Virus record (IMG/VR): IMGVR_UViG_3300045988_137301
From: a virus
Strand: one strand, 5' to 3'
DNA length: 64,000 bases
Within the stretch, counting starts at the first letter, position 1; every line of letters begins with the position of its first letter. Positions 1 through 64,000 of the stretch are shown here, one piece after another. Both the position numbers and the translations under genes were made by a program. The notes beneath the pieces are model-generated. The model searched no databases. It was given only the letters and a program-made list of their open reading frames with translations, and was not told the origin of the DNA.

Positions 1-1699
1 AATGGTATTTCCATTGTTGAATCCCATTAAGCTATAGTTACCAGCGGAACCTCCCTTCAAAGAAAAACTAACAAGATTGTTTGATAGCACCTTATCCCCA
101 TTATACTCTAAAGTAATTACCTCTGTTGTGATCTTTAATTCTAAGGTATGTTCAATATTAGGATCATCTACTACCTAAGCTGTTATTTTTTTTTCTTGCT
201 AGGATTTCTAAAATAACTACGATATATCTACCCAGGCAATAGAGTCTATTATTTCCTCTGGGTCTAGTTTTACTCCAATTATCTCTCCGCTAGAAGAGTC
301 CGTAATACATTGATCATATTTTATATTTGCAACCTTAAATGTTCCAGATTGAGATCCATAGCTTATCTTGACGTTAAAGGGACCAACTCTATCAGATATT
401 ACGGAAGTGGTAGCGATAGCGTACATAACAATTCCAACCTTGATATTTTTATCGGAATTATACTACATTAGTAATGTTTTGTCTGCTTTTGTGTATATTT
501 TGTCAGAGTTATTATTTAACATTACCCCATATACCATGATACCATAGGAATAAGTTGGTGTAACTACTGACACTTCAGCCTGTACGGTTTCTCCGTTTCC
601 TTTATGTAATGTTAGAATACTACTCTCTACATCATAGTCCATAGAAGTTATATCCTATCCTTCGGCGCTGTCTATTTTTCTACATAAAAAGTCTTCAACC
701 TACATTCCAGACTTTCCATTCCATGCTTCGTCTGTGTTTTTTATTCGATTGGCATCTCCTAATTCTTCAAACTTTGCCATTTTTTAGTAAATTAAGTATT
801 TTTCCATGTATCATCTTGTAACCAAGGTCTATCTTGTATCCATGTACCACTGCCAAAACAACTTTTAATAGCATACACAGTAAGCCAAACCAGCTAAGAA
901 CCCTTGTATATAGCTCCAATATTTTTCTAAACCTTCTATTGAATTTCGTTTACTAATCCAAGAACGTCCTTTTGGACCTATAGTATTAGCTTACCATTTC
1001 TATATATCATGACTTAGCAAAATCTTCTTTAACCTTAGTTTTTATCTAACTTAGCAAAGTTAAATATTCATTATATTCTTCTACGACGCTTTCGTCTGAA
1101 CTTAACTACTAAGTATAGCTATTGTAGGAATTTATTAAATCAAACTCTTCATCTATTTTAATAAATGCTCTTATTATAGCTTTTACACAATCTTTATAAT
1201 TTGGTTGACCAGTTAGGTAAACCTGAATGAAACTGTACTAGGTTTCGATTTCCGTTCCTAATTCACTTCCCTCTTTAGACACTTCCACTTCTACCTCTTG
1301 TATGTCATAGTTATAGTAGTAGGAACCGTTTCCCAGTTTTTGAATCGTCTAAGGGTAAGTGTTTGCTTGTATTCTTCTTGGCTCTATCATACGGTGTGAC
1401 TTTAAAATTTATAGGAAATTCATATTTAAGTAACTAGTAGAACAGCCTTCTGCTGTTACTCTAAAAATAATAAGATTTATGATTGTAAATAAAATGCACT
1501 CTAAAACTCTTATTATAACTAACAATTTCGACAACGTGTATGTATTTGTTGTAGAATTTGGAAATGTTAACCCTCTACCCGTTCCAGTTAGAGAATTTTA
1601 ACCCTGTTAATTTTTCTATCTTTTGCCAAGTGGCAAGGACACTATTTATTTGAATAAATTAGTATGTGAAATGTTTATATAATAAAGCTGACATTGGAA

Positions 1700-1796
1700 T
1701 TGGCATTGCTGACTCCATTGTTAGAATTGAAATAGCTAAGCCTGGAATTGGACCCATTATTAGCGTTGCCGCCTACTAGCAGTGTTTTTTAGCCAA
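1700..1796 (-). repeat. Decayed AT-shifted copy of the Gly-rich 3' module of the tail-fiber gene, without a start codon
   Basis: Minus strand translates as KTLLVGGNANNGSNSRLSYFNSNNGVSNANSN, parallel to LRVGGSAFGSASGLGYFSSFTGVG of the adjacent tail fiber. Nucleotide alignment to 1905..1968 is recognisable. A TAA immediately precedes it. Confidence 0.45.
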
Positions 1797-1856
1797 CCAA
1801 CAGTATTATAAATAGCATCCTGTTATTAATTTAATATTTAAAATATTTATGTAAAA

Positions 1857-3929
1857 TCAATTCATTCTCGTAAGGCTTCGGAAGCCGACAGCGAAACCGG
1901 CAAGGCCGACCCCAGTGAAAGAAGAGAAATAGCCAAGCCCGGAAGCGGACCCAAAAGCGCTGCCGCCCACCCGCAGCGTCCTAAGAGCCGTAGAGGAAGC
2001 ATTACACCAATGATAGTCACACATATAAGTGGAAGCTGAGCCTCCAGTGGAAGAAGGAATAATTTCTCCAGTCTCTCTTAGGTCAAAAGATTTTATGTAT
2101 CCATCAGAAGCTATCTCAGAACCTGCAACTGTCATATCTTCTACTGTGTCTTTGAATAGGGAAGAATTTGAGGTGGTATATACTTCACTTGGCTGATTAG
2201 CAGCACTTCTCTATAATATTATTCCGTCTAGATTAGTCCAAATATCTCCAAAGGGATTATCAAAACCTCTCCATCTTGGAACCCAGAAATCATGAGTAGG
2301 TACTGTTACTGTTTCGCTTACAGTAGTTTCAGGAATAGTTAATTTCTTAACCCCAGAAAAATTACCAAACTCATTACAGTATCCACATGGAGTTATTGGA
2401 TTAGTAGAGTTATAACCACTCCAGGAGGTTTCTGTGTTCTACCAATCAGTAACTCCTGGTCCCATTCCTCCCTAATGATATCCATCAGATGTTAGCTCTG
2501 AGTTATAGGTATCCTGACAATTAAATGACGCATATTCTATTACATAATTCCAATAGAATATCCATTTATAGAATTCATAACACATTAACTCAGACCCAGC
2601 TGCCTAGGCATATCCTCTCATTACTGATCTTGAAAGATTTGTTCTTGGTTTTCCTAAATCAGTTCTGAATTTATCAGATTCAAGATAACTATCATAACTA
2701 TCCCTATTAGAACCTCCCCTAAACTAAGTTGTTGTGTTTACAACAGAAACAGCCTTCGGAGTTAAGGTAGTGTCTACAGTACATCTATATGCGTCTACCA
2801 ACATTTCTGGTATTTCTATCCAGGTGCTATCAATTCTTACTGTAGATATTCGTACCCATCTTATATCCCCATTCTATCCTGATTTTCCGTAGAATTTAGG
2901 AATGTGAACTCTAACTGTACCATCTGTTCCATCCAGTATCGAGTCTTCTCCATTTACTTTTTTGGACCAATCATTAGGATCTAAGTAGTAGTTTATAACA
3001 GAGCCATTAGCTACACATCCTTTGTATGCAGACTAGATCGGGAGAGATTTATGTAATAGTGGGTTACCTATCCTAGTAAGTTTCGGATCAGATACATTTA
3101 TATCCCACTGCACTCCGTAGGAATAAAGATCTTCATTACTACTTATCTCATTTATAGACTCCTGCATTGATTGCTATTTCTACTATATCAAGTTAAACTA
3201 TGCCTCTAATTTTGTACTGGTATCTGACCACTGAGCGGTCCCATCAGACTAAAAAACTAACATCTAACCTTCCTGACCTCCAGAGGGGATATGTTTGTTT
3301 CCAGAGGTAGAAGGATGAACGTAATTATTAGCATTGTTTTCTATCCCCTACAACTTCCGTTTTTCCTCGGAAGTATAATCATTTGTGGATAAACCTTTTC
3401 CCTCCTCTGATGTTACTTTAGACTAAAGCTCTGTATTTAATTCTTCTTCAGTAACCAAACTGTCAAGAATTCCTTGCAAGCCAGCAACGTCAGCAACGAC
3501 ATGGTTGTGAGCCTTGTCTGCCTTGGTTGCCAGTCCGTCAGTTACTTCAGTCTTAGTAGCTTTCTCATCCAGAGCGGTCTGCAATCCGGTGATGTCAGTA
3601 ATAGCGTGATCATGAACTTTGTCTGCTTTACTATCTAACTGTGTCTACAGATTTGTTATATCGGAAATTGAATGACTATGACCTATGTCTGATTTTTCCT
3701 CAAGAGAATCTAAGACTTCTCCTATATTTGTATCGTGAAGTTGTAATTCCTGAGCGAGTTCTTCTAGAGTATCTAAAGATTCCGGTGCAGCTCCAACAAG
3801 CTACTTAATTTTGTTATCAACTTCCTATTTACTAGCATAGGTCTCTGTAATTCTGTTTCCATTACTGTCATAGGTAGCTTTTATATCAAAGATCTGCCCT
3901 TTTACCTTAATATTTTTTATAGCTGACAT
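1857..3929 (-). CDS. Tail fiber protein (~690 aa) with multiple in-frame TAG codons (read as Gln)
   Basis: ATG at 3929, TGA at 1857-1859, start and stop in the same frame. N-term verified nucleotide-by-nucleotide: MSAIKNIKVKGQIFDIKATYDSNGNRITETYASK(Q)EVDNKIK(Q)LVGAAPESLDTLEELAQEL. Rougher translation further in shows HxH / DITGLQ repeats and 'EEKRKL(Q)GIENNANNYVHPS...GG(Q)EG(Q)MLVF(Q)SDG', a classic tail-fiber motif that is only canonical with TAG=Gln. C-terminal 92 aa matches the listed ORF. Confidence 0.65.
1905..1968 (-). repeat. 64-nt GC-rich segment identical (reverse complement) to 29242..29305
   Basis: Direct comparison: 64/64 identity. Encodes GGSAFGSASGLGYFSSFTGVG at the tail-fiber C-terminus. 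Local GC is far above the window background. Confidence 0.8.
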
Positions 3930-3930
3930 A

Positions 3931-4119
3931 TTATTCAATAATTAGTACCTCGTCACTCACAGTATGTTCATCTATTTTCTCTTCTAATTCTAATTGAAGA
4001 TCTTCTTTAGTGACATAATCTTCTAAAATTGAAGGGTCTACTCCCCCATAAAAGTTTCCAGTCATTTTTACTGGCTAAGTAGCTTTTTTAAACTATCCTT
4101 CTAGATAAATTATTCCCAT
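3931..4119 (-). CDS. Small hypothetical protein (62 aa) with 2 in-frame TAG
   Basis: ATG at 4119, TAA at 3931-3933, traced codon by codon: MGIIYLEG(Q)FKKAT(Q)PVKMTGNFYGGVDPSILEDYVTKEDLQLELEEKIDEHTVSDEVLIIE. Lies directly upstream of the tail fiber. Confidence 0.35.
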
Positions 4120-7100
4120 ATTAACTGCCTATATCAGTATTTACTTTTTCTTCTAAAGCTTCTAATCTCTGCAAGATAGGAGACAGTAAAGAATCTACTT
4201 CGCTTTTAGAGTAATAGTTGTTACTCACCCAAATCTAGCTCTAGGTTTTTGTATTATAATTCTGGTCTAAATATTGCTTGGTAACATAGACAAGATCCTC
4301 ATCTTCCATATCATATATGTAGTAATAAGTATCTTCCTGCAACTCTTCATTCTCCTTTAAATCTTCATACTCCTAATTTGAAAGAGTGACTAATTTTGGA
4401 ACATATGATTCTGTAGCAAGTCTATCATCTTCAATATATAGTCCGTCAGCTTTTAGTTCTACAACCAACTGACTCTCTCCAGCTTTTGGGGATTTTACGT
4501 ACTATACTGTTATACTCTCTAATTGCCCGTCTCCATCCGTTTTTAAGGTTTTATCTAAGTCCTCTTTTATTTGTTCCTAATCCCTATCATACTAGTTTTT
4601 AGTAACAAACACAAAATCATCCCCTTCCATTCCTTCACCTCTCAGACTTTCTTTTGTTACAAAGATTTCGTCTGTCTCTTTTTTAGTGTAATACTACCCT
4701 AAGGTAGTTGATAGAAAGGATTCGGGATCTTCTAGATCAAGATCTGTTATAGGAACATACTTTTCCTAAAGTTCCGATATTGTAGCATAATCGGATAGAC
4801 TCTCAGAAACCTTATCTAACTCCTCAGATAAACTATTTACGGAATCTTGTGAAGCTTTTTTGTTTAATTGATCTTCAATATTTTTCCCCCAACTGGCTGA
4901 TAAATAAAACTAATCTTGATTCTCTATACTATCTTCATAAATATAGTAGTATGAATCAGCGTGCAAGTAGGGTTTCTCCTAATCTATAGGCTTAAAGTCG
5001 TCTGTGGTATTAGCTCTTAGCTCCAAATATTCTTGTTCTGTGCAAGTTATTATTTGAATAGATTCATAAGAAGCCTTCCACCCTTCTTTAGTGTTTATCT
5101 AAGACTTATCAACAAGCATATAAATATTTCCGTCCCCCACATTAGAAACGGTCATACCCTGATAAGCTACATTCTTAGGAATAGAATATAATTCAGATAC
5201 TGAGTCAACTACAGTTCTATTATCCAAGGGTTTAGGAGCTTCTACAGTAAGAGAAACTCCCAAAACTGAGTCTCCTGTATATTTAAATGCCATTATTCTA
5301 CCAAGGTAAATTTAATTTGATGAGGTAGTACAGCAGAATAAGAGTCCTTCTTAGTCCAAACCTTATAGGTAAACTACTACATCTACTCAGTAGAAGTTTC
5401 CCAGCCGTTTAAATCTACGTCTAAATACCCCAATCCTCCGTTCACTTTAAATAATTCCAACTTTGAATTAGTTCCAGGAAGTTTTATAACAGCCCTTCCA
5501 TTTAAGGATAACTCTATAACTTCTGAAGATTTTCCAAATGGAATAAGTATCTGTTTAGAAGTACCTTCAGTATTTCCAGCGAACCACGGATATGTTGCCG
5601 TAATAATAGCTGACGTCTATATAGATCCTGCCTCTACTCTCTTATCTGTTACCTCTCCCTTATTATTTGTCAAGTATTCTCCTGAATCATAAGTGACAGT
5701 AGCAGAATAAACATACTCTCCTACAGAAGTATACTGTTCCAGATTCTAAATTTCCTGTTGTTTGTAAGTGACTTTCTCCTCTCTAGAAGTTTCCTCTCCT
5801 GCATCGTTTTTTATGAAATTGAGGATTGGTTTTAAATCATTACTTCCTACTTCAACTAACTGAGAGGATGGAGTATAATACAACTCTGGGTATATAAGAT
5901 CTCTAACATATGTTGGGAAAATTAGAGTATCTATTATTTCACTGAAAGGTTTTCCTTTTAATTTTTCTACTGTAGTTCCCTCTATAATAGTGGAAGTAGT
6001 TTCATCAGGGAGATTAGTTTCATAGGTTATGGATTGTTTTAGATTCTCTATATCCTAGGAGTTATTAGATATATTTTTCTAAATATTTTCTATGCTGGTA
6101 TCTATCTCTGTAATTTTGCTTTCATAATCCTTGACATAAAGTCCAGGCAAGGTTATCTCTGTAGGTTCTCCCTCCTCTCCTGGGTCCAGGATTTGTTTGA
6201 CTAAGTGAATAGCATTATCTTCTTTATCAGAGATAATTACTTCCAGAGAATCTTCTATTTTTATAGTTTTAGAATTTTCTAAATTTCTTGTTATCCAATT
6301 CTAAATGTTCTTATCAACATCAATATTTTCTATTGCTTCGTTGATATCAACTATCTACTCATTAATACTCTAAATACTAGTATTAATAAGTCCGATGCTT
6401 TCAGAATTTTCGTTGATTCTCTACTATAATTCAGATTCAGTTTCTTCTATAGACTACTTTACTTCTGCTATCTGCTAACTTAGCTATTCTATCTCTTCTG
6501 TATTATCCTCATATTTACTAATATAGTACAAAGCATAGTCCAGAGCATCTTTTACTGTATTTATATCTTCAGAAACGTCACTGCTATACTACCACTTTTG
6601 TTCTATATATCTGACTAAGTCTTTTTGTTCCTCTATAGTTCCGTCTATATTTCCCCATAGAAGACTTTGTTCATCAGCTATTCCTAGGTTTTTTCGTACC
6701 TTAGCCCTTTCTAACTCTGTTCTATACTCTCCTAGGTAATTATTTCTTAATAGAGGAATAGGATCACTTTTTATTGGTTTTCTCTTCCCGCAGGGGACGA
6801 TGTCTGCATTACTTACAGAAGTGTAAATAGGTTGTATCATCCTTATTAAGTAATTGCTATTTAACAAACTCGTAGTTATCTATCTTAGCAGGAAGACTTA
6901 TAAAACAGATTAAATTAAGTATATTTTGGTAATCTGGTTTATATCCTTTTTTTACTTTTCGTAAAAATTCCTAATATTCTTTAATGGCTTTTCTTTTAAG
7001 AGCATCCACAGCTTATATTTTTATGTTTATTATCAAGATTACTGCAAAATCCTCCACATGTTCTAAACATTGATAATAATCTTTCGGCCTCCATGAATTG

Positions 7101-10100
7101 TTTAAAGCCTATTAAATAATCTATAATATTGAGGGTCATCCAAATAAAATCCCTAGCAAATACGTCTTCATCATGCTGACTCGTTAGACATTTATTTAAG
7201 AGTCCATCAAATAATCTCTTACAATAATTGATATAACACTATTGTAGATTTCCCGTAAAAAATATATCAACCTTACACTTTTTAATGGTAGTTCCCTCTA
7301 TATTTCTCTCTAGTATTTCTCTAACTGTACATTCTTCCAATTTTCCTTCTACTTCTTTGTAGAGTTTTTCTCCGTCTGTTATATATATAGTATCATAATA
7401 CTCCTTGTATTCGTCTGAAGAATTCTCATACCATTTCATATTAGGAAGAATTATGTGATCTACTACATAATAGCCGTCTTCTTTAACTCTAAAAGTACAA
7501 GAATCTAAATCCTCTGTATGATCATTAAGTAATACGTCGATTAATGTAGCATCTCCTATACTTACTTTTATTATGGTGTTTAATGTAGCGCTCTCACTAT
7601 ACTTATAAGAATCGTAAGAAGTTACAACTTCTATATCTTCATCAATGTACTATCCATATTCTTTAGAAAAATCTTCTATAGTTATCTCACCATTAATTTG
7701 TGTATGAACATCAATACTAAATTCCATAATATTAAGATTCAGATTCAGTTCCAGGCCATTGTCCGTACTAAGCTGGAGTTGAAAAAGCTCCTAGTTTACC
7801 CTCTTGTCTAACCCTACTAGACATGAAAACTCTAGGGTAAGAGGGGCTAATGTCCCTAGGGTAAATACTCCATTCATAGTCTCCAGTTCCAGGAGGAAGA
7901 TTACTTAGTTTACTAGCAGGCGAACCATCACTATAAAAGTTGTAGTCATAGGCTTTAGTGGAAGTCACCTCAGTCGTCTCCTGACCATGTTCATCTATAT
8001 AAAGAGGATTTCCCTCTTCATCTTGTTTTTGTTTATATTCTATTATTGGTTTGACACCTTTTGTTCTAGCATATATAGTCTAAATTACCATAGCAGAATC
8101 ACTCGCTGCTATCTCATAGAATTCCTTTTTAACACTCCCACCTGCTGAGCTAAATGTGGTTTTTTTCCATGTGTACGGATATTCTTCACTGGGGACTTCA
8201 AAGGTGTCTCCCCAACCGTCTTGCTACTATTTTACTTTCTCCACGTCACTGGTATCTAGTCTTATATAACTTATAGAAATATCTACGCCTCCAACAGCTT
8301 CTGAAGAGTTAGTAAGATCATCTATTTGTTCTAGTATAAATTTTATATCCTCCTCTACAGTAGAATTAGTAACATTTTGTCTGGCTTCGCTCTTTACGAA
8401 TTGAGCATAAGTAGTAGGATATATTTTGTTTTTGTCCTTATCGTATAACTGTGTATCTGTCATAATTCCCTAATTTTATCATTATACGGATTACCGTCTC
8501 TTAACTAGGCTATTTCAATCTCAGTTCTTTTTTCTTCGATGTCTAACTATCTATCTTTGTAAGTTCGTTCAGTCATGGCTTTATACCAATTTACCTAATA
8601 TTCTAGTTGTATCTTCTACTATTCTAACTAAAGTCGAGATTCATCCAATTGCTATATCTTTTGCTGAGCTTTCTACAGTTCAGAAGATAGTTCTTGAGCC
8701 TATTGAGAGGTTTCTTCTAATTTTTCCTAGAGCTGCCTTAGCTAATTATTTTCATCTTTTTGAACTTGTATAGCTTTTTTAACCTTATATTTTAAGTCTG
8801 TTAAGCTCTTAGATGTTAATGCCTCAAAAATAATATCAGGATCTATACGCTAACTTTTTACAAACTCTGGAATCATCTATTTTATGGTCTATAAATCCTC
8901 CATAATCTCTGTACTAGAGATAACATGAACATCATAATCTGTAAGAGTAAAATGCTCAGGAAGAGCTGTAAATACTTGCTAGTATTTATCTCCCAGAATT
9001 ATAGTTCCCTATAATCCGTTCTTGTAAACTATTTTTGCCTAATTTAGGCTGTCTAGAAGTATTTCACAAGTTATAAGATCCATTTGCTAAAAATAAGGTT
9101 TTGTGATGGTGAACGAATTAGCAACTCCTTGTTTGATATTTGTTACCGCATCTCTCTATTCTATACCATTCAATCTTTCCCTAAAGACTCCAGTTATGGA
9201 TGAAGTAGTCTGTTCTACTGATTGTATAGCTAATTCTATTGCTTGGACAGCCTACGCTTTTAGAGTATCATCAAATCCGTTATATATTTGATTTGGGGGC
9301 TAAGCTCCATCATTATTTCCTTCCTAGGAAGAATCTATCCACATTATTCCTCCTTTTTTATAAGCAAGCCACTTCTATACTCTTTCTGGCCATTTAACTC
9401 CTAGATTTGTAGGAAGTAGATTCATGTCCATAATAACTCCAGAAGTTCCACTATTAGCTATAAGATTGTCTCTATAATAATTCAATAAATCATATCGATC
9501 CTGCAAATGTGCACACTTTAAAATTAAAGAATATGGTTGTTGAGACCTGTTTAAGAAATAGACTCCGTTTATAGAAAGTCCACAAAAGTTTGGATTACTT
9601 TTAGATCTTATTACACTTTTATCCAAACCTCTCAGAACATATATATTTTCTCCAATTCTAATAGTTGTATATCTTTGCATTACAAAATCATTGTCAGTCT
9701 CAATCCATTCTACTTCGTATACTGGTATTAACTGAAACCTATGAGTGTTGTATTCGTTATCTGGATAACCTGGGACAGAACTTTCATTCAAATCATCATT
9801 TACTGCGATACAATTATCTGCAAAAACCCTCTTATAAGTAGCTGCACCATCCCCATCATACCATCTGTCCTTTAGCTCTATTAAATCCTTTTTTGTTAAT
9901 TCCTTTCCATATTTGGCTAGTATCTAACTTTTTGTTAACCACCTTCTAACCACAGCTCTATAGGAATCTCTAACGTATGGAGATTCTGGATTTCTGTCTA
10001 TAAAGGTATTTAGCGGATTTAAGACTTCTATTTGAATATTCTTCTTGCTAGCAGATTGCTTTACTTTAAAGAAAGTGTAACCTGATATAAGGAGGTCAGT

Positions 10101-10819
10101 TAGTAACTATCGAAGTTTAGTCAGTAAATCAGTTTCTCTTGACTGCATTATATAATGAACAACATTCTAAGCAGCTATCTCATACTAAGAAATGAAGGAC
10201 TAATCAATATCCTAAATTATTTTGTCTAGCTAAGTCTTTACAGCTTTATCAGTAATATCTTTTCCATCTATGAACTACAAAATCGAGTTTGTAAGATGGT
10301 CCTTTAGAAACTTTACAATTCCTTCTGTAATTTTTAACTATTTCTCTCTTGTTATATTTGTGATAGTATCAGAGTCCTTGCAAGATATTTTAGGGAGTAT
10401 AGGAGTTCCTAGATATTCTCCCACCAGAGCATCAACATGTTTTTTCAATAGTGGAGTAAATTCTACAGATGTAGGAGAACCTATCCCAAAATTCTCTTCT
10501 AAATATCTAAACTATTCTGGGTCTCTTTTTCCATTGTAGTAATTATAAGCTTTCTACAATTCATACTTGTTATAAACAAGCTCCGCAATAGCCTCGTTTG
10601 TCTTGTCTATTAACTCTTTCTCTTTCATAACATAAATTATGTTGTTCTGGAGGAAGTTTAGTAGCGTTATAATATTTAACTCTCTATAGCTTCCTATTTC
10701 TTAATTCTTCCTTTATAAAGGGAAGAAATTCCTCATCTGGTAAGTCTGCTATTATTACTAGAGGCATTTCTGATCTGTCAAAATTAAAAGACACCTTATA
10801 TCCAACTGGATATAAATCC

Positions 10820-13186
10820 TCAATTTCTAATCCCCCTATATACTCCATCTTGTATAAGTCTTTCATATACCCGAGTATCACTTGTTTCAATTCTGTATGG
10901 GTCATTGTATTCTTCTCTCTATATATCAAATTCGGGAGGTTTTCTATCTGGAATAATTCCAAATCTTTTTATTCCTTTCTCATCATAATAGTAACCAAAA
11001 TCTCTAAACTATTCAACCTCTTTTCTTACAAATGATGGCTATCTTCCGGAAAGTTCCTAATCAGCTAGTTCAGTCATACCCATAGCTGCAATTATATCGA
11101 ATTTTCCTTTGTTCTCATCATTATATCCAGTTAGCTATTCTAACATCTCTTCAAACCATATAGTATGGCAATAATCTTCTACAAAAGCAGCCGTTAAGTT
11201 AGTATGCTATTCTATAACAGTTTTGGTAGCAGGAGTTCCATATTGTTTAGTGCTTCCATATTTTATATCCGTTAGGGTAGCCTTTGGTCTTTTCATGAAA
11301 TATCCTAAATATCCCTTTTCTTTTGCCCAGGTAACCATACTCATTCTAGTAGCTTCTATATTTATCTTACAATTATAATATCTAGCTAGGCACATAGCTA
11401 TCTTATATGCCTCTCTAATATCTCCTGGCCTATCCTTATATAGAGCTACATACTAAGGCTCATTAGTTCCAAATAACCTTTTCTTTATAGTTATACAAAA
11501 GTCAGAAGGGTTTCTAGTTTCCTTAGAAGTCTAGTTAGCACCAATATCTATTCCATCTATCCCTGCTACGTACAAATCATTCATTTCCTTGTAGACGGGC
11601 ATCTCGAACTCCTCTCCTCTTTCTTCTGCTTCCTGCCTTAGTTTCTCTACTTGCTCCTTGTATAAGTCCGACCATACAGGGTGCTCTAGAATTTTTACTT
11701 TCCCCTTATTATTTGGAATCCACTTAAATCCATCAATATTATCCTAAGTATGTTTATTGTTTTTATAGAAATAGTCTATATATCCAACCTCTATTCGTGG
11801 ACCTATTTTCTTCAACCTGATGTTAGCTAACTAATCTGCAATAAGTATTTTATTAAACTTATTTATTCCCTCTAAGTTGAAAGCCTCTTCAGCATTCCAG
11901 CAACGTTCTGCACATTTTTTTAGGTAGTCCTCTGGTACAGCTAATAGATTATCCCGCTCCTCCTATAAGAATTTTTTATACTCCACAGTATTACATACTC
12001 CTCTGTGGTCCATGAATTCTGGATTCAAAGATTGTATAAAGTATGGAATAAAGAATCCACTCTCTATAGTAGTTCCGTCCTGAGTCCAATTATGTCTAAA
12101 TGGGAGAACCTTATAAGCTCTAGGATTATAATAGATTTTTTTTAAACCTTCCAAGGGAGCGCCCATATCTCCACCAGTTCCTCCAAATAACATGGTCCCA
12201 CGAGGCATACCCTACACCTCACAAAGTTCTTGACCTTGTACTACAGCAGTGTCAAGTCCTGGCCAAGATCCTGCCTCATCATATATTAACAAATCAACAC
12301 GATCTCCTCTAATATTAGATGGCTTGGAACCATTTTTTCCAACTACCTCTGATTTGAATCCTATGTCTTCAAACTAACCATTTACTTTTATCTATTTTCC
12401 AGATTTTTTTCTCAAATCCTAGTCAATTAGGCGTAGTTTGAAAAATCCTCCGCCTGTACAGGTATTTAAAAACGTCAAAGCATTGTCAAATTTACTGAAC
12501 GTTCCCTTAAGGAACATATCATTAAAGCAGGTAATCATGACTCTACTTCTTCTAATAACAGAATACATACGAGCGGAAAGAGAGGCGTTTATTTCAGAGA
12601 AACCTATTGAACGAGCTTTCATTAAGGCCGCATGCTTATGTAGCACCCTAGCCATCTATAGATAATGAAAGAACATATAATGTGATGCAAAGAATATTGG
12701 GAAGTCATTATCAGTACCCTCACCAGAGGCTTTCTACTAGTCAATAGTAGGTAATTGATAGAAGTTTAAGAAGAAGTAATTATCTCCAGTAATGGTATAT
12801 CCATTAACTGTCATTCCATACTTACATCTTCTATATTGTTCCTTCCAGAACTCATTATATCTCTTACTATCTCTAAGGTAGGGACAATACTAACCAGTTC
12901 GCCTATATATTTCTCTGGTTTCTGTAAACCAATCTGGATCAAAATCAAGACCATGTGTTTCGTCAATAGGTCTATATCCTGTTATTTCGTAAGATAAGGT
13001 AGGATCAAATACTTCTATTTTTTCTCCCTTTTTAACATCCCAGTAATCTGCATTCTTGTCTCTCTCTTCTCTTATTTTCTAGACAAGCTGCCTCGCTTCC
13101 TAGGCGTCCTCTTTGTATTCTTTTTCCTTTACCTAATCTATTATACTCTATATTTCTTCAGGCAATATTTTCTTCTTCCTTGGCAT
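10820..13186 (-). CDS. terL: Large terminase subunit-like protein (~788 aa) with many in-frame TAG
   Basis: Frame traced from ATG ~13186 to TGA at 10820-10822. Contains a Walker-B-like RVDLLIYDEAGSW and a nuclease-domain-like DLYVAGIDGIDIGANQTS. Embeds listed ORFs 12419..12655, 11963..12208 and 11207..11395 in one frame, joined through TAG codons. Confidence 0.5.
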
Positions 13187-13188
13187 AA

Positions 13189-13749
13189 TCAAAAGTCTCC
13201 TGGGTCATAACCATCAACTGCTCCTGCTCTTACAGTTGACTGTTCTGTAAGTTCTTTCTTAACCTAATCTTCTAGAGTTACCAATTCCTCATGAACCTTA
13301 TGTAAGGTGGCCATTTCTTTCATTACCTTTTCTGCCTAGAATATTGGTTTTCCGTTATTATCCCGTTCATTCAGATCCACAATAGTATCAAAATAGTCAA
13401 TAAACTAGTCCGCAGCTCTCTTTGCGGCTTCAAGCAACTTGATTGATTTGTTGGAATCTTGCAATGCTCTATATTTTCTGCAAGCTTCTCTAAATATAGG
13501 ATCATTAAATTCTGACTCAGTTAGTCCAGAGTCACTAATTGCTTCGTCATGTCTCTCATGTTCTGAATATTGACTATACGGACTTTTCCAATCAATAGCT
13601 AGATAGATATATGTTAGTTCTCTAGTAGCCCTATCTTTTTCGATAGATTTATCTCTCTATATTAAGGCTTTAAATTCCTTTACTAACAAAAGCTCAGGTT
13701 CATTTATTTCTAGCTACTTATTTAAGGTATTGTAATTAAACACATTCAT
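13189..13749 (-). CDS. Hypothetical protein (~186 aa), candidate small terminase, with in-frame TAG
   Basis: ATG at 13749, TGA at 13189-13191, 2 nt upstream of the terL ATG. MNVFNYNTLNK(Q)LEINEPELLLVKEF... Confidence 0.35.
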
Positions 13750-14630
13750 ATAACATTGGCATAAATCGTTGATTTGTATTATTTTCTTCTAACCTTAGAG
13801 CCACATTTCATTTTAGCTCCACATTTTCCTTTTCTTTTCATAACTATTAAGGTTTTCTGGGATCGTGTCCACTTTTCTTACTATTAAAATAATCTTTCTC
13901 GCTCGCTCTATTTTTCTCCTCTTGAGTAGCTTCCTTTGGATTAAATCTAGGATATTTGGTTCTTCCATTTAGGTCCTTAATACCTTTCTTGGTATGAATA
14001 GTATCATTAGGATTAATGGATTTTCTTTCCTATTTGAACTTCTGCACTGCATTTAATTTCTTCTATGTTTTTCCTCCCTTTTCCATCTATTTCTTTTGGC
14101 AGGATTTACATAGCTTTCCCCCTACTTTAAAGTAAGTCATTTCATAGCCATCGGGACATACTCCTTTTAATTTTTTATAATATTGTAGCTTTGCTCCTAA
14201 TCGAGCCATTACTCCTCCCTACATTTTCTGTATAAATTCTTGATATTTGGCTTTTAGTCCTTCTTCTCCTAGTTGTTCGGCGTAGGACTGTAAATCCTAT
14301 TCTGATTGTAGCTAAATTCCCTAGGCGGCCGCATCTTGAATTAAATAGGCCATAAATGCTTTTTGTAATTCTTCCTGATTTTCCATTGTTCCTTTAATTT
14401 CTATTTATTATTTTATCTAACTATCCTTTATTAGGATAAGGTCTTTGGTATTGAATATCGCTTCCTGAAGTAATCCGCTATCGGTAAACCATCTACACCT
14501 TAACCCTTTTAATCCCTGGTTATCTTTAAATAATGCTGCCTCTTTTCTTAGTACAAGCATTACTGGAGAGTGCATTAACTCGTGCTATCTTAGAGTAACG
14601 CAATCCCCAGGCTTAAAATAAATTTTCTCA

Positions 14631-15233
14631 TCAATAGTTTCCATGTTTCAATTCATCTCTTCTCTCAGTTAATTTCTCATTAACTACAGCCATTATTCTG
14701 TTTTCATTAACTACTACAAATCCTAATTTGTAGAATGGGACCATACATTCACTAGCTATGGTATAGAATACTATATCTCCAGGTTTTAAAAATTCGCATT
14801 TATGTCCAACCTCGATAACAGTTCCTACCTTGATAAATTGCTGTTCCTCCTCTATTTCTCCAGTTTCATTAGACTTATAGGTTGGAGTAAATCCACCTAA
14901 ATCTGTAATTAATCCACTTTTCGTAGTTTTGATTTTTTGAAATGGATTTTGTTCAAAGGGTTTAATTAGTGCATACCCATACATGGGCATTATTTCTACT
15001 CCATTCATATCCTCCGATAAGGACTTAGCATAGGATTCTAATGCTTCATTGTGTTTTGCGAATTTATCTTCAAGTTCATCTACTGCAGTATTAAACTTTT
15101 CTTGTTTCTCTCTCAATAATGTTTGATCTGCAGCTTCTCCATTCATAATAAAGTGCTCTCCTGTACCTTCCATCCCGGTTATAGCTAATGCCATCTTTTC
15201 TTTACTGTTTAACTCTGTTCTTAATGTTTCCAT
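14631..15233 (-). CDS. GroES/Hsp10-like co-chaperonin domain protein (standard code)
   Basis: Listed ORF. C-terminal KVGTVIEVG...LKPGDIVFY pattern is typical of the GroES fold, cf. T4 gp31-type co-chaperonins. Confidence 0.4.
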   Translation of the reverse strand: METLRTELNSKEKMALAITGMEGTGEHFIMNGEAADQTLLREKQEKFNTAVDELEDKFAKHNEALESYAKSLSEDMNGVEIMPMYGYALIKPFEQNPFQKIKTTKSGLITDLGGFTPTYKSNETGEIEEEQQFIKVGTVIEVGHKCEFLKPGDIVFYTIASECMVPFYKLGFVVVNENRIMAVVNEKLTERRDELKHGNY

Positions 15234-15239
15234 AATTCA

Positions 15240-15491
15240 TTACCATTTACCTAGATCACAATGTTCATTATCTACTCTAGTTTTATTCTCTAGTATACAT
15301 CCACACTCCCTACATACTTCTCCTAGAGAAGTATTTAGTTTAGCGGAGCATTTTCTGCAGATGTTTAATCTCTTTATTGACAAATCTTGATTTATGCCAA
15401 GTATATTAAACCACATACTTTTTAGTATTGTTAAAGGCTTGGTAAATATTGCCTTAATCCATTTCTTAGATATTTCTTTAGTGAGTATCAT
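15240..15491 (-). CDS. Small Cys-rich (zinc-ribbon-like) protein
   Basis: Listed ORF with CRKC...CRECGC. Confidence 0.35.
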   Translation of the reverse strand: MILTKEISKKWIKAIFTKPLTILKSMWFNILGINQDLSIKRLNICRKCSAKLNTSLGEVCRECGCILENKTRVDNEHCDLGKW

Positions 15492-15534
15492 ATAAACTTT
15501 ATTTGGGTTGCTGGAATTCCGTATAATAATTCAT

Positions 15535-15750
15535 TTACCATTTTTTAGCTGGACAATGTTTTTTCTCATTAGGTATCTTCAATTCTAAAAGGCACCCACA
15601 CCCCTTTATGTATCCTTTTTTTGGACTAATGCTTATGTCGTTACTTTCTGGATTCAAATATAGTTGTCCATTACATACTCCATCTTCCTGGTTACATATT
15701 GGACATCGTCTACATATCTGCCATCGTTCTTCTATTTCTTCTAGTGTCAT
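15535..15750 (-). CDS. Small Cys-rich (zinc-ribbon-like) protein
   Basis: Listed ORF with CRRCPIC...CGC...HC. Confidence 0.35.
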   Translation of the reverse strand: MTLEEIEERWQICRRCPICNQEDGVCNGQLYLNPESNDISISPKKGYIKGCGCLLELKIPNEKKHCPAKKW

Positions 15751-15752
15751 AG

Positions 15753-16667
15753 TTAATATTCAATACGTTGACGTCTTTTTCTATTTTCTGCTAATATAGA
15801 TTCTTTCTTATAAAAAGATAACATCTTAATTACTTCATCTTTTAAGTAAGGTAGGTGATATACTGCCATATTATCAGTATGATCGAAGTGTACCAAAACT
15901 AAGTCTTCAATCTCAAATTCTGGGTTTAACTTTTGAATCATCCAAGCATAGGTGCTTAATTGAAGACAATAATGATTAAAATTACAATCATCCAAATTAT
16001 TTAAAGGATATTTCATTTTCACTGATGACTTATTTTTTGAATCAAAAAAGCTCTTTGTTTCTATTTTTTTGTTAGTCTTCCAGTCTCCGATAATTATTTT
16101 ATTACCTTTTTTAACTAATAAGTCGATTTGTCCTGCTATTCTAAGTTTCCCATCTTCAGATACTCTAGATATTAAATACTCAGGGTATATACCATTTTCT
16201 AAGTCTAGATTATTATGGTCCTTTATACATTCAAACTTACCACCTATTTGATATTTACTAAGATCTATATCTTTTTTCTTTTTGTAAAATGAGTTTTCTA
16301 AATCTGCATGAATTCTAGTTCCTCTTTCGCAAGAATTTCGATTTTCTTCATCCCACATATCTAAGATAGTTTGCTGTTCTTTGTTGAACTCGTCTTCGGT
16401 AATATTATGAAGTTCAAGCAGAACTTTATCAAATTTCTTAGTATTCAACAGAGACTTTTTTTCAATAGCCCAATCTTCTTTAGATAGGAGTTTCTCCAAT
16501 GCTTTGTAAGCGGACCAAAACTCTTTATCAAATGGTTGGGTGAAAGAATGAATTAGAGTTGTTACTGATATAAACTTCTGTTCTGGTTTTGTAACATCGT
16601 AATAAATATGAGCTTCCTCTTCAAAAGCTATATTCCCATTTTGTTTTGTAATTTTACTTTTGTCCAT
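15753..16667 (-). CDS. PD-(D/E)XK family nuclease/exonuclease
   Basis: Listed ORF. 'GQIDLLVKKGNKIIIGDWKTNKK' matches the D...(D/E)xK core of RecB/Cas4/lambda-exo-like nucleases. Confidence 0.5.
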   Translation of the reverse strand: MDKSKITKQNGNIAFEEEAHIYYDVTKPEQKFISVTTLIHSFTQPFDKEFWSAYKALEKLLSKEDWAIEKKSLLNTKKFDKVLLELHNITEDEFNKEQQTILDMWDEENRNSCERGTRIHADLENSFYKKKKDIDLSKYQIGGKFECIKDHNNLDLENGIYPEYLISRVSEDGKLRIAGQIDLLVKKGNKIIIGDWKTNKKIETKSFFDSKNKSSVKMKYPLNNLDDCNFNHYCLQLSTYAWMIQKLNPEFEIEDLVLVHFDHTDNMAVYHLPYLKDEVIKMLSFYKKESILAENRKRRQRIEY

Positions 16668-16872
16668 TAATCATAATTCATTTAATCATTTGTCATATTT
16701 ATCTATATTTATTTGATACTTTTCAAGTATATTAATATTCTTTGTAAGACACAAATTAATATTGAATAGAATAACTTAAAAATACAAAACATGAATAAAA
16801 ACGAAGAAACCTCAGAAAGTTGGCATTCTAACTTACTCAATAAGTTTAGAAATATCACTATTGGAGCAGCTA

Positions 16873-17822
16873 TGGCAGAAAGTCCTGCAGTAATGATTGC
16901 TTCCGGATGGAGGCAAAATAATAAAGGAGATTATGTTCAGGATTAGCAAGATAGTGAAGGAGTTAAACAGTTGAGGGACAATTTATCTAGTATTTCTGAA
17001 ATGTCTCCAACTAATCCAGCAGGAGTTACTCTATTTGGAATAGGCAGGGGAATATAGTTTGGGTTATAGAAACTTCCCCAGATATAGAAAATGTTAACAC
17101 ACCCTACTTGGCAAAAGATATACCATGGTAGCCCATTTAATTTCACATGGAAATAGGCTAGAAACTCGTCAAGGAGTAGCATAGGATTGCATGTTACCCC
17201 TAATAAGAAGATTGCAGATTCTTTCAATTCTGGAAGTCCTGTTCTTGAGGGATACGCTCCTAAGCCCAAAGTAGAAACTATAGATATCGGATTCAACAAT
17301 TATGATTTAGTAAATCCTAAATATACCATGTAGGCGAAGCCGGCAAATAGCGGAAACTATTACGATATTGTTCTTCCAGACACTAAAAGAATACAAATGT
17401 TAGAAAGAGCAGGAGCTAATCCAACCATTTCTGTGAAGACAAAAGGCAAAAAGAGTGGAAATATTTATAAGCTAAACACTGAAAACACTGTTAATCTTAA
17501 TTTACAAAAAGAATTGAAATTGTCTAAATCTGCAACGCAAAAGGCAAATAATATTATACAAAGATCCAGAGCTGATTTTTAGAACAAGGATGAGATACTA
17601 AATAAGGAAACTTCTGATCTACTATCGAAAGACGGAGTTAAAACAATTAGGTATCAAAATGTTAATCCTACAGAAGGAGGTGGTGGGGAATCTTGGATAC
17701 TAACCGATCCTTCTATAGTTTGGAATCCTACCTGGAAACCAGTAGGAATTAATTTAGATTTTAGAAGAATCTCTCCTTTAATACCTTTGATACATGAAAA
17801 AATTGATAAAATTACTGAATAA
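16873..17822 (+). CDS. Hypothetical protein (~316 aa) with ~8 in-frame TAG
   Basis: Frame verified triplet by triplet from 16873 to about 17520, then joined to the ORF listed as 17397..17582 and on to TAA at 17820-17822. There is a 1-nt frame ambiguity between my count and the ORF track near 17397/17520. Confidence 0.4.
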
Positions 17823-17925
17823 TTATATCAAAAATTACAGAATAGAAAAGAGATATAAGAAAGAACATAAAGAATTTATAGAGTCTTTTCCCTTTATTAG
17901 AACAGAGAAGGAATATAAAAATATA

Positions 17926-18201
17926 ATGAATAAAGACTATAAGAATATGTCAGACTTAGAAAAAGAATAGGTGACACAGTATATAGGTATTCAATGTAGT
18001 TCCTTTACTACTAATAGTTATTGGGTCAGAGTATCTAGTTAGGATACAGAAAGACATTTAAGAAAGGAAATAGATATATTTGAATTATAGAAACATCTTA
18101 GCGATCCTACATTAGATAGTCCTTCAGATATATATTTAGGAGGTATACACTTTATATTAGATAAATTAAATTTAACATATTCTATATACAGAAACATTTA
18201 A
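17926..18201 (+). CDS. Small hypothetical protein (91 aa) with 3 in-frame TAG
   Basis: ATG at 17926, TAA at 18199-18201: MNKDYKNMSDLEKE(Q)VTQYIGIQCSSFTTNSYWVRVSS(Q)DTERHLRKEIDIFEL(Q)KHL... Confidence 0.3.
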
Positions 18202-18494
18202 TGAACAAAGTAGAAATATTAGGATGTCCTATTTTTAAGAGCGGAATTCGTATTAAAAAGGAAAATAGAGGTAAATTTACAGCTTCTGCCAAGGCTGCGG
18301 GATAGTCTGTGTAGGAACATGCAAGGTCAGTGTTAAACGATCCAAATGCAACCCCCTTGTAGAAGAAAAGAGCGAACTTTGCTAGAAATGCTAAAAAGTG
18401 GAAACATTAGATTGGGGGAGTTCTGAAAATGTATGAAAGTTTCAATGGGCATTTCGATAGTTATGCTGGGAATTTAAAAAAAAAGAACTTCCTA
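18201..18494 (+). CDS. Small basic hypothetical protein with in-frame TAG
   Basis: ATG overlaps the previous stop (TAATG). Frame traced to TAA at ~18492. Confidence 0.25.
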
Positions 18495-19012
18495 AACACT
18501 AGGAAGGAGGCAAAGCATGGATCACTAATTGGTTGAAATCTAGATAGGAGTAGTTTCAAAACAATTATAATGAAGCTAGATTACGTGTAAGAAACGATGC
18601 AGAAAATATAAGTAAGCAACCATACTGGGATAATCCAGAAGAAGTCTACTCTAGACTAATGCAGATTAGACATGATGCAAACCTCAAACCTGACTAGACT
18701 ATAGATAGTTAGATGTTAAATAAAATAAGAAAGAGAGTCAGTCCTCTATTGAATCAAACATTTATGAATAGATATACTGATGATTCCTTACTTAAACTAT
18801 TTAACGAAGTTGCTTATTCTAATAATAGAAATTATGAAATATCATGATGTTGTAAATTTATCTAAGCTGGGATACATTTTTATGTTACCTAAATTTGTAG
18901 GATATTTTAAATGGGATTTTGGTAAGGATTGTTTAATTTTTAACAATAAGGATTATAGATGCAAAGCAGACAAATTAGATATTTAGAATAGAGACGATTT
19001 TTATTATATTAT

Positions 19013-19246
19013 ATGAAGTTTATTTCTTTCTTAAAAGATGTAGTAACCTCATAGTCTGGAATTAGTAGCAAAAGAGTATGTGGACTACTTGGGTGGTTAT
19101 TGTGTTTAGGAGTTCTAGTGTATTGTACTGTTACTTCTAAATAGGCTCCAGTTATGATTGATACTATTGTGTGGTGTTGTATGGGATTGCTTGGAATTGA
19201 TTCAGTAACTGGAATATGGAAAAAGTTTGATAAGAAGAATGTATAA
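19013..19246 (+). CDS. Small membrane protein (77 aa, two hydrophobic segments, holin-like) with 2 in-frame TAG
   Basis: MKFISFLKDVVTS(Q)SGISSKRVCGLLGWLLCLGVLVYCTVTSK(Q)APVMIDTIVWCCMGLLGIDSVTGIWKKFDKKNV. Start and stop are in frame (231 nt). Confidence 0.35.
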
Positions 19247-19253
19247 TAAAATA

Positions 19254-19293
19254 GGTGAGCCTAGATTTAATTGTCTAAGCTCACCTATTTTTG
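19254..19293. terminator. Rho-independent-type terminator hairpin between convergent gene sets
   Basis: ggtgagc...gctcacc stem followed by tattttt. Confidence 0.4.
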
Positions 19294-19500
19294 GTTGTTA
19301 CATTCACAAGTGATTCCATTTGGTCCTGCCCACCAATATTTGTCCAAAGATGGGGTTCTGATACCGCTGGGCCAGTTATAAGCTGGAGTAATTTCCTCTA
19401 CTATAGCTTCCATTATCTTAAATAGTGTATCTAAATCTAGCTCCGGAAGTAGCTCATGAATATTAGTTATTGTTTTCTTATAGTCTATCATATCCTTCAA
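19285..19500 (-). CDS. Hypothetical protein
   Basis: Listed ORF. Confidence 0.35.
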   Translation of the reverse strand: MKDMIDYKKTITNIHELLPELDLDTLFKIMEAIVEEITPAYNWPSGIRTPSLDKYWWAGPNGITCECNNQK

Positions 19501-19738
19501 AAGTGTCGTTAATAATTGCTTTCTTTATTGTAGTATCTTTATATAAACCATATTGTAGTATATTTCTTACTTGATGGTCTACTTGATTCCATAATATATC
19601 TAATAATATAGAAGAATCATCTGAAAGACTATGTTGCGGATAGCTAGCCTTTAAACTGCTAAGTACTTTTCCATTAATGTAAATGTCAAATATGAAATTT
19701 TTTATATCATCTGTAGTTTCCATATTAGTACGATACAC
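19478..19738 (-). CDS. Hypothetical protein
   Basis: Listed ORF. Confidence 0.35.
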   Translation of the reverse strand: MYRTNMETTDDIKNFIFDIYINGKVLSSLKASYPQHSLSDDSSILLDILWNQVDHQVRNILQYGLYKDTTIKKAIINDTFEGYDRL

Positions 19739-19887
19739 TTAACTTATTTAAGTCATCTAGATAATTCAAGAACCATTGTTCGTTTTGTTTTCCTTCTTCT
19801 ACAATAGTATTAATTAAAGATTCTGTAGCTAATAGTGTTATTTCTGCTAGTTCCTCTAATTCCGATTTAGTAAGTTTGTTATATCTT

Positions 19888-20202
19888 TCAATCAAGTTTA
19901 ACATAATCCATCCAATCTTTTATATATGATTTACATTGTTCTAAATCTGGATAGATGCTTGTTACAGAATGCCCAGTTTTTGGATTTTTGAAGTGATGTA
20001 ATTTCAATTCTCTTTCCTTCTCTTCTGTGTTTCTATTTAAAGTTCTATTCCAGTATTCATATTTTTCGTCTAACTTTTCAATGCTGCACTCTTCTAATAT
20101 TTTCATATTAGGATTATTTATTATCTTATTATATTTTCTTTTTAAGTTAGACACTTTTATTATATCACTTCCGTTTAATACGATTGCTGCACACTGCTTC
20201 AT
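19888..20202 (-). CDS. Hypothetical protein
   Basis: Listed ORF. Confidence 0.35.
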   Translation of the reverse strand: MKQCAAIVLNGSDIIKVSNLKRKYNKIINNPNMKILEECSIEKLDEKYEYWNRTLNRNTEEKERELKLHHFKNPKTGHSVTSIYPDLEQCKSYIKDWMDYVKLD

Positions 20203-20267
20203 TATTATATATTTTTACCTAACCGAGGTGTTGCCCTACTAGGATTCGAACCCAGACTAAATGATTT

Positions 20268-21267
20268 CATTTTACACCGTTTTGCGGATTAGACTATCAC
20301 ATCCAGTCCTAAGACCAGTCCCTCTGTTTAGTCGTTCACGCTGCACGTAAATACTGCTTGCGCCTTGTCACTTGTTTGCTTCCAAGTCAATTAAGAGGGA
20401 TTCTACTTAAAGGTTATTTATTATTCTTTAAGCATCCAATAATTTGAAATAATAATTATTCCACAATTTATCAATGTTTCTTAATAGAGTATTTCTACAG
20501 GTTTTTAGTAATTTAGTTTTAACTAAATTATTATTCATTAAATATTCACAGCATTCAGAAATAGAACCAAACCTATTTAATTCTTCCATATTAGAATCAT
20601 ACTGTATAATATATTTCTGATTAGACTTTCCAAGTCCTGCATCTGAAATAATTTGTTTTATAACTGAATGTTTTACATTTAATACTTCTGCGACCTTTTT
20701 CTGATTTTTTAATTCTAGATATTTTCCTATAACTAAATCTTTTAACTCTTCTGTAATATCATATTTAGATTCAGTTATTTTTTGATTTCTAGAACCATAA
20801 GTATCAGTCTGACTGTGGCAATTAGGACATAGAAACCTTAAATTCTCTAACCTATTATCATTGTTTTCACCATTAATGTGATCAAGTTCTAATGATAATG
20901 TTCTTCCATTCCACTCTGTTATTCCACATATAGCACACTTGTAAGGAATTAAATTATCCTGTATAATTGTTCTCCTTAATATATTTCTATTATGTTTAGA
21001 ACCTTTACAAAACAATTTATCTTTATCTATTTTTTTAAGTTCATTACTAGTTGCTATTGCAGACTTTCCTCTAAAATTCTTTCCTGATAAATTAAGATCT
21101 GTCATTCTTTGTTTAACTTGCGAATATCCCCATGAATTTCCTTTCGTAGTATAACCAAGTTTAAATAAAACTTCTGAGGTGTTAAGACTTGACTTAACTA
21201 AGTCTATAAATTCCTCGTCTGTAAGTTTATAAATTTTATTTTCCATAATTATTAATTCAAATTCTTA
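20268..21267 (-). mobile_element. Group-I-like self-splicing intron (~1.0 kb) carrying an HNH homing endonuclease ORF
   Basis: Interrupts the tRNA anticodon loop. The 3' region contains a P7/R-S-like stretch gaacgactaaac...gatagtctaatccgc. The ORF fills most of the intron. Confidence 0.45.
20428..21246 (-). CDS. HNH homing endonuclease (intron-encoded)
   Basis: Listed ORF. CAICGITEWNG...ELDHINGENNDNRLENLRFLCPNCH is an HNH motif. Confidence 0.65.
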   Translation of the reverse strand: MENKIYKLTDEEFIDLVKSSLNTSEVLFKLGYTTKGNSWGYSQVKQRMTDLNLSGKNFRGKSAIATSNELKKIDKDKLFCKGSKHNRNILRRTIIQDNLIPYKCAICGITEWNGRTLSLELDHINGENNDNRLENLRFLCPNCHSQTDTYGSRNQKITESKYDITEELKDLVIGKYLELKNQKKVAEVLNVKHSVIKQIISDAGLGKSNQKYIIQYDSNMEELNRFGSISECCEYLMNNNLVKTKLLKTCRNTLLRNIDKLWNNYYFKLLDA

Positions 21268-21957
21268 AGAGTCATCTGTGCTCACCATTACACCATAGGG
21301 CAATATTTATTTCTCCTCTTTTAGTTTCTGTAACTCATTTTGGAGTCTCTCATTATCCTGTAATAAAGCCTTTATGTTAGCATCAAGATTTGCCAAAATC
21401 ATTCTTATTTGAACTATTTGCTCAAGCATATTTAGATAGGGCTTTTATTTTATTCTTTGCTACTGTTGATAAGGCTTTCTTGAATTTAATTATTCCGGCT
21501 CTTACTGAATCTATATTATCGCTATATATACATTCCTGGATTCTTTTTAGTTCGTCGTTTCCCAGAAATTCACAAACTGATACAAATAAATCATCATCTA
21601 GCTCTTCTATTTCTCTTTGAAAAGCTCTAGCTTCATTATCTTTATAAGAAATTTCTATTCTTAAAGAATTTTCATCTGAATTTGATTTTAAAGTAAAACC
21701 ATCGTTACTATATTCATAGTATCTATTTTCATTAATAGCTTTTACTAGTTCATTAAACTAGTTCTCGTCAAAAAATGTTTCTAAATTTGTTTTCATAAGC
21801 TTCTTTTGTTTTAGTTATATACAACTATATGGCCATGATTGTTAAATACAAAGTTAAAAAATTCTAATTGAAAATTCTTAAATTTTAATTATTTAGTCGG
21901 AAACAGGTACAGGTACTTTATATAAATATCCCCCTGGGGTTTTAATAAATCCGGAAT

Positions 21958-22815
21958 TTAGAAATTAGAAATATTATTATATAAGTCCAAAATTAATTTT
22001 TTAAATTCTTCTGTTGTCATATCATTCTTAGCAGTGTTTACTCTATTAGTTGTAATAACAATATTTCCTTCTATGTACCCTAGATTACTATCTATCCTAT
22101 CTATTGAGTAATCTTTGTAATTCTCCGGAATTAATCCTGTATAATAATCTTTAAATTCTTGCTTTAACAAAAGCCCTCTGATATAATCTTCCGATATGGT
22201 ATACTCCATTATTTTGCTTCTAAGTCTCCATCCTTGTTTTGACTTTTGATATAAAAAACTAGCAATTAGTTCTTCTTGACTAGTATTCTCTGTTATTACT
22301 ATTGGTTTTTTAGGTGAATCAGTTTTATAACCATGTTCCGTTTTTATTGCATTAGACGGAAGTAACCCTGATACTAGTTTAGAATTATTTTTTAAATATT
22401 GTAAATAATTATCTCCTACTATACTTTCTATATTAGAAATCATTTTATTCAAATTTGTAATATTTTCATTTCTGTTTACTCTCCTAGCTATTTCCTTTTT
22501 AGACAAATCTTCTGTAATATTCTGTTCCAGGCACCTTAGTAAGAAGCTTTTCTGAAAATTATTTAATTCTTTATTTAATATAAATCTTGGACATCCTACA
22601 TGATCTAATATTTTATATCTATGATAAAATCCATTTTTTGTGTAGTTTTCTATCTTTTTTAATTCAACTAAATTCCTTAGAGATTCTGCTAGTGTATCAG
22701 TAGCATATCCGAAGGTTCTGTTTAACTCAGTGCCACTAAAATTTGAAAATCCGTCACTCTCTTCATAGGCATTAATTATTGCCAATAATACATTTAAATT
22801 TTTCTTCATATCCAT
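21958..22815 (-). CDS. HNH_3-type homing endonuclease-like protein
   Basis: Listed ORF. The C-terminal IDRIDSNLGYIEGNIVITTNRVNTAKNDMT motif is characteristic of HNH_3 (I-HmuI-like) nucleases. Confidence 0.45.
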   Translation of the reverse strand: MDMKKNLNVLLAIINAYEESDGFSNFSGTELNRTFGYATDTLAESLRNLVELKKIENYTKNGFYHRYKILDHVGCPRFILNKELNNFQKSFLLRCLEQNITEDLSKKEIARRVNRNENITNLNKMISNIESIVGDNYLQYLKNNSKLVSGLLPSNAIKTEHGYKTDSPKKPIVITENTSQEELIASFLYQKSKQGWRLRSKIMEYTISEDYIRGLLLKQEFKDYYTGLIPENYKDYSIDRIDSNLGYIEGNIVITTNRVNTAKNDMTTEEFKKLILDLYNNISNF

Positions 22816-23070
22816 TATTTTTTTTAGTTATATCCAATGATACTATCAATTTCTGACATTCCCAAATAGTCCGGACTAAAAAGTCATATATCAATATTAT
22901 GTATATCTTTTGTTAGTTTTATATTAATCAGTTTATCTGTATATATAAAATATTACAGAGAGATAAGAATTATGGTGCACAACCCCTTTAGTCCCCCCCT
23001 GTATATTGATATAAAACTAAAATAAAAACAGAAATTCAAATTAAGTAATAATAATTTAAAATTTAAAGTT

Positions 23071-23511
23071 ATGACATTAGAAGAATTAAAAGACCAGAAT
23101 GTAAGTGTGGAAGACCGTGCGAAAGCAATAGTAACCTCATTGGGTTTGGAAGGTGACGAGCGTTCAGTAGTTGTTGGCTTATCAAAGGGGGACAAGTTTA
23201 AACTTGTTGCCATGAATAAGGTGGAACTACCAACGCTTAACAACCAAAACGGTACATTTACACCTATCACATTCACGACTGACAAAGGTGCTACTATCGG
23301 CGCAAAACACTTTGCGGGAATGGAAATCGACGACGAAGCTCCGGCTATTGGTTCAACTCCGTTAGAAAATGCGGCCTTTCTTGTTTGGTGCATTGACCAC
23401 AACGTAGTATTTAGGGTTACGATGAAAACATCGGAAGAAGTCGAAGCGTCCGGTGACCGTCCTGCCTATATGAAAAATACTTACAAGTTGGCAGTTGAGG
23501 ACTACGAGTAA
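23071..23511 (+). CDS. Hypothetical protein encoded in an unusually GC-rich patch
   Basis: Listed ORF. Codon usage is markedly more GC-rich than its surroundings. The overlapping minus-strand ORF 22953..23402 is judged spurious. Confidence 0.5.
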   Translation: MTLEELKDQNVSVEDRAKAIVTSLGLEGDERSVVVGLSKGDKFKLVAMNKVELPTLNNQNGTFTPITFTTDKGATIGAKHFAGMEIDDEAPAIGSTPLENAAFLVWCIDHNVVFRVTMKTSEEVEASGDRPAYMKNTYKLAVEDYE

Positions 23512-24804
23512 GAAAGGGGAGAAATCCCTTTTCTTTTAAATACAAATAATCTTTGTAGAAATGAACATAAGAAAAAAGTTTAAAACTATAAAGTGTTTGT
23601 ACAACTGGGGAACAATCTACAACCCAGAGACTGATGAAAAGTTAAACTTTAAGACTAAGCGAGTTTATTGTATAGCTTCTTGGGCTTGGGTCATGACCTA
23701 TCAAAAGTCAGAAAAGGATATTCCGGAAATAATCAGGATTGTCTTTGTAGATTAACTCTAAGGTACTATGAGTTATAAATAAAGTGCCCATATGAACCCC
23801 ATCATTGGAACATTGGTTAACGGGGGAAAACAACATCACAACAAATCAAAGTTTTCTGTTTAGTTTTAGGATTATATCTGGCAGCTTGGAAAGACAAGCA
23901 AATTGTGTTACTAATAGATTTAATGCTCATCTAGGGATTTTGGAGGAGAAAGGAAAGAAATTGTCCACTAAAAAGACCCTCAATTTCCGGACTTTTTCAA
24001 ATTCTCAAAAAACCTGCCAGAGTAGGAGTTATATAGCTCATACTCTCTATGAAAATTATCTAGTGTTTAGTCTGTAAAAAGACACCAAAAAGAAGGGTTA
24101 CGCAGAAAAGCCCAACACCAAAAATAACTGCTACAAATCTCATGTGCATATTCGCAAACTTAAGCACTATAGGATTTAGGTTGAGCTGTAAGGATTGGTC
24201 ACTTATAGCAATATTATGAGTACTGCTGATATGTCAGTGACCGCACATATTACATATAAAATATGTTATACGATTATGTTAGAAGTTGCCAGGTCTAAGA
24301 AGCCTGATTAAAATCTCTAGATAGTAAGAGAGAACCTCATAAGGGTTCATTTTCCATCTCGAACCTATTCGCAAGTTTATAGACTAGCTATCTATAAATT
24401 TAGTGAACGTTGATAACGTCCTCAGCATGGAAAACTGAGAAATAATCTCCTATCTTATTCTAGATATAGATAGGATTTCCCTACTGGTATAATGGATTAC
24501 ATCTCCCTTTAAAGGAGAAGATTCTGGCTCAAGTCCAGAGTAGGGAACTATTTAGTTGGATGTAGTCATATTATTATAATTATTATTGGATCATAATGGG
24601 TATGCCCTGAGACTATGTAGTTGTTGTGAAACAACTCAAAGTATTGTGGCACAGGAAGGCCTAACTTCTTTTCACTATTTATAGACTAAAAGGCACAGCG
24701 GTGCCTTTACTCTCAAGATAAGAACAACCTTTACGTGGTTTGAGAGATAAGTAAGCTATTTTAGCTGAAACTAATAGTTCTAGTAACAATTAAAAATATT
24801 CATC

Positions 24805-25131
24805 ATGGAAATTATCAAGATTAAAGAACAATCTATCAATGCAGAAGAATCTAAATTTTATAAGAAAATACTAGATTCTCTAGGAATAGTCTACGAAATA
24901 GAGGAAATCAAGAAGGAGCAAGTAGATGTTCCTATCTATGTCCTATTTGAAGAATTGGACGTTAGAGCAAATAATACCCTAAGGTCTGTTACTAATGATG
25001 TAACAATAACTTTAAGCACCTTCATCAAACAGTATTCAAAAAGAGATATACTAAGAGTTAGAAATGCAGGAAAGCATACATTAAGTTTAATAGAAGAAGC
25101 GTTCAAGAAGTTTGGGTACGAATTAAATTAA
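24805..25131 (+). CDS. Helix-hairpin-helix protein resembling the RNA polymerase alpha C-terminal domain
   Basis: Listed ORF. VRANNTLRSV...RVRNAGKHTLSLIEEAFKKFGYEL resembles the alpha-CTD LSVRSANCLK...GKKSLEEI pattern. Confidence 0.35.
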   Translation: MEIIKIKEQSINAEESKFYKKILDSLGIVYEIEEIKKEQVDVPIYVLFEELDVRANNTLRSVTNDVTITLSTFIKQYSKRDILRVRNAGKHTLSLIEEAFKKFGYELN

Positions 25132-25823
25132 GATCCTCTGATGAGTCTTTGAAAATTAAGACGAAACTGCTCGAAATGAGCAGTCAGGATTAGAAAAAAA
25201 AATTAGCACACCATGAGAAAAAGATTTAAAGAAGGGAGGATTGCATCCTCAGATAATTACGAATTATCAAGAAAAGTTTACATCTCTTATTTAAAAAGAT
25301 GTCACATTAAGAATATGGAAATAATTACTAGAATTTCTTCCGAAGCTTCAATAAAGCAGGAGAAGTATGTGAAGGTTTTTGGAGAATTAATTCCAATTTC
25401 CGAGAGTGAGTTAAAAGTTCATAGTACATTAATAATTGTGGAAGAATGAACAAGGTATTAACTATTGTAAGATGGGGATTTACGATTCCCATCTTCATTC
25501 TAGAGTGCATATTTAAAGCTTTAGCAAGGTTGCTCGTAACTATCATGACAGTGTTGATGGCAATAGCCTACCCGCTTATCAGAAGAAGTTGGAATAGATT
25601 TAATCGTTCCACCATATACAAATACGCAAATGTTTGGAAAACGTTTCCCATTACCAGAGCAGTATATAAATCATGGAAGTGATATTGGTAGATAGCTATG
25701 GACATCTTGTTAGATCATTCCAAACATGGAGTGAAGCGAATAAATTTCGTATAACTAGAAATAGACCAGATTGGAGGATTATAGAATGACTTACATAATA
25801 GTATTTATAATGTTAATTTTCAT

Positions 25824-26804
25824 ATGGAAGGCAATAGAAGAAATGTGAGAACAATATTGACCCATACAGGGAAAATATATGTAGACATAGACAACCAGCT
25901 TGAGTTTTTAACTGTAGGAGACTACGGAAAGGAAAATAATATCAAAGCTGACTTTCTAGGTTTAACTAAGGAAATACATGGAGTAGAGAATACAGCAGTA
26001 GACTTAAGTAAGAAATGGGTAGCAACTATTTCAACTCAGAAAGGTTGTCCTATGCATTGTAAATTCTGTGATGTTCCTAAGTTTGGATTCTATGGAAATG
26101 CTTCTATAGAAGACATGGAAAGACAAATCCGAACTATTATAGAAGGAGAGAGTATTAAAGAAACAGATAGGTTCAATGTACACTTTGCCAGAATGGGGGA
26201 ACCAACATGGAATGAGAATGTATTGGCATTCGGACTTGCTCTAAAGGGTATAGCCAAGTCTGCTGGATTAGTAGCTAAAACTATCCATCCGGTAGTCTCT
26301 ACCATGCTTCCAAAAGCAAATAGCAAACTTGGAAACTTCCTACAGATTTGGTGTAGTATCAAGAACGAATTCTACAATGGAGAAGCGGGTTTACAGCTTT
26401 CAATTAATTCTACAGACGATGGACAGAGAAGTGAACTGTTTAGCTCTAGAAGTTTGTCACTAACAGAAATTTCCAGACTAGCTGATAAGTTACCAATGCC
26501 AGTAGGCAGAAAGTATACTTTGAACTTCCCAGTAACAGCACAAACTATTCTTGATGCAAGAAAGTTGTCAGAATTATTTGATAAGGACAAATTTATTGTC
26601 AAAATCACTCCTATACATGAAACAACTTCCGCTATAGAAAGCGGACTCCAAATAACTGGATATACTGACTATGATGTTTACCGACATTTTGAACAACCCT
26701 TGTTAGAAGAAGGTTGGGATGTTATAGTGTTTGTTCCATCTAAGGAGGAAGATTCTGATAGAATAACTTGTGGAAATGCACTTATCGCGTTTAACAATTA
26801 TTAA
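25824..26804 (+). CDS. Radical SAM enzyme
   Basis: Listed ORF. The CPMHCKFC segment is a CxxxCxxC radical SAM cluster motif. Confidence 0.55.
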   Translation: MEGNRRNVRTILTHTGKIYVDIDNQLEFLTVGDYGKENNIKADFLGLTKEIHGVENTAVDLSKKWVATISTQKGCPMHCKFCDVPKFGFYGNASIEDMERQIRTIIEGESIKETDRFNVHFARMGEPTWNENVLAFGLALKGIAKSAGLVAKTIHPVVSTMLPKANSKLGNFLQIWCSIKNEFYNGEAGLQLSINSTDDGQRSELFSSRSLSLTEISRLADKLPMPVGRKYTLNFPVTAQTILDARKLSELFDKDKFIVKITPIHETTSAIESGLQITGYTDYDVYRHFEQPLLEEGWDVIVFVPSKEEDSDRITCGNALIAFNNY

Positions 26805-26846
26805 CTTCTGTAAGTATGGAATGTTGCTTAGTATAGCAACAGGTAA

Positions 26847-26918
26847 CTTCTCTTAGTTCAATGGATAGAACAACAGCCTTCTAAGCTGTATATCTCAGTT
26901 CGATTCTGAGAGAGAAGA
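26847..26918 (+). tRNA. tRNA-Arg(TCT)
   Basis: Acceptor cttctct/agagaag; D stem gttc/gaac; anticodon stem acagc/gctgt with loop cttctaa; T arm ctcag-ttcgatt-ctgag. Confidence 0.8.
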
Positions 26919-27146
26919 CAACTAAATTAATAGATCATGGAAAAAAGAAAGCTATTAGCACAAATGAGTTTTTGTCGCGGTCTGTTATATTATTTTGATA
27001 TGATAACAGATAGAGAGAATGAAAGAATACACAAGAGAATACTCAAATGGCAGGAAAAGAATAATGTAAAAATCAGCTCCAGCCAAATGGATTCAGTTGA
27101 TATAACATACAATGATACACCAGAGTCTTAATTTAAATCAGCCATT

Positions 27147-27506
27147 ATGAAATTAGATGTAATAGAATTAACGAAAGAATTGAACTCATTGAGATTATCA
27201 GGCGTGTGCCTTTCCATCTCTGAGTTTAGAGAGAAGGTAAGAAAATACGTAAGCTACAGTACATTCCCGTCTTTCCTGTTACAGGAAGGATTTGCTACTG
27301 CATCAGAGGGACAGGTATATTTTTCCAAATATCCTATACATATAACTAAAGTCGAAAAAATCTTGAAGTTGGCCAGAAATAAACAATATGGCTATAACAA
27401 GGAAACCGAAAGAAAGAAATATGAAAAAGAACTTCGGGTAGATGAGGTTATAAAATATCTAAAGGATAGAGGCTATATAATTATTAAACCTGTAGAAATG
27501 CTATAA
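27147..27506 (+). CDS. Hypothetical protein
   Basis: Listed ORF. Confidence 0.4.
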   Translation: MKLDVIELTKELNSLRLSGVCLSISEFREKVRKYVSYSTFPSFLLQEGFATASEGQVYFSKYPIHITKVEKILKLARNKQYGYNKETERKKYEKELRVDEVIKYLKDRGYIIIKPVEML

Positions 27507-27555
27507 TGGAATACGAAGGATTATCTGACGAAGAGCTTAACAAAATGAGTCCGTA

Positions 27556-27642
27556 ATTGGGATTGTAACCGGTAATTGGTAGCCGCGTAGACTGTAAATC
27601 TACTCTCCTTTGAGACTGGAGGTTCGAGTCCTGCTATCCAGA
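27556..27642 (+). tRNA. tRNA-Tyr(GTA)-like, type II, with aberrant acceptor stem (possible pseudogene)
   Basis: Anticodon hairpin gtaga-ctgtaaa-tctac; long variable hairpin tctc-cttt-gaga; T arm ggagg-ttcgagt-cctgc. No convincing 5' partner for 3' strand tatccag. Confidence 0.3.
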
Positions 27643-27847
27643 CAAGAAGTAATCAACATTCACTATTAGTACAGCAATTAGGACTGTAGGGTGCCTTTTA
27701 GATGAATCCCTGATTACTCCGATTAACAGAGGCAATGTCCTTAATATCGTTACCACGCACTGCGGCTATTAGCTGTTAGATGATTTGGGGTGCCAAATGG
27801 AAGAACGGTAACAGCTATGTTAATTAGAACGAATCTGTTAATTGTAT

Positions 27848-27930
27848 GGGAGTGCGCCAACGTTGGAGAGTTGGGCTTGACTGTAAATCAAGTGCCTATG
27901 GCTTAGAAGGTTCGAATCCTTCCACTCCCA
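27848..27930 (+). tRNA. tRNA-Tyr(GTA), type II
   Basis: Acceptor gggagtg/cactccc; D stem ccaa/ttgg; anticodon cttga-ctgtaaa-tcaag; long variable arm; T arm gaagg-ttcgaat-ccttc. Confidence 0.75.
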
Positions 27931-28023
27931 CAAATTTAATGAATATGTTAATAGGATTTTTAGTATTTATTACTCTAGAAATAGCTATAATAGCTACTAT
28001 AGGGTTTACTTATTTTCACGAAG

Positions 28024-28395
28024 ATGATAAGAATTTCAAGAATTATCGCAAAGGAAAGAATAGCTGATTTGTTAGACTTAAATTTCGTGTCTAAGATAGA
28101 ATTAAGACAGGGAAAACAAGGATTTAATAATCCTGCTATTTGTAGAGTAGAAATCTATTTACTACTTGAAAACGACAAAGAGTACTTTAATTCCAAAATG
28201 GCTGATATTATGTCATGGGCACAAAAGAACAAATGTAACATTGCTTTTACTACTGCTAGTATGGCTCTCAAAGACGGATTTATTAAAGAATCTGCTTTTG
28301 ATGATTTTAACTACCCAGTTCCTAAAAAGTATAAAGCATTATGTGATATTTATTCAGCAAGTTACTTTAATCTATTTAATAGAAGAAAGCTATAA
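28024..28395 (+). CDS. Hypothetical protein
   Basis: Listed ORF. Confidence 0.4.
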   Translation: MIRISRIIAKERIADLLDLNFVSKIELRQGKQGFNNPAICRVEIYLLLENDKEYFNSKMADIMSWAQKNKCNIAFTTASMALKDGFIKESAFDDFNYPVPKKYKALCDIYSASYFNLFNRRKL

Positions 28396-28531
28396 TGGAA
28401 GACAAGTACGAAGGATTATCTGACGAAGAACTTAAAGAGATTTTCGAAGATATGGAAGCAGACTATTGGATAGATCAATCTGGTTCTTGGTAAAGAGAGC
28501 ATTAATTAATAAAAGAAAAATAAAATGAATT

Positions 28532-29446
28532 ATGAGTATGGAAATGGATACTTGCCGGAAATCTGGTATTGAGGAAATCTCTAATTATGCAGTGAGATTA
28601 CAGGACAAAGGCGATAAAGAGGCTAGAGAGAATATTGATAAACTAATGATCTTTTATGTGTCATTGGGATGTAAATTCGCAACAAATGAAAAGGTAATAA
28701 GCAAGGCAAAATATTGTGTAACCTGTTATAGAAGACAGTGTATAAGGGTAGTCATAGAAAAAGATGAGTTTCATATAACAAAGGATGAATTTTATATAGC
28801 GAATGAGGAATATTTCTCCAAACAGGGAATAAAAGTACTCAATATAGATGAATACATGAAGCTTATTACCAAATTATCAAATAAACAAATAATGATGAAA
28901 AAGACTATCGAAATTGAATGTCCAGATGGCTACAAGCCTATCTACAATGCCGAAACAGGTAATGTTGAAATTGTTCCAGAGAATATTATGGGACTAATAA
29001 AGACCTATGAGGATGCTAGAGACTATCTTAGTATTAGAAATGAAGTTTCTTATAATAGATCTGCAGATTCTTTGGCTAAGCTGCAAATAATTCTAGATGC
29101 ATTGAATGAAGGATATAAATTCGATCTGCTGACTGGAATTGTGTGGTATCCTTGGGTTCGTTTCTTTAGAATGAACTCAGTGCCGAAAGATGCAGAAGTC
29201 ATTGGACACTTCCGTTATCAGGGCGAGAAATTCGCACTGGTGGGCGGCAGCGCTTTTGGGTCCGCTTCCGGGCTTGGCTATTTCTCTTCTTTCACTGGGG
29301 TCGGCGATGCCTATTCCTTTGTCGGGATGCTTGCATGCAAATCCAAGGAGATTGCCGAATATGTATCAACTCAGTTTGGAAAGCTAGTGGTTGATGCTTG
29401 TTTTGCAAGACACTTTAAAGGAGAAGAATTTGAATGGCTTGACTAA
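28532..29446 (+). CDS. Protein with C-terminal Gly-zipper-like module shared with the tail fiber and with 33722..34363
   Basis: Listed ORF. ...LVGGSAFGSASGLGYFSSFTGVGDAYSFVGMLACKSKEIAEYVSTQFGK... Confidence 0.55.
   Translation: MSMEMDTCRKSGIEEISNYAVRLQDKGDKEARENIDKLMIFYVSLGCKFATNEKVISKAKYCVTCYRRQCIRVVIEKDEFHITKDEFYIANEEYFSKQGIKVLNIDEYMKLITKLSNKQIMMKKTIEIECPDGYKPIYNAETGNVEIVPENIMGLIKTYEDARDYLSIRNEVSYNRSADSLAKLQIILDALNEGYKFDLLTGIVWYPWVRFFRMNSVPKDAEVIGHFRYQGEKFALVGGSAFGSASGLGYFSSFTGVGDAYSFVGMLACKSKEIAEYVSTQFGKLVVDACFARHFKGEEFEWLD
29242..29305 (+). repeat. 64-nt GC-rich segment identical to the reverse complement of 1905..1968; a 22-nt core also recurs at 34185..34206
   Basis: Direct sequence comparison. 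Confidence 0.8.
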
Positions 29447-29916
29447 TGAAAAAGTTCCTTGTATTTATGCTTGCTATGCTCTGGATGAGCATAGCAGCTT
29501 TTTCTCAGATAACCATATCTCAAGAAGATTATGATAGGTTGCCCAAAGAGGCAAGAACTCAAATTGAGAAAATAACTACTGAGAAAACTATAAAGGGGGA
29601 AATGTCTGAATATGCAAATCTTGGAAGAGAAATTGGAATTGCTGTCAATGAAACATTAAAAGCGGTTGAAGATTCAGCTGTAAGAATATCCAAATCTGAT
29701 CTAGGACAGACAGCAATAGCTATTGTAGTATGGAAATTGTTGTATAAAGAAATAGCTGGAGTTGCAGTAGGTACTGTGCTATTAGGAATGTCCCTATATT
29801 TATTAATAGTTGGAAGAGGAAAATTATCCAAGAATAGTGAAGATGCTGGTGGTTGGATAAGCATAGTCAGCAGTGTGGTAACTTTCATATCTTCTATGTT
29901 CTGTATGTTCGGTTAA
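29446..29916 (+). CDS. Membrane protein (N-terminal signal/TM and C-terminal TM segments)
   Basis: Listed ORF with hydrophobic ends. Confidence 0.45.
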   Translation: MKKFLVFMLAMLWMSIAAFSQITISQEDYDRLPKEARTQIEKITTEKTIKGEMSEYANLGREIGIAVNETLKAVEDSAVRISKSDLGQTAIAIVVWKLLYKEIAGVAVGTVLLGMSLYLLIVGRGKLSKNSEDAGGWISIVSSVVTFISSMFCMFG

Positions 29917-29926
29917 AGAATTGTAA

Positions 29927-30016
29927 GGAGGTGTAACCCTAATTGGTAAGGGAGTGGTCTTGAAAACCACCAGTAGTCGGTAACACGGCGTGCGGGTTCG
30001 AGTCCTGCCACCTCCG
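29927..30016 (+). tRNA. tRNA-Ser(TGA), type II
   Basis: Acceptor ggaggtg/cacctcc; anticodon gtggt-cttgaaa-accac; long variable arm; T arm gcggg-ttcgagt-cctgc. Confidence 0.75.
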
Positions 30017-30196
30017 CATAGGAAGTACTGCTGGTGCACAAGTGAGTACAACGTAACACCAAGGTTTTGACGAGTTCATGTAAGTTTAGCCCTTGTATTA
30101 GGCGTATCCTAGTTGTCCTTACTACACAGGATGTGGGTTGGTGTAGAAACCTTCTTTTTCAGCTAAGGTTAGAAGTGAAACAAACCTCAGCTTTAC

Positions 30197-30270
30197 GCGA
30201 GCTTAGTTCAGTTGGTTAGAACGTCGGTCTCCAAAACCGAATGTCGGGGGTTCAAGTCCTTCAGCTCGTG
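30197..30270 (+). tRNA. tRNA-Trp(CCA)
   Basis: Anticodon tcggt-ctccaaa-accga; D stem gttc/gaac; T loop ttcaagt; acceptor gcgagct/agctcgt with G1.U72. Confidence 0.75.
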
Positions 30271-30485
30271 CAAATATTAATATCAAAATTTTATGAAAAG
30301 AATTGAACTATTTTGTATAGCAGTTGCTGTGGTGATAGCAGTCTGTTGTTCGTTTACTTCTAGGGGAAGCCAACATTATTCGGTTGAGAAGGTATATACC
30401 AACCCTAATAGTCACATGAATATCTATAGAGTCTCCATTCCTGGGGAATATATTACGTACTCCATAATACGACTCAGGGAGGGTT

Positions 30486-31016
30486 ATGTACACTAAAATG
30501 AGCGAAGTTTATTATCTTTTAGCTGCCACTTCGTATGGTATTTTCATTGTTCAATTTGTATTATCTTGGTTTGGTGGGGATACTGATTTGGATGTAGACC
30601 TAGACGGAGAGATAGACATGAACGTAGGGGATATAGTGTCATTTAAAGGATTCATTCATTTCCTAATGGGAGGTTGTGGTTGGTTATCCATCAGATGTTT
30701 CAAGCATGGAAATGTAGAATGGTATGATTATCTAATAGCCTTGGCGCTTGGAGTAATATTTGTGGTTATACTTTACTATCTATATAAACTTTGTTTAAAA
30801 CTCCAACATTCCTGTATACCTGAAAAGGGAGAAAGATTAGTAGGAAAGGCTGCTACTATTTATTTACCTGGAGATAGTTATTATTTACTAACTCTAGAAA
30901 TCAATGGTATTTCAGAAGAAATTTCTGCCTATCCGGAATCTAGTAACATGGCATATAAACAGGGAACTGATGTCATTATTACACGGTATGAAGGAGGAAA
31001 ATATTATTTCAACTAA
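30486..31016 (+). CDS. Membrane protein
   Basis: Listed ORF with several hydrophobic helices. Confidence 0.45.
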   Translation: MYTKMSEVYYLLAATSYGIFIVQFVLSWFGGDTDLDVDLDGEIDMNVGDIVSFKGFIHFLMGGCGWLSIRCFKHGNVEWYDYLIALALGVIFVVILYYLYKLCLKLQHSCIPEKGERLVGKAATIYLPGDSYYLLTLEINGISEEISAYPESSNMAYKQGTDVIITRYEGGKYYFN

Positions 31017-31028
31017 TAAAAAATCATT

Positions 31029-32984
31029 ATGTTAGAAATGCTGATTATAGCAGGAGTTGTAATACTCTTAGCGGTATTGACCATCATTGGGTTGTTGTCT
31101 CGATATAGAAAATGTGCCAGTGATGAGATCTTGGTAGTGTTTGGTAAGGCAGGAAAGAAGAAGGTAGTTAACGAGAAAACCGGTAAAACAGAAGAAGTTA
31201 TACTACCATCTAAAATCATTCACGGTGGAGGTACATTCGTAATGCCAGTTATTCAGGACTGGGCTAAAATGTCTTTGAAGCCTATTCAGATTCAGGTGAT
31301 GGTAGAGGGAGTATCGAGCCAAATGATCAAGGTTAGGATTCCCGTAACATTAACTACTGGTATAGGAACCGATCAAGTACTAATGCAAAACGCTGCGAGT
31401 AGATTCTTAACAGCTAAAACTTCTGAAATCTCAGATCAAATCAAGGATATTCTCATTGGTGAGGTGAGAAGCTTGATGGCGACAATGACGATTGAGGAAA
31501 TAAATGCTGATAGAATCAAATTTATCGGCAAGGCAAAAGAGAATATTGAAACTGAGCTGAACAAGGTAGGTTTCAGTATTATCAACATTAACAACGCTGA
31601 CATCTCAGATGATGCAAACTATATCAAGAATCTTGGTCAGAAAGCTGCAACCAAAGCTCTTGCTCAGGCACAGGCTGACATTGCGGAAGAGAAGAAGAAA
31701 GGAGATATTCAGATTGCAGAAACTAACAAGCAGCGTGAGATTGCTGTAGCTGATGCTGAGAAGGAAAGAGAAACTACAGTTGCTCAGACTAAGCAGGAAC
31801 AGGAAGTAAAGGTTGCTGAAATTAATCAGGAGAAAGCTATTCGCTTGGCAGAAGCAGAGAAGAACAAACAAGCTGGTATCGCTGAACAGAAGGCGGAACA
31901 AGAAGCTAGTATTGCTCGTGCAAACACTCAAGCAGAATCAGCTAAAGCTGAAGCTGAATCTCAGAGAATAGCTAATGTAGCGAAATCTGCTTCAGAGGCT
32001 GCTTCTAAGAAAGCCGCTGCTGACGCAGAAGCAGAAGCTAATGTAGCTAAAGCTAAGGCGGAAGCAGATTCTAAGAAGGCTGAAGCTGAGGCTTTGAAGC
32101 AAACTCGTATTGCTCAAGCTAAGCAAAAGCAAGAAGCAGACACTCAGAAAGCAATTAATGAGCAAGAAGCTGCTACTGCAGAATATGAGTCTCAGAAAAG
32201 AATTAAGGCTGCAGAAGCTGACAAGCAAGCTGGAGTAGCTGAGCAGAAAGCAACTATTGAAGTATCAAAGGCTAAAGGAGAGGCTGCACAGGCACAAGCC
32301 GAAGCAGAAAAGGTAGCTGGTACTTCCAAGGTAGAGGCTAAAATGGCTGTAGCTAAAACAGAACAAGAGCGTCAAATTGAAGTTAACGAAGCCGCTGCTA
32401 AGGCAGAGGAAGCAAAACTCCAAGCTGAAATGATTGTTCCTGCTCAGAAACAAAAAGAGAAGGTAACTATTGAAGCAGAAGCAATTAAAGCTAAGGCGGT
32501 ATTAGAAGCAGAAGCAGAAGCTGCAAAGATTTTGAAAGAAGCAGAAGCAAAAGCTGACGCTACTAAACTGCAGTTGGAAGCAGAAGCAGAAGGTACTCGC
32601 AAGAAGTTGCTTGCTGAAGCTGAAGGTAAGAGAGCATCATTGATGGCAGAAGCTGACAAAGTTCAAGCTATCGAAATGGCTCCAGCCTTAGCAGTTGAGA
32701 AGATGATTGAATCTGGCTTAACTCCACAGATGGTGGTTCAGTACAAGACTGTCGATCAATTAGCTGGTATTGCTCAGGCATCTGCTCAGATGTTTGAACA
32801 CATTCACCTTGGACAGGTTACTGTTTATGGTAATGAAAATACTGCAGGTAACTTCATGGCCAAAACCGCAGAGAATTTAAGTCCTGCTCTTGACTTGCTG
32901 CGTTCTATTCCTTTTGCCGATACAGTAAAGGATATGTTTGGCAAGAAACAAGTAGAAGCAACTGAATTTGAGGAAATGAAGTAA
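31029..32984 (+). CDS. SPFH/flotillin-like membrane protein with ~400-aa Ala/Glu/Lys-rich coiled coil
   Basis: Listed ORF. N-terminal TM segment, band-7/flotillin-like region (IIHGGGTFVMPVIQ...), then a long EAEAKA-type low-complexity coiled coil. Confidence 0.6.
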   Translation: MLEMLIIAGVVILLAVLTIIGLLSRYRKCASDEILVVFGKAGKKKVVNEKTGKTEEVILPSKIIHGGGTFVMPVIQDWAKMSLKPIQIQVMVEGVSSQMIKVRIPVTLTTGIGTDQVLMQNAASRFLTAKTSEISDQIKDILIGEVRSLMATMTIEEINADRIKFIGKAKENIETELNKVGFSIININNADISDDANYIKNLGQKAATKALAQAQADIAEEKKKGDIQIAETNKQREIAVADAEKERETTVAQTKQEQEVKVAEINQEKAIRLAEAEKNKQAGIAEQKAEQEASIARANTQAESAKAEAESQRIANVAKSASEAASKKAAADAEAEANVAKAKAEADSKKAEAEALKQTRIAQAKQKQEADTQKAINEQEAATAEYESQKRIKAAEADKQAGVAEQKATIEVSKAKGEAAQAQAEAEKVAGTSKVEAKMAVAKTEQERQIEVNEAAAKAEEAKLQAEMIVPAQKQKEKVTIEAEAIKAKAVLEAEAEAAKILKEAEAKADATKLQLEAEAEGTRKKLLAEAEGKRASLMAEADKVQAIEMAPALAVEKMIESGLTPQMVVQYKTVDQLAGIAQASAQMFEHIHLGQVTVYGNENTAGNFMAKTAENLSPALDLLRSIPFADTVKDMFGKKQVEATEFEEMK

Positions 32985-33045
32985 TTGCAGCGAAAGGGCT
33001 TTACAAAAAAGATAGTAAAGTATAACAAAAGCCCTTTCGCAACTT

Positions 33046-33133
33046 GGAGGTATGGGTGAGTGGTCTAAACCAGAGTCCTGCTAAGACTCCGGGCCTCAAA
33101 AGGGTCCCGCTGGTTCGAATCCAGCTGCCTCCG
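33046..33133 (+). tRNA. tRNA-Ser(GCT), type II
   Basis: Acceptor ggaggta/tgcctcc; anticodon gagtc-ctgctaa-gactc; long variable hairpin cgggcc...ggtcccg; T arm ctgg-ttcgaat-ccag. Confidence 0.75.
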
Positions 33134-33157
33134 CATTAACTTAAATAATTATTAGGT

Positions 33158-33577
33158 ATGAGCGAATGGAAATACATAGATTCAATCGTAGAGCTATCCG
33201 ATTTTGAATGTGCGCACTGTGATACAAGAGATTTTTGCATGGTCGTCTATGACACTATAGACGAACCCTGGGAAACATTAACTAATTTCCTGAAAAAGAA
33301 TCAAACTGTAGTGGAACAATGTTCGTTTAATAAGGATGAAATTATTCCTCTATTAAAGAGTTTAGAGACTGCATCTGGTGGTGAGGGAGACTGGAGGCAT
33401 TTGGTATTGGATTCTATTGACCATTGGTGGATAAAGTATATCCGTTTCCAGAGACTTAGTAATGGACAATACTTTTGTTTTACTGATTCTGCTGATACTA
33501 TTATTCCACTTTATAAGGATAAACTTAAGGCAGAGTTTGTGAATCAGAATGAAAATCACAGAGTTCATAGAACATAA
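33158..33577 (+). CDS. Hypothetical protein
   Basis: Listed ORF. Confidence 0.45.
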   Translation: MSEWKYIDSIVELSDFECAHCDTRDFCMVVYDTIDEPWETLTNFLKKNQTVVEQCSFNKDEIIPLLKSLETASGGEGDWRHLVLDSIDHWWIKYIRFQRLSNGQYFCFTDSADTIIPLYKDKLKAEFVNQNENHRVHRT

Positions 33578-33721
33578 GGCTGAAAATCTGGGACGGCAGT
33601 TTGCCTTGTCCCACCCATTGTGTGTTTTTTCATGGTAGGCAAAACTTAACGGTTCGTGAGAATAGTTAAGTTGAACTGTCTGAATTTATTAGAAATAACC
33701 AATAATCCTATAAATTAAATT

Positions 33722-34363
33722 TTGATAATTATGATGACAAGAAATGTAACACTTACCCTTGAAAAGGCTAGGGAGTGGTTTAACAGCGGCAACGCAGAAC
33801 TTAAGGAAATTGCGCTTCAAGCATTTACAGAAAAGGAATTAGCTACTCCTAATTTTAAAATCATTAAGACCTTTGAAGATGCTATGAATGCTCTTCAGTT
33901 TGAGAACACCTCGAAATCATTTGTATGGAATCATATTAAACAAGTCGCTAGAATTTCTATTGCATCTGCGGCTATTATAAAGTTAAATATCATTCGAAGA
34001 GCTCTTAACCTTGGAGAAAATATGGAATTTACAAAGGGAAATATCTATTATCCTTATAATCCATTTATAACTAAGTCCAGCACTTATTATGATAATGAGA
34101 TCAAGGAAGGATTAATGTCTGTGGTGGCTGAATTCGAATACAAAGACCAACGGTATCGCCTGATGGGCGGCGTCGCTGGTGGTGGGTCCGCTTCCGGGCT
34201 TGGCTGTTTCGGTTCTTACGGTGGGGTCAGCTTTGCCGATTCCGCTGTCGGCTTCCTTGGTTGTGCCACTAGAGAGATTGCACAGCATTTTGGTAAATAC
34301 TTTGCCAAAGAGATCTTTGATGCTAAATATGGTGACACTGTGAAGTATCAGTGGATAAGATAA
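33722..34363 (+). CDS. Paralog of 28532..29446 carrying the Gly-zipper-like C-terminal module
   Basis: Listed ORF. ...LMGGVAGGGSASGLGCFGSYGGVSFADSAVGFLGCATREIAQHFGKYF... Confidence 0.55.
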   Translation: MIIMMTRNVTLTLEKAREWFNSGNAELKEIALQAFTEKELATPNFKIIKTFEDAMNALQFENTSKSFVWNHIKQVARISIASAAIIKLNIIRRALNLGENMEFTKGNIYYPYNPFITKSSTYYDNEIKEGLMSVVAEFEYKDQRYRLMGGVAGGGSASGLGCFGSYGGVSFADSAVGFLGCATREIAQHFGKYFAKEIFDAKYGDTVKYQWIR

Positions 34364-34483
34364 TTCCTACTTAGAATGTACTATAGTACACTGCAAATCT
34401 TCTATCTTATAAAAAGGTCTTGGATTTGCATTTTTGTAGGGCCTATAGCTCAGTTGGTTAGAGCAACTAATTATGAGTCAGAT

Positions 34484-34560
34484 AGGGACGTATCCCCTCA
34501 AGCTTATACCTTGTAGAAAGGGTAGTCGGTCGCACGTGGGTTCAAACCCCACCGTCCCTA
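34484..34560 (+). ncRNA. tRNA-like element (7-bp closing stem plus canonical T arm) nested inside the insertion
   Basis: agggacg...gtggg-ttcaaac-cccac-cgtccct. No standard D or anticodon arms. Confidence 0.3.
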
Positions 34561-34585
34561 CAACTTCTGGATTGAATTTTTAATT

Positions 34586-35182
34586 TTGCACCAAAACATT
34601 TGGTATTATGATTATTTTCATATATATTTGTATATGAATTACAATGATTATAATACACAGAAGTTAAGAGGTTTAAAGCGCAAATTAGAGCTGGTAAAAT
34701 CTCGTGGTGGTAAATGTGAACTATGTGGCTATGATAGAAACATAGCTGTTCTAGAATTTCACCATATCAATCCAGATGAGAAAGAGTTTCAGTTAGATAT
34801 GAGACATTTATCTAATACAAGTCTAGAAAGGCTTAAAGAGGAAGCAGATAAATGTCAACTTCTATGCGCTAATTGTCATAGAGAAGTACATAATCCTCAC
34901 TTGGGAATGGACGAAGTTGAAGATTTAGTTAATACTGAAGCCAAAGATAAGACGTCTTTTGAAAACATGACTGGGTCTGTATGTCCAGTATGCGGCAAAA
35001 GATTTCCTAAATCGAAGGGTAAGATATACTGTTCTAAGGAATGTAGAGATGCTGATAAACATTATCCCTCCCTAGAAGAAGTAAATGAGCAGTATGAAAT
35101 ACTTAAGAATTGGGAGAGAGTTGCACAGCATTTTGGATTAACTCGCAGAGTTATTCAAGGAATAAGAAAGAAAGACTCATAA
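34586..35182 (+). CDS. HNH homing endonuclease (inside the split tRNA)
   Basis: Listed ORF. CELCGYDRNIAVLEFHHINPDEKEF...LLCANCH is a His-Me finger motif. The real start may be an internal Met. Confidence 0.6.
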   Translation: MHQNIWYYDYFHIYLYMNYNDYNTQKLRGLKRKLELVKSRGGKCELCGYDRNIAVLEFHHINPDEKEFQLDMRHLSNTSLERLKEEADKCQLLCANCHREVHNPHLGMDEVEDLVNTEAKDKTSFENMTGSVCPVCGKRFPKSKGKIYCSKECRDADKHYPSLEEVNEQYEILKNWERVAQHFGLTRRVIQGIRKKDS

Positions 35183-35313
35183 TGTCAAGGTCGTCGGTTC
35201 AAGCCCGGCTAGGCCCACATCAGAGAATACAGATTGATATGTCTTGAGTAACATATGATCTGTGGGAGCGGTACTCCAGTAACTAGAGAGTTTTTCATTA
35301 AAAATAAAGATTT

Positions 35314-35724
35314 ATGAATTATCAGTATTTTGGATTGTTCCTAGATGAACCAACTAGAAACAAACTTATGCAAGTTATCATTGGAAATCCCATCATTTCT
35401 AATCTGGTGTTCCAAAGAGGAAGTACTATTTATTTAGACCATTGCACTCTCCTCCATAAGAATCAACATGAAGAAAAGATGGCTAATAGCCTACAATATC
35501 GTATAGATGATAGTTTTCGATTAATTGTAAGTAAGATAGGGATTTCTGAGAAAGCAATAGCTTTTGGAGTAGAATTGGGAAACCAACATCTACCCTGTGC
35601 AAATGCCAAACCTCATATTACTATCTGTACAATCAATGGAGGTAAACCAGTGAATAGTAATGAGATTTGTAATTGGATTCCTATTCCAGAATTTAGCATT
35701 TATGGCACTCTTAAAAAAATATAA
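35314..35724 (+). CDS. 2H phosphoesterase superfamily protein (LigT/cyclic phosphodiesterase-like)
   Basis: Listed ORF with two H-x-T-x motifs, DHCTLLH and KPHITICT. Confidence 0.5.
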   Translation: MNYQYFGLFLDEPTRNKLMQVIIGNPIISNLVFQRGSTIYLDHCTLLHKNQHEEKMANSLQYRIDDSFRLIVSKIGISEKAIAFGVELGNQHLPCANAKPHITICTINGGKPVNSNEICNWIPIPEFSIYGTLKKI

Positions 35725-35758
35725 ATTTTTATGATTTGAATGCTATTTAACTAAACGT

Positions 35759-35849
35759 GGGACAGTGGCGAAACTGGTTGAAACGCACTAGATTTAGGAT
35801 CTAGCACAGATTAACGATCACATTGTGGGTTCGAATCCCACCTGTCCTA
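35759..35849 (+). tRNA. tRNA-Leu(TAG), type II
   Basis: Anticodon ctaga-tttagga-tctag; long variable arm; T arm gtggg-ttcgaat-cccac; acceptor gggacag/ctgtcct. Confidence 0.7.
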
Positions 35850-36043
35850 CAAAACTTAATTTAACTATATGAAAATTGGAGATATTGTTTATTTAACTGA
35901 ACCAGTCAGATGGAGAAAAACTCCTGACGGAGATTGGAATGAATATGAATACCCTGTTGGAACACCTCTTAGGGTTATTGGAGATTCTGGGTATAGGGGA
36001 TTAGACTTAGAATTTATTGAAACAGGCGTAAAAATGCTAGAGT

Positions 36044-37204
36044 GTGCATTTGTACAATATAGTAGAACAAAACCTTAAAACATATTTAAAGATGAGTAAA
36101 ATTTGGACATGTTCTGGAAATACCTATACTAGAATAACTTCTGGCTATGGTGTTGAGAATCATTTACCCGTAGGAGTTTATAATATTCACCTGACCATGA
36201 CAGGATTTCATTTAGAGAGGTATGCCGATAAATTTACATTTCCTCATAAAATATATGGATTGCAAAGAGAGTTTATTGATCATGTGACTAAGACCTTCCG
36301 CTCAACCGAAGGAAATCTCGGGATTCTGTTAACTGGTACAAAGGGTACAGGCAAGACTGTTACTGCAAAAGAACTGGCCAACCAATTAAATCTTCCGGTT
36401 ATCATTGTAAAAGATATGGATGATAATAATCAATCTATGATCGAATTCCTTTCCGATATTGATGGAGACTGTATTCTATTTCTGGATGAATTTGAAAAGA
36501 ACTTTGATGAGGAAGACTCAACTATTTTACAAATCATGGATGGAGTCTATAACTCGAACTCACGCAAGGTTTTTCTGTTAACCACTAATACCCTACAAGT
36601 GAATGAAAATATGATAGGCCGCCCTTCAAGAATACGTTATGTTAAAGAATTTGGAAATCTTGATTTAGGAACTGTAAACGAGTACTTAGATGATGAGTTA
36701 AAGATTCCAGAAGCTAGACAAAATTTACTTTCCTTTATTGATTCTTTAGCTATATCTACAATAGATATTCTCAAAGCTATTACTAGTGAGGTGAATATTC
36801 ACGGTATAGAAGGACTAGAAAGGGCTAAAAGCTTCTTTAATGTAACAGTTAAAAATTATGAGTATTTTTGTTTGAGAGCTACTGTTGATGCTTGTGATGT
36901 ATATGCTGATAAAAATAGATACACTCCGAGAGAATTTGTCAGGGCTATAGAAAAGACTAACAATTCAAGAAATGAGGAATGTCATTTTGGTATGATATAT
37001 CATCGCACAGTATCTTCTAGTGTCAAGTTTGAGTCTCTAAAAATTGGAGATTTCTTTGACGGAGACAAGATAGTCGATATTGACCACAAGTTAGGGGTAG
37101 TTGTCGTCCTATATAGTTCAGACTTATACTATTTTTGGATTAGCAATCCAGATGATAGGTTATCTTTATATCATAAAAACAGCTATAATCCTTTTGCATT
37201 ATAA
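36044..37204 (+). CDS. AAA+ ATPase
   Basis: Listed ORF. Walker A GTKGTGKT and Walker B ILFLDEFE. Confidence 0.6.
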   Translation: MHLYNIVEQNLKTYLKMSKIWTCSGNTYTRITSGYGVENHLPVGVYNIHLTMTGFHLERYADKFTFPHKIYGLQREFIDHVTKTFRSTEGNLGILLTGTKGTGKTVTAKELANQLNLPVIIVKDMDDNNQSMIEFLSDIDGDCILFLDEFEKNFDEEDSTILQIMDGVYNSNSRKVFLLTTNTLQVNENMIGRPSRIRYVKEFGNLDLGTVNEYLDDELKIPEARQNLLSFIDSLAISTIDILKAITSEVNIHGIEGLERAKSFFNVTVKNYEYFCLRATVDACDVYADKNRYTPREFVRAIEKTNNSRNEECHFGMIYHRTVSSSVKFESLKIGDFFDGDKIVDIDHKLGVVVVLYSSDLYYFWISNPDDRLSLYHKNSYNPFAL

Positions 37205-37209
37205 CAGTT

Positions 37210-37560
37210 ATGGAGAAACACATAAATGCAGAACTAGTAAGAATAATCACTCTTACTAAACTAAAAAAACACCCTGATTGGGTACACCGTGTATATGATG
37301 TCAGATTTCTTTTTTGGAAATGGCGTTATGATTATTGGACTAACTATTGGGAAAAATACACTGAGGAAGAAATGCTCAGAAAAGTTGAAGAGGGAACATT
37401 TATTTTTAAGGACGGCATATTGTATTTGAAACCTCATATTGTTCTAAAGTTTTCTGAGAATCAATCCGTTATCGCATATTTTAATAGTAATGAAGAAATG
37501 GAAAGTTGGGCTAGAGCCTTTATAGATTTTTCTAAAAAACCATTTGTTTATTTAAAATAA
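37210..37560 (+). CDS. Hypothetical protein
   Basis: Listed ORF. Confidence 0.4.
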   Translation: MEKHINAELVRIITLTKLKKHPDWVHRVYDVRFLFWKWRYDYWTNYWEKYTEEEMLRKVEEGTFIFKDGILYLKPHIVLKFSENQSVIAYFNSNEEMESWARAFIDFSKKPFVYLK

Positions 37561-37697
37561 TACCTTTATCCCAGTTTAGAGCTTAGCTCAGATAGCGAAT
37601 AATAGTAGTTATCGGTAAAAACGAGGTGGAGTGCCAGACGAAAGACTGGAATTAACATAGTTTAACTTTAAACCTCCGACTATGCGGAGTAAATTAG

Positions 37698-38027
37698 ATG
37701 GCAGAGTTAGTTATATTATCTAATGGAAAGTGTGATCTGAAATTTCATCAGAAAGCGAAAGATTTCAAAAGAGTAGAGAAGTTTAACTACAAGAAAAACT
37801 TCTTTAAAATCCTGATTGACAAGAACGACAGTGTTTATGACATTCTAAGATGCACGGTTGCTACTTGGAAGACCATAGAAAAGGGAAGAAAGAAATTAAC
37901 TGTCCCGGACCAAATCGAGCAGTCTAGAGATGTCAAATTGTTCAATCGGATTAAAGGGAATCCTTTCAAAATTGCAATTACCAAAATTGCAGGAGAGATT
38001 GACGCACAGGAACTGTTATCGGAATGA
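37698..38027 (+). CDS. Hypothetical protein
   Basis: Listed ORF. Confidence 0.4.
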   Translation: MAELVILSNGKCDLKFHQKAKDFKRVEKFNYKKNFFKILIDKNDSVYDILRCTVATWKTIEKGRKKLTVPDQIEQSRDVKLFNRIKGNPFKIAITKIAGEIDAQELLSE

Positions 38028-38061
38028 TTCGTTTAGGAGAGTATCGTAGAACTCTCCATAT

Positions 38062-38132
38062 GCAGTGTTAGTTTAACGGTAGAACAGGGCACTTCCAATG
38101 CTCAGATGAGGTTTCGATTACCTTACACTGCT
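38062..38132 (+). tRNA. tRNA-Gly(TCC)
   Basis: Acceptor gcagtgt/acactgc; anticodon gggca-cttccaa-tgctc; T arm gaggt-ttcgatt-acctt. Confidence 0.7.
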
Positions 38133-38138
38133 CATCAT

Positions 38139-38212
38139 CTCTAGGTGCCAGAGTGCTTAATGGCCAGGACTGCAAATCCTTGGATTCGTGAGTTGGAATC
38201 TCACCCTAGAGT
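38139..38212 (+). tRNA. tRNA-Cys(GCA) with an unusual T loop (TTGGAAT)
   Basis: Acceptor ctctagg/cctagag 7/7; anticodon loop ctgcaaa; T stem gtgag/ctcac. Confidence 0.55.
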
Positions 38213-38335
38213 CTACTTCATAAGTACTTTTTAGCTATATTTTATAGTTAACGTGTCTGGTTACGTTATCACCCAGTCGTCACCTACGGTTAGAAGGACA
38301 TCCCCAAGTAGCGGATGTAAATTAGCTACTAATAT

Positions 38336-38423
38336 CGTGGAGTAGAGAAGTTGGTCATCTCGCTAGGCTCATAACCTAGAAATCGTCATAAACGGTTCGA
38401 ATCCTACCTCCGCAAGATTCACA
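38336..38423 (+). tRNA. tRNA-Met/Ile2(CAT)-like with an aberrant T region (possibly degenerate)
   Basis: Acceptor cgtggag; D arm gaga-agttggtca-tctc; perfect anticodon arm ctagg-ctcataa-cctag. The ggttcgaatcc T loop is present but its stem pairs poorly. 3' ctccgca pairs 6/7 with the 5' acceptor strand. Confidence 0.35.
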
Positions 38424-38696
38424 TAGTAAGAACCTCCACGCGGTGTGAATCGGGTAATGCTAATCTTACTAAACTCCTCTTGTAGCTTTGTTATTAGATT
38501 AATTATTAATAATTTTAAACTTTAACGTTATGAAAAGAATAATTAATGTTGTAAAGAATGCTGCTAAATGGTATTGTTACAGATCAGCTAAAACTGGAGC
38601 ACTTACCCCAACTGGGATAGTTCCCCAATTGTAGTAATACTATTAAAAAGTAAGTACCAAATGGGTACTTACAGATGTCTGAGAGGAAATAATTAT

Positions 38697-38768
38697 TGGA
38701 GTATAGTTCAAAGGTTAGAACTTTTGACTGTTAATCAAAGAATCACGGTTCGAGTCCGTGTGCTCCAG
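38697..38768 (+). tRNA. tRNA-Asn(GTT)
   Basis: Acceptor tggagta/tgctcca; D stem gttc/gaac; anticodon tttga-ctgttaa-tcaaa; T arm cacgg-ttcgagt-ccgtg. Confidence 0.8.
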
Positions 38769-38871
38769 CTTAATAATATAAGGCTAAATCAGAGTAATTA
38801 ACTGACTATGGGAGTTGTACTATTCTTCTGCCTTATATTTATGTTTTAATAGTACATAAAAATAGTAAAAT

Positions 38872-39057
38872 ATGAAGGAACAAGAAATTAGAACGTGCTA
38901 GCATCACGGAGAAACAATATTTGCTGCTAGAAGTGATGGCAGAGGAGGAATAAGATGGAGATGTCTAAAATGTGAAACAGAAGCTGTTTAGAAAAGAAGA
39001 GACAAATTGAAAATCCAGTCAAAGTCAAAGTCGAAGCCAGCCTCTGCGTAGTTATAA
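38872..39057 (+). CDS. Small zinc-ribbon-like protein (61 aa) with 3 in-frame TAG, inside the tRNA region
   Basis: MKEQEIRTC(Q)HHGETIFAARSDGRGGIRWRCLKCETEAV(Q)KRRDKLKIQSKSKSKPASA(Q)L. TAA follows. Confidence 0.3.
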
Positions 39058-39236
39058 TAGGCAAACTGAACTTGAGAATTGTTAAATGGATGGTTGCCGT
39101 TAAAAGATATATAGTTACAAACTTATGTATCCAGAATATAACTAATTAAAGACTTATCTGGTGATGTTAGGTTATGGAATCCTAACAGTGGAAATTTATG
39201 AGTTATGTCACCAATTAAAAAGAAAATCTCAAACAT

Positions 39237-39309
39237 GGGCCGTTAGCTCAAATGGCTAGAGCGCTGGTTTTGCACACCGGAAGATAGGGTTCGAGTCCCT
39301 ACGCGTCCA
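39237..39309 (+). tRNA. tRNA-Ala(TGC)-like (acceptor pairing imperfect)
   Basis: D arm gctc-aaatggcta-gagc; anticodon ctggt-tttgcac-accgg; T arm taggg-ttcgagt-cccta; G3:U70 present. Acceptor stem pairs at only 4 of 7 positions as I read it. Confidence 0.45.
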
Positions 39310-39517
39310 CAACAAAATTAAATAATTATGAAAGTATATGTAGTTGTAGTAAATTATCACCCAGCTAATGCTCCTCAAAATTATGAAACTGATTGCCAAA
39401 TCTTTTTAGACAAGAAACAGGCAGAGAAGTATAAAGAGGCTAAGGAAAAAGAGTTTCCTATTAGATGGGGAGGAGAGTATAATCATTGTAAACTAATTAA
39501 AAAGCATTTGTAATATC

Positions 39518-39588
39518 GCGGGATGATAGCAGAGGTAGCTAGTCAGGCTCATAACCTGAAGGTCGTCGGTTCGAATCCGACTCCCGCT
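39518..39588 (+). tRNA. tRNA-Met(CAT)
   Basis: Acceptor gcgggat; D stem tagc/gcta; anticodon tcagg-ctcataa-cctga; variable aggtc; T arm gtcgg-ttcgaat-ccgac. Confidence 0.6.
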
Positions 39589-39620
39589 ACTAAGTTATTT
39601 TTAACAATTAAAATTAGATT

Positions 39621-40046
39621 ATGGATTTCAAGAATCTTACGAAGGAATCTCTTCCGAAAGAATTTCAGGAGAGAATTGAACGTTTCAATCGTTTATTCAT
39701 TGAAGCTGGTAATGGTACATTTGAAGAAAATGACCTATTCGATTATGAAATGGCTTGTATAAAGCAAGCTCTATCATTTTCTGAGTTTTTCAAAGAAATG
39801 AGTCTGGAGGAATGTAAAGCCTTCTATGAGAAATATCCTAGCTTATTTGAGCTGATTGAGGCTATCAAAGACAAACTTCCGTACTACGACAAAGGACATA
39901 GTGGAAATTCCATGAGTATGAGTTGGATGCTATACAGGTGTTATAAGGAGAAACCTGAGCTTGTTCCTTATATGCATGGTTGTCTGGCTCAACTTGTTGG
40001 GGACGAAGGTTATCATGATAATCGTTCTGATGTTCCAAAACTATGA
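39621..40046 (+). CDS. Hypothetical protein
   Basis: Listed ORF. Confidence 0.45.
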   Translation: MDFKNLTKESLPKEFQERIERFNRLFIEAGNGTFEENDLFDYEMACIKQALSFSEFFKEMSLEECKAFYEKYPSLFELIEAIKDKLPYYDKGHSGNSMSMSWMLYRCYKEKPELVPYMHGCLAQLVGDEGYHDNRSDVPKL

Positions 40047-40403
40047 GTGTAATACAACAAGTTTATTTAGCTGAAGCTGGTTATTCTATTTACATAAAGG
40101 GAATTAAACCAGATAAGGATAATGAATGTTCTGGTGAGATTACTATAAATGGTAGTCATCTTATAATACTTGGAAATAGTTATTACTTTGACGATCTTTC
40201 TGAAAACGATAAACTACTAATAAGTATAAAGATAAGAATACTTCCAGAAGGTACAACTATAATGTTGTAACTCACCTTGTTGTTCCTTAATTAAGAATAA
40301 TCTGATTGAGAAAAATCTCTCTGTAGCAACTCCTGGCACGGGAAATATCCTGATATAAAGATATTTACAAATGTGCACTTGCACGGTGATACAGAGAGAA
40401 CCT

Positions 40404-40475
40404 TGGGATGTAGTTCAACGGTTAGAATAAGAAACTGATAATTTCTAGATGGCAGTTCAACTCTGCCCTTCCCAA
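40404..40475 (+). tRNA. tRNA-Ile(GAT)
   Basis: Anticodon agaaa-ctgataa-tttct; D stem gttc/gaat; T arm ggcag-ttcaact-ctgcc; acceptor tgggatg/cttccca 6/7. Confidence 0.7.
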
Positions 40476-40504
40476 CAAACTAGAACATATAAACCATTAA
40501 AATT

Positions 40505-40588
40505 GCCTTCTTGGGACAGTGGTCGACTCCGCTTGACTTGTAATCAAGATACTTCGGTGCAACGTAGGTTCGAATCCTACAGAAGGCT
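40505..40588 (+). tRNA. tRNA with TGT anticodon (Thr-like) and an unusually long extra arm
   Basis: Acceptor gccttct/agaaggc 7/7; anticodon cttga-cttgtaa-tcaag; 15-nt variable region atacttcggtgcaac; T arm gtagg-ttcgaat-cctac. Confidence 0.5.
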
Positions 40589-40612
40589 CATTAACTAGAT
40601 TAATTTTTTTTT

Positions 40613-41287
40613 ATGACCAGATTAGAAAAGTATTTATTAGCGACTGCTACTGAAATCATTGAGTCAGAAACAACCATCTCTCGCTATTTTGTTGTTGGAA
40701 ATATCAAGGTAAGAGTATCAGATCATCTAAGTAGCACCAGTGATGCGGACCTACAAATCCTTATCCCAACCAACGGAGGGACTAGGTATATAGTTACTAT
40801 CAAAGAAAGCTCTACAAAATTTCTTGTGTGGAACGCAACTCAAATAAAAGACTTTATTCCCTCATTGCAAATTATCAAGAGCTTGAAGGAAGAAATACAC
40901 CTAAAGCCAAAACCTAAAGAATCTACGGTTCAAAAGATTCAGCTAGCACTAAATAACAATGATACCAGTGAAGGTTCTCTAACATTTGATGGTACTATTA
41001 TCGAATCTAAATTGAAGATAAATAAACTATCTTCTAAGCAGAGAAAAGTTCTTGGAAAGAGTAAGTCCACCTGGGATATATCTGAAATTGGAACACTACC
41101 AATCATGTTAAGAGCAGATCTAAAATTACAAAATGGTTCAGTTAACGAAGACATGCAGATATTTCTGACCTGTACATCAGTAACTTACAAGGAAATCTTG
41201 AATATTTATAAGATAATAGTTGTTGACAACAATATGGTTCCAACTATTAAACTGTTACAAGAAGCTTATGCGTTAGTCATGCGTTAG
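40613..41287 (+). CDS. Hypothetical protein
   Basis: Listed ORF. Confidence 0.45.
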   Translation: MTRLEKYLLATATEIIESETTISRYFVVGNIKVRVSDHLSSTSDADLQILIPTNGGTRYIVTIKESSTKFLVWNATQIKDFIPSLQIIKSLKEEIHLKPKPKESTVQKIQLALNNNDTSEGSLTFDGTIIESKLKINKLSSKQRKVLGKSKSTWDISEIGTLPIMLRADLKLQNGSVNEDMQIFLTCTSVTYKEILNIYKIIVVDNNMVPTIKLLQEAYALVMR

Positions 41288-41290
41288 GAT

Positions 41291-41394
41291 AGTGCCATCA
41301 TCTAATGGTTAGGACATACGCCTTTCTAGCGTAGAATCACAGTTCGAATCTGTGCTTGAGTACTTAGCTACGGGTTCGAATCCCGTTGGCACTA
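41291..41394 (+). tRNA. Composite tRNA-Glu(TTC)-like locus with a duplicated T-arm/acceptor segment (~104 nt)
   Basis: 5' acceptor agtgcca; D arm atc-taatggttag-gac; anticodon tacgc-ctttcta-gcgta; first T arm cacag-ttcgaat-ctgtg followed by a non-pairing cttgagt; second T arm acggg-ttcgaat-cccgt followed by tggcact, which pairs 7/7 with the 5' acceptor. Confidence 0.4.
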
Positions 41395-41692
41395 CTATGT
41401 ACCCCAGCAGCGAAAGTTGTTGGGGTTTTGTTTAATACAATTAATAATTATGAGAACATTTGAATTTGTAAAAGTTGGGAAAGTATGGTTCTATCGGTGG
41501 TCGGATTATGATAAGGGAGGGCCAGAGGATCTAGCAATGATAGATGGAGCAGACAAGCTTTTGGATTCCCTAGGTGGTAAATTCGTCAAAGTACAACTAG
41601 CTGACTCTACCTCAGCTGAAATAGTATTATCTAAGATTGAAGAGCTATATACTAGCTGTACAATAATTTAGAATTTGTAAAATCAATAAAAT

Positions 41693-42187
41693 ATGAAAAA
41701 AAAGGTTATAAGTATTCTACTAGTTAGCATTATACTAGGGTTCGTCACTGGTTATTCCCTTCATCATTGGATTCACGACAGCAGGAATGTGGACAATGAA
41801 GTAATATTATTGCCAGAGCATCCATTTTATTTATTAGAAGAAGTAAATGAAGAGGTACTATACAATACTCTAAAGCATTATGGATTTCCTAATCCAGCAG
41901 CGATAACAGCTCAAGCAGTATTAGAATCTGGGAATTTCAAGTCGAGGTTATGTATTCGTCACAATAATTTGTTCGGATTATACAATTCTAGAAAAAAGTC
42001 TTACTTTAAGTTTGATAGTTGGATAAGCTGTGTATTTGCATACAAGGACTTCATATTAAATAAATACAAAGAAGGAGAAGACTATTATGGTTTTCTTAGC
42101 CGAATAGGATATGCAGAAGATCCTAACTATGTAGAAAAGGTAAAAAAGCTAGAGATAACTATATTAAAAAAGTATGAATCTGAATAA
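41693..42187 (+). CDS. Peptidoglycan hydrolase with a glucosaminidase (GH73/FlgJ-like) domain and an N-terminal TM segment
   Basis: Listed ORF. AITAQAVLESGNFKSRLCIRHNNLFGL matches the glucosaminidase motif. Confidence 0.55.
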   Translation: MKKKVISILLVSIILGFVTGYSLHHWIHDSRNVDNEVILLPEHPFYLLEEVNEEVLYNTLKHYGFPNPAAITAQAVLESGNFKSRLCIRHNNLFGLYNSRKKSYFKFDSWISCVFAYKDFILNKYKEGEDYYGFLSRIGYAEDPNYVEKVKKLEITILKKYESE

Positions 42188-42508
42188 TCGCTGAGGAAAT
42201 GGATAGCTTTGATATTAAAATTTACGAGGATCTGACAGATGATGAAAAGAAAGTAATTTCTCAAGATAATTTTCAAAATATAATTGCTAACAATAAGATT
42301 AAATTCAGGAGAAAAGCTAATCTTGAAATCTTAAACAATCTCAGAAAGATTATTGGCAATTATCCAGAATTAAGGTTCCACCAAATTCTTTACTGTTTTG
42401 GAATTGAGGAAATCGAATCTGATAAGTTTAATGAGGAAAGTACAGAAACTCTAGAAAAGCTAGAGTATGAAATGAGTAAAGGAAATCCTAAATATTTAAT
42501 AAAAGATT

Positions 42509-44524
42509 ATGAATTTTAAAGATTTTAAGAAAGATGTAGAGTCTGCTTTCAATAATATGATTGCAGAAAACCTGTTTGTTGCTAATGTTGATAAAGACCT
42601 CCTTTGGATGGGCTACCTTCTGTCGTTTGAGGACGAAACTGTTAGACAAGACCATAACTGCAATGCCTGTAAATCTTTTATCCGGCATTATGGTAAAGTT
42701 GTAGCGATTGACCCTCAAACTTATAAGATTAAAACATTCTGGGACGATGTGCATACTCCTGGATACGAGAAAACAGCACAGGCTCTAGCTAAATTAGTTA
42801 AGGAAGCTGGAATAGGAGATGTCTTCATTCAAGATGTGAACGAATTTCATGGTTGTGACCATAATGTTCAACTACTCCCTGATGGAACAACTAGAACTTG
42901 GACACATCTGTACGTAACTATTCCGAATAACTTCAAGTTCAACAGGCGAGTTCATGGTTTTGACTCTGCTGCCGGTTACAGGGGAGATGTCAGAGCAAGA
43001 GCTGGGGTATTTGAACGCTCTATCAGTGAGCTTAAGCTAGAGGCAGTTGAAACTGTTATTGAGCTTATAGAAGGAAACAATCTCTATAGAGGTGCGGAGT
43101 TCTTGAAGAGTTTGGAGGAATTTAGAAGAACACTGGTTGCTGCTCAAACTCTGAGTCCAGAAGTAAGAACTAACTATTGCTGGTTAAACTTTAAGTCTCC
43201 TATAGCTAAGATTAGAAATACGGCTATGGGAACTTTACTTATTGACCTAAGTAATGGTGTAGATTTGGAGAGAGCCGTAAGAGCATATGAAAACATCATG
43301 GCTCCTGCTAACTATAAGAGACCTACTGCTCTTATTACTAAGAAGCAAATTGAAGCTGCTCAGAAGAAGGTAGAAGAGCTGGGTCTTACTGATGCACTTC
43401 CTCGTCGTCACGCTCACGTAGAAGATATTTCTGTGAATGATGTTCTATTCGTAAATAGAGATACTAGAGCAAAGATGAAGGGAGGAATGTTTGATATGCT
43501 CTCCGAAACTTCTACAGTAAACCCAAAAGAGTTTACCAAAGCCCAAGAGGTTTCTGCTGATGCCTTTGTCAAGAATATACTTCCGGGAGCTAAGGAGGTT
43601 TCTATCTTGGTAGAGAACAGACACATTCCCAACTTTGTTACTCTGACTGCTCCTGAAAATCCGGATGCTGGACAGTTGTTTAAGTGGAATAACAACTTTG
43701 CTTGGGTTTATAATGGTTCTGTAGCCGATTCCTTCAAGGAGAAGGTAAAGGCTGCTGGTGGAAATGTAGACGGTTTCATGAGATGCTCTCTTCACTGGTT
43801 TAACTATGATGACCTTGACCTTCATGTAACCGAACCTGGTGGAAGAGAAATCTATTATGGAAGCGAAACTGGTTATACTGGAGGAACTCTTGATGTTGAC
43901 ATGAATGCAGGTTCCGGAAAAACTAGAGATGCTGTTGAGAACATCATATGGACAGACCCTAGCAGACTAAGACCGGGAGATTATGTGGTAAGAGTGCATA
44001 ACTTCTATAAGAGGGAAAGTATTGATTTTGGTTTCGAAATGGAAATCGAGATTAATGGAGAACTTCACAAATTCCAGTATGGAAAAGTAGTTCTGAGCAA
44101 GGAATACATTGAAGTTGCTCGTATCCATGTTGATGGACAAAGAAACATTTCCATGACTCCTACTATTAAAGAGGGTTCTACATCGTTCAAATCTACTAAC
44201 GAGTGGGGAATTGATACAATGAAATTCCAGAAGGTTTCTTGTATTATGTTCTCTCCTAATCATTGGGAAGGCAACGCTATAGGAAACAAGCATCTGTTCT
44301 TTATGATAGATGGATGCAAGAATCCAGACCCTGTTAGAGGTTTCTTTAATGAATATCTGAGAGCTGACCTTGAAAAGGAGCATAGAAGAGTGTTTGAAGC
44401 TCTTGGTTCTAGAGCAAAAGCTGAGTACAGTGATGACCAGTTGAGTGGATTGGGATTTTCTAGCACATCACACAATGATGTTGTTGTAAAAGTTGATAAT
44501 AAATCATTTAAAATCATTTTCTAA
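42509..44524 (+). CDS. Large hypothetical protein (671 aa)
   Basis: Listed ORF. Internal minus-strand ORFs are judged spurious. Confidence 0.5.
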   Translation: MNFKDFKKDVESAFNNMIAENLFVANVDKDLLWMGYLLSFEDETVRQDHNCNACKSFIRHYGKVVAIDPQTYKIKTFWDDVHTPGYEKTAQALAKLVKEAGIGDVFIQDVNEFHGCDHNVQLLPDGTTRTWTHLYVTIPNNFKFNRRVHGFDSAAGYRGDVRARAGVFERSISELKLEAVETVIELIEGNNLYRGAEFLKSLEEFRRTLVAAQTLSPEVRTNYCWLNFKSPIAKIRNTAMGTLLIDLSNGVDLERAVRAYENIMAPANYKRPTALITKKQIEAAQKKVEELGLTDALPRRHAHVEDISVNDVLFVNRDTRAKMKGGMFDMLSETSTVNPKEFTKAQEVSADAFVKNILPGAKEVSILVENRHIPNFVTLTAPENPDAGQLFKWNNNFAWVYNGSVADSFKEKVKAAGGNVDGFMRCSLHWFNYDDLDLHVTEPGGREIYYGSETGYTGGTLDVDMNAGSGKTRDAVENIIWTDPSRLRPGDYVVRVHNFYKRESIDFGFEMEIEINGELHKFQYGKVVLSKEYIEVARIHVDGQRNISMTPTIKEGSTSFKSTNEWGIDTMKFQKVSCIMFSPNHWEGNAIGNKHLFFMIDGCKNPDPVRGFFNEYLRADLEKEHRRVFEALGSRAKAEYSDDQLSGLGFSSTSHNDVVVKVDNKSFKIIF

Positions 44525-44526
44525 TT

Positions 44527-44901
44527 ATGTTTAAACAAGCGTCAAAAATGAAGTTGCGTTTCGCAACTAGTAAAGGTAATCTGAGTGTAGAAGATTTGTG
44601 GGACTTGAGCCTGCCAGTATTGGATAAATTAGCCGTTTCTTACGATGAGGAACTAGCTAAAAGTCCAAGAAAGTCTTTCATAACTAATGATACTCCCAGC
44701 AATACCGAACTTGAATTGAAGTTCAATATTGTGAAGGAGATTATAACGGATAAGCTAAAAGAGAAGGCTGATAGAGAGACAGCTAAGAATAAGGCTGCTG
44801 AAAAGGCTCGCCTGACGGAACTGTTAGCTAAGAAACAATCTGAGAAGTTAGAAAGCTTGTCCGAAGATGAAATCAAACGGAGACTCGCCGAACTCGGGTG
44901 A
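44527..44901 (+). CDS. Hypothetical protein
   Basis: Listed ORF. Confidence 0.4.
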   Translation: MFKQASKMKLRFATSKGNLSVEDLWDLSLPVLDKLAVSYDEELAKSPRKSFITNDTPSNTELELKFNIVKEIITDKLKEKADRETAKNKAAEKARLTELLAKKQSEKLESLSEDEIKRRLAELG

Positions 44902-45264
44902 GTGTGTAGTATTAAAGACTGTTAGTCCGCAAATCTTAGACAAACTGAGGGAAAGTGGATTAACAGTTTGTATTTGTTGTGAGTTTAAAGGGACAGCCTG
45001 GTTAGTATTTAGACCTGGCTTGCCCTTTGATGTTCATGGTATAGGATATGATTTTGAGGAGATGGGACTTTTTGGAACAGAAGCTGTTCTCAAACACTTC
45101 GAAGCTGAGACTCCAAACTATGTGGATTGCGGAACTGATGTTGATAAATTTATTAACACTTGTTTGCAATTTAAATAAGTTAACTGTTTTTGACTTTGAA
45201 TTTAACATTTGAACCGTTATTATAGTGAGTTAATTAGTGGTACGTGAGTATAGCTAATTACTAT

Positions 45265-45350
45265 GCCCGAATGGTGGAATTGGTAGACACGTCAGATTTA
45301 AGCTCTAATGCCCAGTAATGGGCGTGTGGGTTCGAGTCCCACTTCGGGTA
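45265..45350 (+). tRNA. tRNA-Leu(TAA), type II
   Basis: Anticodon tcaga-tttaagc-tctaa; long variable hairpin gccca-gtaa-tgggc; T arm gtggg-ttcgagt-cccac; acceptor gcccgaa/ttcgggt. Confidence 0.7.
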
Positions 45351-45721
45351 GAAACACAAGATTGAAACCTCCACGTGGTGTGTTTTGGGTAAAGCTAATT
45401 CAATCAATTATTAATAATGTTATAAATAGTCTATGATATGGGATATATCTATTGCATTACAAATATTATCAACAATAAAAGATACGTTGGTAAAACCCTC
45501 TGGTTATGCTTTTATCGATTTTTATCTTCCAGATTAGAATTGTTTTATAGAATATAATGGAAAATAGCATTATGTGCCAGTGGGGCATTTTGGGGGAGAA
45601 TTACAATTTTAGAAGCAACTACAAAGAGATAATTATGTTAGAAATTATTGTTAGAACAACAATATTAAACTAATAGAAATTAAATACACCGATAATGTCA
45701 ATATTAAATTAAAAGAAATAT

Positions 45722-46645
45722 ATGAAAAATAAAGTGTTTTTTGCCAGAGAGGGGGAACAAGGTTTAACCTCTACTTCTGGTTCATATTACTGTAATGTTG
45801 CGCAGGAAATGATTCAGGCTGCTACTGAGCGTCTGAATAGTGTGAAGTTCTATCAAGTGTCCGTAGCCTCCATAGGAGGTGGCGAGAAGCAATTAATGAC
45901 AGTAGGTCAAACTTCCCTGGACTTTATTAAGGACGACTTAGAAAAGTCAGCGGAAATGAATAGCTTCTGTGCTTGGGTGCGGGAGGCTATTAAGAAAAAG
46001 GAGGAATTGATTTCCTATACTACTGCTTGCTCTATCGAAAAATGGGCTAGAGAAAACAATGTTGAGATTCCAGAACAACCTCAATATCCAGATTCACCTA
46101 TTAAGGCGGACGAAAAAGAGGTAATGGATTCATGGGATGCCAATAAGAGAAACAAGTACCTAAGACTTGAAGCATTTGCTTCTACTTATGGGAAATATAT
46201 TCACCCAAAAGGAGCTTTTAGTAAAGCTAGAAAAGATGTTCATGCTGCTGAAAACTGCCCAATCTACAAGGAAGGAACTGGTAGAGACTTGATTCTCTAT
46301 TACCAAGACCCGACTATTAAGGTAGAGGACGTCGATGCGATGTTTATGTCTCTTCAAGATACGTATCGTTCTTATGAAAAAGAACTAAACGCTATGAAGG
46401 CAGAACTTAAAGAGACTGTAAATAAACTTGATATGACTAGAGAAAGGGAATATCAAGATAGAGTAGCAGAATTTAAGGCTGACTATGAGAGATATAATTC
46501 TAAAATGCAAGAATTTAGAAGTCAGTTTAATAACTGGAGAACGTCTGAACAGGAGAGAATCTCTCAACTAAAGATTACCTTGCCAACGAATCTCCTAGGA
46601 ATTTTCGAAGAAATTAGGAAACAAGGCGATCCCTCCTCTAAGTAA
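45722..46645 (+). CDS. Hypothetical protein
   Basis: Listed ORF. Confidence 0.5.
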   Translation: MKNKVFFAREGEQGLTSTSGSYYCNVAQEMIQAATERLNSVKFYQVSVASIGGGEKQLMTVGQTSLDFIKDDLEKSAEMNSFCAWVREAIKKKEELISYTTACSIEKWARENNVEIPEQPQYPDSPIKADEKEVMDSWDANKRNKYLRLEAFASTYGKYIHPKGAFSKARKDVHAAENCPIYKEGTGRDLILYYQDPTIKVEDVDAMFMSLQDTYRSYEKELNAMKAELKETVNKLDMTREREYQDRVAEFKADYERYNSKMQEFRSQFNNWRTSEQERISQLKITLPTNLLGIFEEIRKQGDPSSK

Positions 46646-47036
46646 TTAGAGGAATTTTCTGTAGGAAGCTAACAATTTATATATACGTTAGGAATAATAT
46701 ATGAATCTTTATTTGGAAATCTAAGGATTTCTGACTTGCACATTCGCTGGTCTCACAAAAATCTTGAAATTACTCTCTTATTGAGAGTCTTTGTCTTAGT
46801 CTTCGCTAGTGTGACCAGGTCTTCGACTTTGATTTCATCTTTGCCTGCGTGTTAGCTTCCTACTATAGCTCACCAACCATGTGTTGAGGGAGTTAAGGAA
46901 TCCCTTTGGGGTTCTAGTTTTTTTTGCTTCAGTTACAAGTAATCTTTAAACTTGGTGACTATTATCCCAAATTCTCAACAAGACGAAAAGGGAGGTTGGC
47001 CAACCTAATAATGGTACAAGCTCTTCGGAGTAATAG

Positions 47037-47088
47037 GAGTGGTGAAAGTATCTTAAGAAGCAGAGATACCTTAGCCACTCTTTTTTTT
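47037..47088 (+). terminator. Strong rho-independent terminator
   Basis: gagtggtgaaagtatc...gataccttagccactc hairpin followed by an 8-T run. Confidence 0.55.
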
Positions 47089-47132
47089 GTATAATTAATT
47101 TAGGTAAATTATGACTAACTTATACTGATCAA

Positions 47133-47525
47133 ATGATAGAATTTGACCAAATATTCTGCGAGGATTTGAGAGATGACTTTGAGGAAGCTGGTATAATAAA
47201 TAGACTTTTTACCTTAGAAGAGTTTATTCGAAACGATCTCAGTAGGGCCTTTGCATTTGGATATTGTATTATCCAATGGAAGGAAGAAGGTTTGTGGATA
47301 CCTCCTTCCATAAGAAAGAAGGTAAGACATATTCAAGACAGTCTTAGCATTTATAACAGTCAATTGTCTTGGATAAATAATAGAGGGGAGCAGAAAACTA
47401 TTATAGAATATGTAGATTATGTTCTAGCAAACATCTTCTTCTCTTCCGAAGAGGATAAGATTAAGGTGGCGATAGCTCTTGGTTTAAATATTAGAGCAAG
47501 CACAAATGGGGCTAAAAAGAATTGA
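47133..47525 (+). CDS. Hypothetical protein
   Basis: Listed ORF. Confidence 0.4.
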   Translation: MIEFDQIFCEDLRDDFEEAGIINRLFTLEEFIRNDLSRAFAFGYCIIQWKEEGLWIPPSIRKKVRHIQDSLSIYNSQLSWINNRGEQKTIIEYVDYVLANIFFSSEEDKIKVAIALGLNIRASTNGAKKN

Positions 47526-47943
47526 ATTTTATACTGATGGTGCTTATAGCTCTTCTAGGAACTCTGGAGGTCTAGGAGTTGTAGTAGTTATAGATGGGAA
47601 GAAGGTCTATGAGTACAGTAAGAGAATTCCTAATAGTACAAACAACAAGTGTGAGCTTCTAGCTGTTATTTATGCTTTAAAGTCAATCTCTAAACCTGTA
47701 GAATCAATTACAATATATTCAGATTCTCAGTATGTTATAGGATGCGCAACTAAGGGTTGGAAGAGGAAAAGGAATGTAGACCTTTGGAAATTATATGAAC
47801 TTTCTCTTGATAAAGCAAAATCCTTTTGTAAGAAGATAGATTTCAAGTGGGTCAAGGGACATAGTTCTAATGATGATTTCTCTTCCTCTATGAATGATAT
47901 AGCAGATAAATTAGCAGTTGAGGCAAGTAAAGAGTATGGATGA
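47506..47943 (+). CDS. rnhA: Ribonuclease H (RNase HI family)
   Basis: Listed ORF. IEFYTDGA...CELLAVIYAL...IYSDSQYV...KWVKGHS...NDIADKLA is the RNase H1 catalytic signature. Confidence 0.7.
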   Translation: MGLKRIEFYTDGAYSSSRNSGGLGVVVVIDGKKVYEYSKRIPNSTNNKCELLAVIYALKSISKPVESITIYSDSQYVIGCATKGWKRKRNVDLWKLYELSLDKAKSFCKKIDFKWVKGHSSNDDFSSSMNDIADKLAVEASKEYG

Positions 47944-48155
47944 TTTATATATTTCTAAAAATGCACAGGGCTTTGAATTCTGGATAGATGGTGATTTTAC
48001 TAACTATTATAACAACCCTGAATTTAAGATCGTTAAGGTTAAGAAAGATTCCGAACTAGTAGGAAGGCTCTTATATCGTAATGGAGAGGTATTCTGTGAG
48101 CTTCCATTGAGTTTGGAAGCAGCAGCATGTAAGATAGATATGATATTATTTAAGT

Positions 48156-48560
48156 ATGAAGCTGAGAAAAAACAAAAACAAAAAGATTCTTCGAGAAGCT
48201 CAGAGGTTTATGCCTCATGATTATGGGTTTTTGCTAAGTATAGAGAAACAAGCATTGATAAGGATGCGAGATTACTTTGAAGTGTCTAAGATTGCTGTTG
48301 GGAATGAATTCGTGGCGAGAGATATTGCAATATGTCTAAAATTACTGGACATTATAGATGGAACTGATTCCGCTTTTTGTCCTAATCAATCTGAAGGATT
48401 TGTAAATAAATACATAAATGTTAGAAATTGGAAAAGATTCCTCGCTGGAGGTGGTATTGATTTCGATAAGCCTATACTGAAGGACTCTTTAAGAGAAGAA
48501 AAAGCCTGGCGCCTGTACAATAAAATTAAACTCTACAAGATGAGAGGGTGGTGGGATTAA
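48156..48560 (+). CDS. Hypothetical protein
   Basis: Listed ORF. Confidence 0.4.
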   Translation: MKLRKNKNKKILREAQRFMPHDYGFLLSIEKQALIRMRDYFEVSKIAVGNEFVARDIAICLKLLDIIDGTDSAFCPNQSEGFVNKYINVRNWKRFLAGGGIDFDKPILKDSLREEKAWRLYNKIKLYKMRGWWD

Positions 48561-49438
48561 TATTTATTAAATAGTAAGTTATGAAATACAAAAACAAAGT
48601 AAAGGCTTTAAAAGCCAAACAAGCTTGGTGGGATAAGTTACCCCAAAGGGAGAAGGATGCTACAACTAGACCCGGATCTGTAAAAACTAAATAAATTATG
48701 GAATTATTTCTTATACTATTAGCAATTATCATAGTAATATGTTATTATAAATACGATCCATGCCTAGATGTCACAGTGTATGGAGACATATTATTGTGGT
48801 ATAACACTAAGGGTGGCAGAGATTATGTTACCCTTAAGAGATCACGGAGATATTAGTCATGACCTATATTGTAATATGCACTATTCTTCTAGTAGTTGTT
48901 ATAAACATATTAGAAGATACTCATGTAAAAGTATATAGCAAACATTTTGGAGAAGTCCTGCTTCAGGATGAATATGATATACATATTCCAACGGTACTGT
49001 ACCATCTCATAGTCCTTCTTGGCTTCATTCCAGTGGTTAATGTTATACTATATGTATTCTTCGGATTTCTGTACATAAAGGGTGTTATAAGGAACGAGTC
49101 GAATCTCAACATAGGATATAATCATGTTCTCTCTATAAAGGGAGAAAGATTTATACCTAGAATGATTAAAAGGATAGTATGCAAAATATCTACTATGTAT
49201 CATTGATATTTTATATAATATTCTATTATATTGCCGAAAATATCTATGAGGTTGATGAATTTGGAAATAGATGTAAAGTAGAGACTCTCTTATATTGGCT
49301 GTTTCTCCCTATTATGGCTATTCCAATATTAAATATCGTAGTTCCGATATGTGGAATTTTATCTATAATCTACTATGTCTCGACTAATAATCTTATAATA
49401 GATAATAAAATATTAAAGCTTTTAAAGAGGTTGTTCAA

Positions 49439-49939
49439 ATGAAGCATGTAATTCGAATTCTGGTACATAAGTTTTGGGTAGCATATTACTGTTTTAAATT
49501 AGGATTATATTGGCAAGGAATAATTCACGACCTATCTAAGTTTAGTTATATTGAATTTAGTAGATCCCTGAGGTATTGGAATGACTCTATGAGTCCTCTA
49601 GCTTATGAGAAGGAACTTAATGGATACTCTGAAACTTTTCTACATCACAGAGGCAGAAATCCACATCACTACGAGTATTGGGTACATAGTTTAGACGAGG
49701 GAGGTATTCCGGCCAAAATGCCAAAAAAGTATGCTCTAGAGTTAGTCTGCGACTATTTAGCTGCCGGAAAAACCTACAATAAGAATTTCACTTATAAGAG
49801 CGAATATAATTGGTGGATTAAATTTCTAAGCTCCCCCAGGGCTATACATCCCGAGACTAAAGATTTCATTACTAGATGTCTCAAACATTTAGCTACAGGA
49901 GGAGATATTAAGTATTTAACAAAAATTGATTATGAGTAA
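49439..49939 (+). CDS. Hypothetical protein (His-rich HHRGRNPHHYEYW motif)
   Basis: Listed ORF. Confidence 0.4.
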   Translation: MKHVIRILVHKFWVAYYCFKLGLYWQGIIHDLSKFSYIEFSRSLRYWNDSMSPLAYEKELNGYSETFLHHRGRNPHHYEYWVHSLDEGGIPAKMPKKYALELVCDYLAAGKTYNKNFTYKSEYNWWIKFLSSPRAIHPETKDFITRCLKHLATGGDIKYLTKIDYE

Positions 49940-50750
49940 AATAATAGGACAAGATAAGCTGATTAAAGAGGTTAACAGAATATTTCAGGTATTTATAAAT
50001 AGTAATTGCGAGATAAGACCACATTTTATTCTTACAGGTGAAAGTGGATCTGGTAAGAGCTTTACTATTAAACAGTTATGTGGTATGAATGAACTTAACT
50101 TTCTAGAAGTTAATGCAGCTCAAATAACTAAAGAGGGTATTTCTGGAAATAGTTTAAGCAAAATTCTATCTCCGCTTGCTAACTATAGTCACACACCTAT
50201 TGTAGTCTTCGTAGACGAGTTTGATAAACTTTTTATCAATGGAAACACTAATAGCCAACTGGCTAATGAATCTACTGCCAGTGTACAGAACGAGTTTCTC
50301 AAACTTTTAGAGTCTGATACTACTAGTGTTTTTGGCGATTATGGGAAGTACATATCAGTCCCTATTGATAATGTATTATTTGTGTTTGCCGGAGCATTCA
50401 ACAATGAGCCTCACATCACATTAGACAGACTAAGGGACTTTGGGGTTAAAACAGAGTTTCTTGGAAGAGTAGGATTAATCTACAATACCAAACCTCTTAC
50501 CTTAGAGGATTTGTATTCTATCTTGGAATGTTCAGACTTGTTGCAGAATTACCTTGACTTATTCTTTAATGTAAACAAAGAGCAAGTTATTAGTGATTTG
50601 AAAGGGTATCTAGAAAGCTCCTTTCGCAATAATACTCTTGGAGCAAGAACAATTAACACTCTTATCCACCAATACTTTATTAAAGGTGGAAAACTCGAAG
50701 TTGAAGAAGTAAAAGAAATAACTTTTAACAAAAAATTAGAATGGAAATAA
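49926..50750 (+). CDS. AAA+/P-loop ATPase
   Basis: Listed ORF. Walker A GESGSGKS and Walker B VFVDEFDK. Confidence 0.55.
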   Translation: MIMSKIIGQDKLIKEVNRIFQVFINSNCEIRPHFILTGESGSGKSFTIKQLCGMNELNFLEVNAAQITKEGISGNSLSKILSPLANYSHTPIVVFVDEFDKLFINGNTNSQLANESTASVQNEFLKLLESDTTSVFGDYGKYISVPIDNVLFVFAGAFNNEPHITLDRLRDFGVKTEFLGRVGLIYNTKPLTLEDLYSILECSDLLQNYLDLFFNVNKEQVISDLKGYLESSFRNNTLGARTINTLIHQYFIKGGKLEVEEVKEITFNKKLEWK

Positions 50751-52291
50751 TTAATGCTACAGATGGTTACAAATTGGGTCATCACAGAATGTACCCCGAA
50801 GGTACCGAACAAGTTTATAGTAATTGGACTCCTAGAAGTAATAAATACTTCCCAGAAGCAACTGAAGGTTCAGTAGTATTCGGCATTCAATACCTAATCA
50901 AGGAATATCTCATTAAACAGTTTGAGAAAAACTTCTTTAATCTGCCAAAGAAGGAAGCTGTGGAAATGTTCTATCGTAGAGTAAACAACTTTGTTGGTAT
51001 TGAATCCGTTGGGTACAGACATATTGAAGCTTTATATGACCTTGGGTATCTACCAATTCGCATAAAGGCTCTTCCTGAAGGTTCTGTGTGCCCTATTCGG
51101 GTTCCCATGATGACCATTACAAATACCCTACCTGAGTTCTTTTGGTTAACTAATTACCTAGAGACTATTATCAGCTGTACCTTGTGGATGCCATGTACAT
51201 CTGCTACCAGAGCTAGACTTTATAAGAAAGAGTTACATCGCCATGCTTGTAAAACCGGCTTTCCAACAGATGTAAATCTTGGTTTTTGTTGTCACGATTT
51301 CTCAATGCGAGGTATGGCAGGAATGGAAGCCGCAATCATATCTGGTATGGCGCATATGACTTCTTTTGTAGGAAGTGAGACTATTCCAGCTATTGCTGCT
51401 TTAGAAGAATATTATGGAGCTAATTCAGACAAGGAATTGATTGCTGCTACAGTTCCCGCGACAGAACACTCTGTAATGTGCGCTGGAGGGGAGAAAGACG
51501 AGCTAGGCACTTTCAAACGTCTAATTAATGATTTGTACCCTTCTGGGTTTGTTTCTATCGTATCTGATACTTGGGATTTCTGGAATGTAATTGAAAATTT
51601 CTTGCCCAAGTTAAAGAAAGACATTATGGCTCGTGATGGTAGAGTAGTAATCCGTCCTGATAGTGGGGATCCAGTGGATATAATTTGTGGGTTGAGAACT
51701 AATCCTCACTTCAATACTAGAATGAAAGAAGGTAAGTATTATTGCTGCTATGCTCCGTTTAATGACGATGCAGAGTATGTTGAAGTGTCTGAGGGTCAAT
51801 ATTATGGAGCATATTATATGCTTGGAAAAATCTTCGGATGGAACACCACGGTAAACGACTATCGCTATCCTAGTACCAAAGTTGGTTTACTCTATGGAGA
51901 TTCTATTACTCTGGAACGTCAAAAGCAAATTTATTTGAGATTAGAAAATGCTCATATGGCAGCTTGTAATCTTGTTCTCGGGATAGGATCATACTCATAT
52001 CAGTATGCAAGTAGAGATAGCCTTGGGTTTGCTATTAAGGCTACTGCTTGCGTAGTAAATGGTGAGTTGAAAGAAATCTTTAAACATCCTAAAACTGATG
52101 ATGGTACTAAGAACTCTTTAAAAGGTTTGATTGCTGTTTATGAAGGTCTGGATGGGAAATATACTGCCATTGATCAGGTCTCAATCGAAGAGGAAAAAGA
52201 TGGATACTTAGAGACTGTCTTTGAAGATGGTATCTTAAAGAAAGAATATTCTCTTGAAGAAATTAGACAAAGAATTGACAATGGACTTTAA
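50741..52291 (+). CDS. Nicotinamide phosphoribosyltransferase family protein (NAMPT-like; candidate Namat)
   Basis: Listed ORF. The N-terminus TDGYKLGHHRMYPEGTEQVYSNWTPRS and overall length match NAMPT family proteins. Confidence 0.7.
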   Translation: MEIINATDGYKLGHHRMYPEGTEQVYSNWTPRSNKYFPEATEGSVVFGIQYLIKEYLIKQFEKNFFNLPKKEAVEMFYRRVNNFVGIESVGYRHIEALYDLGYLPIRIKALPEGSVCPIRVPMMTITNTLPEFFWLTNYLETIISCTLWMPCTSATRARLYKKELHRHACKTGFPTDVNLGFCCHDFSMRGMAGMEAAIISGMAHMTSFVGSETIPAIAALEEYYGANSDKELIAATVPATEHSVMCAGGEKDELGTFKRLINDLYPSGFVSIVSDTWDFWNVIENFLPKLKKDIMARDGRVVIRPDSGDPVDIICGLRTNPHFNTRMKEGKYYCCYAPFNDDAEYVEVSEGQYYGAYYMLGKIFGWNTTVNDYRYPSTKVGLLYGDSITLERQKQIYLRLENAHMAACNLVLGIGSYSYQYASRDSLGFAIKATACVVNGELKEIFKHPKTDDGTKNSLKGLIAVYEGLDGKYTAIDQVSIEEEKDGYLETVFEDGILKKEYSLEEIRQRIDNGL

Positions 52292-52694
52292 TCATCCTTT
52301 TGGGAAAGAAGCTTGTAAGAAACGACTATTAGAAGAGTATTATAAATACGGAAAGCTGATAGTTGCATTCGATTATGACAATACCATTTACGATTATCAT
52401 CAAAATGGTGGGGATTATTCTGAGGTAATAGAGTTACTGAAAGAATGTGCAAGACTCGGATTCAAGTTAATTCTCTTTACATGTGAAGATGATCCGATTA
52501 CTTTGCAATGCAAAGTAGACCTATGCGAAAATTTACTAAAAACGGGTATTGATTTAAAAAGTTCTGTATTTCCAGAATCTGACAAGCCCTATTATAATAT
52601 TCTTTTGGATGATAGAGCTGGCTTGGAAGAAAGTTATGAAATTTTAAAATATGTAATAGATGAAATTAAATCTAATCAACCGAGAAAAGAGTGA
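52254..52694 (+). CDS. HAD-superfamily phosphatase-like protein
   Basis: Listed ORF. VAFDYDNT is the DxDxT motif I; ILLDD is a motif IV candidate. Confidence 0.4.
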   Translation: MKKLDKELTMDFNHPFGKEACKKRLLEEYYKYGKLIVAFDYDNTIYDYHQNGGDYSEVIELLKECARLGFKLILFTCEDDPITLQCKVDLCENLLKTGIDLKSSVFPESDKPYYNILLDDRAGLEESYEILKYVIDEIKSNQPRKE

Positions 52695-53487
52695 CATTGG
52701 TTATTCTATCTTTAGATTTCCAGACGGTGAAGTTCAAATGATTCTGGGAGAATTTAGTCGTAAGGAAGTGGTAGATATTGAATGTAGAATTACTAATGCT
52801 GAGGAATTGTTTGTTTTAATGCAAACGTGTGATATTCTTAATCGTCATGGAGTAATGTTCTCTATTTCTATTTACTATCTTATGAGTATGAGAATGGATA
52901 GAGTAATGGACTTTTCTCGACCATACACCCTAAAAATAGTGGTGGGGATTTTGGATAACCTAGGAGCGTTCTCGATAAGTGTTTTTTGTCCTCATTCCGA
53001 AATGTCCCTTGACTTGTTTAAAATGACTCCAGTTACCTTAATAAGACCAAACACGCTAGTATACTACGGAGCAAATCATTTTCGTAGTTATCAAATGATT
53101 CTACCAGACACAGGAGCCGTTAAAAGGTACAGATCCAATGGCGACGTTCCCAATAATATAATTATTGGAGAGAAGGTGCGTGATGTTGATACAGGAAAGA
53201 TAGTGTCTATTAAGATCAAAAATCCGGAAGCACTTACTGGGGAACCTCTTCTTATTCAGGATGATCTATGTGATGGAGGTGGAACATTCATTGGGCTAGC
53301 AGAGGCCGCAAAAGAAATTAACCCAGAGGCTGACATTAATATCTTTGTGTGTCATATGGTCAATCCAAAAGGTATCAAGAATCTTTCTGAGACCTTCAAT
53401 CATGTGTGGTTCACGAATTCTTATAAGGACTGGAAGTCTCATTGTGATCAGTTTCCTGATAATGTAACTCAAATTGATATTGTATGA
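52660..53487 (+). CDS. Ribose-phosphate pyrophosphokinase (Prs)-like protein (candidate Adps)
   Basis: Listed ORF. FPDGE N-terminal motif and the PRPP-binding loop LLIQDDLCDGGGT. Confidence 0.6.
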   Translation: MKLNLINREKSDIGYSIFRFPDGEVQMILGEFSRKEVVDIECRITNAEELFVLMQTCDILNRHGVMFSISIYYLMSMRMDRVMDFSRPYTLKIVVGILDNLGAFSISVFCPHSEMSLDLFKMTPVTLIRPNTLVYYGANHFRSYQMILPDTGAVKRYRSNGDVPNNIIIGEKVRDVDTGKIVSIKIKNPEALTGEPLLIQDDLCDGGGTFIGLAEAAKEINPEADINIFVCHMVNPKGIKNLSETFNHVWFTNSYKDWKSHCDQFPDNVTQIDIV

Positions 53488-54079
53488 GAGAAATACGAAA
53501 TTTGGAAGCTGCTGAGAGACTAGTTAAAAAATATAGGAGTATTACCAGGGAGGAACTCGCAAAGGTCTATGCTTCCATATGCGAAGAAGAATCTAATGAA
53601 ATGCGAGATGTTCTTCAAGAAATCACAGGGTTCGGGAGTCTTTCAAAATGTTCCTTGTGTACAGCTATTGTAGAGAACAATATACAGTATAGTGCTTGTC
53701 TATACTGTATCTATCGGAATTTTAGAGATTTTGCAGCCCCTTGTGTTTATCATGAAACATATGAGGCTATAGAAAAGTCTAAAAACCTTGATGAACTGAT
53801 GGAGGCTATCAGAAATAGAGCAGATTACCTAGAGGAACTAATTGAGAAAGTTAAGAATGATAATTGAGGGACCATTTTATAGACTAACTCCGATCAATGA
53901 TTCCTCTCCTAGATTTGATTTGGAACTCTTATATGATATAGGAGGGAAAAATCCTAGGAGAGAATTTAAGATAGAGGGATATGGTTATACTTTAGAGACA
54001 GCATTAAAGAAGTGTTGTAACTATGCTGTCAACAAGAAATTTGGGAAGGATGAAGTCATAACATTGAAAAGATACTTAA

Positions 54080-54553
54080 ATGAGTTCAAAGCAACAGCGA
54101 AAGAGATTGAATCTCAACTCAACCTCTCGGAAATTGATTGTAAAAAGGTTGAACAATCTCTGCAAATATCTAAATAGAGAATTTTCCATAAATTATGGAG
54201 GATGCTGTTATGTGGCATATGTAATTGCAAAGTTGCTAGAATCTGATGGTATAGATTTTAAGCTGATAGTATACGATGAATATACAATCAGGGAGAAATC
54301 ATTAAGAGAATTTTCTGAAAATCATTATCACTATAGTATTTCCATAGAAGGAAGATTTGATATAAATGATGATGGGTGCAAGAGGGACAACTCTTTGATT
54401 AGAAATGAGTTTAAAGCTAGTTCTAAAGAAATGCTGAAGCATTACAAGAGATATGAGTGGAATTCTTGCTATAGAACACGTCAGAATTCATTTATCTTTA
54501 AAATCTTAAAAATGTCATATGACAACATTACAAAAGATTTACGAAAAGAATAA
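54080..54553 (+). CDS. Hypothetical protein
   Basis: Listed ORF. Confidence 0.4.
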   Translation: MSSKQQRKRLNLNSTSRKLIVKRLNNLCKYLNREFSINYGGCCYVAYVIAKLLESDGIDFKLIVYDEYTIREKSLREFSENHYHYSISIEGRFDINDDGCKRDNSLIRNEFKASSKEMLKHYKRYEWNSCYRTRQNSFIFKILKMSYDNITKDLRKE

Positions 54554-54762
54554 CATAGCTGTTAGAACTCATGACAAATTTATTTACAGCAGTGTTATCT
54601 ACAAATTATGGAGTGGAGGGGCTTCACTTGTAGAAGAAAAATACTATTCTTCTGACAAACCAATAATTATTAAGAAAAAAGATTTAAAAGTGAAAAAGAA
54701 GGGATACATACTATATAGATTCTTCAATCTAGAGTATGCCCCAGAAGAATATTTAATTAGAA

Positions 54763-55344
54763 ATGGCTATGAAATCATTGAAACAGGATGCTGAGTACAT
54801 CGTTGACTCATTTGTAGATTTTAAGGGTGATGAACATAAAATCATTGGATGTGTTTTGAATGTTAAACCGTACAGCAACATAGGAGAAAGGTTTTCTGTT
54901 GGTTGGAGAAGTGATGGACGTATATGGATTGATGATCCAGATTTCAGAGATATTCAGGAGATTATATCAGTAGGAATAATGGTATGCCATCCCTGTGATG
55001 AGTTCGATTTAGAAAAGGGAAAGAATATGGCATATGAAAAGGCTTTGCATAATCCTAAATGTCCGAAAGTGTATGTTAGCTTTAAAGGGGGAAAGTCCCT
55101 AGCTAAGGCTTTTCTAAAGCAGGAGATTTCCTTTGTTAAGGATAATCCAGGAAAAATAATCAAGGGATACAGTCAAATGAAAGCTGGTTTTGAGAAGAAA
55201 CAAAATCTTATAGAAAAAATAAATAATCTTTCTGACAAGGAGAAGCAAGCTATAGCTCTTGCAAGTGAAGTTGATATTGCCAAATGTAACGAATTGGCCA
55301 GTAGAGCTAAAGCTATGAATATTAAATTGAATGGAGAAAATTGA
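54763..55344 (+). CDS. Hypothetical protein
   Basis: Listed ORF. Confidence 0.4.
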   Translation: MAMKSLKQDAEYIVDSFVDFKGDEHKIIGCVLNVKPYSNIGERFSVGWRSDGRIWIDDPDFRDIQEIISVGIMVCHPCDEFDLEKGKNMAYEKALHNPKCPKVYVSFKGGKSLAKAFLKQEISFVKDNPGKIIKGYSQMKAGFEKKQNLIEKINNLSDKEKQAIALASEVDIAKCNELASRAKAMNIKLNGEN

Positions 55345-56423
55345 CATTTGCTATATCTTAATCGGCCTACTGGGGGTCGCGGTTATATATCTAATTTTCC
55401 CTAAGGAAAAGATCTCTGTGGTTTCTCCTAATATAGAAGAGACCATCAGAGATTCCTTAATAAGGGATAGTATTTATATAGTTAATGACTCTATTGTAGA
55501 AAAGATTAGGTATGTAAACAAGGAATATGATAAAGAGGTATCTAATATCCTTTCTAATTCTGACAGTATCAATTTGCTCTTTTTCTCAGAATACATCGAA
55601 TGTTATAATAACCAGCGAGCAATTGAGGGTAACTAACCTAATATTTGCTGAACATAAAAAATTCTCAGAGACTATTCCCCTTCTAAACGAGGAGATAGTA
55701 AATCTGAAACTAATTAATAGAAGTCTGGAAAGAACTGATTCCATAAGAAAGCTTCAGCTTACTTATTATGGAGATGTTATAAAAGATAAAAATAAATCCA
55801 TAGAGGATTTAACTAGATCTATTAAAAGAAAGCAAAAGGTGGTACAGTACGGTGCCGCTGGTTCTTGTGTATTAATAGTATTATGCCTATTACTGAAGTA
55901 ATGTTTAAGGATGAGAACGGTTTTCATTATAAACATCCAGAACGCAGTTGTAGTAGATGTAAAAACTATCCATGCCTGAAGGGAATGGATAAGTTGCTTG
56001 GGAATTTTGCAGCCTATGGCTGTAGAAATTTCGAAGACGTTAATACATTTGATGTATGGAAACCAAAGAAGTAACATATCATGCTAAGCTAGTTGCTTTT
56101 AGTGAGGATGGAATGGGATACATAAATTATGTGTTTGAACGTCTAGAATATGATAGTATAGATTACAAAAATATAATGTGTGTCAGATTCCCAAACTGGA
56201 ATCAAGGTTCTATAAAACTTGGCGATGTTGGATATGTATCTATAAGATATGTAGAAGAGGGCATTGATAAATGGTATGATGGTAGAGATCTTGTTCCGTA
56301 TAAGGATAGCAATTTAATTTTCTTGAAATTCATTCATGAGAAGCCTATCATAGAAAACGGGCAGATATTATTAGATTAACTATAAAACTAGATTAACTAT
56401 GGAACATTACTAAAGAATGATTT

Positions 56424-57287
56424 ATGACTGTATTGGGAGATAAGCTTAAGCAGGCTTTAAACGACAAAGTAGAAGATATTAATACTTATGTATGGAAAGG
56501 TCCGAAGGTAAATGGGGTTCAGGAAGAGATACGATTGGTGGATGCTGATTATGATCAACTAAAGAAATATTACAACCATTGTAATCAGATGCTGTATAAT
56601 ACAGACGGCAAAAATCCCGGACGTCTCACCTTAATAAATATTGTATCGGATCAAATACAAAGATGTCGGGCAGAGCTCCTCATAAGGTGGCTTAGAGCAG
56701 AAAAACAGTATACTAACACTACATGTTTAGAAGATTTAAAGGAAGTTATTAGAAAGAACAAATCCGTCTTGACCCAAGAGACTATCAAAACCTACCCGAT
56801 AGGAAATATTATGAGCGGATTGCCCATAGATCTAGAACAGGTTCCAATAAGCTTAGTAATGGATGCTTGTTTAGATTCCCTAGGACAATTTGATAACTCT
56901 CACTTGACACTGAATTTTATTGTTAAAATGGGACTCTGGTTTACTCAGCAGGAAATGCAAAAGGATTTGTATCGCAAAGACCCAAATACTGGAAAGGCGG
57001 TAAATAGACTTGAGGTTGTAAGTAAAGAACTGAGACTCAGTCCTCTCGTTTCTCTTAAAATCTGTGACACCGGATTAAGCTATGCAGAATTCAGGTCTAT
57101 GTGCAGATTAAAGAGAGATAAGTACGCTAACCTAACTAGTGATCAGCTTAAACTACTATCTAGCAAAGTTTTGTATCGTTTCCAAAATCAATGCGAAAAT
57201 CAGGCTAAGCAGTGGGAAGACAAAATGGAGGAAATAAAAAAGGTAGCCGAATCAAAAGGTTGGGATGTAACTAGGGAAATTGATTGA
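56424..57287 (+). CDS. Hypothetical protein
   Basis: Listed ORF. Confidence 0.45.
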   Translation: MTVLGDKLKQALNDKVEDINTYVWKGPKVNGVQEEIRLVDADYDQLKKYYNHCNQMLYNTDGKNPGRLTLINIVSDQIQRCRAELLIRWLRAEKQYTNTTCLEDLKEVIRKNKSVLTQETIKTYPIGNIMSGLPIDLEQVPISLVMDACLDSLGQFDNSHLTLNFIVKMGLWFTQQEMQKDLYRKDPNTGKAVNRLEVVSKELRLSPLVSLKICDTGLSYAEFRSMCRLKRDKYANLTSDQLKLLSSKVLYRFQNQCENQAKQWEDKMEEIKKVAESKGWDVTREID

Positions 57288-58561
57288 TGAAGGATCTCTT
57301 CACTCCTGTTACTCGTGATGAAAGGCAGGAACAATGCAAGAGGGCCTGGCTATTAAATAAAGGAAAAGGAACAATAGAAGCATGCACGGGTTTTGGAAAA
57401 ACCCGTTGTGCTCTCAATTGTTTAAAAGCAGTCCTATCCAAATATCCAGCAATTAGGGTATTAGTAGTAGTTCCCACTGAATTGTTGAAAAATCAGTGGG
57501 TAAGTATTATAGATAAGGAGGCTTTGGGGCTAAACGTTGAGGTACAAATAGTGAACACTATAGCTAAGAATGGATATGAATGTGATTTTCTAATCATTGA
57601 TGAGATTCATAGAACTGCTGCAAATACTTTGCAATTTATATTCAGTAGGGTGAGATACAAACTAATATTGGGTTTGACTGCTACTCTAGAGAGGTTAGAT
57701 GGTAGACATACTATCATTGAAAAATACTGTCCAGTAGTAGATAGTGTACCAATAGAGGTCGCTAAGGCTAATGGTTGGGTGTCAGACTTTGTTGAATATC
57801 AGGTAGTCATTACTGTTGATGATATTGAAGAATATAGAAGCCAAAATAGAGAATTTACGGAACATTTTGAATTCTTTAACTTTGATTTCGAACTTGCTAT
57901 GAGTATGGTTGGTAAAGATGGACTAAAAAATAGACTGAATTATAGAAACCAAATTTGTAGCAGTTCTGATAAGGCTTCTTTATCTGATTGCCTAAAACAA
58001 ATAACTTACCATTCTGTAGGTTTTATGAGGACTATGCAGGCTAGAAAGAAATTTATATATAATCATCCTGCTAAATTACAGATAGCTAGAGAAATTATTG
58101 CTCATAGACTAGACAAAAAAATCATCACCTTTTCAGCAAATACCAAGATGGCTGAAAAAATAGGAATTGGATATGTTTATACTGGAAAGGAAGGTAAAAA
58201 GAAAAATAGAATTACATTGGAAGAATTTGCAACCCTCAGCAGTGGGGTAATTAATAGTTGCAAGTTAGCCATTGAAGGATTTGATTGTCCAGGATTGTCA
58301 GTGGGAATAATGCTAGGGATTGACTCTAGTAGTACAAAGAGTACTCAAGCTGCTGGTAGAGTAATCAGAAAAGAGGGATCAAAATATTCTGAAATATTCA
58401 CGCTAGTGTTAGAGGATACCGTTGAGCAGGAATGGTTTAGAAAATCTCATCAAAATAGCACATATATCACTATTGATGTGGAAAACCTGAGAAAGCTGCT
58501 TAATGGAGAGACTTGGGAACCCTATAAGAAAAAACTTCAGAATTTCACTTATCGTTTTTAA
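57284..58561 (+). CDS. Superfamily 2 DEAD/DEAH-box-type helicase
   Basis: Listed ORF. Motif I TGFGKT; motif II LIIDEIHR; C-terminal helicase motifs. Confidence 0.65.
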   Translation: MMKDLFTPVTRDERQEQCKRAWLLNKGKGTIEACTGFGKTRCALNCLKAVLSKYPAIRVLVVVPTELLKNQWVSIIDKEALGLNVEVQIVNTIAKNGYECDFLIIDEIHRTAANTLQFIFSRVRYKLILGLTATLERLDGRHTIIEKYCPVVDSVPIEVAKANGWVSDFVEYQVVITVDDIEEYRSQNREFTEHFEFFNFDFELAMSMVGKDGLKNRLNYRNQICSSSDKASLSDCLKQITYHSVGFMRTMQARKKFIYNHPAKLQIAREIIAHRLDKKIITFSANTKMAEKIGIGYVYTGKEGKKKNRITLEEFATLSSGVINSCKLAIEGFDCPGLSVGIMLGIDSSSTKSTQAAGRVIRKEGSKYSEIFTLVLEDTVEQEWFRKSHQNSTYITIDVENLRKLLNGETWEPYKKKLQNFTYRF

Positions 58562-58850
58562 AAGGTGTTATATAATACCATAATAAAATGGAAACTTATT
58601 ATACTAAAAGAGAATTTAATGAGATGAAATCAGCTCTAACTAAAAAGTGTAGAGCATTGGAAACCAAGGTTAATAATCTTTCTAGCAAGCTGAAAGAGTT
58701 AAAGAAGCAGTACAAAATGCTTAGTGATTCTAAAGCTGAGGAAAGTTAATTAGAAACTATGGTTTATATCACGTAACTAAGTTATAACACTCTAACGAGT
58801 AACCTTGAACTTAGTGTATAGATTGGTAGTAAATCTATTAATTTGTACGC

Positions 58851-59456
58851 GTGAGAAATCTTGAACTAGAACAACAACTTACTTTCTGTGAGAAGTACAG
58901 AATTTCTCCTAACGAGTTGTTGTTGTTGGAAATTCTTCTTGTTGCCCAAGAAGGAGATGGATTGGAAATTGTTAACAGGTACTTCTCTTCAAGAGTTGAT
59001 GCCCGTGGAAAAGTTACAGAACTATTATTTGGACTTCAAAATGCTGGGATAATAAATAAAACTTATAAAATCCCTGAAAAGGGATGTATATTTAATCCCC
59101 TAGATGTCCCCTTAAATAAAAATATCGTAAAAGATTTCTATAAATGTTCTTTTGAGATCGGAAAAGAATTATGGGAAACTTATCCCCTATTTGGGATAGT
59201 TAACAATGCCCAAGTTGGAATCAGAAGTATATCCAAGAAATTTGATAGTTTAGAGGATTTTTATAGATTTTACGGTAAAACAATACGGTGGAAACCAGAT
59301 ATTCATAATCATATTATTGACTTGGTAAAGTGGGCAAAGGAACATAATCTATTATGTACTACCTTAGCTAACTTTGTGGTAGATCATAGATGGGAAGAAT
59401 TAGAGGCCCTGAGAGGAGAAGGAGGAATAAACTATGATACTATGAAACTATTATGA
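58851..59456 (+). CDS. Hypothetical protein (replication module)
   Basis: Listed ORF. Confidence 0.4.
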   Translation: MRNLELEQQLTFCEKYRISPNELLLLEILLVAQEGDGLEIVNRYFSSRVDARGKVTELLFGLQNAGIINKTYKIPEKGCIFNPLDVPLNKNIVKDFYKCSFEIGKELWETYPLFGIVNNAQVGIRSISKKFDSLEDFYRFYGKTIRWKPDIHNHIIDLVKWAKEHNLLCTTLANFVVDHRWEELEALRGEGGINYDTMKLL

Positions 59457-60541
59457 TTTCGAACAAACTATTGAACGAAATTGATAGGGGTAGATTAGGA
59501 CTAAATCATGGTATTCCGATGAAACTGCCAAAACTAGAATCTATAATAGATGGAGTAACAAGGGAAACCTATACACTTATTCTTTCAAATTCTGGGGCAG
59601 GTAAAACTTCCTTCGCATTATATGCGTATGTATATAGACCTCTAATGGAGCATCTAAATGATGATGACTTCAAAGTATTGTACTTTAGCCTTGAAATGGG
59701 AGAGGTAGCCTTATATATTAAGTTGTTGTCTATATATATATTTGAAACGTATGGAATCCAATTATCCTTCAAAAAGATATTATCTAGAGAGAAGGAATAT
59801 ATCTTGTCTGATGAACACTATGATCTTGTCAAACAATGTATGCCTTGGGTAGACAAGATTAGCGAGAAATTGGAAATATATGATAAGAAAGTAACACCTA
59901 ATAAGGTGTATGCTATTCTGAAAACTAGGTTAGAGGAAATGGGAACCTTTTCTGAAAATGAAACCCGCCTCGTCTATACTCCAAATAATCCTAATCTTGT
60001 TTATAACGTGGTTGTAGATCACATTGGTCTTGTTGGCACAAAGCCTGACATTGATTTATTATCCAGCTATCTTCTCTTTTTTAGAGATAAGTGCTTTATT
60101 AGCCCTGTAGTAATACAGCAAGCTAATAGAGAACAAGGAAACATTGAAAGGTTTAAGCAAGGAAAAAGTGCATTCACTATTCATGATGCTAAGGATTCTG
60201 GGAATACGGTGCAAGATTGTAATATAATGATTGCACTTTATAATCCTCATAGAGATGGGCTAAAGACTTATAAGCATTATAACATCGAATATCTAGGTTC
60301 CTATTTCAGGAGTATTATGGTCTTGAAGAACAGGTATGGTGATTGTGATGTGGAGATCGGAGTGAACTTCTTTGGATGGGTAAATATGTTTTATGAACTG
60401 CCAAAACCGGAAGAAATTTATGATTATGAAAGATATACAAGTCCAAATTATATATTAAAAGATAGTAGTTCTGTAGTAGAACAGGAGCTAGATAAATGCG
60501 AAGAAATAGATAACGAAGAAAATCTTAATTTTGTATTATAA
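59453..60541 (+). CDS. DnaB-like / RecA-fold replicative helicase
   Basis: Listed ORF. Walker A SNSGAGKTSFAL; Walker-B-like VVVDHIGL. Confidence 0.55.
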   Translation: MISNKLLNEIDRGRLGLNHGIPMKLPKLESIIDGVTRETYTLILSNSGAGKTSFALYAYVYRPLMEHLNDDDFKVLYFSLEMGEVALYIKLLSIYIFETYGIQLSFKKILSREKEYILSDEHYDLVKQCMPWVDKISEKLEIYDKKVTPNKVYAILKTRLEEMGTFSENETRLVYTPNNPNLVYNVVVDHIGLVGTKPDIDLLSSYLLFFRDKCFISPVVIQQANREQGNIERFKQGKSAFTIHDAKDSGNTVQDCNIMIALYNPHRDGLKTYKHYNIEYLGSYFRSIMVLKNRYGDCDVEIGVNFFGWVNMFYELPKPEEIYDYERYTSPNYILKDSSSVVEQELDKCEEIDNEENLNFVL

Positions 60542-60975
60542 TGGCTGCTGAAACAATTGCAATCGTCGGTGAATCAGGAACTGGAAAAAGTACCAGTCTT
60601 AGAAATCTTAACCCAGAGGAAACCTTTATTATAAGTACCACGGGAAAACCATTACCTTTTAAGGGATATAAGAAGAAGTATGTTCCTATGAAAATAGAAG
60701 GTAAGATAGTAACTGGTAATTACTATGTAAGTTCAAAATGGGATCAAATCTTGAAAATTTTGCAAATCATTGATAAAATGATGCCTAACATAAAGCAGGT
60801 AATCGTTGACGATTAACTTTTTAACTAATTTAAAGAAAATTTTAAACATATTATGTTCAATATCTCATAAGATATTTATATACTTGGTAATTAATAATTA
60901 AATCTTATGGGAAAAATTAAATATAATAATGAACAAATTTTTGAATTACATGCTTAGGGCTTAACAGATTCAGAA

Positions 60976-61818
60976 ATGGCCAAAATTATTGGGACTACTC
61001 CCAATAGAATGGCTAGTAAAAGAGGAAAATTAGGATTAAAACCTAACAAAGGAAAAAGAGATACGTATAAACTTACAGAAGAGGAAATAAGCGTTTTATG
61101 TGGAACACTACTTGGTGATTCTACTATAAGATATGTACATAATCAGTGTAAATATCCAAACCTTACATTTTCTCATACAGTCAAGCAAAAGCAATATTTT
61201 ATGTGGAAGACAAATAAGCTAACTAATCTTATGTCTTCCAGCAATATGTATAAGACTAATTATGTTAATACTAATGGAGAAGTAGTTTATAAATTAGTAT
61301 ATACTGGAAGCAATATGGCTTGTCTAGTAGATATTAGAACTATTTTTTACGACGGAAACGGAGTAAAGCATATTCCAATTGATTACTTAATTCAGCACTT
61401 TAATGATGTAAGTTTATATTGTTTATTTATGGATGATGGTAGTTATGATATATCTTCTAATAGTTATATAATTAATACTCAATGTTTTAGTGAAGAAGAA
61501 TTAAAACAATTTGTGGTATTACTATATAATAAATTTAATTTAGAGTTTAGTATTAAAACTGACCATTGCTTATATTTAAAACATGTAAGTAATTCTCTAT
61601 TTCAAAAACTCTTGGAAAGAATAAATGAATGTCCTGATATGATATATAAATTAGGAAAGTCGTCAGAAAACTCCGTTAAACAGGGAAACTCCCAAGAGGA
61701 CAATCCTGTGCTAAACCCTCAAGAAATTGAGGAAGATGCCAAACGACTAGAAGTGATGCCTAACGAGAGAGACGGGGCTATAAAATCTTCCACGAAAGCG
61801 GGGCACTACTCAAAGTAA
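60976..61818 (+). CDS. LAGLIDADG-family homing endonuclease (two motifs)
   Basis: Listed ORF. LCGTLLGDSTI and YCLFMDDGSYD resemble the paired LAGLIDADG motifs. Confidence 0.45.
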   Translation: MAKIIGTTPNRMASKRGKLGLKPNKGKRDTYKLTEEEISVLCGTLLGDSTIRYVHNQCKYPNLTFSHTVKQKQYFMWKTNKLTNLMSSSNMYKTNYVNTNGEVVYKLVYTGSNMACLVDIRTIFYDGNGVKHIPIDYLIQHFNDVSLYCLFMDDGSYDISSNSYIINTQCFSEEELKQFVVLLYNKFNLEFSIKTDHCLYLKHVSNSLFQKLLERINECPDMIYKLGKSSENSVKQGNSQEDNPVLNPQEIEEDAKRLEVMPNERDGAIKSSTKAGHYSK

Positions 61819-62896
61819 TATTCGTGAGAATATAAAACGAGCGAAAGATATAGTCTGAACCATATAGTAATATATGGAAGCATAAGATAAAGAGCTTATG
61901 CGATAACATAATTGTTTCAATATGTACTTTCATATGAATTTGTTGACAGAGCCACTGAAATAGGTTACACCAAATTCAGTGAGCTTGCACAACATGCTAT
62001 GGAGATTCTTAGATATTCGGAGAAGATGAGAGAAGACTGTAAAATGATATTCTTAACACATTCAGAAAATGTGGGAGATATGGTAAATCCAAAGTATGTT
62101 ATAAAAACTGTTGGAAAACTTCTGTCAGAAAAAGTCACTCTAGAAGGATTATTTACATATATCTTCTTCACTAAAGTGAGTGAAGGAGAGAATGGAAGGA
62201 TGCAATATAAGCTTATTACCAACAATGATGGAAGCTGTGTGGCTAAGACCTCTCTGGGAATGTTTGAGGAACTAGAAATAGACAATGATTTAGCAGAGAT
62301 TATTAAAGTTATTGATCTTTATAATGAGGGAGAATGAAATTAGACATACTATTCCACTACGATGTAAATGAAGAAACCGGAGAAATCACCTTTATTGGAA
62401 AAGAGGAAATTTCAGTTGACACTGCTACTAAAAGGGCGGTGAAATCTACTAAGGTGGATGATAACCCTGAACCCATTGTTACACTTGATTCTAATAAACT
62501 AGTACTAACAAAGGGAGCTGTTGACTTATTGCAAATCTGTGAAGATTGCCGAGTTGACATCAAATATAAAAAGAAAGGGAAAACAGCCGTCCCTATAATA
62601 GGGACGGATTCTGCTTTTGGGACAAAAGGTGGAAATAAGCTAACTAAGAGTAATACTATAAGTTATAGAGGGGCTGCTAATAGTAAGCTCTCTGCTTTTG
62701 GTACTAGCTTCAAGTTAGAGCCTACCGAAGACGTAGGAATATATTATCTGATAGGAAATGGAGCAGTTGAGCCAGAACCTATTCCAGAGGAGATTATTGA
62801 TATCGAGAGTGAACTCGATATAGAAAAATTAGATGATTTAAGTATAGACAAAGATGATACAAACTTAGGAAATTTTGATTTTAAACTTTAAGAATT

Positions 62897-63628
62897 ATGA
62901 GCTTTAATTTTGGATTGTCAGCAGGATCAGTAGTAAGAAACACTAGAACTCAACTGAAGCCTTGGAATATTTATGATGTTAAATTTGTTGGAGTAGAGGC
63001 TCGTTCATTTGCTGGAAAGAAGGATCCTAATGCCACCTACAAGGTGTTTGATATAAAGTTTGAAAGTGAAGATGGGTATTTTAATAAAACTATTTTCTAT
63101 CCCAAGGATGGAGATACTGTGAGAAGATCTTACAATCGCAGCAATGGCTCCAAAGGATATATGCCTTCTAATTTTGAAAGTTTGATTGCTATCATTCATC
63201 AAACAGTGCAAGTACTTTGTGGAGAAGAGGGATATACTAAATTCAACGAAATAGCTGGTAAATGTAAAGATTTCGATACCTTTTTGAAAGCCTTTATTCA
63301 AATTACTGATAGAAAGAAAGGAGTAGAAACTAAATTAAAGCTCATCGGCAGAAATCGGGACGGAAAAGTAGTTGCTGATATTCCGAATATTGTAGCTATA
63401 AATCCGAATGCTGAAAATATCGCAGAGGATAGTAGTAATGATAGTGGGGAAAGATTCATTTCTGATAATTACATTGGCAATAAGTTATTCTTTTCTGATT
63501 ATGAGGAAAGAGAAAGAGAAAAATATCTCAAAGCTAAGCCTACCGAGATGAAAGCAGAAGATCCTATCTCAGATATTTCTGGAATTGATGAATCTGATGA
63601 TAACTTTAACTTGGATAGCTTACTTTAA
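62897..63628 (+). CDS. Single-stranded DNA-binding-like protein with an acidic C-terminal tail
   Basis: Listed ORF. C-terminus ...DESDDNFNLDSLL is typical of phage SSB tails. The OB-fold assignment is tentative. Confidence 0.35.
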   Translation: MSFNFGLSAGSVVRNTRTQLKPWNIYDVKFVGVEARSFAGKKDPNATYKVFDIKFESEDGYFNKTIFYPKDGDTVRRSYNRSNGSKGYMPSNFESLIAIIHQTVQVLCGEEGYTKFNEIAGKCKDFDTFLKAFIQITDRKKGVETKLKLIGRNRDGKVVADIPNIVAINPNAENIAEDSSNDSGERFISDNYIGNKLFFSDYEEREREKYLKAKPTEMKAEDPISDISGIDESDDNFNLDSLL

Positions 63629-63665
63629 TGGTTTAGTAGAGTAACTTATAAATTCCTTGGTGATT

Positions 63666-64000
63666 ATGTTTGATTTCACATTTGAACCCAAAATTACTAA
63701 GGAATTTCTTTTATCCAAAAATAATGAGGAGACTTATATGTCCTATTATCTTGGCATCCCAGTCAAGAAGGGGCTATTTAAGTCTCCTTTACGAAATGAT
63801 AGTCATGTCACCTGTAGTTTCTTTAGAGGAAAGTCTGGAAATTTGTATTTTAAGGATTTCGCTTCCGGAGAATGTCTAACGTTTGAGGGAGTGGTCATGA
63901 AAAAGTTCAATTGCAATTACAGAGAGGCTTTAAAGATAATAGCTAAAGACTTCGGCCTGAGTAAAGGTAAGGTATCTAAAAGTCCAGTAAAGGTTCAGCC
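63666..64000 (+). CDS. Primase-like protein, N-terminal part (runs off the window)
   Basis: ATG at 63666, no stop before the window end. MFDFTFEPKITKEFLLSKNNEETYMSYYLGIPVKKGLFKSPLRNDSHVTCSFFRGKSGNLYFKDF... resembles a primase zinc-binding N-terminus. Confidence 0.35.
   Translation, partial: MFDFTFEPKITKEFLLSKNNEETYMSYYLGIPVKKGLFKSPLRNDSHVTCSFFRGKSGNLYFKDFASGECLTFEGVVMKKFNCNYREALKIIAKDFGLSKGKVSKSPVKVQ

Follow-up and report, generated by a model that had tools for sequence, protein, structure and literature searches.

The window, which is the whole 64-kb stretch of DNA analysed here, comes from a large crAss-like phage and covers about a third of its genome. The tblastn matches were crAss-like phages, in agreement with the attribution made in a preliminary description of this DNA, and a crAss-type TerL and portal were present, the TerL sharing 43–45% identity with the closest phage records deposited. 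The contigs of relatives are 180–195 kb long, GC is 34.5%, and one relative (P0004) carries an intein in TerL. Two blocks of late genes with in-frame TAG codons, one on each strand, lie on either side of a TAG-free island, and the window also contains early genes, two suppressor tRNA genes (sites A and B), at least two group I-type introns along with several homing endonucleases (Table 1). The sole recognisable lysis-type gene within the window encodes a glucosaminidase; no holin or spanin gene was identified.

Table 1. Positions of the recoded genes, TAG-free genes and decoding elements in the window.
Feature	Position	Strand	Remarks
Late block A	1–14644	-	14 TAG-recoded virion genes
Block A gene, partial	1–783	-	7 TAG
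Block A gene	792–1010	-	
Block A gene	1007–1390	-	
Block A tail protein	1857–3929	-	18 TAG
Block A gene	3931–4119	-	
Block A gene	4121–5293	-	11 TAG
Block A gene	5293–6840	-	16 TAG
Block A gene	6996–7877	-	3 TAG
Block A gene	7732–8463	-	4 TAG
Block A portal	8460–10628	-	34 TAG
Block A TerL	10820–13186	-	23 TAG
Block A gene	13189–13749	-	5 TAG
Block A gene	13847–14386	-	7 TAG
Block A gene	14408–14644	-	2 TAG
TAG-free island	14631–16667	-	Four genes; lies between blocks A and B
GroES-like protein	14631–15233	-	In TAG-free island
PD-(D/E)XK exonuclease	15753–16667	-	In TAG-free island
Late block B	16791–19246	+	Five TAG-recoded genes without assigned function; 7, 3, 4, 2 and 3 TAG
Possible further TAG-bearing gene	19267–19491	-	
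tRNA(CUA) 3' exon, site A	20230–20267	-	38 nt; starts with A36
Group I-type intron	20268–21267	-	1,000 nt, in anticodon (CU/A); ARAGORN -i, covarying core
HNH homing-endonuclease ORF	20428–21246	-	In intron; 272 aa, 0 TAG; phrog_10822, E 1e-42
tRNA(CUA) 5' exon, site A	21268–21302	-	35 nt; ends in anticodon C34 U35
Conserved 124-aa gene	21422–21796	-	TAG at codon 13 only; just upstream of split tRNA
RAGATH-14 RNA	24281–24451	+	Directly upstream of site-B tRNA
Second suppressor tRNA, site B	24478–24548	+	Anticodon UUA (ochre type); C54 in T loop
Glucosaminidase	41693–42187		0 TAG
Homing-endonuclease C-terminal domain ORF	45433–45732	+	4 in-frame TAG; phrog_559, E 9e-23

In the 18 late genes whose starts were set (5,091 codons; 1–14.6 kb on the minus strand and 16.8–19.25 kb on the plus strand), we found 153 in-frame TAG codons and no TAA or TGA, and these genes terminated at TAA (n = 11) or TGA (n = 7). 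Fifteen stop-to-stop late frames (5,265 codons) contained 157 TAG, 0 TAA and 0 TGA in the coding frame, compared with TAG/TAA/TGA counts of 193/230/63 and 119/253/228 in their two non-coding frames. Coverage of positions 1–14,600, measured as stop-to-stop ORFs ≥150 aa long, rose from 3.8% under the standard code to 88.2% when TAG was read as sense, a ~23-fold gain in coding density in the late block. Of the control codes, TGA as sense had no effect (3.8%) and TAA as sense gave 19.8%. The 35 early genes (8,817 codons) contained no TAG and ended in TAA (n = 26) or TGA (n = 9), and TAG was almost unused as a terminator in the window. These comparisons of codes and of stops frame by frame, both proposed in the preliminary description, bore out its claims that the late genes use TAG as sense and that early-type genes follow the standard code.

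The late blocks that it had outlined were likewise confirmed, but their limits were not: the plus-strand block begins earlier, at 16791, the island between the blocks is free of TAG, and TAG-bearing genes also occur beyond 19250. In the motif GG(Q)EG(Q)MLVF(Q), which it had given as restored by reading TAG as Gln, the first Q comes from a normal Gln codon instead of TAG. A few TAG-bearing genes lie among the early genes and are exceptions to the early/late split. The homing-endonuclease C-terminal domain ORF sits within an otherwise TAG-free early block, and its profile match covers all four TAGs.

When TAG was translated as Gln, profile matches ran across the TAGs in the portal (phrog_6547), the tail protein (phrog_5302, residues 236–686 of 690) and TerL (phrog_6681, residues 90–713 of 788). 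The three ORFs that had been proposed to form one gene (12419..12655, 11963..12208 and 11207..11395) all fall within TerL. A search of the recoded translations for homologues, which had also been suggested, yielded full-length homologous proteins by the thousand, with the same pattern in dozens of independent contigs; the relatives' database proteins had themselves been called with TAG as sense. The low ORF coverage under the standard code does make the region appear non-coding, as would be expected of decayed pseudogenes, of an artefact of assembly or of a series of separate small genes. Such readings are scarcely credible, however, given a coding frame in which TAG is the only stop triplet, profile alignments that continue through the TAGs, and full-length homologues repeated across independent contigs. 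The frame counts, the profile alignments and the codon pairs in relatives rule them out.

To assign an amino acid to TAG, we compared the late genes with those of 11 relatives. Among 452 TAG-versus-sense codon pairs, CAA/CAG accounted for 152, making Gln 2.6 times commoner than any other partner, while K and E stood opposite TAG 59 times each. The log-likelihood was highest for Gln (−1194), followed by Glu (−1652), a better fit by more than 450 log units, and in a codon-level alignment of TerL the main partners of TAG were again CAA/CAG. Because TAG columns pair with CAA/CAG far above any other codon, TAG is, on the evidence of these alignments, a Gln codon, as had been thought most likely. 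It is the majority Gln codon of the 18 late genes (53%; 153 TAG versus 88 CAA and 46 CAG). It is very improbable that TAG encodes another amino acid, such as Leu (code 16), Trp, Lys, Glu or pyrrolysine. The K and E pairs lend some weight to that idea, as does the default ARAGORN label of CUA tRNAs, which is 'Pyl', but no Pyl machinery was seen. ARAGORN -i also allows a split tRNA with the anticodon CUU (Lys) if the intron is moved by 2 nt, but this requires the intron to end in A rather than G and conflicts with the intact orthologues. Further support for Gln comes from the tRNAs, since the nearest match of the suppressor is the relatives' tRNA-Gln(UUG) and one site-B orthologue has a Gln anticodon, and from proteomics, which found Gln in other crAss-like phages (PMC9523058). 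We are highly confident that the virion-assembly genes are written with TAG as glutamine.

At site A, ARAGORN -i reported a tRNA(CUA) gene with a 1,000-nt intron; neither a standard ARAGORN run nor Rfam detected this split gene. Compared with the relatives' intact tRNA(CUA), the 5' exon matches at 34 of 35 positions and the 3' exon at 38 of 38, leaving 72 of 73 positions unchanged (99% identity), and the joined exons fold into a cloverleaf tRNA(CUA). Approximately 30 relatives carry an intact 73-nt tRNA(CUA) at this site, with site B 2.4–3.4 kb away. The nearest other isoacceptor in one relative (L007) is tRNA-Gln(UUG) at 71%, with the remainder at ≤64%; judged by this similarity, the site-A tRNA(CUA) is related to the relatives' tRNA-Gln(UUG). 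Both suppressor tRNA genes lie among TAG-free genes. The preliminary description was correct about the recoding, but it had seen neither this decoding machinery, namely the split tRNA(CUA) and the tRNA(UUA), nor the few outlying TAG genes.

The insert has the features of a group I-type intron. Its junctions are ...GACUCU/UAAG... and ...AAAAUG/AAAUC (slashes mark the exon–intron borders), with U at the exon end and G at the intron end, and they are the same in homologues. The final ~180 nt contain the core elements, comprising a P2-like hairpin, P3, P4/5, P6, P7, P8 and P9. Across 20 aligned sequences, 99.2% of cells in the core pairing were paired, versus 32–48% when partners were slid by 1–3 columns. 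Compensatory (double) changes occurred in 19 of 42 core pairs, and the observed covariation score was reached by 0 of 500 shuffles, so that the P3–P7 pseudoknot with P4–P6, P8 and P9 is backed by covariation. Homologues of the HNH protein were found at 22 IMG/VR loci, in every case at this same position in a tRNA gene, and the insert is known from 23 loci in all, including the window; within its close clade, the window is the sole carrier. In addition, the ...CTCT/ junction is shared, together with the core motif, by 14 further intron-tRNA predictions. The Rfam model Intron_gpI (RF00028) matched neither the window region (E ≤ 1) nor the tRNA inserts at 16 homologous loci (E ≤ 0.01); the model may be thrown off by the 820-nt ORF. 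A search for P1 and an internal guide returned a single recurrent candidate, 'UGGGG', ~135 nt into the intron, which was not convincing; it lies within the ORF and also encodes Trp-Gly. From the ends and the core, we infer that the insert is a group I-type intron that probably splices itself.

The site-B tRNA scored 58 bits to the tRNA model, and its tandem arrangement with the RAGATH-14 RNA is kept in relatives. Its anticodon varies: most relatives have CUA and L022 has CUG, and UUA occurs in the window and 7 other loci. Position 54 is C in the window versus T in the relatives shown, and the anticodon loops of three orthologues (L012, L013 and L019) are broken. Suppressors of the ochre type, with UUA, recognise UAG as well as UAA. 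If the tRNA(UUA) were efficient, readthrough would extend to TAA, which is the most frequent terminator in these genes. A search for TAA recoding turned up no credible gene interrupted by TAA, and the TAA share of terminators barely differed (0.62 against 0.66) between the UUA and CUA clades.

With a probability of roughly 60%, we favour the reading that a mobile group I intron with an HNH endonuclease interrupts the anticodon of the amber suppressor, so that the virion proteins depend on RNA splicing. If the insert is not spliced, site A gives no functional tRNA and the atypical tRNA(UUA) is all that is left: the HNH element would have destroyed the site-A tRNA(CUA), and TAG would be decoded solely by the site-B tRNA through a U34–G wobble. 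The latter is unlikely. It would agree with the absence of a match to the Rfam group I model, with the failure to identify P1, and with the presence of a tRNA(UUA) that retains a tRNA fold, and the restriction of the insert to the window within its close clade means that the insertion may have happened recently, without selection. However, exact group I-style ends and 19 compensatory pairs in the P3/P7 pseudoknot core would be difficult to reconcile with it, as would the nearly unchanged exons. At least 22 diverged phage contigs carry this insert at the identical site with their exons intact, which is also unexpected for dead genes. Moreover, the site-B tRNA, on which decoding would then rely, appears to be less constrained, as suggested by C54 and the damaged anticodon loops of its orthologues.

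In the proposed course of events, the early and replication genes would be translated by the host standard-code machinery unaided, because they lack TAG and end in TAA or TGA. The late mRNAs, whose first TAG lies at codons 9–84, would for that reason yield only short stubs until a suppressor tRNA is present, a presumed order of expression. The phage itself would supply the suppressor. The site-A tRNA(CUA) would first have to lose its intron between anticodon bases 35 and 36, and the site-B tRNA, with CUG (Gln) or CUA in its orthologues, could decode UAG by wobble. Both tRNAs would presumably be charged by the host GlnRS, and the suppressors would be expected to compete with host RF1. No RF2, GlnRS or other aminoacyl-tRNA synthetase gene was found among the scanned proteins of the window. 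If the favoured reading of a spliced suppressor is true, the production of each virion protein would hinge on an RNA-splicing step. TAG-recoded phages without a detectable suppressor have been reported at about 60% (Borges et al., bioRxiv 10.1101/2021.08.26.457843), and intron-split tRNA genes could explain some of them, because the standard ARAGORN run and Rfam both miss the split gene.

The recoding in itself is a known trick, and this phage is a further case of the published TAG-to-Gln pattern. The preliminary description had likened it to code 15 of crAss-like phages, and it does agree with what has been published (PMC7886860, PMC9523058). By its genome features, the phage fits the Zeta group (genomes of ~180–195 kb), for which a size of 145–192 kb and a dense intron and intein load are taken as typical. 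TAG-to-Gln recoding of late genes has been published for this group (Yutin et al. 2021, PMC7886860; Zeta review PMC12386605), which also shares the large AT-rich crAss-like genome, the use of TAG as sense in the virion block only, a tRNA array including tRNA-Sup(CUA), and many introns and homing endonucleases. In the Zeta tables, however, the suppressors are either intact CTA/TCA ones or given as 'none detected', whereas here the CUA suppressor is intron-split and the second suppressor site is UUA. As in the switch described by Borges et al. (bioRxiv 10.1101/2021.08.26.457843), early genes fit the standard code, suppressor tRNA genes lie among TAG-free genes, TAG terminators are almost absent and structural genes are recoded. 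Unlike their lysis-gene bias, the sole lysis-type gene here lacks TAG, and the window yielded no gene for a release factor or a synthetase. Gln at TAG has been shown by metaproteomics in other crAss-like phages (Peters et al. 2022, PMC9523058); the reassignment and the phage order are the same, but proteins were measured there, whereas genes alone were read here.

What is new here is the decoding machinery, an amber suppressor tRNA gene split by a mobile intron of the self-splicing type, which is probably spliced. Among E. coli nonsense suppressors, supE is tRNA-Gln with the anticodon CUA and supB is tRNA-Gln with UUA, and the site-B series CUG, CUA, UUA across relatives resembles them; supE and supB are laboratory mutants, whereas these are natural phage tRNA genes predicted to decode 153 codons. 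Group I introns in bacterial anticodon loops are known from cyanobacterial tRNA-Leu(UAA), tRNA-fMet with its own endonuclease and Azoarcus tRNA-Ile (review PMC3984707). They share with the present insert the anticodon-loop site, U at the exon end and G at the intron end, and a compact core with the P3/P7 pseudoknot, P8 and P9. The insert differs from them in lacking an Rfam model match, in having only a candidate P1, in its position between bases 35 and 36 together with an HNH gene, and in its host gene, a phage suppressor tRNA. The 2014 review (PMC3984707) placed every phage intron known by that time in protein-coding genes. If the favoured reading is true, this insert would be, within the literature searched, the first report of a group I intron from a phage tRNA gene.

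The TAG pattern of the late genes is genuine and lies well outside chance. When stop-to-stop ORFs of at least 150 aa were counted in positions 1–14,600, they covered 3.8% of the region under the standard code and 88.2% with TAG read as sense. Reading TGA as sense gave no gain (3.8%), and reading TAA as sense gave 19.8%, the noise-level gain expected from dropping the commonest stop of AT-rich DNA (the window has a GC content of 34.5%). Fifteen long frames appeared, on the minus strand within 1–14,404 and on the plus strand within 16,686–18,847, with 5,265 codons in total. Their coding frame contained 157 TAG but no TAA or TGA, whereas all three stops were plentiful in the other two frames (TAG/TAA/TGA, 193/230/63 and 119/253/228). 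Once start codons had been set, the 18 late genes held 153 TAG versus 88 CAA and 46 CAG codons, which makes TAG their majority glutamine codon (53%). Each carried 2–34 TAGs, the earliest at codon 9–84, and terminated at TAA (11 genes) or TGA (seven). Not one TAG occurred among the 8,817 codons of the 35 early genes, which ended in TAA (26) or TGA (nine). In-frame TAA between the halves of long ORFs was also sought in the window, with no credible case.

The amino acid at TAG was examined by codon alignment. In TerL (large terminase) of the window and two relatives, TAG columns most often had CAA or CAG in the other genomes. Across all late genes and 11 relatives, glutamine accounted for 152 of the 452 TAG-versus-sense pairs (CAA 92, CAG 60), followed by lysine and glutamate with 59 each. 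The same alignments, scored on an empirical substitution profile for each amino acid, gave a log-likelihood of −1194 for glutamine and −1652 for the runner-up, glutamate; the 452 pairs are phylogenetically non-independent, but the glutamine margin is nonetheless very large. Coding density, per-frame stop counts and codon pairing bear out the preliminary description, in which late genes read TAG as sense, most likely as glutamine, and early-type genes, including those of NAD metabolism, keep the standard code. An NAD-salvage module does lie in the early block, at 50741–53487 (+), and consists of a nicotinamide phosphoribosyltransferase gene and a phosphoribosyltransferase-domain gene. In practice, annotation of the window has to treat TAG as a Gln codon.

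Features of the window, with positions and supporting matches
Feature	Position	Strand	Basis
Tail protein	1857-3929		phrog_5302, E 2e-80, residues 236-686 of 690; PHROG profiles, TAG as Gln
Portal	8460-10628		phrog_6547, E 8e-49; PHROG profiles, TAG as Gln
Large terminase (TerL)	10820-13186		phrog_6681, E 4e-61, residues 90-713 of 788; PHROG profiles, TAG as Gln
Site-A 5' exon, bases 1-35	21302-21268	-	match to intact tRNA(CUA) of relatives
HNH endonuclease ORF, 272 aa	21246-20428	-	Pfam HNH; phrog_10822, E 1e-42; no TAG
Site-A 3' exon, bases 36-73	20267-20230	-	match to intact tRNA(CUA) of relatives
Helicases including DnaB-like, AAA ATPases, RNase H, nicotinamide phosphoribosyltransferase, SPFH protein, glucosaminidase, endonucleases	19.3-64 kb		
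tRNA or tRNA-like genes, 17	19.3-64 kb		

The profile alignments of the tail protein, portal and TerL each span many TAG positions, so the TAG-flanked segments are not separate small genes. Three ORF fragments that had been joined into one terminase-like gene in the preliminary description all fall inside TerL and indeed belong together. By tblastn, TerL matched crAss-like phages only; the best matches, the unannotated human-gut records MT835470 and MT835539, were 43–45% identical, and named crAss-like genomes reached ~29%. A large protein collection contained 2,633 TerL homologues, many of them 73–86% identical, from source contigs of 180–195 kb. The relatives' DNA, read in the standard code, does not yield their stored proteins, and the relatives must thus be recoded too. 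One relative's TerL (P0004) contains an intein. At the nucleotide level, megablast with 12 kb of the window found no match among deposited phages, and blastn found only three unannotated human-gut records at ~66–69% identity. Genome size, GC content, large tRNA array, intein and intron load are consistent with the Zeta group among crAss-like phages, as described in PMC7886860 and PMC12386605.

In its tRNAs the window deviates from the textbook pattern. A standard scan of the window returned 16, among which the sole suppressor, at 24478–24548 (site B), has the anticodon UUA; this anticodon pairs with TAA, not TAG. The neighbouring radical-SAM-like gene served as an anchor to collect 80 related loci, and these were scanned for tRNAs. 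Close relatives have two suppressor sites, A and B, and site A is a nearly invariant 73-nt tRNA(CUA) on the opposite strand to site B, 2.4–3.4 kb away. Searching the window with the relatives' site-A sequence recovered both halves of this gene, separated by a gap of exactly 1,000 nt. The 5' exon ends in ...GACUCU and the insert in ...AAAAUG, which places the insert between anticodon bases 35 and 36 (CU and A). When joined, the exons form a canonical cloverleaf tRNA(CUA) and are 99% identical to the relatives' intact tRNA(CUA). ARAGORN with intron search labelled the split gene Lys(CUU), as a 2-nt shift of the intron also folds as a cloverleaf; CUA is preferred on the strength of intact orthologues and of the G that ends the insert.

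In the related locus L007, the nearest other isoacceptor to site A is tRNA-Gln(UUG) at 71% identity, with all others at 64% or less. Read position by position against the relatives' second tRNA-Gln(UUG) variant, site A is 75% identical; with the anticodon arm and two swapped acceptor pairs set aside, only 5 of 52 positions differ. This sequence kinship supports a putative charging of the site-A tRNA with glutamine. A tRNA-Gln(UUG) gene is missing from the window, whose array also lacks the Lys, Pro, His and Phe genes present in the relatives' array. A tRNA-Glu(UUC)-like gene at 41291–41394 (+; 45 bits), missed by standard ARAGORN, was considered as a hidden CUA suppressor and ruled out by its UUC anticodon; its variable region holds a 33-nt insert resembling a second T arm (CACAGUUCGAAUCUGUG). 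A chimeric tRNA-like stretch at 27559–27643 (+) resembles a relative's second tRNA-Tyr over bases 1–74 and the 3' part of tRNA-Pro at its 3' end. The array also encodes a small protein (35314–35724, +) with a tRNA ligase cyclic-phosphodiesterase domain (PF08302, E 6e-9), which may contribute to RNA repair.

The insert in site A encodes an HNH endonuclease whose homologues occur in 22 IMG/VR contigs. In 22/22 the ORF occupies the identical position in a tRNA-like gene, with ...CUCU before one junction and AA(A/C) after the other, and ARAGORN with intron search called introns of 955–1,004 nt in several of them, compared with 1,000 nt in the window. Group I introns conventionally follow a U at the 5' junction and end in G; the insert is flanked by U at its 5' junction, and its final base is G. 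R- and S-like elements occur in its last ~180 nt (GAACGACUAAA ... GAUAGUCU), and this end can be modelled with P3, a small P4–P6 domain, P7, P8 and P9 in the order of group I introns, where P7 forms a pseudoknot over P3. Across 20 aligned sequences, 18 of them distinct, 99.2% of core cells were standard pairs, versus 32–48% when the 3' partners were slid by 1–3 columns. Two-sided changes were present at 19 of the 42 core pairs (114 cells), and the observed covariation score was matched by 0/500 shuffles. Two results speak against a clear-cut classification: the Rfam Intron_gpI model did not match the insert, even when a permissive threshold was applied to the region of the split tRNA, and a search of the insert by hand and by script gave no convincing P1/IGS pairing. 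Overall, we class the insert as a group I-type intron that is both structured and conserved. It may be self-splicing, and its removal to yield a working suppressor is reasonably probable.

A looser core motif was found in at least 119 IMG/VR stretches, in 14 of which ARAGORN -i called a tRNA with an intron that shares the ...CTCT junction; an exact-match IMG/VR scan with a 20-nt intron-core word gave 0 matches. A 2014 review placed all phage introns known at that time in protein-coding genes (PMC3984707), and our literature search found no later account of a phage suppressor tRNA that contains an intron. Another gene, the tRNA-Met(CAU) of the relatives, is likewise split in the window (34439–34465 and 35175–35218, +). 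Its halves are separated by ~710 nt with an HNH-type ORF inside (34526–35182), a T-arm-like extra element follows the 5' half, and Rfam at a permissive threshold gave only a weak tRNA match in this region, which may represent a second intron-bearing tRNA. In the helicase region at 59453–61877 (+), downstream of a DnaB-like gene (59453–60541) come a LAGLIDADG endonuclease ORF (60958–61818) and a group I intron that Rfam recognised (61621–61877, +; 57 bits); this is probably an intron inside the replication helicase region.

Site B of the relatives is homologous to the window's tRNA(UUA). Most loci have the anticodon CUA at this site, seven loci and the window have UUA, and L022 has CUG, a normal Gln anticodon. 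The anticodon loop is damaged or ambiguous in three loci (L012, L013 and L019), and the window copy has C at position 54, where T is normally invariant in tRNAs. The CUG/CUA/UUA series parallels the classical E. coli tRNA-Gln suppressors supE and supB. An ochre-type anticodon decodes UAG by wobble, so tRNA(UUA) could assist TAG decoding; reading of TAA, the most frequent terminator in the window, is expected of it as well. Avoidance of TAA terminators by the UUA clade was unsupported, as their share was 0.62 compared with 0.66 in the CUA clade, with no clear difference. Site B looks like a second, less constrained suppressor of putative activity. An exact-match IMG/VR scan with the anticodon arm of tRNA(UUA) gave 0 matches.

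Upstream of site B, the window contains a RAGATH-14 RNA (Rfam RF03145) at 24281–24451 (+; 174 bits). RAGATH-14 lies ~27–55 nt upstream of the site-B tRNA, at 151–181 bits, in the window and five relatives (L006, 8537–8728; L007, 7229–7435; L016, 6509–6715; L019, 8554–8749; L023, 5579–5772). Such a conserved tandem suggests co-transcription or a common role; a literature search on RAGATH-14 found no relevant paper. By tblastn, 25 relatives conserve the stretch directly upstream of RAGATH-14, 23923–24219 (+), at ~80%. The sole ORF there has three TAGs and an implausible protein sequence; the stretch is possibly another non-coding RNA or a leader. In L023, a Pistol self-cleaving ribozyme occurs ~1.3 kb downstream of the site-B tRNA (7194–7262, +; 63 bits).

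We assign a probability of about 0.9 to the overall mechanism of TAG-to-Gln late-gene decoding. The analysis shows the codon pattern, the glutamine identity, the tRNA genes with their kinships and the conserved intron structure; we infer the temporal order, splicing, charging and competition with RF1. TAG-free early genes would be translated by the host machinery, and the phage tRNA genes would be expressed, site A after intron removal, together with site B. Host GlnRS would charge both suppressors, and late mRNAs, otherwise ending within 9–84 codons, would be read through 2–34 TAGs each.

The split amber suppressor indicates that routine tRNA scans can overlook suppressor tRNAs, and such hidden suppressors bear on why many recoded phages seem to be without one. 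The arrangement ties the homing endonuclease's fate to the one tRNA gene that all recoded relatives must retain, and, with the intron, early-to-late switching of translation may also be subject to a check at the RNA level. Site B, with its CUG, CUA and UUA forms, offers a natural series in which suppressor-anticodon evolution can be studied.

TAG-to-Gln recoded late genes have been reported in crAss-like phages (PMC7886860; bioRxiv 10.1101/2021.08.26.457843), with proteomic confirmation in other members (PMC9523058). The late-gene recoding is thus correct and already known, adding a further crAss-like member to a well-documented class; as far as we checked, neither the amber suppressor split by an intron nor the UUA variant has been described. 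The window differs from the simplest published model in three respects. A homing-endonuclease fragment with four in-frame TAGs lies among the early genes at 45433–45732 (+); this 99-aa ORF resembles a homing-endonuclease C-terminal domain (phrog_559, E 9e-23) and represents a mobile gene with recoding or, alternatively, a fragment in decay. The lysis-type glucosaminidase gene contains no TAG, and four TAG-free genes, at 14631–16667, stand between the recoded blocks.

Follow-up and report, generated by a model that had tools for sequence, protein, structure and literature searches.

We analyzed a stretch of 64,000 nucleotides from the virus IMGVR_UViG_3300045988_137301 (hereafter the window), whose relatives are phage contigs of 150-190 kb, typically ~185 kb. 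The features of the window are listed by position and strand.

1-14644, minus strand: TAG-recoded late block A, with tail proteins, portal, large terminase and others (PHROG matches to tail, portal and TerL); 135 in-frame TAGs in 14 genes
1857-3929, minus strand: tail protein, 18 in-frame TAGs
8460-10628, minus strand: portal, 34 in-frame TAGs
10820-13186, minus strand: large terminase (TerL), 23 in-frame TAGs, resembling crAss-like TerL
14631-16667, minus strand: TAG-free block B, with a GroES-like protein, two small Zn-ribbon proteins and a PD-(D/E)XK exonuclease
16791-19246, plus strand: TAG-containing block C, 17 TAGs, ORFs without assigned function
18959-19246, plus strand: last ORF of block C, holin-like, with two hydrophobic 19-residue windows
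19248-19291, both strands: hairpin of the bidirectional terminator type at the point where blocks C and D converge, with a U-run on each strand
19285-20202, minus strand: four small ORFs without internal TAG that follow the split tRNA, the last stopping at TAG with a TAA six codons beyond
20230-21302, minus strand: intron-split suppressor tRNA gene, tRNA-Gln-derived, anticodon CUA
20230-20267, minus strand: 3' exon (tRNA positions 36-73), from comparison with uninterrupted alleles
20268-21267, minus strand: intron of exactly 1000 nt, inserted between U35 and A36 of the anticodon loop, starting UAAG and ending AAUG
20268-20437, minus strand: ribozyme-type core, with the proposed guide GGA (20435-20437), P2, P3, P4-P6, P7, P8, P9 and the terminal G (20268)
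20428-21246, minus strand: intron ORF, 272 aa, HNH endonuclease (PF01844)
21268-21302, minus strand: 5' exon (tRNA positions 1-35, ending CUCU), from the same comparison
21307-21796, minus strand: two ORFs (21422-21796 and 21307-21429) immediately upstream of the split tRNA
21958-22815, minus strand: 285-aa TAG-free ORF heading the leftward unit, found in only 5 relatives
23071-64000, plus strand: essentially TAG-free block E, with 15 further tRNA genes, radical SAM, SPFH, AAA ATPase, NAMPT, and SNF2-type and DnaB-type helicases
24281-24451, plus strand: RAGATH-14 RNA, ending so that tRNA(UUA) begins 27 nt later
24478-24548, plus strand: second suppressor-type tRNA, anticodon UUA, well-formed (58 bits)
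61621-61877: a group I intron recognized by Rfam elsewhere in the window

When TAG was left open, each leftward ORF in 1-14644 held 2-34 in-frame TAGs and the rightward ORFs in 16791-19246 held 2-7 apiece, for 152 TAGs across 19 genes. By codon counts, TAG/(TAG+CAA+CAG) was 0.53 in both of these late blocks and 0 in 14631-16667 (minus strand). There was a single TAG in 19260-22830, and the few TAG-containing ORFs on the plus strand at 23-64 kb were mostly nested or had their TAGs upstream of the likely start. TAG-containing genes with PHROG matches have late functions (tail, portal, TerL), and the TAG-free genes have non-structural functions. The hallmark late genes (TerL, portal, tail) are full length only with TAG readthrough, and the replication and early genes have no in-frame TAG, the pattern by which a recoded phage is recognized. 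A first-pass annotation of this DNA had noted a change from standard-code genes at 14.6-16.7 kb to TAG-containing genes below 14.6 kb, and the counts on the two sides (0 and 135 TAGs) bear this out. The change occurs within a single strand: block B lies upstream of block A, with a 14-nt overlap into the first gene of A.

The partition was kept among homologues from 16-35 related phage contigs and is therefore not due to chance; block B was TAG-free in 16-21 relatives. The region 16784-18200 is missing from the relatives. At positions where the window has TAG, aligned homologues most often had TAG (277) or Gln (203), followed by Glu (63), in an alignment that scored TAG as Q and so has a mild bias toward Gln. 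TAA is the main stop codon in the window. These codon counts and alignments establish, at the level of codon usage, that TAG is read as glutamine in the virion, packaging and probable lysis genes, and not in the replication, tRNA and auxiliary genes.

Use of TAG as glutamine only in late genes is already known in such phages and is not new. It has been described in recoded crAss-like and other gut phages, together with a code-switch hypothesis (PMC7886860 (Yutin 2021); bioRxiv 10.1101/2021.08.26.457843 (Borges 2021); PMC10879173), and late-gene TAG-to-Gln recoding (genetic code 15) also in PMC9523058 (Peters 2022) and the Mgcod preprint (10.1101/2022.06.29.495998). Like the code-15 crAss-like phages, the window has TAG in structural, packaging and lysis modules, standard-code replication genes, a phage tRNA(CUA), a block-wise layout and TAG = Gln. 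Unlike in those phages, the code boundary here separates two overlapping genes that seem to share an operon, and the ORFs next to the tRNA on its upstream side contain TAG. TerL had 25-45% identity to crAss-like TerL over 70-98% of its length in a single-gene comparison. The best explanation, as one part of an overall account that we consider probable, is that the window derives from a crAss-like phage that infects Bacteroidota and has a large genome (~185 kb). From TerL similarity and the genome size of the relatives, the phage is a candidate member of the zeta crAss-like group.

Blocks C and D converge on the hairpin at 19248-19291, which has a predicted stability of -25 to -26 kcal/mol (z = -7.3/-9.6). 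A simple terminator scan missed it, but the U-runs on both strands agree with the shared terminator proposed in the first-pass annotation. The TAG stop of the ORF at 19285-19500 falls within the hairpin. The rightward set was said to end in a holin-like protein at 19.25 kb; its TAGs are as described, but the holin-like label comes from topology only, as profile searches found no family match for the ORF at 18959-19246. The leftward genes at 19.3-22.8 kb, described as a standard-code set containing the suppressor tRNA, are nearly but not purely TAG-free. One TAG (21758-21760) is in frame within the ORF at 21422-21796, which has no other possible start. Homologues of this ORF in relatives have a median of 3 TAGs, and homologues of the ORF at 21307-21429 have 1 TAG. 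The tRNA gene is on the leftward strand, as claimed, but because TAG-containing ORFs precede it, the unit is not a clean early one. The 285-aa ORF at the head of this unit (21958-22815) had no family match in a profile search.

The suppressor tRNA gene is interrupted, as the first-pass annotation had it. Joining the exons gives a 73-nt canonical cloverleaf with anticodon CUA, in which the predicted exon-exon junction after splicing is GAUGACUCU|AAAUCAUU. The junctions were set by uninterrupted alleles in at least 35 contigs and by synteny at the locus. Removal of the intron restores an intact tRNA gene that differs from the uninterrupted alleles by 1 nt, a D-loop base. The tRNA has 59-61 of 72 bases in common with Bacteroidota tRNA-Gln(CUG); the mismatches cluster in the anticodon arm, and the match extends over the acceptor, D and T arms. 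It is the only tRNA in the window with a CUA anticodon. On these grounds the best explanation, again within the account that we hold to be probable as a whole, is that the UAG decoder is a phage tRNA descended from Bacteroidota tRNA-Gln(CUG), with the anticodon changed to CUA. It would be charged by the host GlnRS.

The 3' end of the intron has the pairings of a group I-type core, including the P4-P6 domain, P8, and a P7 that forms a pseudoknot with P3. In an alignment of the core with 40 pairs, 95.9% of cells were paired, compared to 33-46% in slid controls. Compensatory changes were found in 5 of the 7 pairs of P3 and in one pair each of P2, P8 and P9, with further covariation in P9 by eye; P7 is invariant across the family and so yields no covariation evidence. 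The conserved junctions follow the order of the RF00028 consensus (J3/4 AAUUG, A[A/C]GACUA, GAUAGUCU-AAUC, the P9 hairpin and the terminal G), in a comparison with that consensus and with the intron at 61621-61877 that was made by eye and is unscored. The last intron nucleotide is G in all members examined except L165 (Bohxovirus). U(-1) before the 5' splice site is invariant in the family, and both subfamilies have GGA, as part of UUGGAUG, immediately 5' of P2, though their P2 sequences are wholly different. The proposed P1 has 3 bp only (UCU/GGA) and is backed by conservation; the exon CUCU is invariant, which makes covariation impossible. The Rfam RF00028 covariance model matched neither this intron nor any of its homologues, even at E <= 10. 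RF00028 is a detector and not a defining property; in this intron an 820-nt ORF separates P1 from the guide, and P4-P6 is reduced. We therefore speak of a predicted group I architecture and not of a proven group I member.

The intron ORF matches PF01844 with 24.1 bits (cut-off 21.4) over residues 104-146, and resembles at the DNA level annotated HNH endonucleases of other phages. The P1 loop holds this ORF, whose final codons overlap P2 and the proposed guide in the UUGGAUG region. There were no TAGs in 10 homologues, and the reading frame is intact in all members. The HNH enzyme would be responsible for homing.

The intron belongs to a family of ~28 homologues, 16 from viral and GenBank contigs plus 12 from metagenomes. 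Its members occupy at least 8 tRNA(CUA) backbones, always at CUCU|AA(A/C), and the only place where the family was found here is the anticodon loop of amber-suppressor tRNA genes of phages. Presence of the intron is polymorphic in at least two phage lineages, with empty sites in 35 and 21 contigs; in the lineage of the window, at least 35 relatives with the same gene order and ~80% nucleotide identity have an uninterrupted tRNA at the syntenic site. Sporadic presence across many unrelated backbones is what marks a selfish homing element. At nine of the intron-bearing loci TAG recoding is clear and the surrounding 5-13 kb hold no other suppressor, which indicates that the split gene is functional. 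Two relatives in the intron family (L165 and L163) come from genomes without obvious local TAG recoding.

Known introns of tRNA genes share several of these properties: they too interrupt the anticodon loop, have a compact core and pair exon with guide over a very short stretch, and the tRNA-fMet intron encodes an endonuclease that targets the anticodon region. The differences are a phage-encoded nonsense suppressor as host gene, insertion at 35/36, an HNH ORF in the P1 loop and the silence of RF00028. According to a review (PMC3984707), every phage intron described up to 2014 interrupted a protein-coding gene, although phages have many tRNA genes. The family described here resembles those phage group I introns that encode HNH or GIY-YIG homing endonucleases (PMC3984707) in combining a mobile intron with an endonuclease, in its sporadic presence in close relatives and in its standard-code ORF, but it is present in tRNA genes only. 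The P7 sequence of the tRNA intron is identical to that of the intron at 61621-61877 (ACGACUA/AUAGUCU). Our searches turned up no earlier description of a phage suppressor tRNA split by an intron, and an intron in a suppressor tRNA is absent from the code-15 literature as searched (Yutin 2021, Borges 2021, Peters 2022, Mgcod). Intron-split tRNA genes could account for some of the 'missing' suppressors in recoded phages.

We propose that a mobile intron, 1000 nt long and with group I architecture, brought a gene for an HNH homing endonuclease with it when it invaded the tRNA between anticodon bases 35 and 36. The primary transcript would then need splicing to give a working suppressor, with the guide GGA pairing with the exon UCU and the terminal G being used, presumably autocatalytically. 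Splicing would have to be efficient, since the interrupted gene is found in many phages that depend on TAG. The late genes are full of TAG and so cannot be completed without a UAG-decoding tRNA; translation of late proteins would depend on the suppressor supplied by the phage, in agreement with the published hypothesis of late-gene gating. The intron would be a tolerated passenger: it is most likely a selfish homing element and not a timer, given that the TAG partition exists without it. This overall explanation, a recoded crAss-like phage with a split suppressor and a selfish intron, is probable. The first-pass annotation had suggested that TAG readthrough is a timing device. By logic, the 19 late genes do need a UAG-decoding tRNA, but the comparisons speak against the part given to the intron, as the relatives with uninterrupted tRNAs keep the partition. 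The timing-device idea is itself a published hypothesis, for which sequence alone is insufficient as proof.

The partition may record the expression program and not control it, if TAG piled up only in genes expressed after the suppressor is present and was lethal in genes expressed earlier. The uniform TAG/Gln ratio over the late genes, with no focus on particular regulators, fits this reading, as do the free exchange of TAG and CAA/CAG among relatives, the boundary inside an apparent operon at 14631-14644, which fits gene-by-gene tolerance, and the stepwise accumulation of TAG after suppressor acquisition described by Borges et al. (10.1101/2021.08.26.457843). However, lysis genes are preferentially recoded in crAss-like phages (Borges et al.), a further advantage, for instance the prevention of premature lysis, stays compatible, and the passive and active models are inseparable from sequence by itself. 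Such a passive origin is a serious candidate, though we lean somewhat against it.

Alternatively, the intron could have a putative effect on timing, in which slow or regulated splicing, perhaps blocked by ribosomes on the intron ORF, delays the mature suppressor and sets the timing of late proteins. The absolute dependence of the late genes on UAG decoding, the split gene being the only source of a CUA tRNA in the window and the overlap of the ORF end with the conserved UUGGAUG/P2 region are consistent with this. There is also a precedent in the theta (minimal HDV-like) ribozymes, which adjoin phage suppressor tRNAs and have a proposed part in the code switch through ribozyme-dependent tRNA maturation (PMC10879173). 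As with theta ribozymes, a catalytic RNA is physically coupled to the suppressor tRNA here, and maturation would need an RNA-catalyzed step, but theta ribozymes cleave the 3' trailer and the element here is a mobile intron inside the anticodon loop. Rfam reported no theta ribozyme beside either suppressor-type tRNA in the window. The distribution expected of a selfish element, the many close relatives with the same partition and no intron, the presence of a second suppressor-type tRNA and the lack of any regulatory element found make a timer unlikely.

A role of the suppressor mainly in harming host translation, through UAG readthrough in the host and impaired defense proteins, has been suggested (PMC7886860; PMC12386605, the zeta-crAss paper). 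Two suppressor-type tRNAs per genome and the intron in L165 and L163 would suit such a role. We consider it decidedly unlikely as the main function, since the 152 TAGs in essential late genes make decoding of the phage's own genes sufficient and necessary, although the two roles are not mutually exclusive.

Finally, the second suppressor-type tRNA overturns the implication that the split tRNA is the sole suppressor. Anticodons of the ochre type recognize both UAA and UAG. In principle tRNA(UUA) could decode UAG by wobble, which might make the split gene partly dispensable in this phage. That the split gene is a dead copy inactivated by an intron that Rfam does not recognize, with UAG decoded by the well-formed tRNA(UUA) or a host factor, is very improbable: the exons are one base from intact alleles, compensatory changes have kept the core pairings and the ORF is intact throughout the family, strongly recoded loci in other lineages hold only the split gene within 5-13 kb, and a UUA suppressor would also read TAA, the main stop. 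The tRNA at 24478-24548 has UUA here and CUA in other relatives.

We found that codon usage in the window is sharply divided by gene and that the tRNA predicted to read the reassigned codon is split by an intron belonging to a family inserted at one position of tRNA(CUA). The window is AT-rich (G+C ~34%), and its + strand has 16 conventional tRNA genes. The leftward ORFs of 1-14.6 kb are full-length when TAG is read through, and encode tail proteins, the portal and a large terminase that resembles those of crAss-like phages (25-45% identity):

8460-10628, - strand: portal, full-length with TAG readthrough
10820-13186, - strand: large terminase, full-length with TAG readthrough

The nearest IMG/VR relatives are contigs of ~150-190 kb with ~80% DNA identity and conserved gene order, a size in keeping with the large 'zeta' crAss-like phages described by Yutin et al. 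(PMC7886860). There were no matches to 14600-23000 among GenBank phages by megablast.

The first-pass annotation had proposed that the genome is partitioned by TAG usage. Codon counts show that the partition is real and strong, and the gene-by-gene pattern is kept across 16-35 related contigs. TAG makes up 53% of glutamine codons in each of the two late blocks. The regions compared were:

1-14644, - strand: late block, 135 TAGs in 14 genes
14631-16667, - strand: GroES-like protein, two Zn-ribbon proteins and PD-(D/E)XK exonuclease, no TAG
16791-19246, + strand: late block, 17 TAGs in 5 genes
19260-22830, - strand: leftward set, 1 TAG
23-64 kb, + strand: radical SAM, SPFH, AAA, NAMPT, SNF2-type and DnaB-type proteins, essentially TAG-free in real genes

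In alignments with relatives, TAGs of the window lay opposite TAG (277) or glutamine (203), other residues being far rarer, and TAG stands for glutamine. It follows from the sequence that the late proteins depend on a UAG decoder supplied by the phage, as had been suggested. Recoding of TAA, hinted at by a second tRNA with anticodon UUA, was unsupported: the terminase, portal and other late ORFs are complete with TAA and TGA as stops.

The partition does not follow transcription units. The leftward genes at 19.3-22.8 kb had been taken as a standard-code set, which holds for the four TAG-free ORFs 3' of the suppressor tRNA but not for the two ORFs 5' of it. The first of these, 21422-21796 (-), contains TAG in frame at codon 13 (21758-21760) and offers no other start, and its homologues in relatives have a median of 3 TAGs; the next, a 40-codon ORF at 21307-21429 (-), has 1 TAG in relatives. 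The suppressor tRNA therefore has TAG-using ORFs upstream on its own strand. Similarly, the code boundary at 14.63 kb falls between genes that overlap by 14 nt (14631-14644, -) in what is apparently one leftward operon, and the partition is thus gene-wise. A few TAG-free genes (19267-19500, -; 40604-41305, +; 41360-41680, +) stop at TAG with a TAA or TGA 2-6 codons beyond, and a short C-terminal extension of their products is expected once the suppressor is active.

The reported intron-split suppressor tRNA was confirmed. Its halves (21268-21302 and 20230-20267, -) lie exactly 1000 nt apart, and once joined form a canonical 73-nt cloverleaf with anticodon CUA. An uninterrupted form of this tRNA is present in at least 35 IMG/VR contigs, differs from the joined exons at one D-loop base, and has the anticodon loop CUCUAAA, which therefore places the insertion between U35 and A36 of the CUA anticodon. 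In relatives, the intron-less allele is at the syntenic locus; in the related contig L009 it spans 4969-5041. The predicted exon-exon junction is ...CAGAUGACUCU^AAAUCAUUUAG... (caret, splice site), and the exon-intron junctions are ...GACUCU^UAAGAAUU... and ...GUAAAAUG^AAAUCA.... With introns allowed, ARAGORN instead called a tRNA-Lys(CUU) interrupted at position 38 by a 1000-nt intron. This call is contradicted by the junction of the uninterrupted alleles (CUCU^AAA), which is also the only one that leaves a U before the intron and a G at its end. In its acceptor, D and T arms the tRNA is of the Bacteroidota tRNA-Gln(CUG) type (59-61 of 72 bases identical, with differences mostly in the anticodon arm), a match that would fit charging with glutamine by the host enzyme.

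The intron begins with UAAG and ends with AAUG. Its final 170 nt form a compact structured core, and most of the remainder is a single ORF:

20428-21246, - strand: 272-codon intron ORF with an HNH motif (PF01844), starting 21 nt into the intron

None of the 10 homologues of this ORF contains a TAG codon. We scored core pairing on an alignment of 11 homologues, using a structure written by hand. For P2, P3, P4-P6, P7 (a pseudoknot with P3), P8 and P9, 95.9% of cells were paired, compared to 33-46% with the partners slid. Both sides had changed in five of the seven pairs of P3, and P9 and P2 showed further covariation between the two subfamilies of tRNA intron. The conserved junctions (AAUUG after P3, A-CGACUA, P3', P8, GAUAGUCU-AAUC, the P9 hairpin and a terminal G) agree in order and sequence with the consensus line of the Rfam group I intron model (RF00028) and with a group I intron at 61621-61877 of the window. 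An invariant UUGGAUG lies directly 5' of P2, also in the second subfamily despite its entirely different P2. The GGA of this motif (20435-20437, -) could base-pair with the exon's UCU, forming a U.G pair at the splice site, and would then be a guide sequence at the canonical position. On this reading, the ORF would occupy the P1 loop, with its last codons and stop codon overlapping the guide sequence and P2.

Searches with RF00028 gave no group I match in the full intron, in the 3' core only, or in 13 + 20 related loci; 20 unrelated loci with the P7 motif likewise went unrecognised, which makes that test uninformative. Because Rfam is silent, the proposed P1 has no more than 3 bp, and the terminal G is absent from one homologue, we describe the intron as having group I architecture; it is probably self-splicing. 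Two other pairings were rejected. The P8 loop UCUUAGGA could serve as a guide in the window (8 bp with the splice site), but the intron-side pairing is lost in homologues and P8 itself covaries; a long-range GGAU/AUCC pairing from RNAalifold clashes with the covarying P9. The intron at 61621-61877 (+) is recognised by Rfam (57 bits), shares its P7 sequence with the tRNA intron, and appears to break reading frames at ~60898-62337.

Using core-motif searches, we identified 16 homologues of the intron among viral and GenBank contigs, and metagenomes yielded another 12. In every case the insertion site was the anticodon loop of a tRNA(CUA), at CUCU^AA(A/C), and the exons represent at least eight distinct tRNA backbones. 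For a second backbone, empty sites (21 contigs) were found beside occupied ones. This distribution is that expected of a homing intron. Clear TAG recoding was seen at nine of the intron-bearing loci, and since such phages need UAG decoding, this implies that splicing works in vivo. One copy, of subfamily 2, is in a tRNA(CUA) at 2500-3600 of PV686213.1 (L165, a published crAss-like genome classified as Bohxovirus sp.), where the record has no tRNA and gives the intron ORF as 'hypothetical protein'; the terminal G is missing from this copy, and the local genes are without obvious TAG recoding. In the metagenome contig CYGL01000901.1 (L189), two matches to the ORF-end motif lie ~950 nt apart, and one intron core seems to run directly into the 5' portion of an endonuclease ORF, possibly a tandem or rearranged copy of the intron.

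The split gene had been proposed to make the code partition a timing switch. The literature contains both readings, the partition as an active lysis timer and the partition as a record of which genes are expressed after the suppressor (10.1101/2021.08.26.457843; PMC7886860; PMC12386605; PMC10879173). In the window, the decoder gene must be spliced, and the most likely view of the intron is that of a selfish element, tolerated since it removes itself. Every late protein would need the spliced product, and the end of the intron ORF runs into the proposed guide sequence and P2. These features could point to a co-opted regulator rather than a passenger: HNH-bearing group I-type introns specialised on phage amber-suppressor anticodon loops, in which the balance between endonuclease translation and splicing sets the threshold or timing of the code switch. 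We consider this unlikely, and favor the tolerated selfish element.

A second suppressor-type tRNA weakens the case for the split gene as sole controller of the switch:

24478-24548, + strand: well-formed tRNA, anticodon UUA; a RAGATH-14 RNA (174 bits) lies 27 nt upstream, and the pair spans 24281-24548

A UUA anticodon can read both UAG and UAA, and this tRNA is expected to read TAA, the main stop codon of the window, as well. Five relatives share the UUA anticodon of the window and five others have CUA instead, the stems differing in a compensatory manner; in every relative checked, RAGATH-14 precedes this tRNA. Two relatives with both suppressor tRNAs (L288 and L289, genome contigs of 186 kb and 153 kb) sit in MAGs that carry the bacterial labels Bacteroides sp. 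and Clostridium sp., and are likely phage contigs mis-binned into them.

The convergent units were said to share a terminator and to include a holin-like protein. A hairpin at 19248-19291, followed by U-runs, was missed by a simple terminator scan and confirmed by folding (z = -7.3 and -9.6 versus shuffles on the two strands). The TAG stop at 19285-19287 falls within it. The last rightward ORF (18959-19246) does have two hydrophobic segments, but no family match, so its likeness to holins is one of topology only. Because PHROG and Pfam gave nothing for the proteins of the 16791-19246 block, including this two-TM protein, a 'lysis cassette' at 16.8-19.2 kb is at most a candidate. A sigma-70 promoter scan did not rise above shuffles, the Bacteroidetes-type TTTG...TAnnTTTG motif was not enriched, and the CCCCAGGGGG motif upstream of ORF 21796 did not recur. 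All promoter-motif routes to temporal classes thus failed, and we draw no inference about the timing of transcription.

The TAG partition and the idea of a temporal switch have been published already, and our data add little to them. Our literature search turned up no description of an intron within a phage suppressor tRNA, and according to a 2014 review the phage group I introns known then were all in protein-coding genes (PMC3984707). As far as we found, self-splicing introns had not been reported in tRNA genes of phages, and the present ones would be the first. A family restricted to tRNA(CUA) extends the target range of phage group I introns, and its HNH protein may be a natural endonuclease directed at a sequence of the anticodon loop. 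Recoded phage genomes without a detectable suppressor tRNA have been described (Yutin et al., PMC7886860; zeta-crAss paper, PMC12386605). Default ARAGORN found a suppressor in none of 16 intron-bearing loci; since default tRNA finders miss the split gene, intron-aware searches could recover missing suppressors, and intron-split genes could be one concrete explanation for part of this gap. Phages with and without the intron, otherwise ~80% identical, occur naturally, making a direct test of the code switch possible, and spliced and unspliced suppressor could be measured by a single junction-specific assay.

Two segments, 16784-18200 and 21960-22973, are missing from most close relatives (e.g., the related contig L009) and look like recent insertions. 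The former contains two TAG-containing ORFs without known function (343 and 135 aa). The latter contains a 285-aa TAG-free ORF that had no family match and whose C-terminus resembles a degenerate HNH-like motif by eye only. In its intron mode, ARAGORN reported a tRNA-His(AUG) with a 32-nt intron at 34438-34561 (+), within ORF 34364-35182, probably a false positive of this permissive mode. A 104-nt tRNA-like sequence at 41291-41394 (+), scored by Rfam as tRNA (45 bits) with ARAGORN silent, has two consecutive T-arm-like hairpins and could represent either an insertion-bearing tRNA or a fused remnant.

Follow-up and report, generated by a model that had tools for sequence, protein, structure and literature searches.

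A probable mobile HNH-bearing group I-type intron in the amber-suppressor tRNA gene of a TAG-recoded phage

Recoded late genes and a tRNA gene in two halves

The 64,000-nt stretch of DNA analysed here (the window) comes from a large gut phage, a distant relative of the crAss-like phages, and its minus strand carries two tRNA halves set apart by exactly 1000 nt (21267-20268). This raises the questions of which tRNA the halves encode, what has come between them, and whether the phage depends on its removal. An initial annotation had proposed a Gln-type amber suppressor interrupted by an HNH-encoding group I-like intron, with late-gene translation depending on splicing. The following features bear on the first of these questions:

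1..14386, minus strand: block of TAG-recoded late genes, 3-34 in-frame TAGs in each, among them the tail protein, portal and large terminase (TerL)
21268..21302, minus strand: 5' exon of tRNA(CUA), 35 nt, tRNA positions 1-35, ending in C32 U33 C34 U35
20268..21267, minus strand: group I-type intron of exactly 1000 nt at tRNA position 35/36
20428..21246, minus strand: HNH homing-endonuclease ORF, 272 aa, no TAG codon, filling the stretch looped out between 5' splice site and guide
20231..20267, minus strand: 3' exon of tRNA(CUA), 37 nt, from A36 A37 A38 to the discriminator A73, containing the 3' strand of the anticodon stem, the variable loop, the T arm and the 3' strand of the acceptor stem
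24478..24548, plus strand: second suppressor, tRNA(UUA), intact, with loop CUUUAAA and U1:A72 (ARAGORN; Rfam tRNA model, 58.2 bits)

Within the first 1-16 kb of the window, ORF coverage rises from 0-0.17 under the standard code to 0.83-0.88 once TAG counts as sense, and in-frame TAGs are found in the genes matched by PHROG profiles to the portal (34), TerL (23) and the tail protein (18). TAG is thus sense in these three genes, in line with the earlier statement that the late genes need UAG to be read.

The 5' half (21302-21268) reads TGCCCTA TG GTGT AATGGTGA GCAC A GATGA CTCT and the 3' half (20267-20231) AAA TCATT TAGT CTGGG TTCGAAT CCTAG TAGGGCA A. When joined, they form an acceptor stem with 7/7 complementary positions, including U1:A72, and a 5-bp anticodon stem with one G.U pair; what the initial annotation had said of the sequences of the 35-nt and 37-nt halves was correct throughout. 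Every trial junction of the halves gave a cloverleaf in ARAGORN. The D loop of the 5' exon has the standard 8 nt, which sets the split at position 35/36 (C32 U33 C34 U35 | A36 A37 A38), and CUCU|AAA, flanked by CTCTTAAGAATT and TGTAAAATGAAA, is the only junction at which the 5' exon ends in U (U35, 21268) and the intron in G (G20268). The predicted spliced 72-nt tRNA carries GAUGACUCUAAAUCAUU and the anticodon loop CUCUAAA, and ARAGORN reports the joined sequence as a 73-nt tRNA with anticodon cta. A 21-mer spanning this junction was found in 36 IMG/VR contigs, 35 of which encode an uninterrupted tRNA(CUA) with 70-71 of 72 positions identical to the predicted spliced product. ARAGORN calls these orthologues cta as well, and the 5' exon differs from them in a single D-loop base. 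The proposed junction and its CUA anticodon are thereby backed by 35 natural, uninterrupted counterparts.

Our tRNA searches returned no further tRNA with a CUA anticodon in the window, as previously noted; what had been overlooked is the intact tRNA(UUA), 3.2 kb from the split gene. A UUA anticodon can read UAG by wobble, as the ochre suppressors of E. coli do. Orthologues of this second suppressor in 10 relatives have either a CUA or a UUA anticodon.

Codon comparisons suggest that TAG is probably read as Gln in the late genes. When the TAG sites of the window's TerL were compared to a 73%-identical homologue, the latter had TAG at 6, CAA/CAG at 7, AAA at 3 and GAA at 2 sites, and at TerL sites with TAG in one homologue only, CAA/CAG was the commonest partner (10 of 29), Gln making up 4.4% of the aligned homologues. 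This codon-level comparison replaced a count of Gln at TAG sites at the protein level (62% Q), which was rejected as circular because the database proteins had been predicted with TAG=Q. The U1:A72 pair and the CAA/CAG partners speak for the Gln-type assignment of the initial annotation, while two observations speak against it: the discriminator of the split tRNA is A73, as opposed to the G73 of E. coli GlnRS identity, and bacterial genomes hardly ever combine the same D arm with a Gln anticodon. The 6 matches found there, all on short MAG contigs, do not back an origin of the tRNA from a tRNA-Gln of the host.

Fold and guide sequence of the intervening sequence

The 3' part of the intervening sequence folds into the following elements, all on the minus strand:

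20435..20439: proposed internal guide sequence UUGGA, within the last ORF codons and directly 5' of P2
20406..20432: P2 hairpin CUUAAAG...CUUUAAG, with the ORF stop codon inside its 5' strand
20292..20400: catalytic core, P3-P8, a pseudoknot formed by P7 crossing P3
20400-20394/20325-20319: P3, core helix
20386-83/20367-64: P4, core helix
20379-78/20371-70: P5, core helix
20362-60/20341-39: P6, core helix
20357-56/20344-43: P6a, core helix
20333-29/20296-92: P7, GACUA (20333-20329) with UAGUC (20296-20292)
20318-13/20308-03: P8, core helix
20268..20287: P9 hairpin and tail, CCG CAAAA CGG (20287-20277) followed by UGUAAAAUG and ending in the omega G (20268)

In this layout P4-P6 are nested inside P3, and P8 lies between the 3' strands of P3 and P7. 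The P7-like strings pointed out in the initial annotation proved to be the two strands of P7. The fold was compared over 29 related sequences, where P2-P8 pairing was retained in 97.1% of the cells for 40 pairs, as opposed to 33-48% in controls with slid partners. Both-sided changes were seen in 23 pairs (3-9 in the slid controls), and the covariation score was 0.423, the controls reaching at most 0.095. A group I core with a P3/P7 pseudoknot is thus attainable here and covaries in 29 relatives. For P2, 7 of 9 pairs show both-sided changes across the family, and the helix is also returned by thermodynamic folding; the 3' domain as a whole folds only modestly better than shuffled sequence by this method (z = -1.84). 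P9 differs in a compensatory manner among the group A relatives (CCUCU/GAGG, CCUUU/AAGG, CCACU/GUGG, CCAU/AUGG).

Introns of subgroup IA have extra helices, P7.1/P7.2, between P7 and the 3' strand of P3. Here, the same interval is just 3 nt (J7/3 = AAC, 20328-20326), and the subgroup IA features are without a match. By eye, the P7 and J8/7 sequences, where group I introns bind guanosine (GAACGACUAAAC and GAUGUGAUAGUCU), resemble the RF00028 consensus, aAGACUAaAc and gAAGAUAUAGUCu. The alignment to this model that had been proposed earlier nevertheless failed: RF00028 gave no match at the gathering score in the window and 18 related loci, none at E<=10 on the intron and none at E<=1 on eight related loci. 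An ORF-less relative of the same core family, situated in nrdD, was also missed at E<=10, which suggests that the negative reflects the coverage, and so the sensitivity limit, of the model, although it still counts as a failed test. RF00028 has also been reported to miss divergent tRNA introns (PMC13011429).

The guide GGA (20437-20435) is complementary to U33-C34-U35, with G20437.U35 at the splice site, and its UU is complementary to A36-A37; on the strength of this complementarity, the two would form P1 and P10, respectively. Although within codons, GGA is invariant in 29 of 29 aligned sequences and UU is present in 28 of 29. Both helices would be short, at 3 bp for P1 and 2 bp for P10, and since they are invariant they lie beyond the reach of covariation support. 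The Azoarcus guide pairs anticodon bases through 3 bp (CAU/GUG). Other guide candidates were sought in the intron leader, in ORF-internal GGAG motifs and in the segment following P2, but only the UUGGA 5' of P2 was conserved. A segment of the leader was separately seen to covary in many relatives; it mimics the ligated exons (UCCAAU compared to UCUAAA) and pairs with the guide.

The endonuclease and the intron family

The presence of an HNH endonuclease gene within the intron, also part of the initial annotation, was borne out by matches of the ORF to Pfam PF01844 (24.1 bits at a cut-off of 21.4, residues 104-146) and to PHROG 10822 (1.3e-42), and the motif CxxC...DH..N...N..CxxCH is intact. 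The protein matches HNH families only and has no reverse-transcriptase domain; neither a solved structure nor a named family was found for it, the HNH domain being all that the searches returned. The last codons and the stop codon of the ORF overlap the guide sequence and P2. We found 22 relatives of the protein with 56-81% amino acid identity, and wherever the upstream flank is present on the locus, the relative is encoded inside a split tRNA gene.

The intron family is sizeable, and 38 distinct tRNA-type introns were collected. As ARAGORN calling over all pairs of U/any junctions was too permissive, a deterministic parse of complementary stems was used instead. The 5' exon always ends in CUCU and the 3' exon always begins with AAA or AAC, so that the host is in each case a tRNA with the loop CUCUAAA/C split at 35/36, while the tRNA backbones are of several kinds. 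The intron ends in G in 31 of the 38 members and in A in the other 7, and not every copy need be active. In 30 related loci the split tRNA(CUA) escapes default ARAGORN, the neighbouring genes being TAG-recoded in many of them, and no other suppressor tRNA was seen near the split gene. The same core also interrupts nrdD in two loci (L085 and L061), at positions 414/415 and 415/416 of the Pfam NRDD profile; this exact splitting of a protein-coding gene ties the core family to real introns. A pattern scan of the window gave no second copy of the family.

The 35 contigs with uninterrupted tRNA(CUA) are syntenic with the window and have an empty site, with a downstream flank about 86% identical and an upstream flank 67-76% identical. 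Both flanks being syntenic, the difference amounts to a clean 1000-nt insertion, and the empty-site/occupied-site polymorphism among close relatives that a mobile intron should show is thus present. An intron-bearing allele of this particular tRNA was found in no IMG/VR contig: the 5' junction 18-mer had one chance match inside a DNA polymerase gene, the 3' exon pattern preceded by a non-T base (such as the omega G) had 0 matches, and so had an exact 23-mer of the core. Megablast of window positions 18-24 kb against GenBank phages gave no match, and blastn with the 3' domain found 3 unannotated records.

Origin and consequences of the interruption

Taken together, we consider it very likely that a mobile, HNH-bearing group I-type intron is inserted at position 35/36 of an amber-suppressor tRNA(CUA) in a large TAG-recoded phage in which TAG is probably Gln; our analysis supports this central part of the initial annotation, in which a 1000-nt group I-type intron with an HNH gene splits a tRNA(CUA). 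As predicted from the sequence, the gene would give a precursor transcript of about 1.07 kb, in which the tRNA body, including the anticodon stem, would keep the splice sites together across the 820-nt ORF loop while the P2-P9 core forms from the 160 nt of the 3' domain. For exon pairing in the anticodon stem, an aid to splicing is described by Zaug et al. 1993, as cited in PMC3984707. The UUGGA guide would first engage U33-C34-U35 to form P1, with U35.G, and afterwards A36-A37 to form P10. Guanosine attack and a second attack, for which the terminal G gives the direction, would release the 72-nt tRNA with anticodon loop CUCUAAA. The endonuclease, encoded wholly in the standard code, presumably cuts intronless tRNA(CUA) alleles (GATGACTCT|AAATCATT) of co-infecting relatives, and repair of the cut allele would copy the intron in. 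As the guide reads the anticodon itself, the lineage would be confined to tRNA(CUA) genes, which would offer a conserved target common to otherwise diverse TAG-recoded phages.

Other placements or kinds of interruption fit the data far less well. ARAGORN with intron search did recover the 1000-nt intron, c[20230,21302], i(38,1000), but labelled the gene tRNA-Lys(ctt); an intron at the canonical position 37/38 and a tRNA-Lys(CUU) product would likewise yield a 7-nt loop. We give this placement a negligible chance, as the control junction giving CUU had 0 intronless counterparts in IMG/VR compared to 36 for CUA, which speaks against the alternative CTT junction that the initial annotation had allowed for. 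With the 37/38 placement, moreover, both the 5' exon and the intron would end in A, and the anticodon is inconsistent over the family (CUU, CUA and CUC, where 35/36 always gives CUA); mis-placement by ARAGORN is documented for introns at 35/36 (PMC13011429). That the intervening sequence is instead a bulge-helix-bulge tRNA intron, a group II intron or an endonuclease gene without a ribozyme would account for the absent RF00028 match, which is the sole point in its favour, and is hardly credible given the covarying P3-P8 core with its P3/P7 pseudoknot between the ORF and the 3' exon. No group II family exceeded the Rfam gathering thresholds anywhere in the window, and the HNH protein is without the reverse-transcriptase domain; a protein-spliced tRNA intron is at odds with the same core interrupting nrdD, where a tRNA-splicing enzyme could not act.

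The functional state of the gene is a separate matter. It is very improbable that the insertion no longer splices and that the split tRNA is a pseudogene, UAG being read by tRNA(UUA) alone. The presence of the second suppressor, the loss of the terminal G in some family members and the absence of a group I match in Rfam would agree with such a loss, but the exons are intact and 71/72 identical to working orthologues with all stems kept, the ORF is intact, and every core helix is retained, as are the guide, the terminal G and the U that precedes the intron. An evolved gate, in which the intron is kept to delay or condition the UAG-decoding tRNA so that late translation starts after splicing, appears unlikely to us, even though several features are in its favour: the tRNA heads a minus-strand block that continues into the TAG-rich late genes, no other tRNA(CUA) is present in the window, TAG is avoided in the HNH ORF, translation and ribozyme folding could interfere where the ORF end overlaps the guide and P2, and the 30 related loci, many of them TAG-recoded, have no other suppressor near the split gene. 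Against it, the tRNA is uninterrupted in 35 syntenic relatives, the intact tRNA(UUA) is only 3.2 kb away and has a CUA anticodon in some orthologues, and a distribution as patchy as this, combined with a conserved endonuclease, marks out a homing element. The earlier claim that late translation hinges on the splicing of this one tRNA is weakened by the intact tRNA(UUA) and by the intronless relatives; with 35 of the latter, the intron behaves as an optional mobile element rather than as a built-in gate. That the tRNA depends on splicing is most probably a by-product of a selfish element rather than an evolved switch.

We read the intron as a phage, suppressor-tRNA version of a known kind of element. 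The closest parallel is given by group I introns in tRNA-Asn(GUU) and tRNA-Asp(GUC) of Patescibacteria, for which self-splicing was shown in vitro (PMC13011429, mSystems 2026). They are likewise inserted at 35/36, some carry HNH (PF01844) genes, and, as here, they are missed by standard tRNA finders and mis-placed by ARAGORN. In contrast to the phage intron, however, they occupy bacterial sense tRNAs, belong to subgroup IA and are mostly about 250 nt long without an ORF (PMC13011429), whereas the phage intron has a stop-reading tRNA as host, a J7/3 of 3 nt and a single anticodon, CUA, and fails with RF00028. The introns of Azoarcus tRNA-Ile, Anabaena tRNA-Leu(UAA) and Synechocystis tRNA-fMet are similar in being compact and placed in the anticodon loop, the last also having an endonuclease (PMC3984707); unlike the phage intron, bacterial tRNA introns are found at positions 33/34, 34/35 and 36/37, mostly belong to subgroup IC3 and reside in cellular genomes (PMC3984707). 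The introns of T4 (nrdD/sunY), SPO1 and relatives (I-HmuI) share with ours the phage host, the looped-out HNH gene and the sporadic distribution. Their hosts are mRNAs, whereas here the host is a tRNA, the ORF occupies the P1 loop, downstream of the 5' splice site and upstream of the guide, and its end overlaps the guide and P2; the same core family is, on the other hand, also found in phage nrdD. A 2014 review noted that, although phages have many tRNA genes, all phage introns known at the time resided in protein-coding genes (PMC3984707). In the literature searched, neither a phage tRNA intron nor a split suppressor has been described since.

Studies of recoded gut phages (Yutin 2021, PMC7886860; Borges 2021, 10.1101/2021.08.26.457843; PMC12386605) describe tRNA(CUA), late structural and packaging genes rich in TAG and early genes in the standard code, as seen here, and the genome size and intron density of Zeta crAss-like phages (PMC12386605) are in keeping with this phage. 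The suppressors in these studies are uninterrupted, and no tRNA intron is mentioned. Since a suppressor was detected in only 40% of TAG-recoded genomes (Borges 2021, 10.1101/2021.08.26.457843), an intron-split tRNA(CUA) offers a concrete explanation for the "missing" suppressors of such phages; pipelines for recoded phages should look for introns at 35/36, and the family pattern or alignment could seed a covariance model. The locus further places a ribozyme of self-splicing type inside the code-switching machinery, with a guide complementary to the anticodon itself.

It is possible, if rather doubtful, that the intron is a specialist of the phage code switch, with a guide that reads the CUA anticodon and an HNH endonuclease directed at the one gene that all TAG-recoded competitors require for late translation, acting as both weapon and timer. 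If so, cutting the suppressor gene would block virion production by a rival unless the intron were accepted, the ORF end, lying across the guide and P2, could act as a translation-coupled timer of suppressor supply, and the exon-mimicking leader segment would be a built-in regulator of that timer.

The split tRNA gene and its predicted product

The initial annotation placed a candidate amber-suppressor tRNA of glutamine type, interrupted by an HNH-encoding group I-like intron, on the minus strand of the window. Both tRNA halves were confirmed there, and their acceptor stems are complementary at 7/7 positions, with U1:A72 present.

Features of the window bearing on the split tRNA(CUA) gene
21302–21268, minus strand: 5' tRNA half, 35 nt (TGCCCTA TG GTGT AATGGTGA GCAC A GATGA CTCT)
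21246–20428, minus strand: HNH endonuclease ORF, 272 aa (PF01844, PHROG 10822)
20267–20231, minus strand: 3' tRNA half, 37 nt (AAA TCATT TAGT CTGGG TTCGAAT CCTAG TAGGGCA A)
24478–24548, plus strand: intact tRNA(UUA), second suppressor
61621–61877, plus strand: other group I intron of the window (RF00028, 57.1 bits)

The split gene was detected neither by ARAGORN with default settings nor by Rfam, and ARAGORN gave a cloverleaf from the joined halves with each of the eight possible 7-nt loops. The intron is flanked by GATGA-CTCTTAAGAATT on the 5' side and TGTAAAATGAAA-TCATT on the 3' side, and CTCT/AAA is the only junction with U as last exon base and G as last intron base. With this junction the intron measures exactly 1000 nt (21267–20268) and separates tRNA position 35 from 36; the resulting loop is CUCUAAA, with anticodon CUA. 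When run with intron search, ARAGORN did find the gene, but called it a tRNA-Lys(CUU) with the intron forced to 37/38; we rejected this candidate, as the corresponding 21-mer occurs in 0 IMG/VR contigs.

The 21-mer of the CUA product (AGATGACTCTAAATCATTTAG), by comparison, was present in 36 IMG/VR contigs, mostly of 95–193 kb, 35 of which encode an uninterrupted 72-nt tRNA one or two bases off the predicted product. Window segments 19238–20209 and 21259–21959 align to contiguous DNA in relatives with the uninterrupted tRNA, and the flanks are syntenic (identity ~86% downstream in the closest relatives, 67–76% upstream). The window thus differs by a clean 1000-nt insertion, which together with the uninterrupted relatives settles the product sequence and the CUA anticodon of the initial annotation with no splicing chemistry assumed.

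An intron family with a group I-type core

The element is real and, with high probability, represents a mobile group I intron. The HNH endonuclease expected within it was found (Pfam PF01844, 24.1 bits, above the threshold of 21.4; PHROG 10822, 1.3e-42), with the motif CxxC...DH..N...N..CxxCH intact and zero TAG codons. A protein search with this ORF returned 22 relatives (56–81% identity), and all those having the upstream flank on their locus sit within a split tRNA. Using a pattern derived from the conserved RNA 3' of the ORF, 117 viral stretches were matched and parsed into 38 distinct tRNA-type introns of 969–1003 nt. In all 38 the 5' exon ends in CUCU and the 3' exon starts with AAA or AAC, so the anticodon is always CUA; the host tRNA backbones are clearly different, some with non-canonical T loops.

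Non-canonical T arms (e.g. GUGGG GGCAGCA CCUAC) were seen in the 3' exons of loci L046, L047, L049, L053, L056–L058, L066 and L102, and such genes would be hard to detect even minus the intron. The last intron base is A, not G, in 7/38 distinct members (e.g. UUUAACA/AAC; loci L062, L087, L107, L108, L126, L142), whose ORFs and cores are intact and whose P7 lacks an obvious compensating change.

To count pairs for a group I fold, 29 of the 38 introns were aligned over the stretch between ORF end and 3' exon. The fold comprises P2, P3 enclosing P4, P5, P6 and P6a, then P7 and P8, where P7 crosses P3 to form a pseudoknot and P8 lies between the 3' strands of P3 and P7. Paired bases occupied 97.1% of cells, versus 33–48% with the partners slid; 23 pairs showed changes on both sides, versus 3–9 in controls, and the covariation score was 0.423, versus ≤0.095. 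P9 showed compensatory differences within the window's subgroup, and around P7 and J8/7 the sequences, GAACGACUAAAC and GAUGUGAUAGUCU, are similar to the RF00028 consensus as printed for the window's other intron. Directly 5' of P2, UUGGA (20439–20435) is invariant or almost so, although it lies within the codons TTG GAT, and it occupies the position expected of a guide sequence. Its complementarity to U33-C34-U35/A36-A37, with a G.U pair at the splice site, suggests P1 and P10 pairings; since the exon bases are constant, no covariation is possible in them.

At group B loci (e.g. L045, L048, L066, L072, L119, L176), a covarying 7–10-bp helix joins the intron leader (intron +3..+17) to the end of the ORF. 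The leader, UCCAAUR, UUCAAUA or UUCGAUG, pairs with YRUUGGAU so that the helix covers the proposed guide sequence, and this part of the leader resembles the ligated exons (UCCAAU versus UCUAAA). The helix could be a guide-sequence decoy, could tether the two sides of the ORF or could guide circularisation. Most members of the window's own subgroup either lack it or give no significant signal for it, the window itself having only an AU-rich 9-bp match.

The group I assignment of the initial annotation is supported by the covarying P2–P8 core and its pseudoknot but not by Rfam, as RF00028 gave no match at the split-tRNA locus at E≤10 and none in eight related loci at E≤1. Cores of the same family, outside tRNA genes, were found in L085 and L061, each between two ORFs that abut in the Pfam NRDD profile (positions 7–414 and 415–559, and 6–415 and 416–560, respectively), which makes each core an intron at a single precise site in nrdD, the anaerobic ribonucleotide reductase gene.

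Introns in nrdD
L085, 3371–3595: intron without ORF, NRDD profile position 414/415
L061, about 8044–8912: intron with HNH_3 ORF, NRDD profile position 415/416

The nrdD gene of T4 is a classic group I host, and the compact L085 intron, which has no ORF, is not detected by RF00028 at E≤10 either. Divergent tRNA introns were likewise missed by RF00028 in a 2026 study (PMC13011429). The Rfam negative is a genuine failure of this test, for which the coverage of the model is the best explanation. In the other intron of the window (61621–61877), P7 and the 3' strand of P3 are separated by a long insertion; this intron overlaps the end of ORF 60958–61818.

The closest described system is formed by the group I introns within tRNA-Asn as well as tRNA-Asp of Patescibacteria, which share the 35/36 insertion position, carry HNH genes in some cases and self-splice in vitro (PMC13011429). 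Unlike these, the window's intron resides in a phage and in a stop-codon suppressor, its lineage is confined to one anticodon, and it lacks IA-type helices. Every phage intron then known was placed in protein-coding genes by a 2014 review (PMC3984707), and our literature search brought up neither a suppressor tRNA split by an intron nor a phage tRNA gene with a group I intron. The phage host and the suppressor-tRNA host are hence new, while 35/36 tRNA group I introns were already known (PMC13011429).

UAG decoding and the question of a splicing gate

Late genes of the window were confirmed to use TAG as sense: ORF coverage over 1–16 kb rose from 0–0.17 under the standard code to 0.83–0.88, with 3–34 in-frame TAGs in each minus-strand gene (portal 34, large terminase 23, tail protein 18), while TAA and TGA are still true stops. 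The large terminase (TerL) is distantly related to those of crAss-like phages (26–29% identity) and its close homologues sit on 160–195 kb contigs; a putative kinship with the intron-rich Zeta group (PMC7886860, PMC12386605) would fit. One homologue, P0004, carries an intein or homing-endonuclease insertion.

The database holding these homologues translates TAG as Q (P0001–P0120 and locus L177; 18 of the 37 Q residues in P0087 are TAG codons), which makes protein-level amino-acid counts at recoded sites circular; codons were therefore compared directly. Against a 73%-identical homologue, the 23 TerL TAG sites of the window faced TAG (6), CAA/CAG (7), AAA (3), GAA (2), GAT (2) and others (3). 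Glutamine is our best guess, in keeping with U1:A72 and with CAA/CAG as commonest non-TAG partner, but the discriminator is A73 and a genome scan found no close cellular tRNA-Gln counterpart, so the proposed glutamine type stands only in part.

A second suppressor was found in 10/10 relatives examined, 2.3–3.3 kb from the first; its anticodon is CUA in five relatives and UUA otherwise, one UUA copy having a 6-nt anticodon loop. Production of the split tRNA(CUA) needs splicing, and the initial annotation proposed that late-gene translation would depend on it. That the intron evolved as a switch on UAG decoding is unproven and currently disfavoured: the intron is optional, its site being empty in 35 syntenic relatives, and the intact tRNA(UUA) at 24478–24548 should be able to read UAG, as UUA anticodons do by wobble. 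It is unlikely that splicing alone controls UAG decoding in this phage. On the other hand, the split tRNA is the only suppressor within 2–15 kb in 30 loci of other phages, many of them TAG-recoded, so dependence on splicing may be stronger elsewhere. Hidden genes of this kind may also make up one part of the literature's "missing suppressor" problem. Of the proposed undescribed gated suppressor, the split suppressor remains without a report that we could find, whereas the gate has lost ground.

The ochre-type tRNA(UUA) coexists with TAA as the commonest true stop (38/54 long ORFs). A RAGATH-14 RNA (RF03145, 174 bits) lies 27 nt upstream of it (module at 24281–24548, plus strand), and this order recurs in 10/10 relatives (L001, L002, L003, L005, L006, L009, L012, L013, L016, L031), the linked anticodon alternating between CUA and UUA in close relatives; a literature search on RAGATH-14 found nothing. 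In relatives, RAGATH-1 hammerhead and pistol ribozymes occur within ~1–2 kb of the module (L003, 11261–11330 and 12240–12308; L016, 4269–4337). Just upstream of the split tRNA, an endonuclease VII/HNH-like ORF of 285 aa (21958–22815, minus strand) probably constitutes a second homing endonuclease insertion, of the free-standing type, as segment 21959–22974 is missing from the syntenic L006, L009 and L013. Lastly, a 104-nt Rfam tRNA match (41291–41394, plus strand; 45 bits) uncalled by ARAGORN and what ARAGORN -i calls a tRNA-His(atg) interrupted by a 32-nt intron (34438–34561, plus strand) could each represent one more split or unusual tRNA, or else a spurious call.

What the first reader, a model, noticed from the sequence alone, without database searches (positions are those of the whole stretch)
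29242..29305. Gly-zipper-like C-terminal module shared by the tail fiber and two genes in the early/tRNA region, maintained by a 64-nt identical GC-rich segment
The tail-fiber C-terminus (GGSAFGSASGLGYFSSFTGVG...), ORF 28532..29446 and ORF 33722..34363 share a GxxxG-rich hydrophobic module. Copies 1905..1968 (minus strand) and 29242..29305 are 64/64 identical at nucleotide level, at roughly twice the background GC. A 22-nt core recurs at 34185..34206, and an AT-decayed startless copy lies just downstream of the tail fiber (1700–1796). Nucleotide identity across 27 kb implies recent gene conversion or recombination. Possibilities are a cassette-exchange system for tail-fiber tips (host-range variation), a membrane-insertion or oligomerisation domain, or a shared RNA-level element.
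Basis: seen in the sequence. Interest (0 to 1): 0.7.

Follow-up and report, generated by a model that had tools for sequence, protein, structure and literature searches.

The report
Broken retroelement diversifying phage tail fibre
The repeated GC-rich module is the set of variable regions of a diversity-generating retroelement in a crAss-like gut phage; this well-known hypermutation system has lost its reverse transcriptase here, and its repeats now appear to swap sequence by ordinary recombination.

Summary
The exact identity is 67 nt: 1905-1971 (-) equals 29239-29305 (+). The interpretation misses what the repeats are.

The "AT-decayed copy" (1685-1776, -) is the template repeat (TR) of a diversity-generating retroelement (DGR). 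The three GC-rich copies are variable repeats (VRs). They differ from the TR at 20-24 of its 25-27 adenines and at only 1-2 of about 64 other bases.
- VR1 ends the TAG-recoded tail-fibre gene.
- VR2 and VR3 lie in two small paralogous early-region proteins (phrog_11581, unknown function).

In 30 related IMG/VR genomes with a full-length reverse transcriptase (RT, found in 27 of 30), the tail fibre and the VR2-protein homologue both match their own TR. They diversify independently: the longest shared stretch is 28 nt.

In the window lineage a ~1-kb deletion removed RT residues 1-320. The VR1/VR2 identity includes a shared 3-nt deletion and covers only the 5' part of VR1. That is the wrong polarity for retrohoming. 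The allele sits at VR2 in four other assemblies.

The best reading is VR2-to-VR1 gene conversion in an RT-less DGR remnant. DGRs, multi-target DGRs and incomplete crAss cassettes are all published, so interest is modest.

The parts
1685..1776 (-). Template repeat (TR), 92-nt core with 27 adenines. Non-coding, 106 nt downstream of the VR1 core (83 nt past the tail-fibre stop codon). In frame it would read LLVGGNANNGSNSRLSYFNSNNGVSNANSNVSF, i.e. AAY codons at the variable positions.
   Evidence: Identical in the JGI strain L001/L012.
1882..1970 (-). VR1, the variable repeat at the C-terminus of the tail fibre. 22 of 25 TR adenines are changed and 1 of 64 other bases. It has a 3-nt deletion relative to the TR.
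   Evidence: Homologous tail-fibre fragments are hypervariable at exactly these positions.
1857..3929 (-). Tail-fibre (receptor-binding) gene, DGR target 1. It has 18 in-frame TAG codons read as sense and a TGA stop. About 52% identical to the 'tail protein' of crAss-like phages cr7_1 and cr85_1; C-terminal part matches phrog_5302 'tail protein'.
1905..1971 (-). The 67-nt tract of VR1 that is identical to VR2 (29239-29305). Inferred to be a gene-conversion patch copied from VR2.
   Evidence: Outlier against 30 control genomes.
29240..29328 (+). VR2. 20 of 25 TR adenines are changed and 2 of 64 other bases. It has the same 3-nt deletion as VR1.
   Evidence: The same allele sits at this locus in L003 (one substitution), L004 and L007, and the closest GenBank relative ct8Lf7 has a 98%-identical VR2 protein.
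28532..29446 (+). DGR target 2, a 304-aa early-region protein. Its 183-aa C-terminal core is homologous to a ~186-aa protein family (phrog_11581, unknown function). The VR lies about 40 residues before the stop codon.
   Evidence: Fold not assignable.
34163..34254 (+). VR3. 24 of 27 TR adenines are changed (18 to G) and 1 of 65 other bases. Nearly invariant among strains.
33722..34363 (+). DGR target 3, a 213-aa paralogue of target 2 (about 35% identity, same phrog_11581). No counterpart within 8 kb of VR2 in 30 related genomes.
1371..1625 (-). Reverse-transcriptase remnant. Only the C-terminal ~85 residues remain (66% identical to residues 321-405 of the 411-aa RT of relative L020). The fingers and palm, including the GxxxSQ and YADD motifs, are deleted.
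   Evidence: tblastn E 4e-30. DNA alignment jumps over ~1033 bp of L020. No RT motif anywhere in the window.
1620..1638 (-). Conserved hairpin of the TR-RT spacer (CCTTGCCACTTGGCAAAAG), equal to the first stem of Rfam RT-17. The rest of the motif was lost with the RT deletion, whose junction lies just 3' of this hairpin (about 1619).
1019..1390 (-). Conserved gene that follows the RT in intact cassettes (cr7_1 gp04 homologue, phrog_11557, unknown function). It marks the end of the cassette and shows where the RT should be.

Best explanation
The four repeats are one template repeat (TR) and three variable repeats (VRs) of a diversity-generating retroelement (DGR) in a large crAss-like phage.

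How an intact element of this lineage works: the TR is transcribed, and the reverse transcriptase (RT) encoded just downstream copies it into cDNA, misincorporating opposite adenines. The cDNA then overwrites the VR at the 3' end of a target gene and rewrites the ligand-binding residues. That mechanism is established knowledge for DGRs; it was not tested here.

Targets here: the tail fibre (VR1) and two small paralogous early-region proteins of unknown function (VR2, VR3), 27 and 32 kb away.

State of the element in this genome (shown): a ~1-kb deletion has removed the catalytic part of the RT and most of the TR-RT spacer RNA. The element cannot diversify on its own.

Origin of the identity (inferred): the 67-nt VR1/VR2 identity is not a product of retrohoming. 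It is a patch copied from VR2 into the 5' part of VR1 by ordinary homologous recombination (gene conversion) between the repeats. In the RT-less lineage this appears to be the remaining way the tail-fibre tip changes.
For: Adenine specificity. VR1, VR2 and VR3 differ from the TR at 22/25, 20/25 and 24/27 adenines, but at only 1/64, 2/64 and 1/65 other bases.

Hypervariability confined to those codons. This holds in tail-fibre homologues and in >800 homologues of the VR2 protein.

Two-target architecture in relatives. 30 IMG/VR genomes carry both targets. Each matches its own TR at almost all non-A positions (62-63 of 63 in most genomes) and differs at about 13-25 of 23-30 adenines. A full-length RT sits next to the TR in 27 of the 30.

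Canonical order in relatives. The order target-VR-TR-RT-gp04 is seen in cr7_1, L019 and L020.

RT loss here. Only RT residues 321-405 remain and about 1033 bp are missing. The JGI strain has the same deletion. There is no RT motif elsewhere in the window or in 9.8 kb beyond its start.

The identity is abnormal. In the 30 controls VR1 and VR2 agree at 48% of adenine sites, with a longest run of 10 sites and at most 28 identical nt. Within-genome similarity equals between-genome similarity (p=0.29). The window has 18 consecutive agreeing sites, 67 nt and a shared 3-nt deletion, P about 2e-6.

Direction of transfer. The deletion-bearing allele sits at VR2 in L003 (one substitution), L004 and L007. 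The JGI genome carries it at VR2 while keeping a different VR1. ct8Lf7 shares that different VR1 allele and has a 98%-identical VR2 protein.

Polarity. The patch covers the 5' part of VR1, and the 3' 24 nt stay as in the JGI allele. Retrohoming is anchored at the 3' end (PMC5758913).

Other exchanges among the repeats:
- P0036 has a VR1 whose 5' half is the unmutated TR translation.
- L017 is a VR2::VR3 junction.
- L021/P0001 is a tail-fibre::VR3 junction.
Against: - The window covers only about a third of a probable ~180-kb genome, so another RT elsewhere cannot be excluded.
- VR2 has at least four alleles among closely related strains. That could mean recent RT activity in some of them.
- The mosaic VR1 allele is seen only in this window, so an assembly or consensus artefact is not excluded.
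- The window's tail fibre also carries about 21 private SNPs at 2064-2919. The VR1 patch may therefore have arrived with an inter-strain recombination tract rather than arising in this genome.
- The TR-to-VR1 patch (P0036) is known only at protein level, because the contig could not be fetched.
- The C-type lectin fold expected for DGR targets could not be shown.
Confidence: 0.72

Rival explanations
1. The DGR is still active in this lineage. An RT is supplied from elsewhere in the unsampled part of the genome or in trans by a co-infecting related crAss-like phage. The VR alleles, including the shared one, then reflect ongoing mutagenic retrohoming followed by an occasional exchange between VRs.
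For: - VR2 shows several alleles among near-identical strains, all differing at TR-adenine positions.
- One assembly breaks exactly inside VR1 (L013), as expected for a heterogeneous site.
- The TR is perfectly preserved and identical in two strains.
- Trans action of DGR components is experimentally known (PMC5758913).
Against: - The deletion also removed most of the TR-RT spacer RNA. Only the first hairpin of the RT-17 motif remains. In characterised DGRs that spacer is needed for cDNA priming (my knowledge of the Bordetella phage system, not tested here).
- All three VR1 alleles known in the lineage can be derived from one allele plus 5' patches copied from VR2 or from the TR, with no new adenine-site mutation.
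- No close full-length RT was found with the remnant as query, although that search had low sensitivity.
Confidence: 0.2
2. The 67-nt identity is an assembly or polishing artefact. VR1 is heterogeneous in the source sample, and the assembler or consensus step filled it with the abundant, fixed VR2 sequence.
For: - The mosaic allele is not found in any other assembly.
- Duplicate VRs in multi-target DGRs have been suspected to be assembly errors before (PMC5758913).
- Hybrid short contigs (L017, L021) could themselves be chimeras.
Against: - An internal patch needs two switches, at shared stretches of only about 9 nt on each side. That is shorter than usual assembly k-mers, so reads spanning both junctions must exist.
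- The same kind of 5' patch, from the TR, appears in an independent JGI contig (P0036).
- Hybrids come from different projects and assemblers.
Confidence: 0.12
3. The identity is functional. The early protein must carry the same binding surface as the tail fibre, for example to mask the receptor or exclude superinfection, so selection or a dedicated mechanism keeps VR1 and VR2 matched.
For: - Both proteins are rewritten from the same template.
- In the window they share 21 of about 29 VR residues.
Against: - In 26 related genomes with the same 29 TR adenine positions, VR1 and VR2 are no more alike within a genome (0.486) than between genomes (0.478), permutation p=0.29.
- In the JGI strain, VR1 and VR2 differ; the closest GenBank relative ct8Lf7 carries the same, different VR1 allele.
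Confidence: 0.03
4. One reading: a Gly-zipper-like membrane or oligomerisation module, or a cassette-exchange system or RNA element unrelated to reverse transcription.
For: The module is glycine-rich. Exchange between copies does seem to occur.
Against: - No Pfam family matches, including glycine-zipper families.
- Several of the glycines arise from A-to-G changes at TR adenines that are fixed to G in nearly all relatives.
- The adenine-specific pattern and the adjacent RT in relatives define a DGR.
- No recombinase was identified among the neighbouring proteins searched against Pfam.
Confidence: 0.02

Closest known systems
DGRs of crAss-like phages (crAssphage LMMB, cr7_1, Epsilon and Zeta crAss-like phages; PMC7290462, PMC11054128, PMC12386605)
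   Same: - Same layout in relatives: tail-fibre target, VR, TR, RT, with no avd gene.
- The target is homologous to the cr7_1 'tail protein' (about 52% identity).
- The RT of relatives is a Pfam RVT_1 protein with IGNYLSQ and YADD motifs.
[quoted passage not shown]
   Different: - One TR serves three targets, two of them non-structural early-region proteins 27 and 32 kb away.
- The papers read here describe only tail-fibre or receptor-binding targets. The Zeta phages Lera and ct1yV3 are described as having three TR-VR pairs, each with its own TR.
- Exchange of sequence between VRs is not described there.
Multi-target DGRs with non-adjacent targets (Treponema denticola, Legionella, cyanobacteria; survey in PMC5758913)
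   Same: - A single TR matches several VRs in different genes.
- In phage-associated DGRs the non-adjacent targets lie within 50 kb, as here.
- 5' boundaries of mutagenesis differ between targets.
   Different: - In those systems each VR carries its own set of adenine-site changes. Duplicate VRs were flagged as possible assembly errors.
- Here a 67-nt tract is shared and can be traced to a donor VR.
Bordetella phage BPP-1 DGR (Mtd / TR / Brt / Avd), the mechanistic reference
   Same: - Adenine-specific TR-to-VR information transfer.
- It rewrites the C-terminal receptor-binding residues of a tail fibre.
- AAY codons in the TR.
   Different: - No avd gene here.
- No extended GC-rich IMH/IMH* pair or significant downstream hairpin.
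- The RT is truncated in this genome.
- No sequence similarity to Mtd.
Gene-conversion antigenic variation from silent donor copies (e.g. Neisseria pilE/pilS, Borrelia vlsE)
   Same: Works alike only in the inferred secondary process: segments from non-identical repeated copies are pasted unidirectionally into an expressed surface-binding gene.
   Different: - No evidence of a dedicated mechanism here.
- Only a handful of events have been seen.
- The donors are themselves expressed genes or the TR.
- This is an analogy, not membership.

Membership tests
Diversity-generating retroelement (DGR) | TR/VR repeat pair whose differences are almost exclusively at TR adenines | tested here: met
   66 of 70 substitutions across the three VRs are at adenines: 22/25, 20/25 and 24/27 adenines changed, against 1/64, 2/64 and 1/65 other bases.
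Diversity-generating retroelement (DGR) | DGR-type reverse transcriptase encoded next to the TR | tested here: not met
   Only residues 321-405 of the RT survive (window 1625-1371). About 1033 bp carrying all catalytic motifs is deleted. No RT motif elsewhere in the window or 9.8 kb upstream. The feature is met in relatives: cr7_1, L019, L020 and 27 of 30 IMG/VR genomes. The window therefore holds a DGR remnant, not a complete DGR.
Diversity-generating retroelement (DGR) | VR lies at or near the 3' end of a protein-coding target gene, with variable sites at first and second codon positions (AAY in the TR) | tested here: met
   VR1 ends 8 codons before the tail-fibre stop. VR2 and VR3 end about 40 codons before their stops. 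The TR reads N (AAY) at the variable positions.
Diversity-generating retroelement (DGR) | Population-level hypervariability confined to the VR | tested here: met
   Tail-fibre fragments follow VGGxAxxGGxAGLGxFxSxxGVGxAxSxVGFR. The 186-aa family shows the same pattern with the rest nearly invariant. Shown mainly in RT-bearing relatives; in the RT-less lineage only a few alleles are seen.
Diversity-generating retroelement (DGR) | Target VR displayed on a C-type lectin (or Ig) fold | tested here: inconclusive
Diversity-generating retroelement (DGR) | Accessory gene avd (or HRDC) | tested here: not met
   The gene following the RT slot has no Pfam hit and belongs to phrog_11557, unknown function. 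This feature is not universal: crAss-like DGRs of this architecture lack avd (PMC7290462).
Diversity-generating retroelement (DGR) | IMH at the VR 3' end with IMH* at the TR 3' end, often followed by a hairpin | tested here: inconclusive
   TR-VR homology stops about 4 nt after the last variable adenine (GTC(A/G)GCTT), and no extended GC-rich element is shared. Short palindromes follow VR1 and VR2, but their folding energies are not better than shuffles, z about -0.15.
Diversity-generating retroelement (DGR) | Structured spacer RNA between TR and RT | tested here: inconclusive
   Rfam RT-17 matches at 30.2 bits here (gathering score 40.4), with only the first hairpin confidently aligned. cr7_1 gives 38.6 bits exactly between its TR and RT. 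That this motif is the DGR spacer is my inference from its position.
Glycine-zipper (GxxxG) membrane or oligomerisation modules | Hydrophobic helix with a GxxxG repeat matching a glycine-zipper family model | tested here: not met
   No Pfam family at E<=0.01 for either early protein or the tail-fibre C-terminal domain. The segment is rich in Ser, Gly and aromatic residues and sits in a receptor-binding tip. Several glycines correspond to TR adenines fixed to G.
Invertase-driven tail-fibre switching (Mu Gin / P1 Cin type shufflons) | Site-specific recombinase gene next to inverted crossover sites flanking alternative fibre ends | not tested
   No systematic recombinase search of the whole window was run. 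The proteins flanking VR2 and VR3 that were searched show none. The repeats are explained by the TR relationship.

The most novel reading that the evidence does not exclude
After loss of the reverse transcriptase, the leftover DGR repeats (the TR, VR2 and VR3) serve as a small library of donor segments. Homologous recombination pastes these into the 5' part of the tail-fibre VR, and the same repeats mediate an inversion (VR1xVR3) and a deletion (VR2xVR3). A dead hypermutation element would then keep generating new receptor-binding tips in a cassette-like, RT-independent way. Linked to this, the conserved ~186-aa early-region protein would be an undescribed class of phage DGR target on a scaffold that matches no solved fold.
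Probability: 0.3. Interest if true: 0.55.

Novelty: new member of a known kind. Interest (0 to 1): 0.36.

Why it matters
It turns an unexplained repeat into an annotated system:
- a three-target DGR in a ~180-kb TAG-recoding crAss-like gut phage;
- a defined RT deletion;
- a second, non-structural target family (phrog_11581) that is massively diversified in relatives and has no known function.

For DGR biology it gives a concrete, testable case in which VRs of one element exchange sequence with each other and with the TR without reverse transcription. This bears on two questions:
- how to read duplicate VRs in multi-target DGRs (real exchange or assembly error);
- whether 'incomplete' cassettes, which are the majority in crAss-like phages, are evolutionarily inert.

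For phage-host work, the tail-fibre tip and the early protein are the obvious candidates for host-range and host-interaction determinants in this abundant gut phage group.

Tried and rejected
Searches for the RT
- Regular-expression scans of all six frames with TAG read as sense found no RT.
- Translation of window 1-1900 showed none.
- The 9.8 kb beyond the window start (L001) holds only structural genes.
- Walking past the window's 3' end failed. The last proteins occur only on 1-2 kb contigs.
- A homology search with the RT remnant gave no close full-length RT. Sensitivity is low because TAG-recoded genes are called as fragments.

Searches for the same genome
- megablast against GenBank phages: no match.
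- Exact TR/VR pattern in IMG/VR: none.
- The same pattern in JGI metagenome contigs: only two short hits.
- Exact look-ups of P0004, P0036 and the window's own VR1 ORF were not on record.

Fold assignment
- BFVD returned only uncharacterised homologues.
- The tail-fibre fragment model failed.
- The afdb50 library was unavailable.
- PDB sequence searches were empty.

Hypotheses rejected
- Convergent selection as the cause of the identity. It is ruled out by the shared 3-nt deletion and 18 consecutive sites.
- One cDNA homing into two targets. The polarity is wrong, and the allele is fixed at VR2 in genomes with a different VR1.
- A requirement that VR1 match VR2.
- The L002/L006 VR2 region looked like a 'decayed' VR at first, with changes at non-adenine positions relative to the window's TR. 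The 186-aa family to which it appears to belong is an active target of a different TR type. L002/L006 themselves were never compared with their own TR, so this is an inference.

Literature
- Searches for ct8Lf7 and for RT-17 in a DGR context found nothing.
Full report
**1. The observation**

The repeat is real. The longest exact match between the two loci is 67 nt: 1905-1971 on the minus strand equals 29239-29305 on the plus strand. The repeat finder gives 87-nt arms at 92%.

A third copy at 34163-34254 (+) and an AT-rich copy at 1685-1776 (-) also exist. A pattern made of the AT-rich copy's non-adenine bases finds exactly these four places and none in 100 shuffles.

GC content is 58-64% in the three GC-rich copies, 43.5% in the AT-rich one and 34.5% in the window.

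**2. What the repeats are**

I aligned the AT-rich copy with the three GC-rich ones and counted differences by base.

| Copy | TR adenines changed | Other bases changed |
|---|---|---|
| VR1 (1882-1970, -) | 22 of 25 | 1 of 64 |
| VR2 (29240-29328, +) | 20 of 25 | 2 of 64 |
| VR3 (34163-34254, +) | 24 of 27 | 1 of 65 |

This adenine-specific pattern is the signature of a diversity-generating retroelement (DGR). The AT-rich copy is the template repeat (TR) and the GC-rich copies are variable repeats (VRs).

In frame, the TR reads LLVGGNANNGSNSRLSYFNSNNGVSNANSNVSF. That is the AAY-codon design typical of DGR templates. The high GC content of the VRs follows directly from replacing A with G, C or T.

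**3. The targets**

*Tail fibre (VR1).* VR1 ends a 694-codon frame (1860-3941, -) that is open only if TAG is read as sense. It has 18 in-frame TAG codons and a TGA stop.
- The protein is about 52% identical to the 'tail protein' of the crAss-like phages cr7_1 and cr85_1, through to its C-terminus.
- Its C-terminal part matches phrog_5302 'tail protein'.

*Early-region proteins (VR2, VR3).* VR2 and VR3 lie about 40 codons before the ends of two plus-strand ORFs in the tRNA-rich early region: 28532-29446 (304 aa) and 33722-34363 (213 aa).
- The two are about 35% identical paralogues.
- Both belong to phrog_11581, unknown function.
- Neither has a Pfam hit.

**4. Evidence from relatives that this is a working system elsewhere**

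*Tail-fibre fragments.* Fragments from the large protein collection vary only at the VR positions: VGGxAxxGGxAGLGxFxSxxGVGxAxSxVGFR.

*VR2 protein.* It has more than 800 homologues, mostly 186 aa, on 140-194 kb contigs. They show the same pattern of variable positions and are nearly invariant elsewhere.

*Cassette order.* In cr7_1, L019 and L020 the cassette is target-VR-TR-RT-gp04, with an RVT_1 reverse transcriptase carrying IGNYLSQ and YADD.

*Paired analysis.* I paired the two loci in 30 IMG/VR genomes.
- The RT is full-length in 27 of them. In the other three the contig ends.
- The tail-fibre VR and the 186-aa protein's VR, 22-33 kb apart, each match their own TR at almost all non-adenine positions (62-63 of 63 in most genomes).
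- Each differs from the TR at about 13-25 of 23-30 adenines.

So a two-target DGR, tail fibre plus a small early protein, is conserved in this phage group. No third copy lies within 8 kb of VR2 in those genomes, so VR3 and its gene are specific to the window lineage.

**5. The element is broken in this genome**

No RT motif occurs in any frame of the window or in the 9.8 kb beyond its start.

Probing with the 411-aa RT of L020 finds only residues 321-405, at window 1625-1371 (66% identity, E 4e-30). This remnant is followed directly by the gp04 homologue at 1390-1019.

At the DNA level the window aligns to L020 through the VR, the TR and a conserved hairpin. It then skips about 1033 bp and resumes inside the RT gene. 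The JGI strain (L001/L012) has the same deletion.

The hairpin (1620-1638) is the first stem of Rfam RT-17.
- The motif matches at 38.6 bits exactly between the TR and RT of cr7_1.
- In the window only its first stem aligns confidently.
- Most of the TR-RT spacer RNA therefore went with the RT.

Incomplete cassettes of this kind are reported as frequent in crAss-like phages (PMC7290462, PMC11054128).

**6. The VR1/VR2 identity**

*It is abnormal.* In the 30 control genomes VR1 and VR2 agree at 48% of TR-adenine sites. Much of that agreement comes from sites fixed to G.

| Measure | 30 control genomes | Window |
|---|---|---|
| Longest run of agreeing adenine sites | mean 3.9, maximum 10 | 18 |
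| Longest identical stretch | maximum 28 nt | 67 nt |
| Shared indel | not assessed | one AAT codon deleted in both VRs |

Within-genome similarity (0.486) equals between-genome similarity (0.478), permutation p=0.29. At the pooled per-site match rate, 18 consecutive agreeing sites have a probability of about 2e-6. Independent retrohoming and convergent selection are therefore excluded as causes, and so is a general requirement that the two proteins match.

*Direction.* The deletion-bearing allele sits at VR2 in L004 and L007, and in L003 with one substitution. L003 is the same JGI contig whose VR1 is different (GGHAFNGSSSGLGSFDSGYGVG). The GenBank relative ct8Lf7 shares that different VR1 allele, and its VR2 protein is 98% identical to the window's. 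The allele is therefore native to VR2, and VR1 acquired it.

*Polarity.* The patch covers the 5' part of VR1. The 3' 24 nt are unchanged from the JGI allele. Retrohoming starts at the 3' end and extends a variable distance 5' (PMC5758913), so a 5'-only patch points to homologous recombination rather than cDNA.

*A caveat.* The window's tail fibre also has about 21 private SNPs at 2064-2919. The patch may have come in with an inter-strain recombination tract, and the conversion itself may have occurred in the donor strain.

**7. Other signs of exchange among the repeats**

- P0036, from a 179.8-kb JGI contig, has a VR1 whose first 17 residues equal the unmutated TR translation (TLLVGGNANNGSNSRLS). 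Its remainder equals the JGI allele. This is a non-mutagenic, 5'-only TR-to-VR1 patch. It is known at protein level only.
- L017 joins the VR2 gene to the VR3 gene inside the repeat, which corresponds to a 4.9-kb deletion.
- L021/P0001 joins the tail fibre to the VR3 gene's 3' end and downstream genes, which is the product expected from an inversion.

Each could be an assembly chimera on its own. Together they come from different projects and agree with the window. All three VR1 alleles known in the RT-less lineage can be derived from one allele plus patches copied from VR2 or the TR, with no new adenine-site change.

**8. What remains open**

- *IMH.* No convincing IMH/IMH* pair or significant hairpin follows the VRs.
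- *Another RT.* I saw only about a third of a probable ~180-kb genome, so a second RT cannot be excluded. The several VR2 alleles among close strains leave room for recent RT activity in part of the lineage.
- *Confirmation of the mosaic.* The mosaic VR1 allele has no independent confirmation.

**9. Comparison with what is known, and verdict**

All of the following are published (PMC5758913, PMC7290462, PMC11054128, PMC12386605):
- DGRs in general;
- multi-target DGRs, with about 15% having more than one target;
- non-adjacent targets within 50 kb in phage-associated DGRs;
- DGRs of crAss-like phages, including truncated cassettes.

This locus is a new member of that known kind. By the strict definition it is a remnant, because the RT feature is not met.

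Two aspects were not described in the papers I read:
- the conserved early-region target family;
- the evidence that VRs and the TR exchange tracts without reverse transcription.

Both deserve a read-level check, and they raise the interest above that of a routine DGR annotation. The finding is nevertheless essentially explained by a well-understood system.

Noticed in passing
window 1-13794 (minus strand) versus 25000-64000 (plus strand); tRNA at 24478-24548 (+): Late or structural genes carry 3-34 in-frame TAG codons each and end in TAA or TGA. Early genes have no in-frame stops. The only suppressor-like tRNA in the window has anticodon UUA (cognate for UAA), not the CUA expected for TAG recoding, yet TAA terminates 4 of 8 late ORFs.
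   Followed up: partly
window 24478-45351 (+): Sixteen tRNA genes are interspersed with small early genes. Two tRNA-Ser genes (29927-30017 and 33046-33134) flank a ~3-kb segment (30019-33109) that is absent from relatives L005 and L006, apparently deleted by recombination between the tRNA 3' ends.
   Followed up: partly
L017 (UMLJ01061407.1) 362-458; L021 (ENA SAYO22-1 scaffold_12710) 880-977: Two short contigs from unrelated projects have junctions inside the VRs. L017 joins the VR2 gene to the VR3 gene (4.9-kb deletion). L021 joins the tail fibre to the VR3 gene's 3' end (the product expected from a 32-kb inversion). They may be real isomers or assembly chimeras.
   Followed up: partly
window 30486-32984 (+): A 176-aa membrane protein is followed by a 651-aa SPFH/Band 7 protein. 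The latter has a long Ala/Glu/Lys-rich repeat region, which accounts for the 33-nt-periodic repeat families D1, D4 and D9. This is an unusual cargo for a phage early region, and it sits between the two early DGR targets.
   Followed up: no
window 34586-35724 (+): An HNH endonuclease-like ORF (34586-35182) is present in some strains and absent in others (L009, L021). It lies next to a tRNA-ligase CPD-like phosphodiesterase gene (35314-35724). It looks like a mobile homing-endonuclease insertion beside a tRNA-repair gene.
   Followed up: no
window 29443-29916 (+): The stop codon of the VR2 gene overlaps the start of a 156-aa ORF (TAATG). That ORF is far more widespread in the collection (218 index blocks) than the neighbouring tail-fibre alleles.
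   Followed up: no
window 2064-2919 (-), within the tail-fibre gene: About 21 SNPs are private to the window, mostly transitions. Three other strains (L012, L013, L021) agree with each other at these sites, and the flanking 7 kb is identical. This indicates an inter-strain recombination tract that ends in or next to VR1.
   Followed up: partly
L018 (cr7_1, NC_055895.1) locus 948-1029 (-): A RAGATH-1 hammerhead ribozyme scores above the Rfam gathering threshold (68.6 bits) in the related phage cr7_1. The gene-dense region around it is annotated mostly as hypothetical proteins.
   Followed up: no
L013 (ENA NODE_72, 78.7 kb), contig end = window 1953: An independent assembly terminates exactly inside VR1. 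This may indicate sequence heterogeneity at that site in that sample.
   Followed up: no
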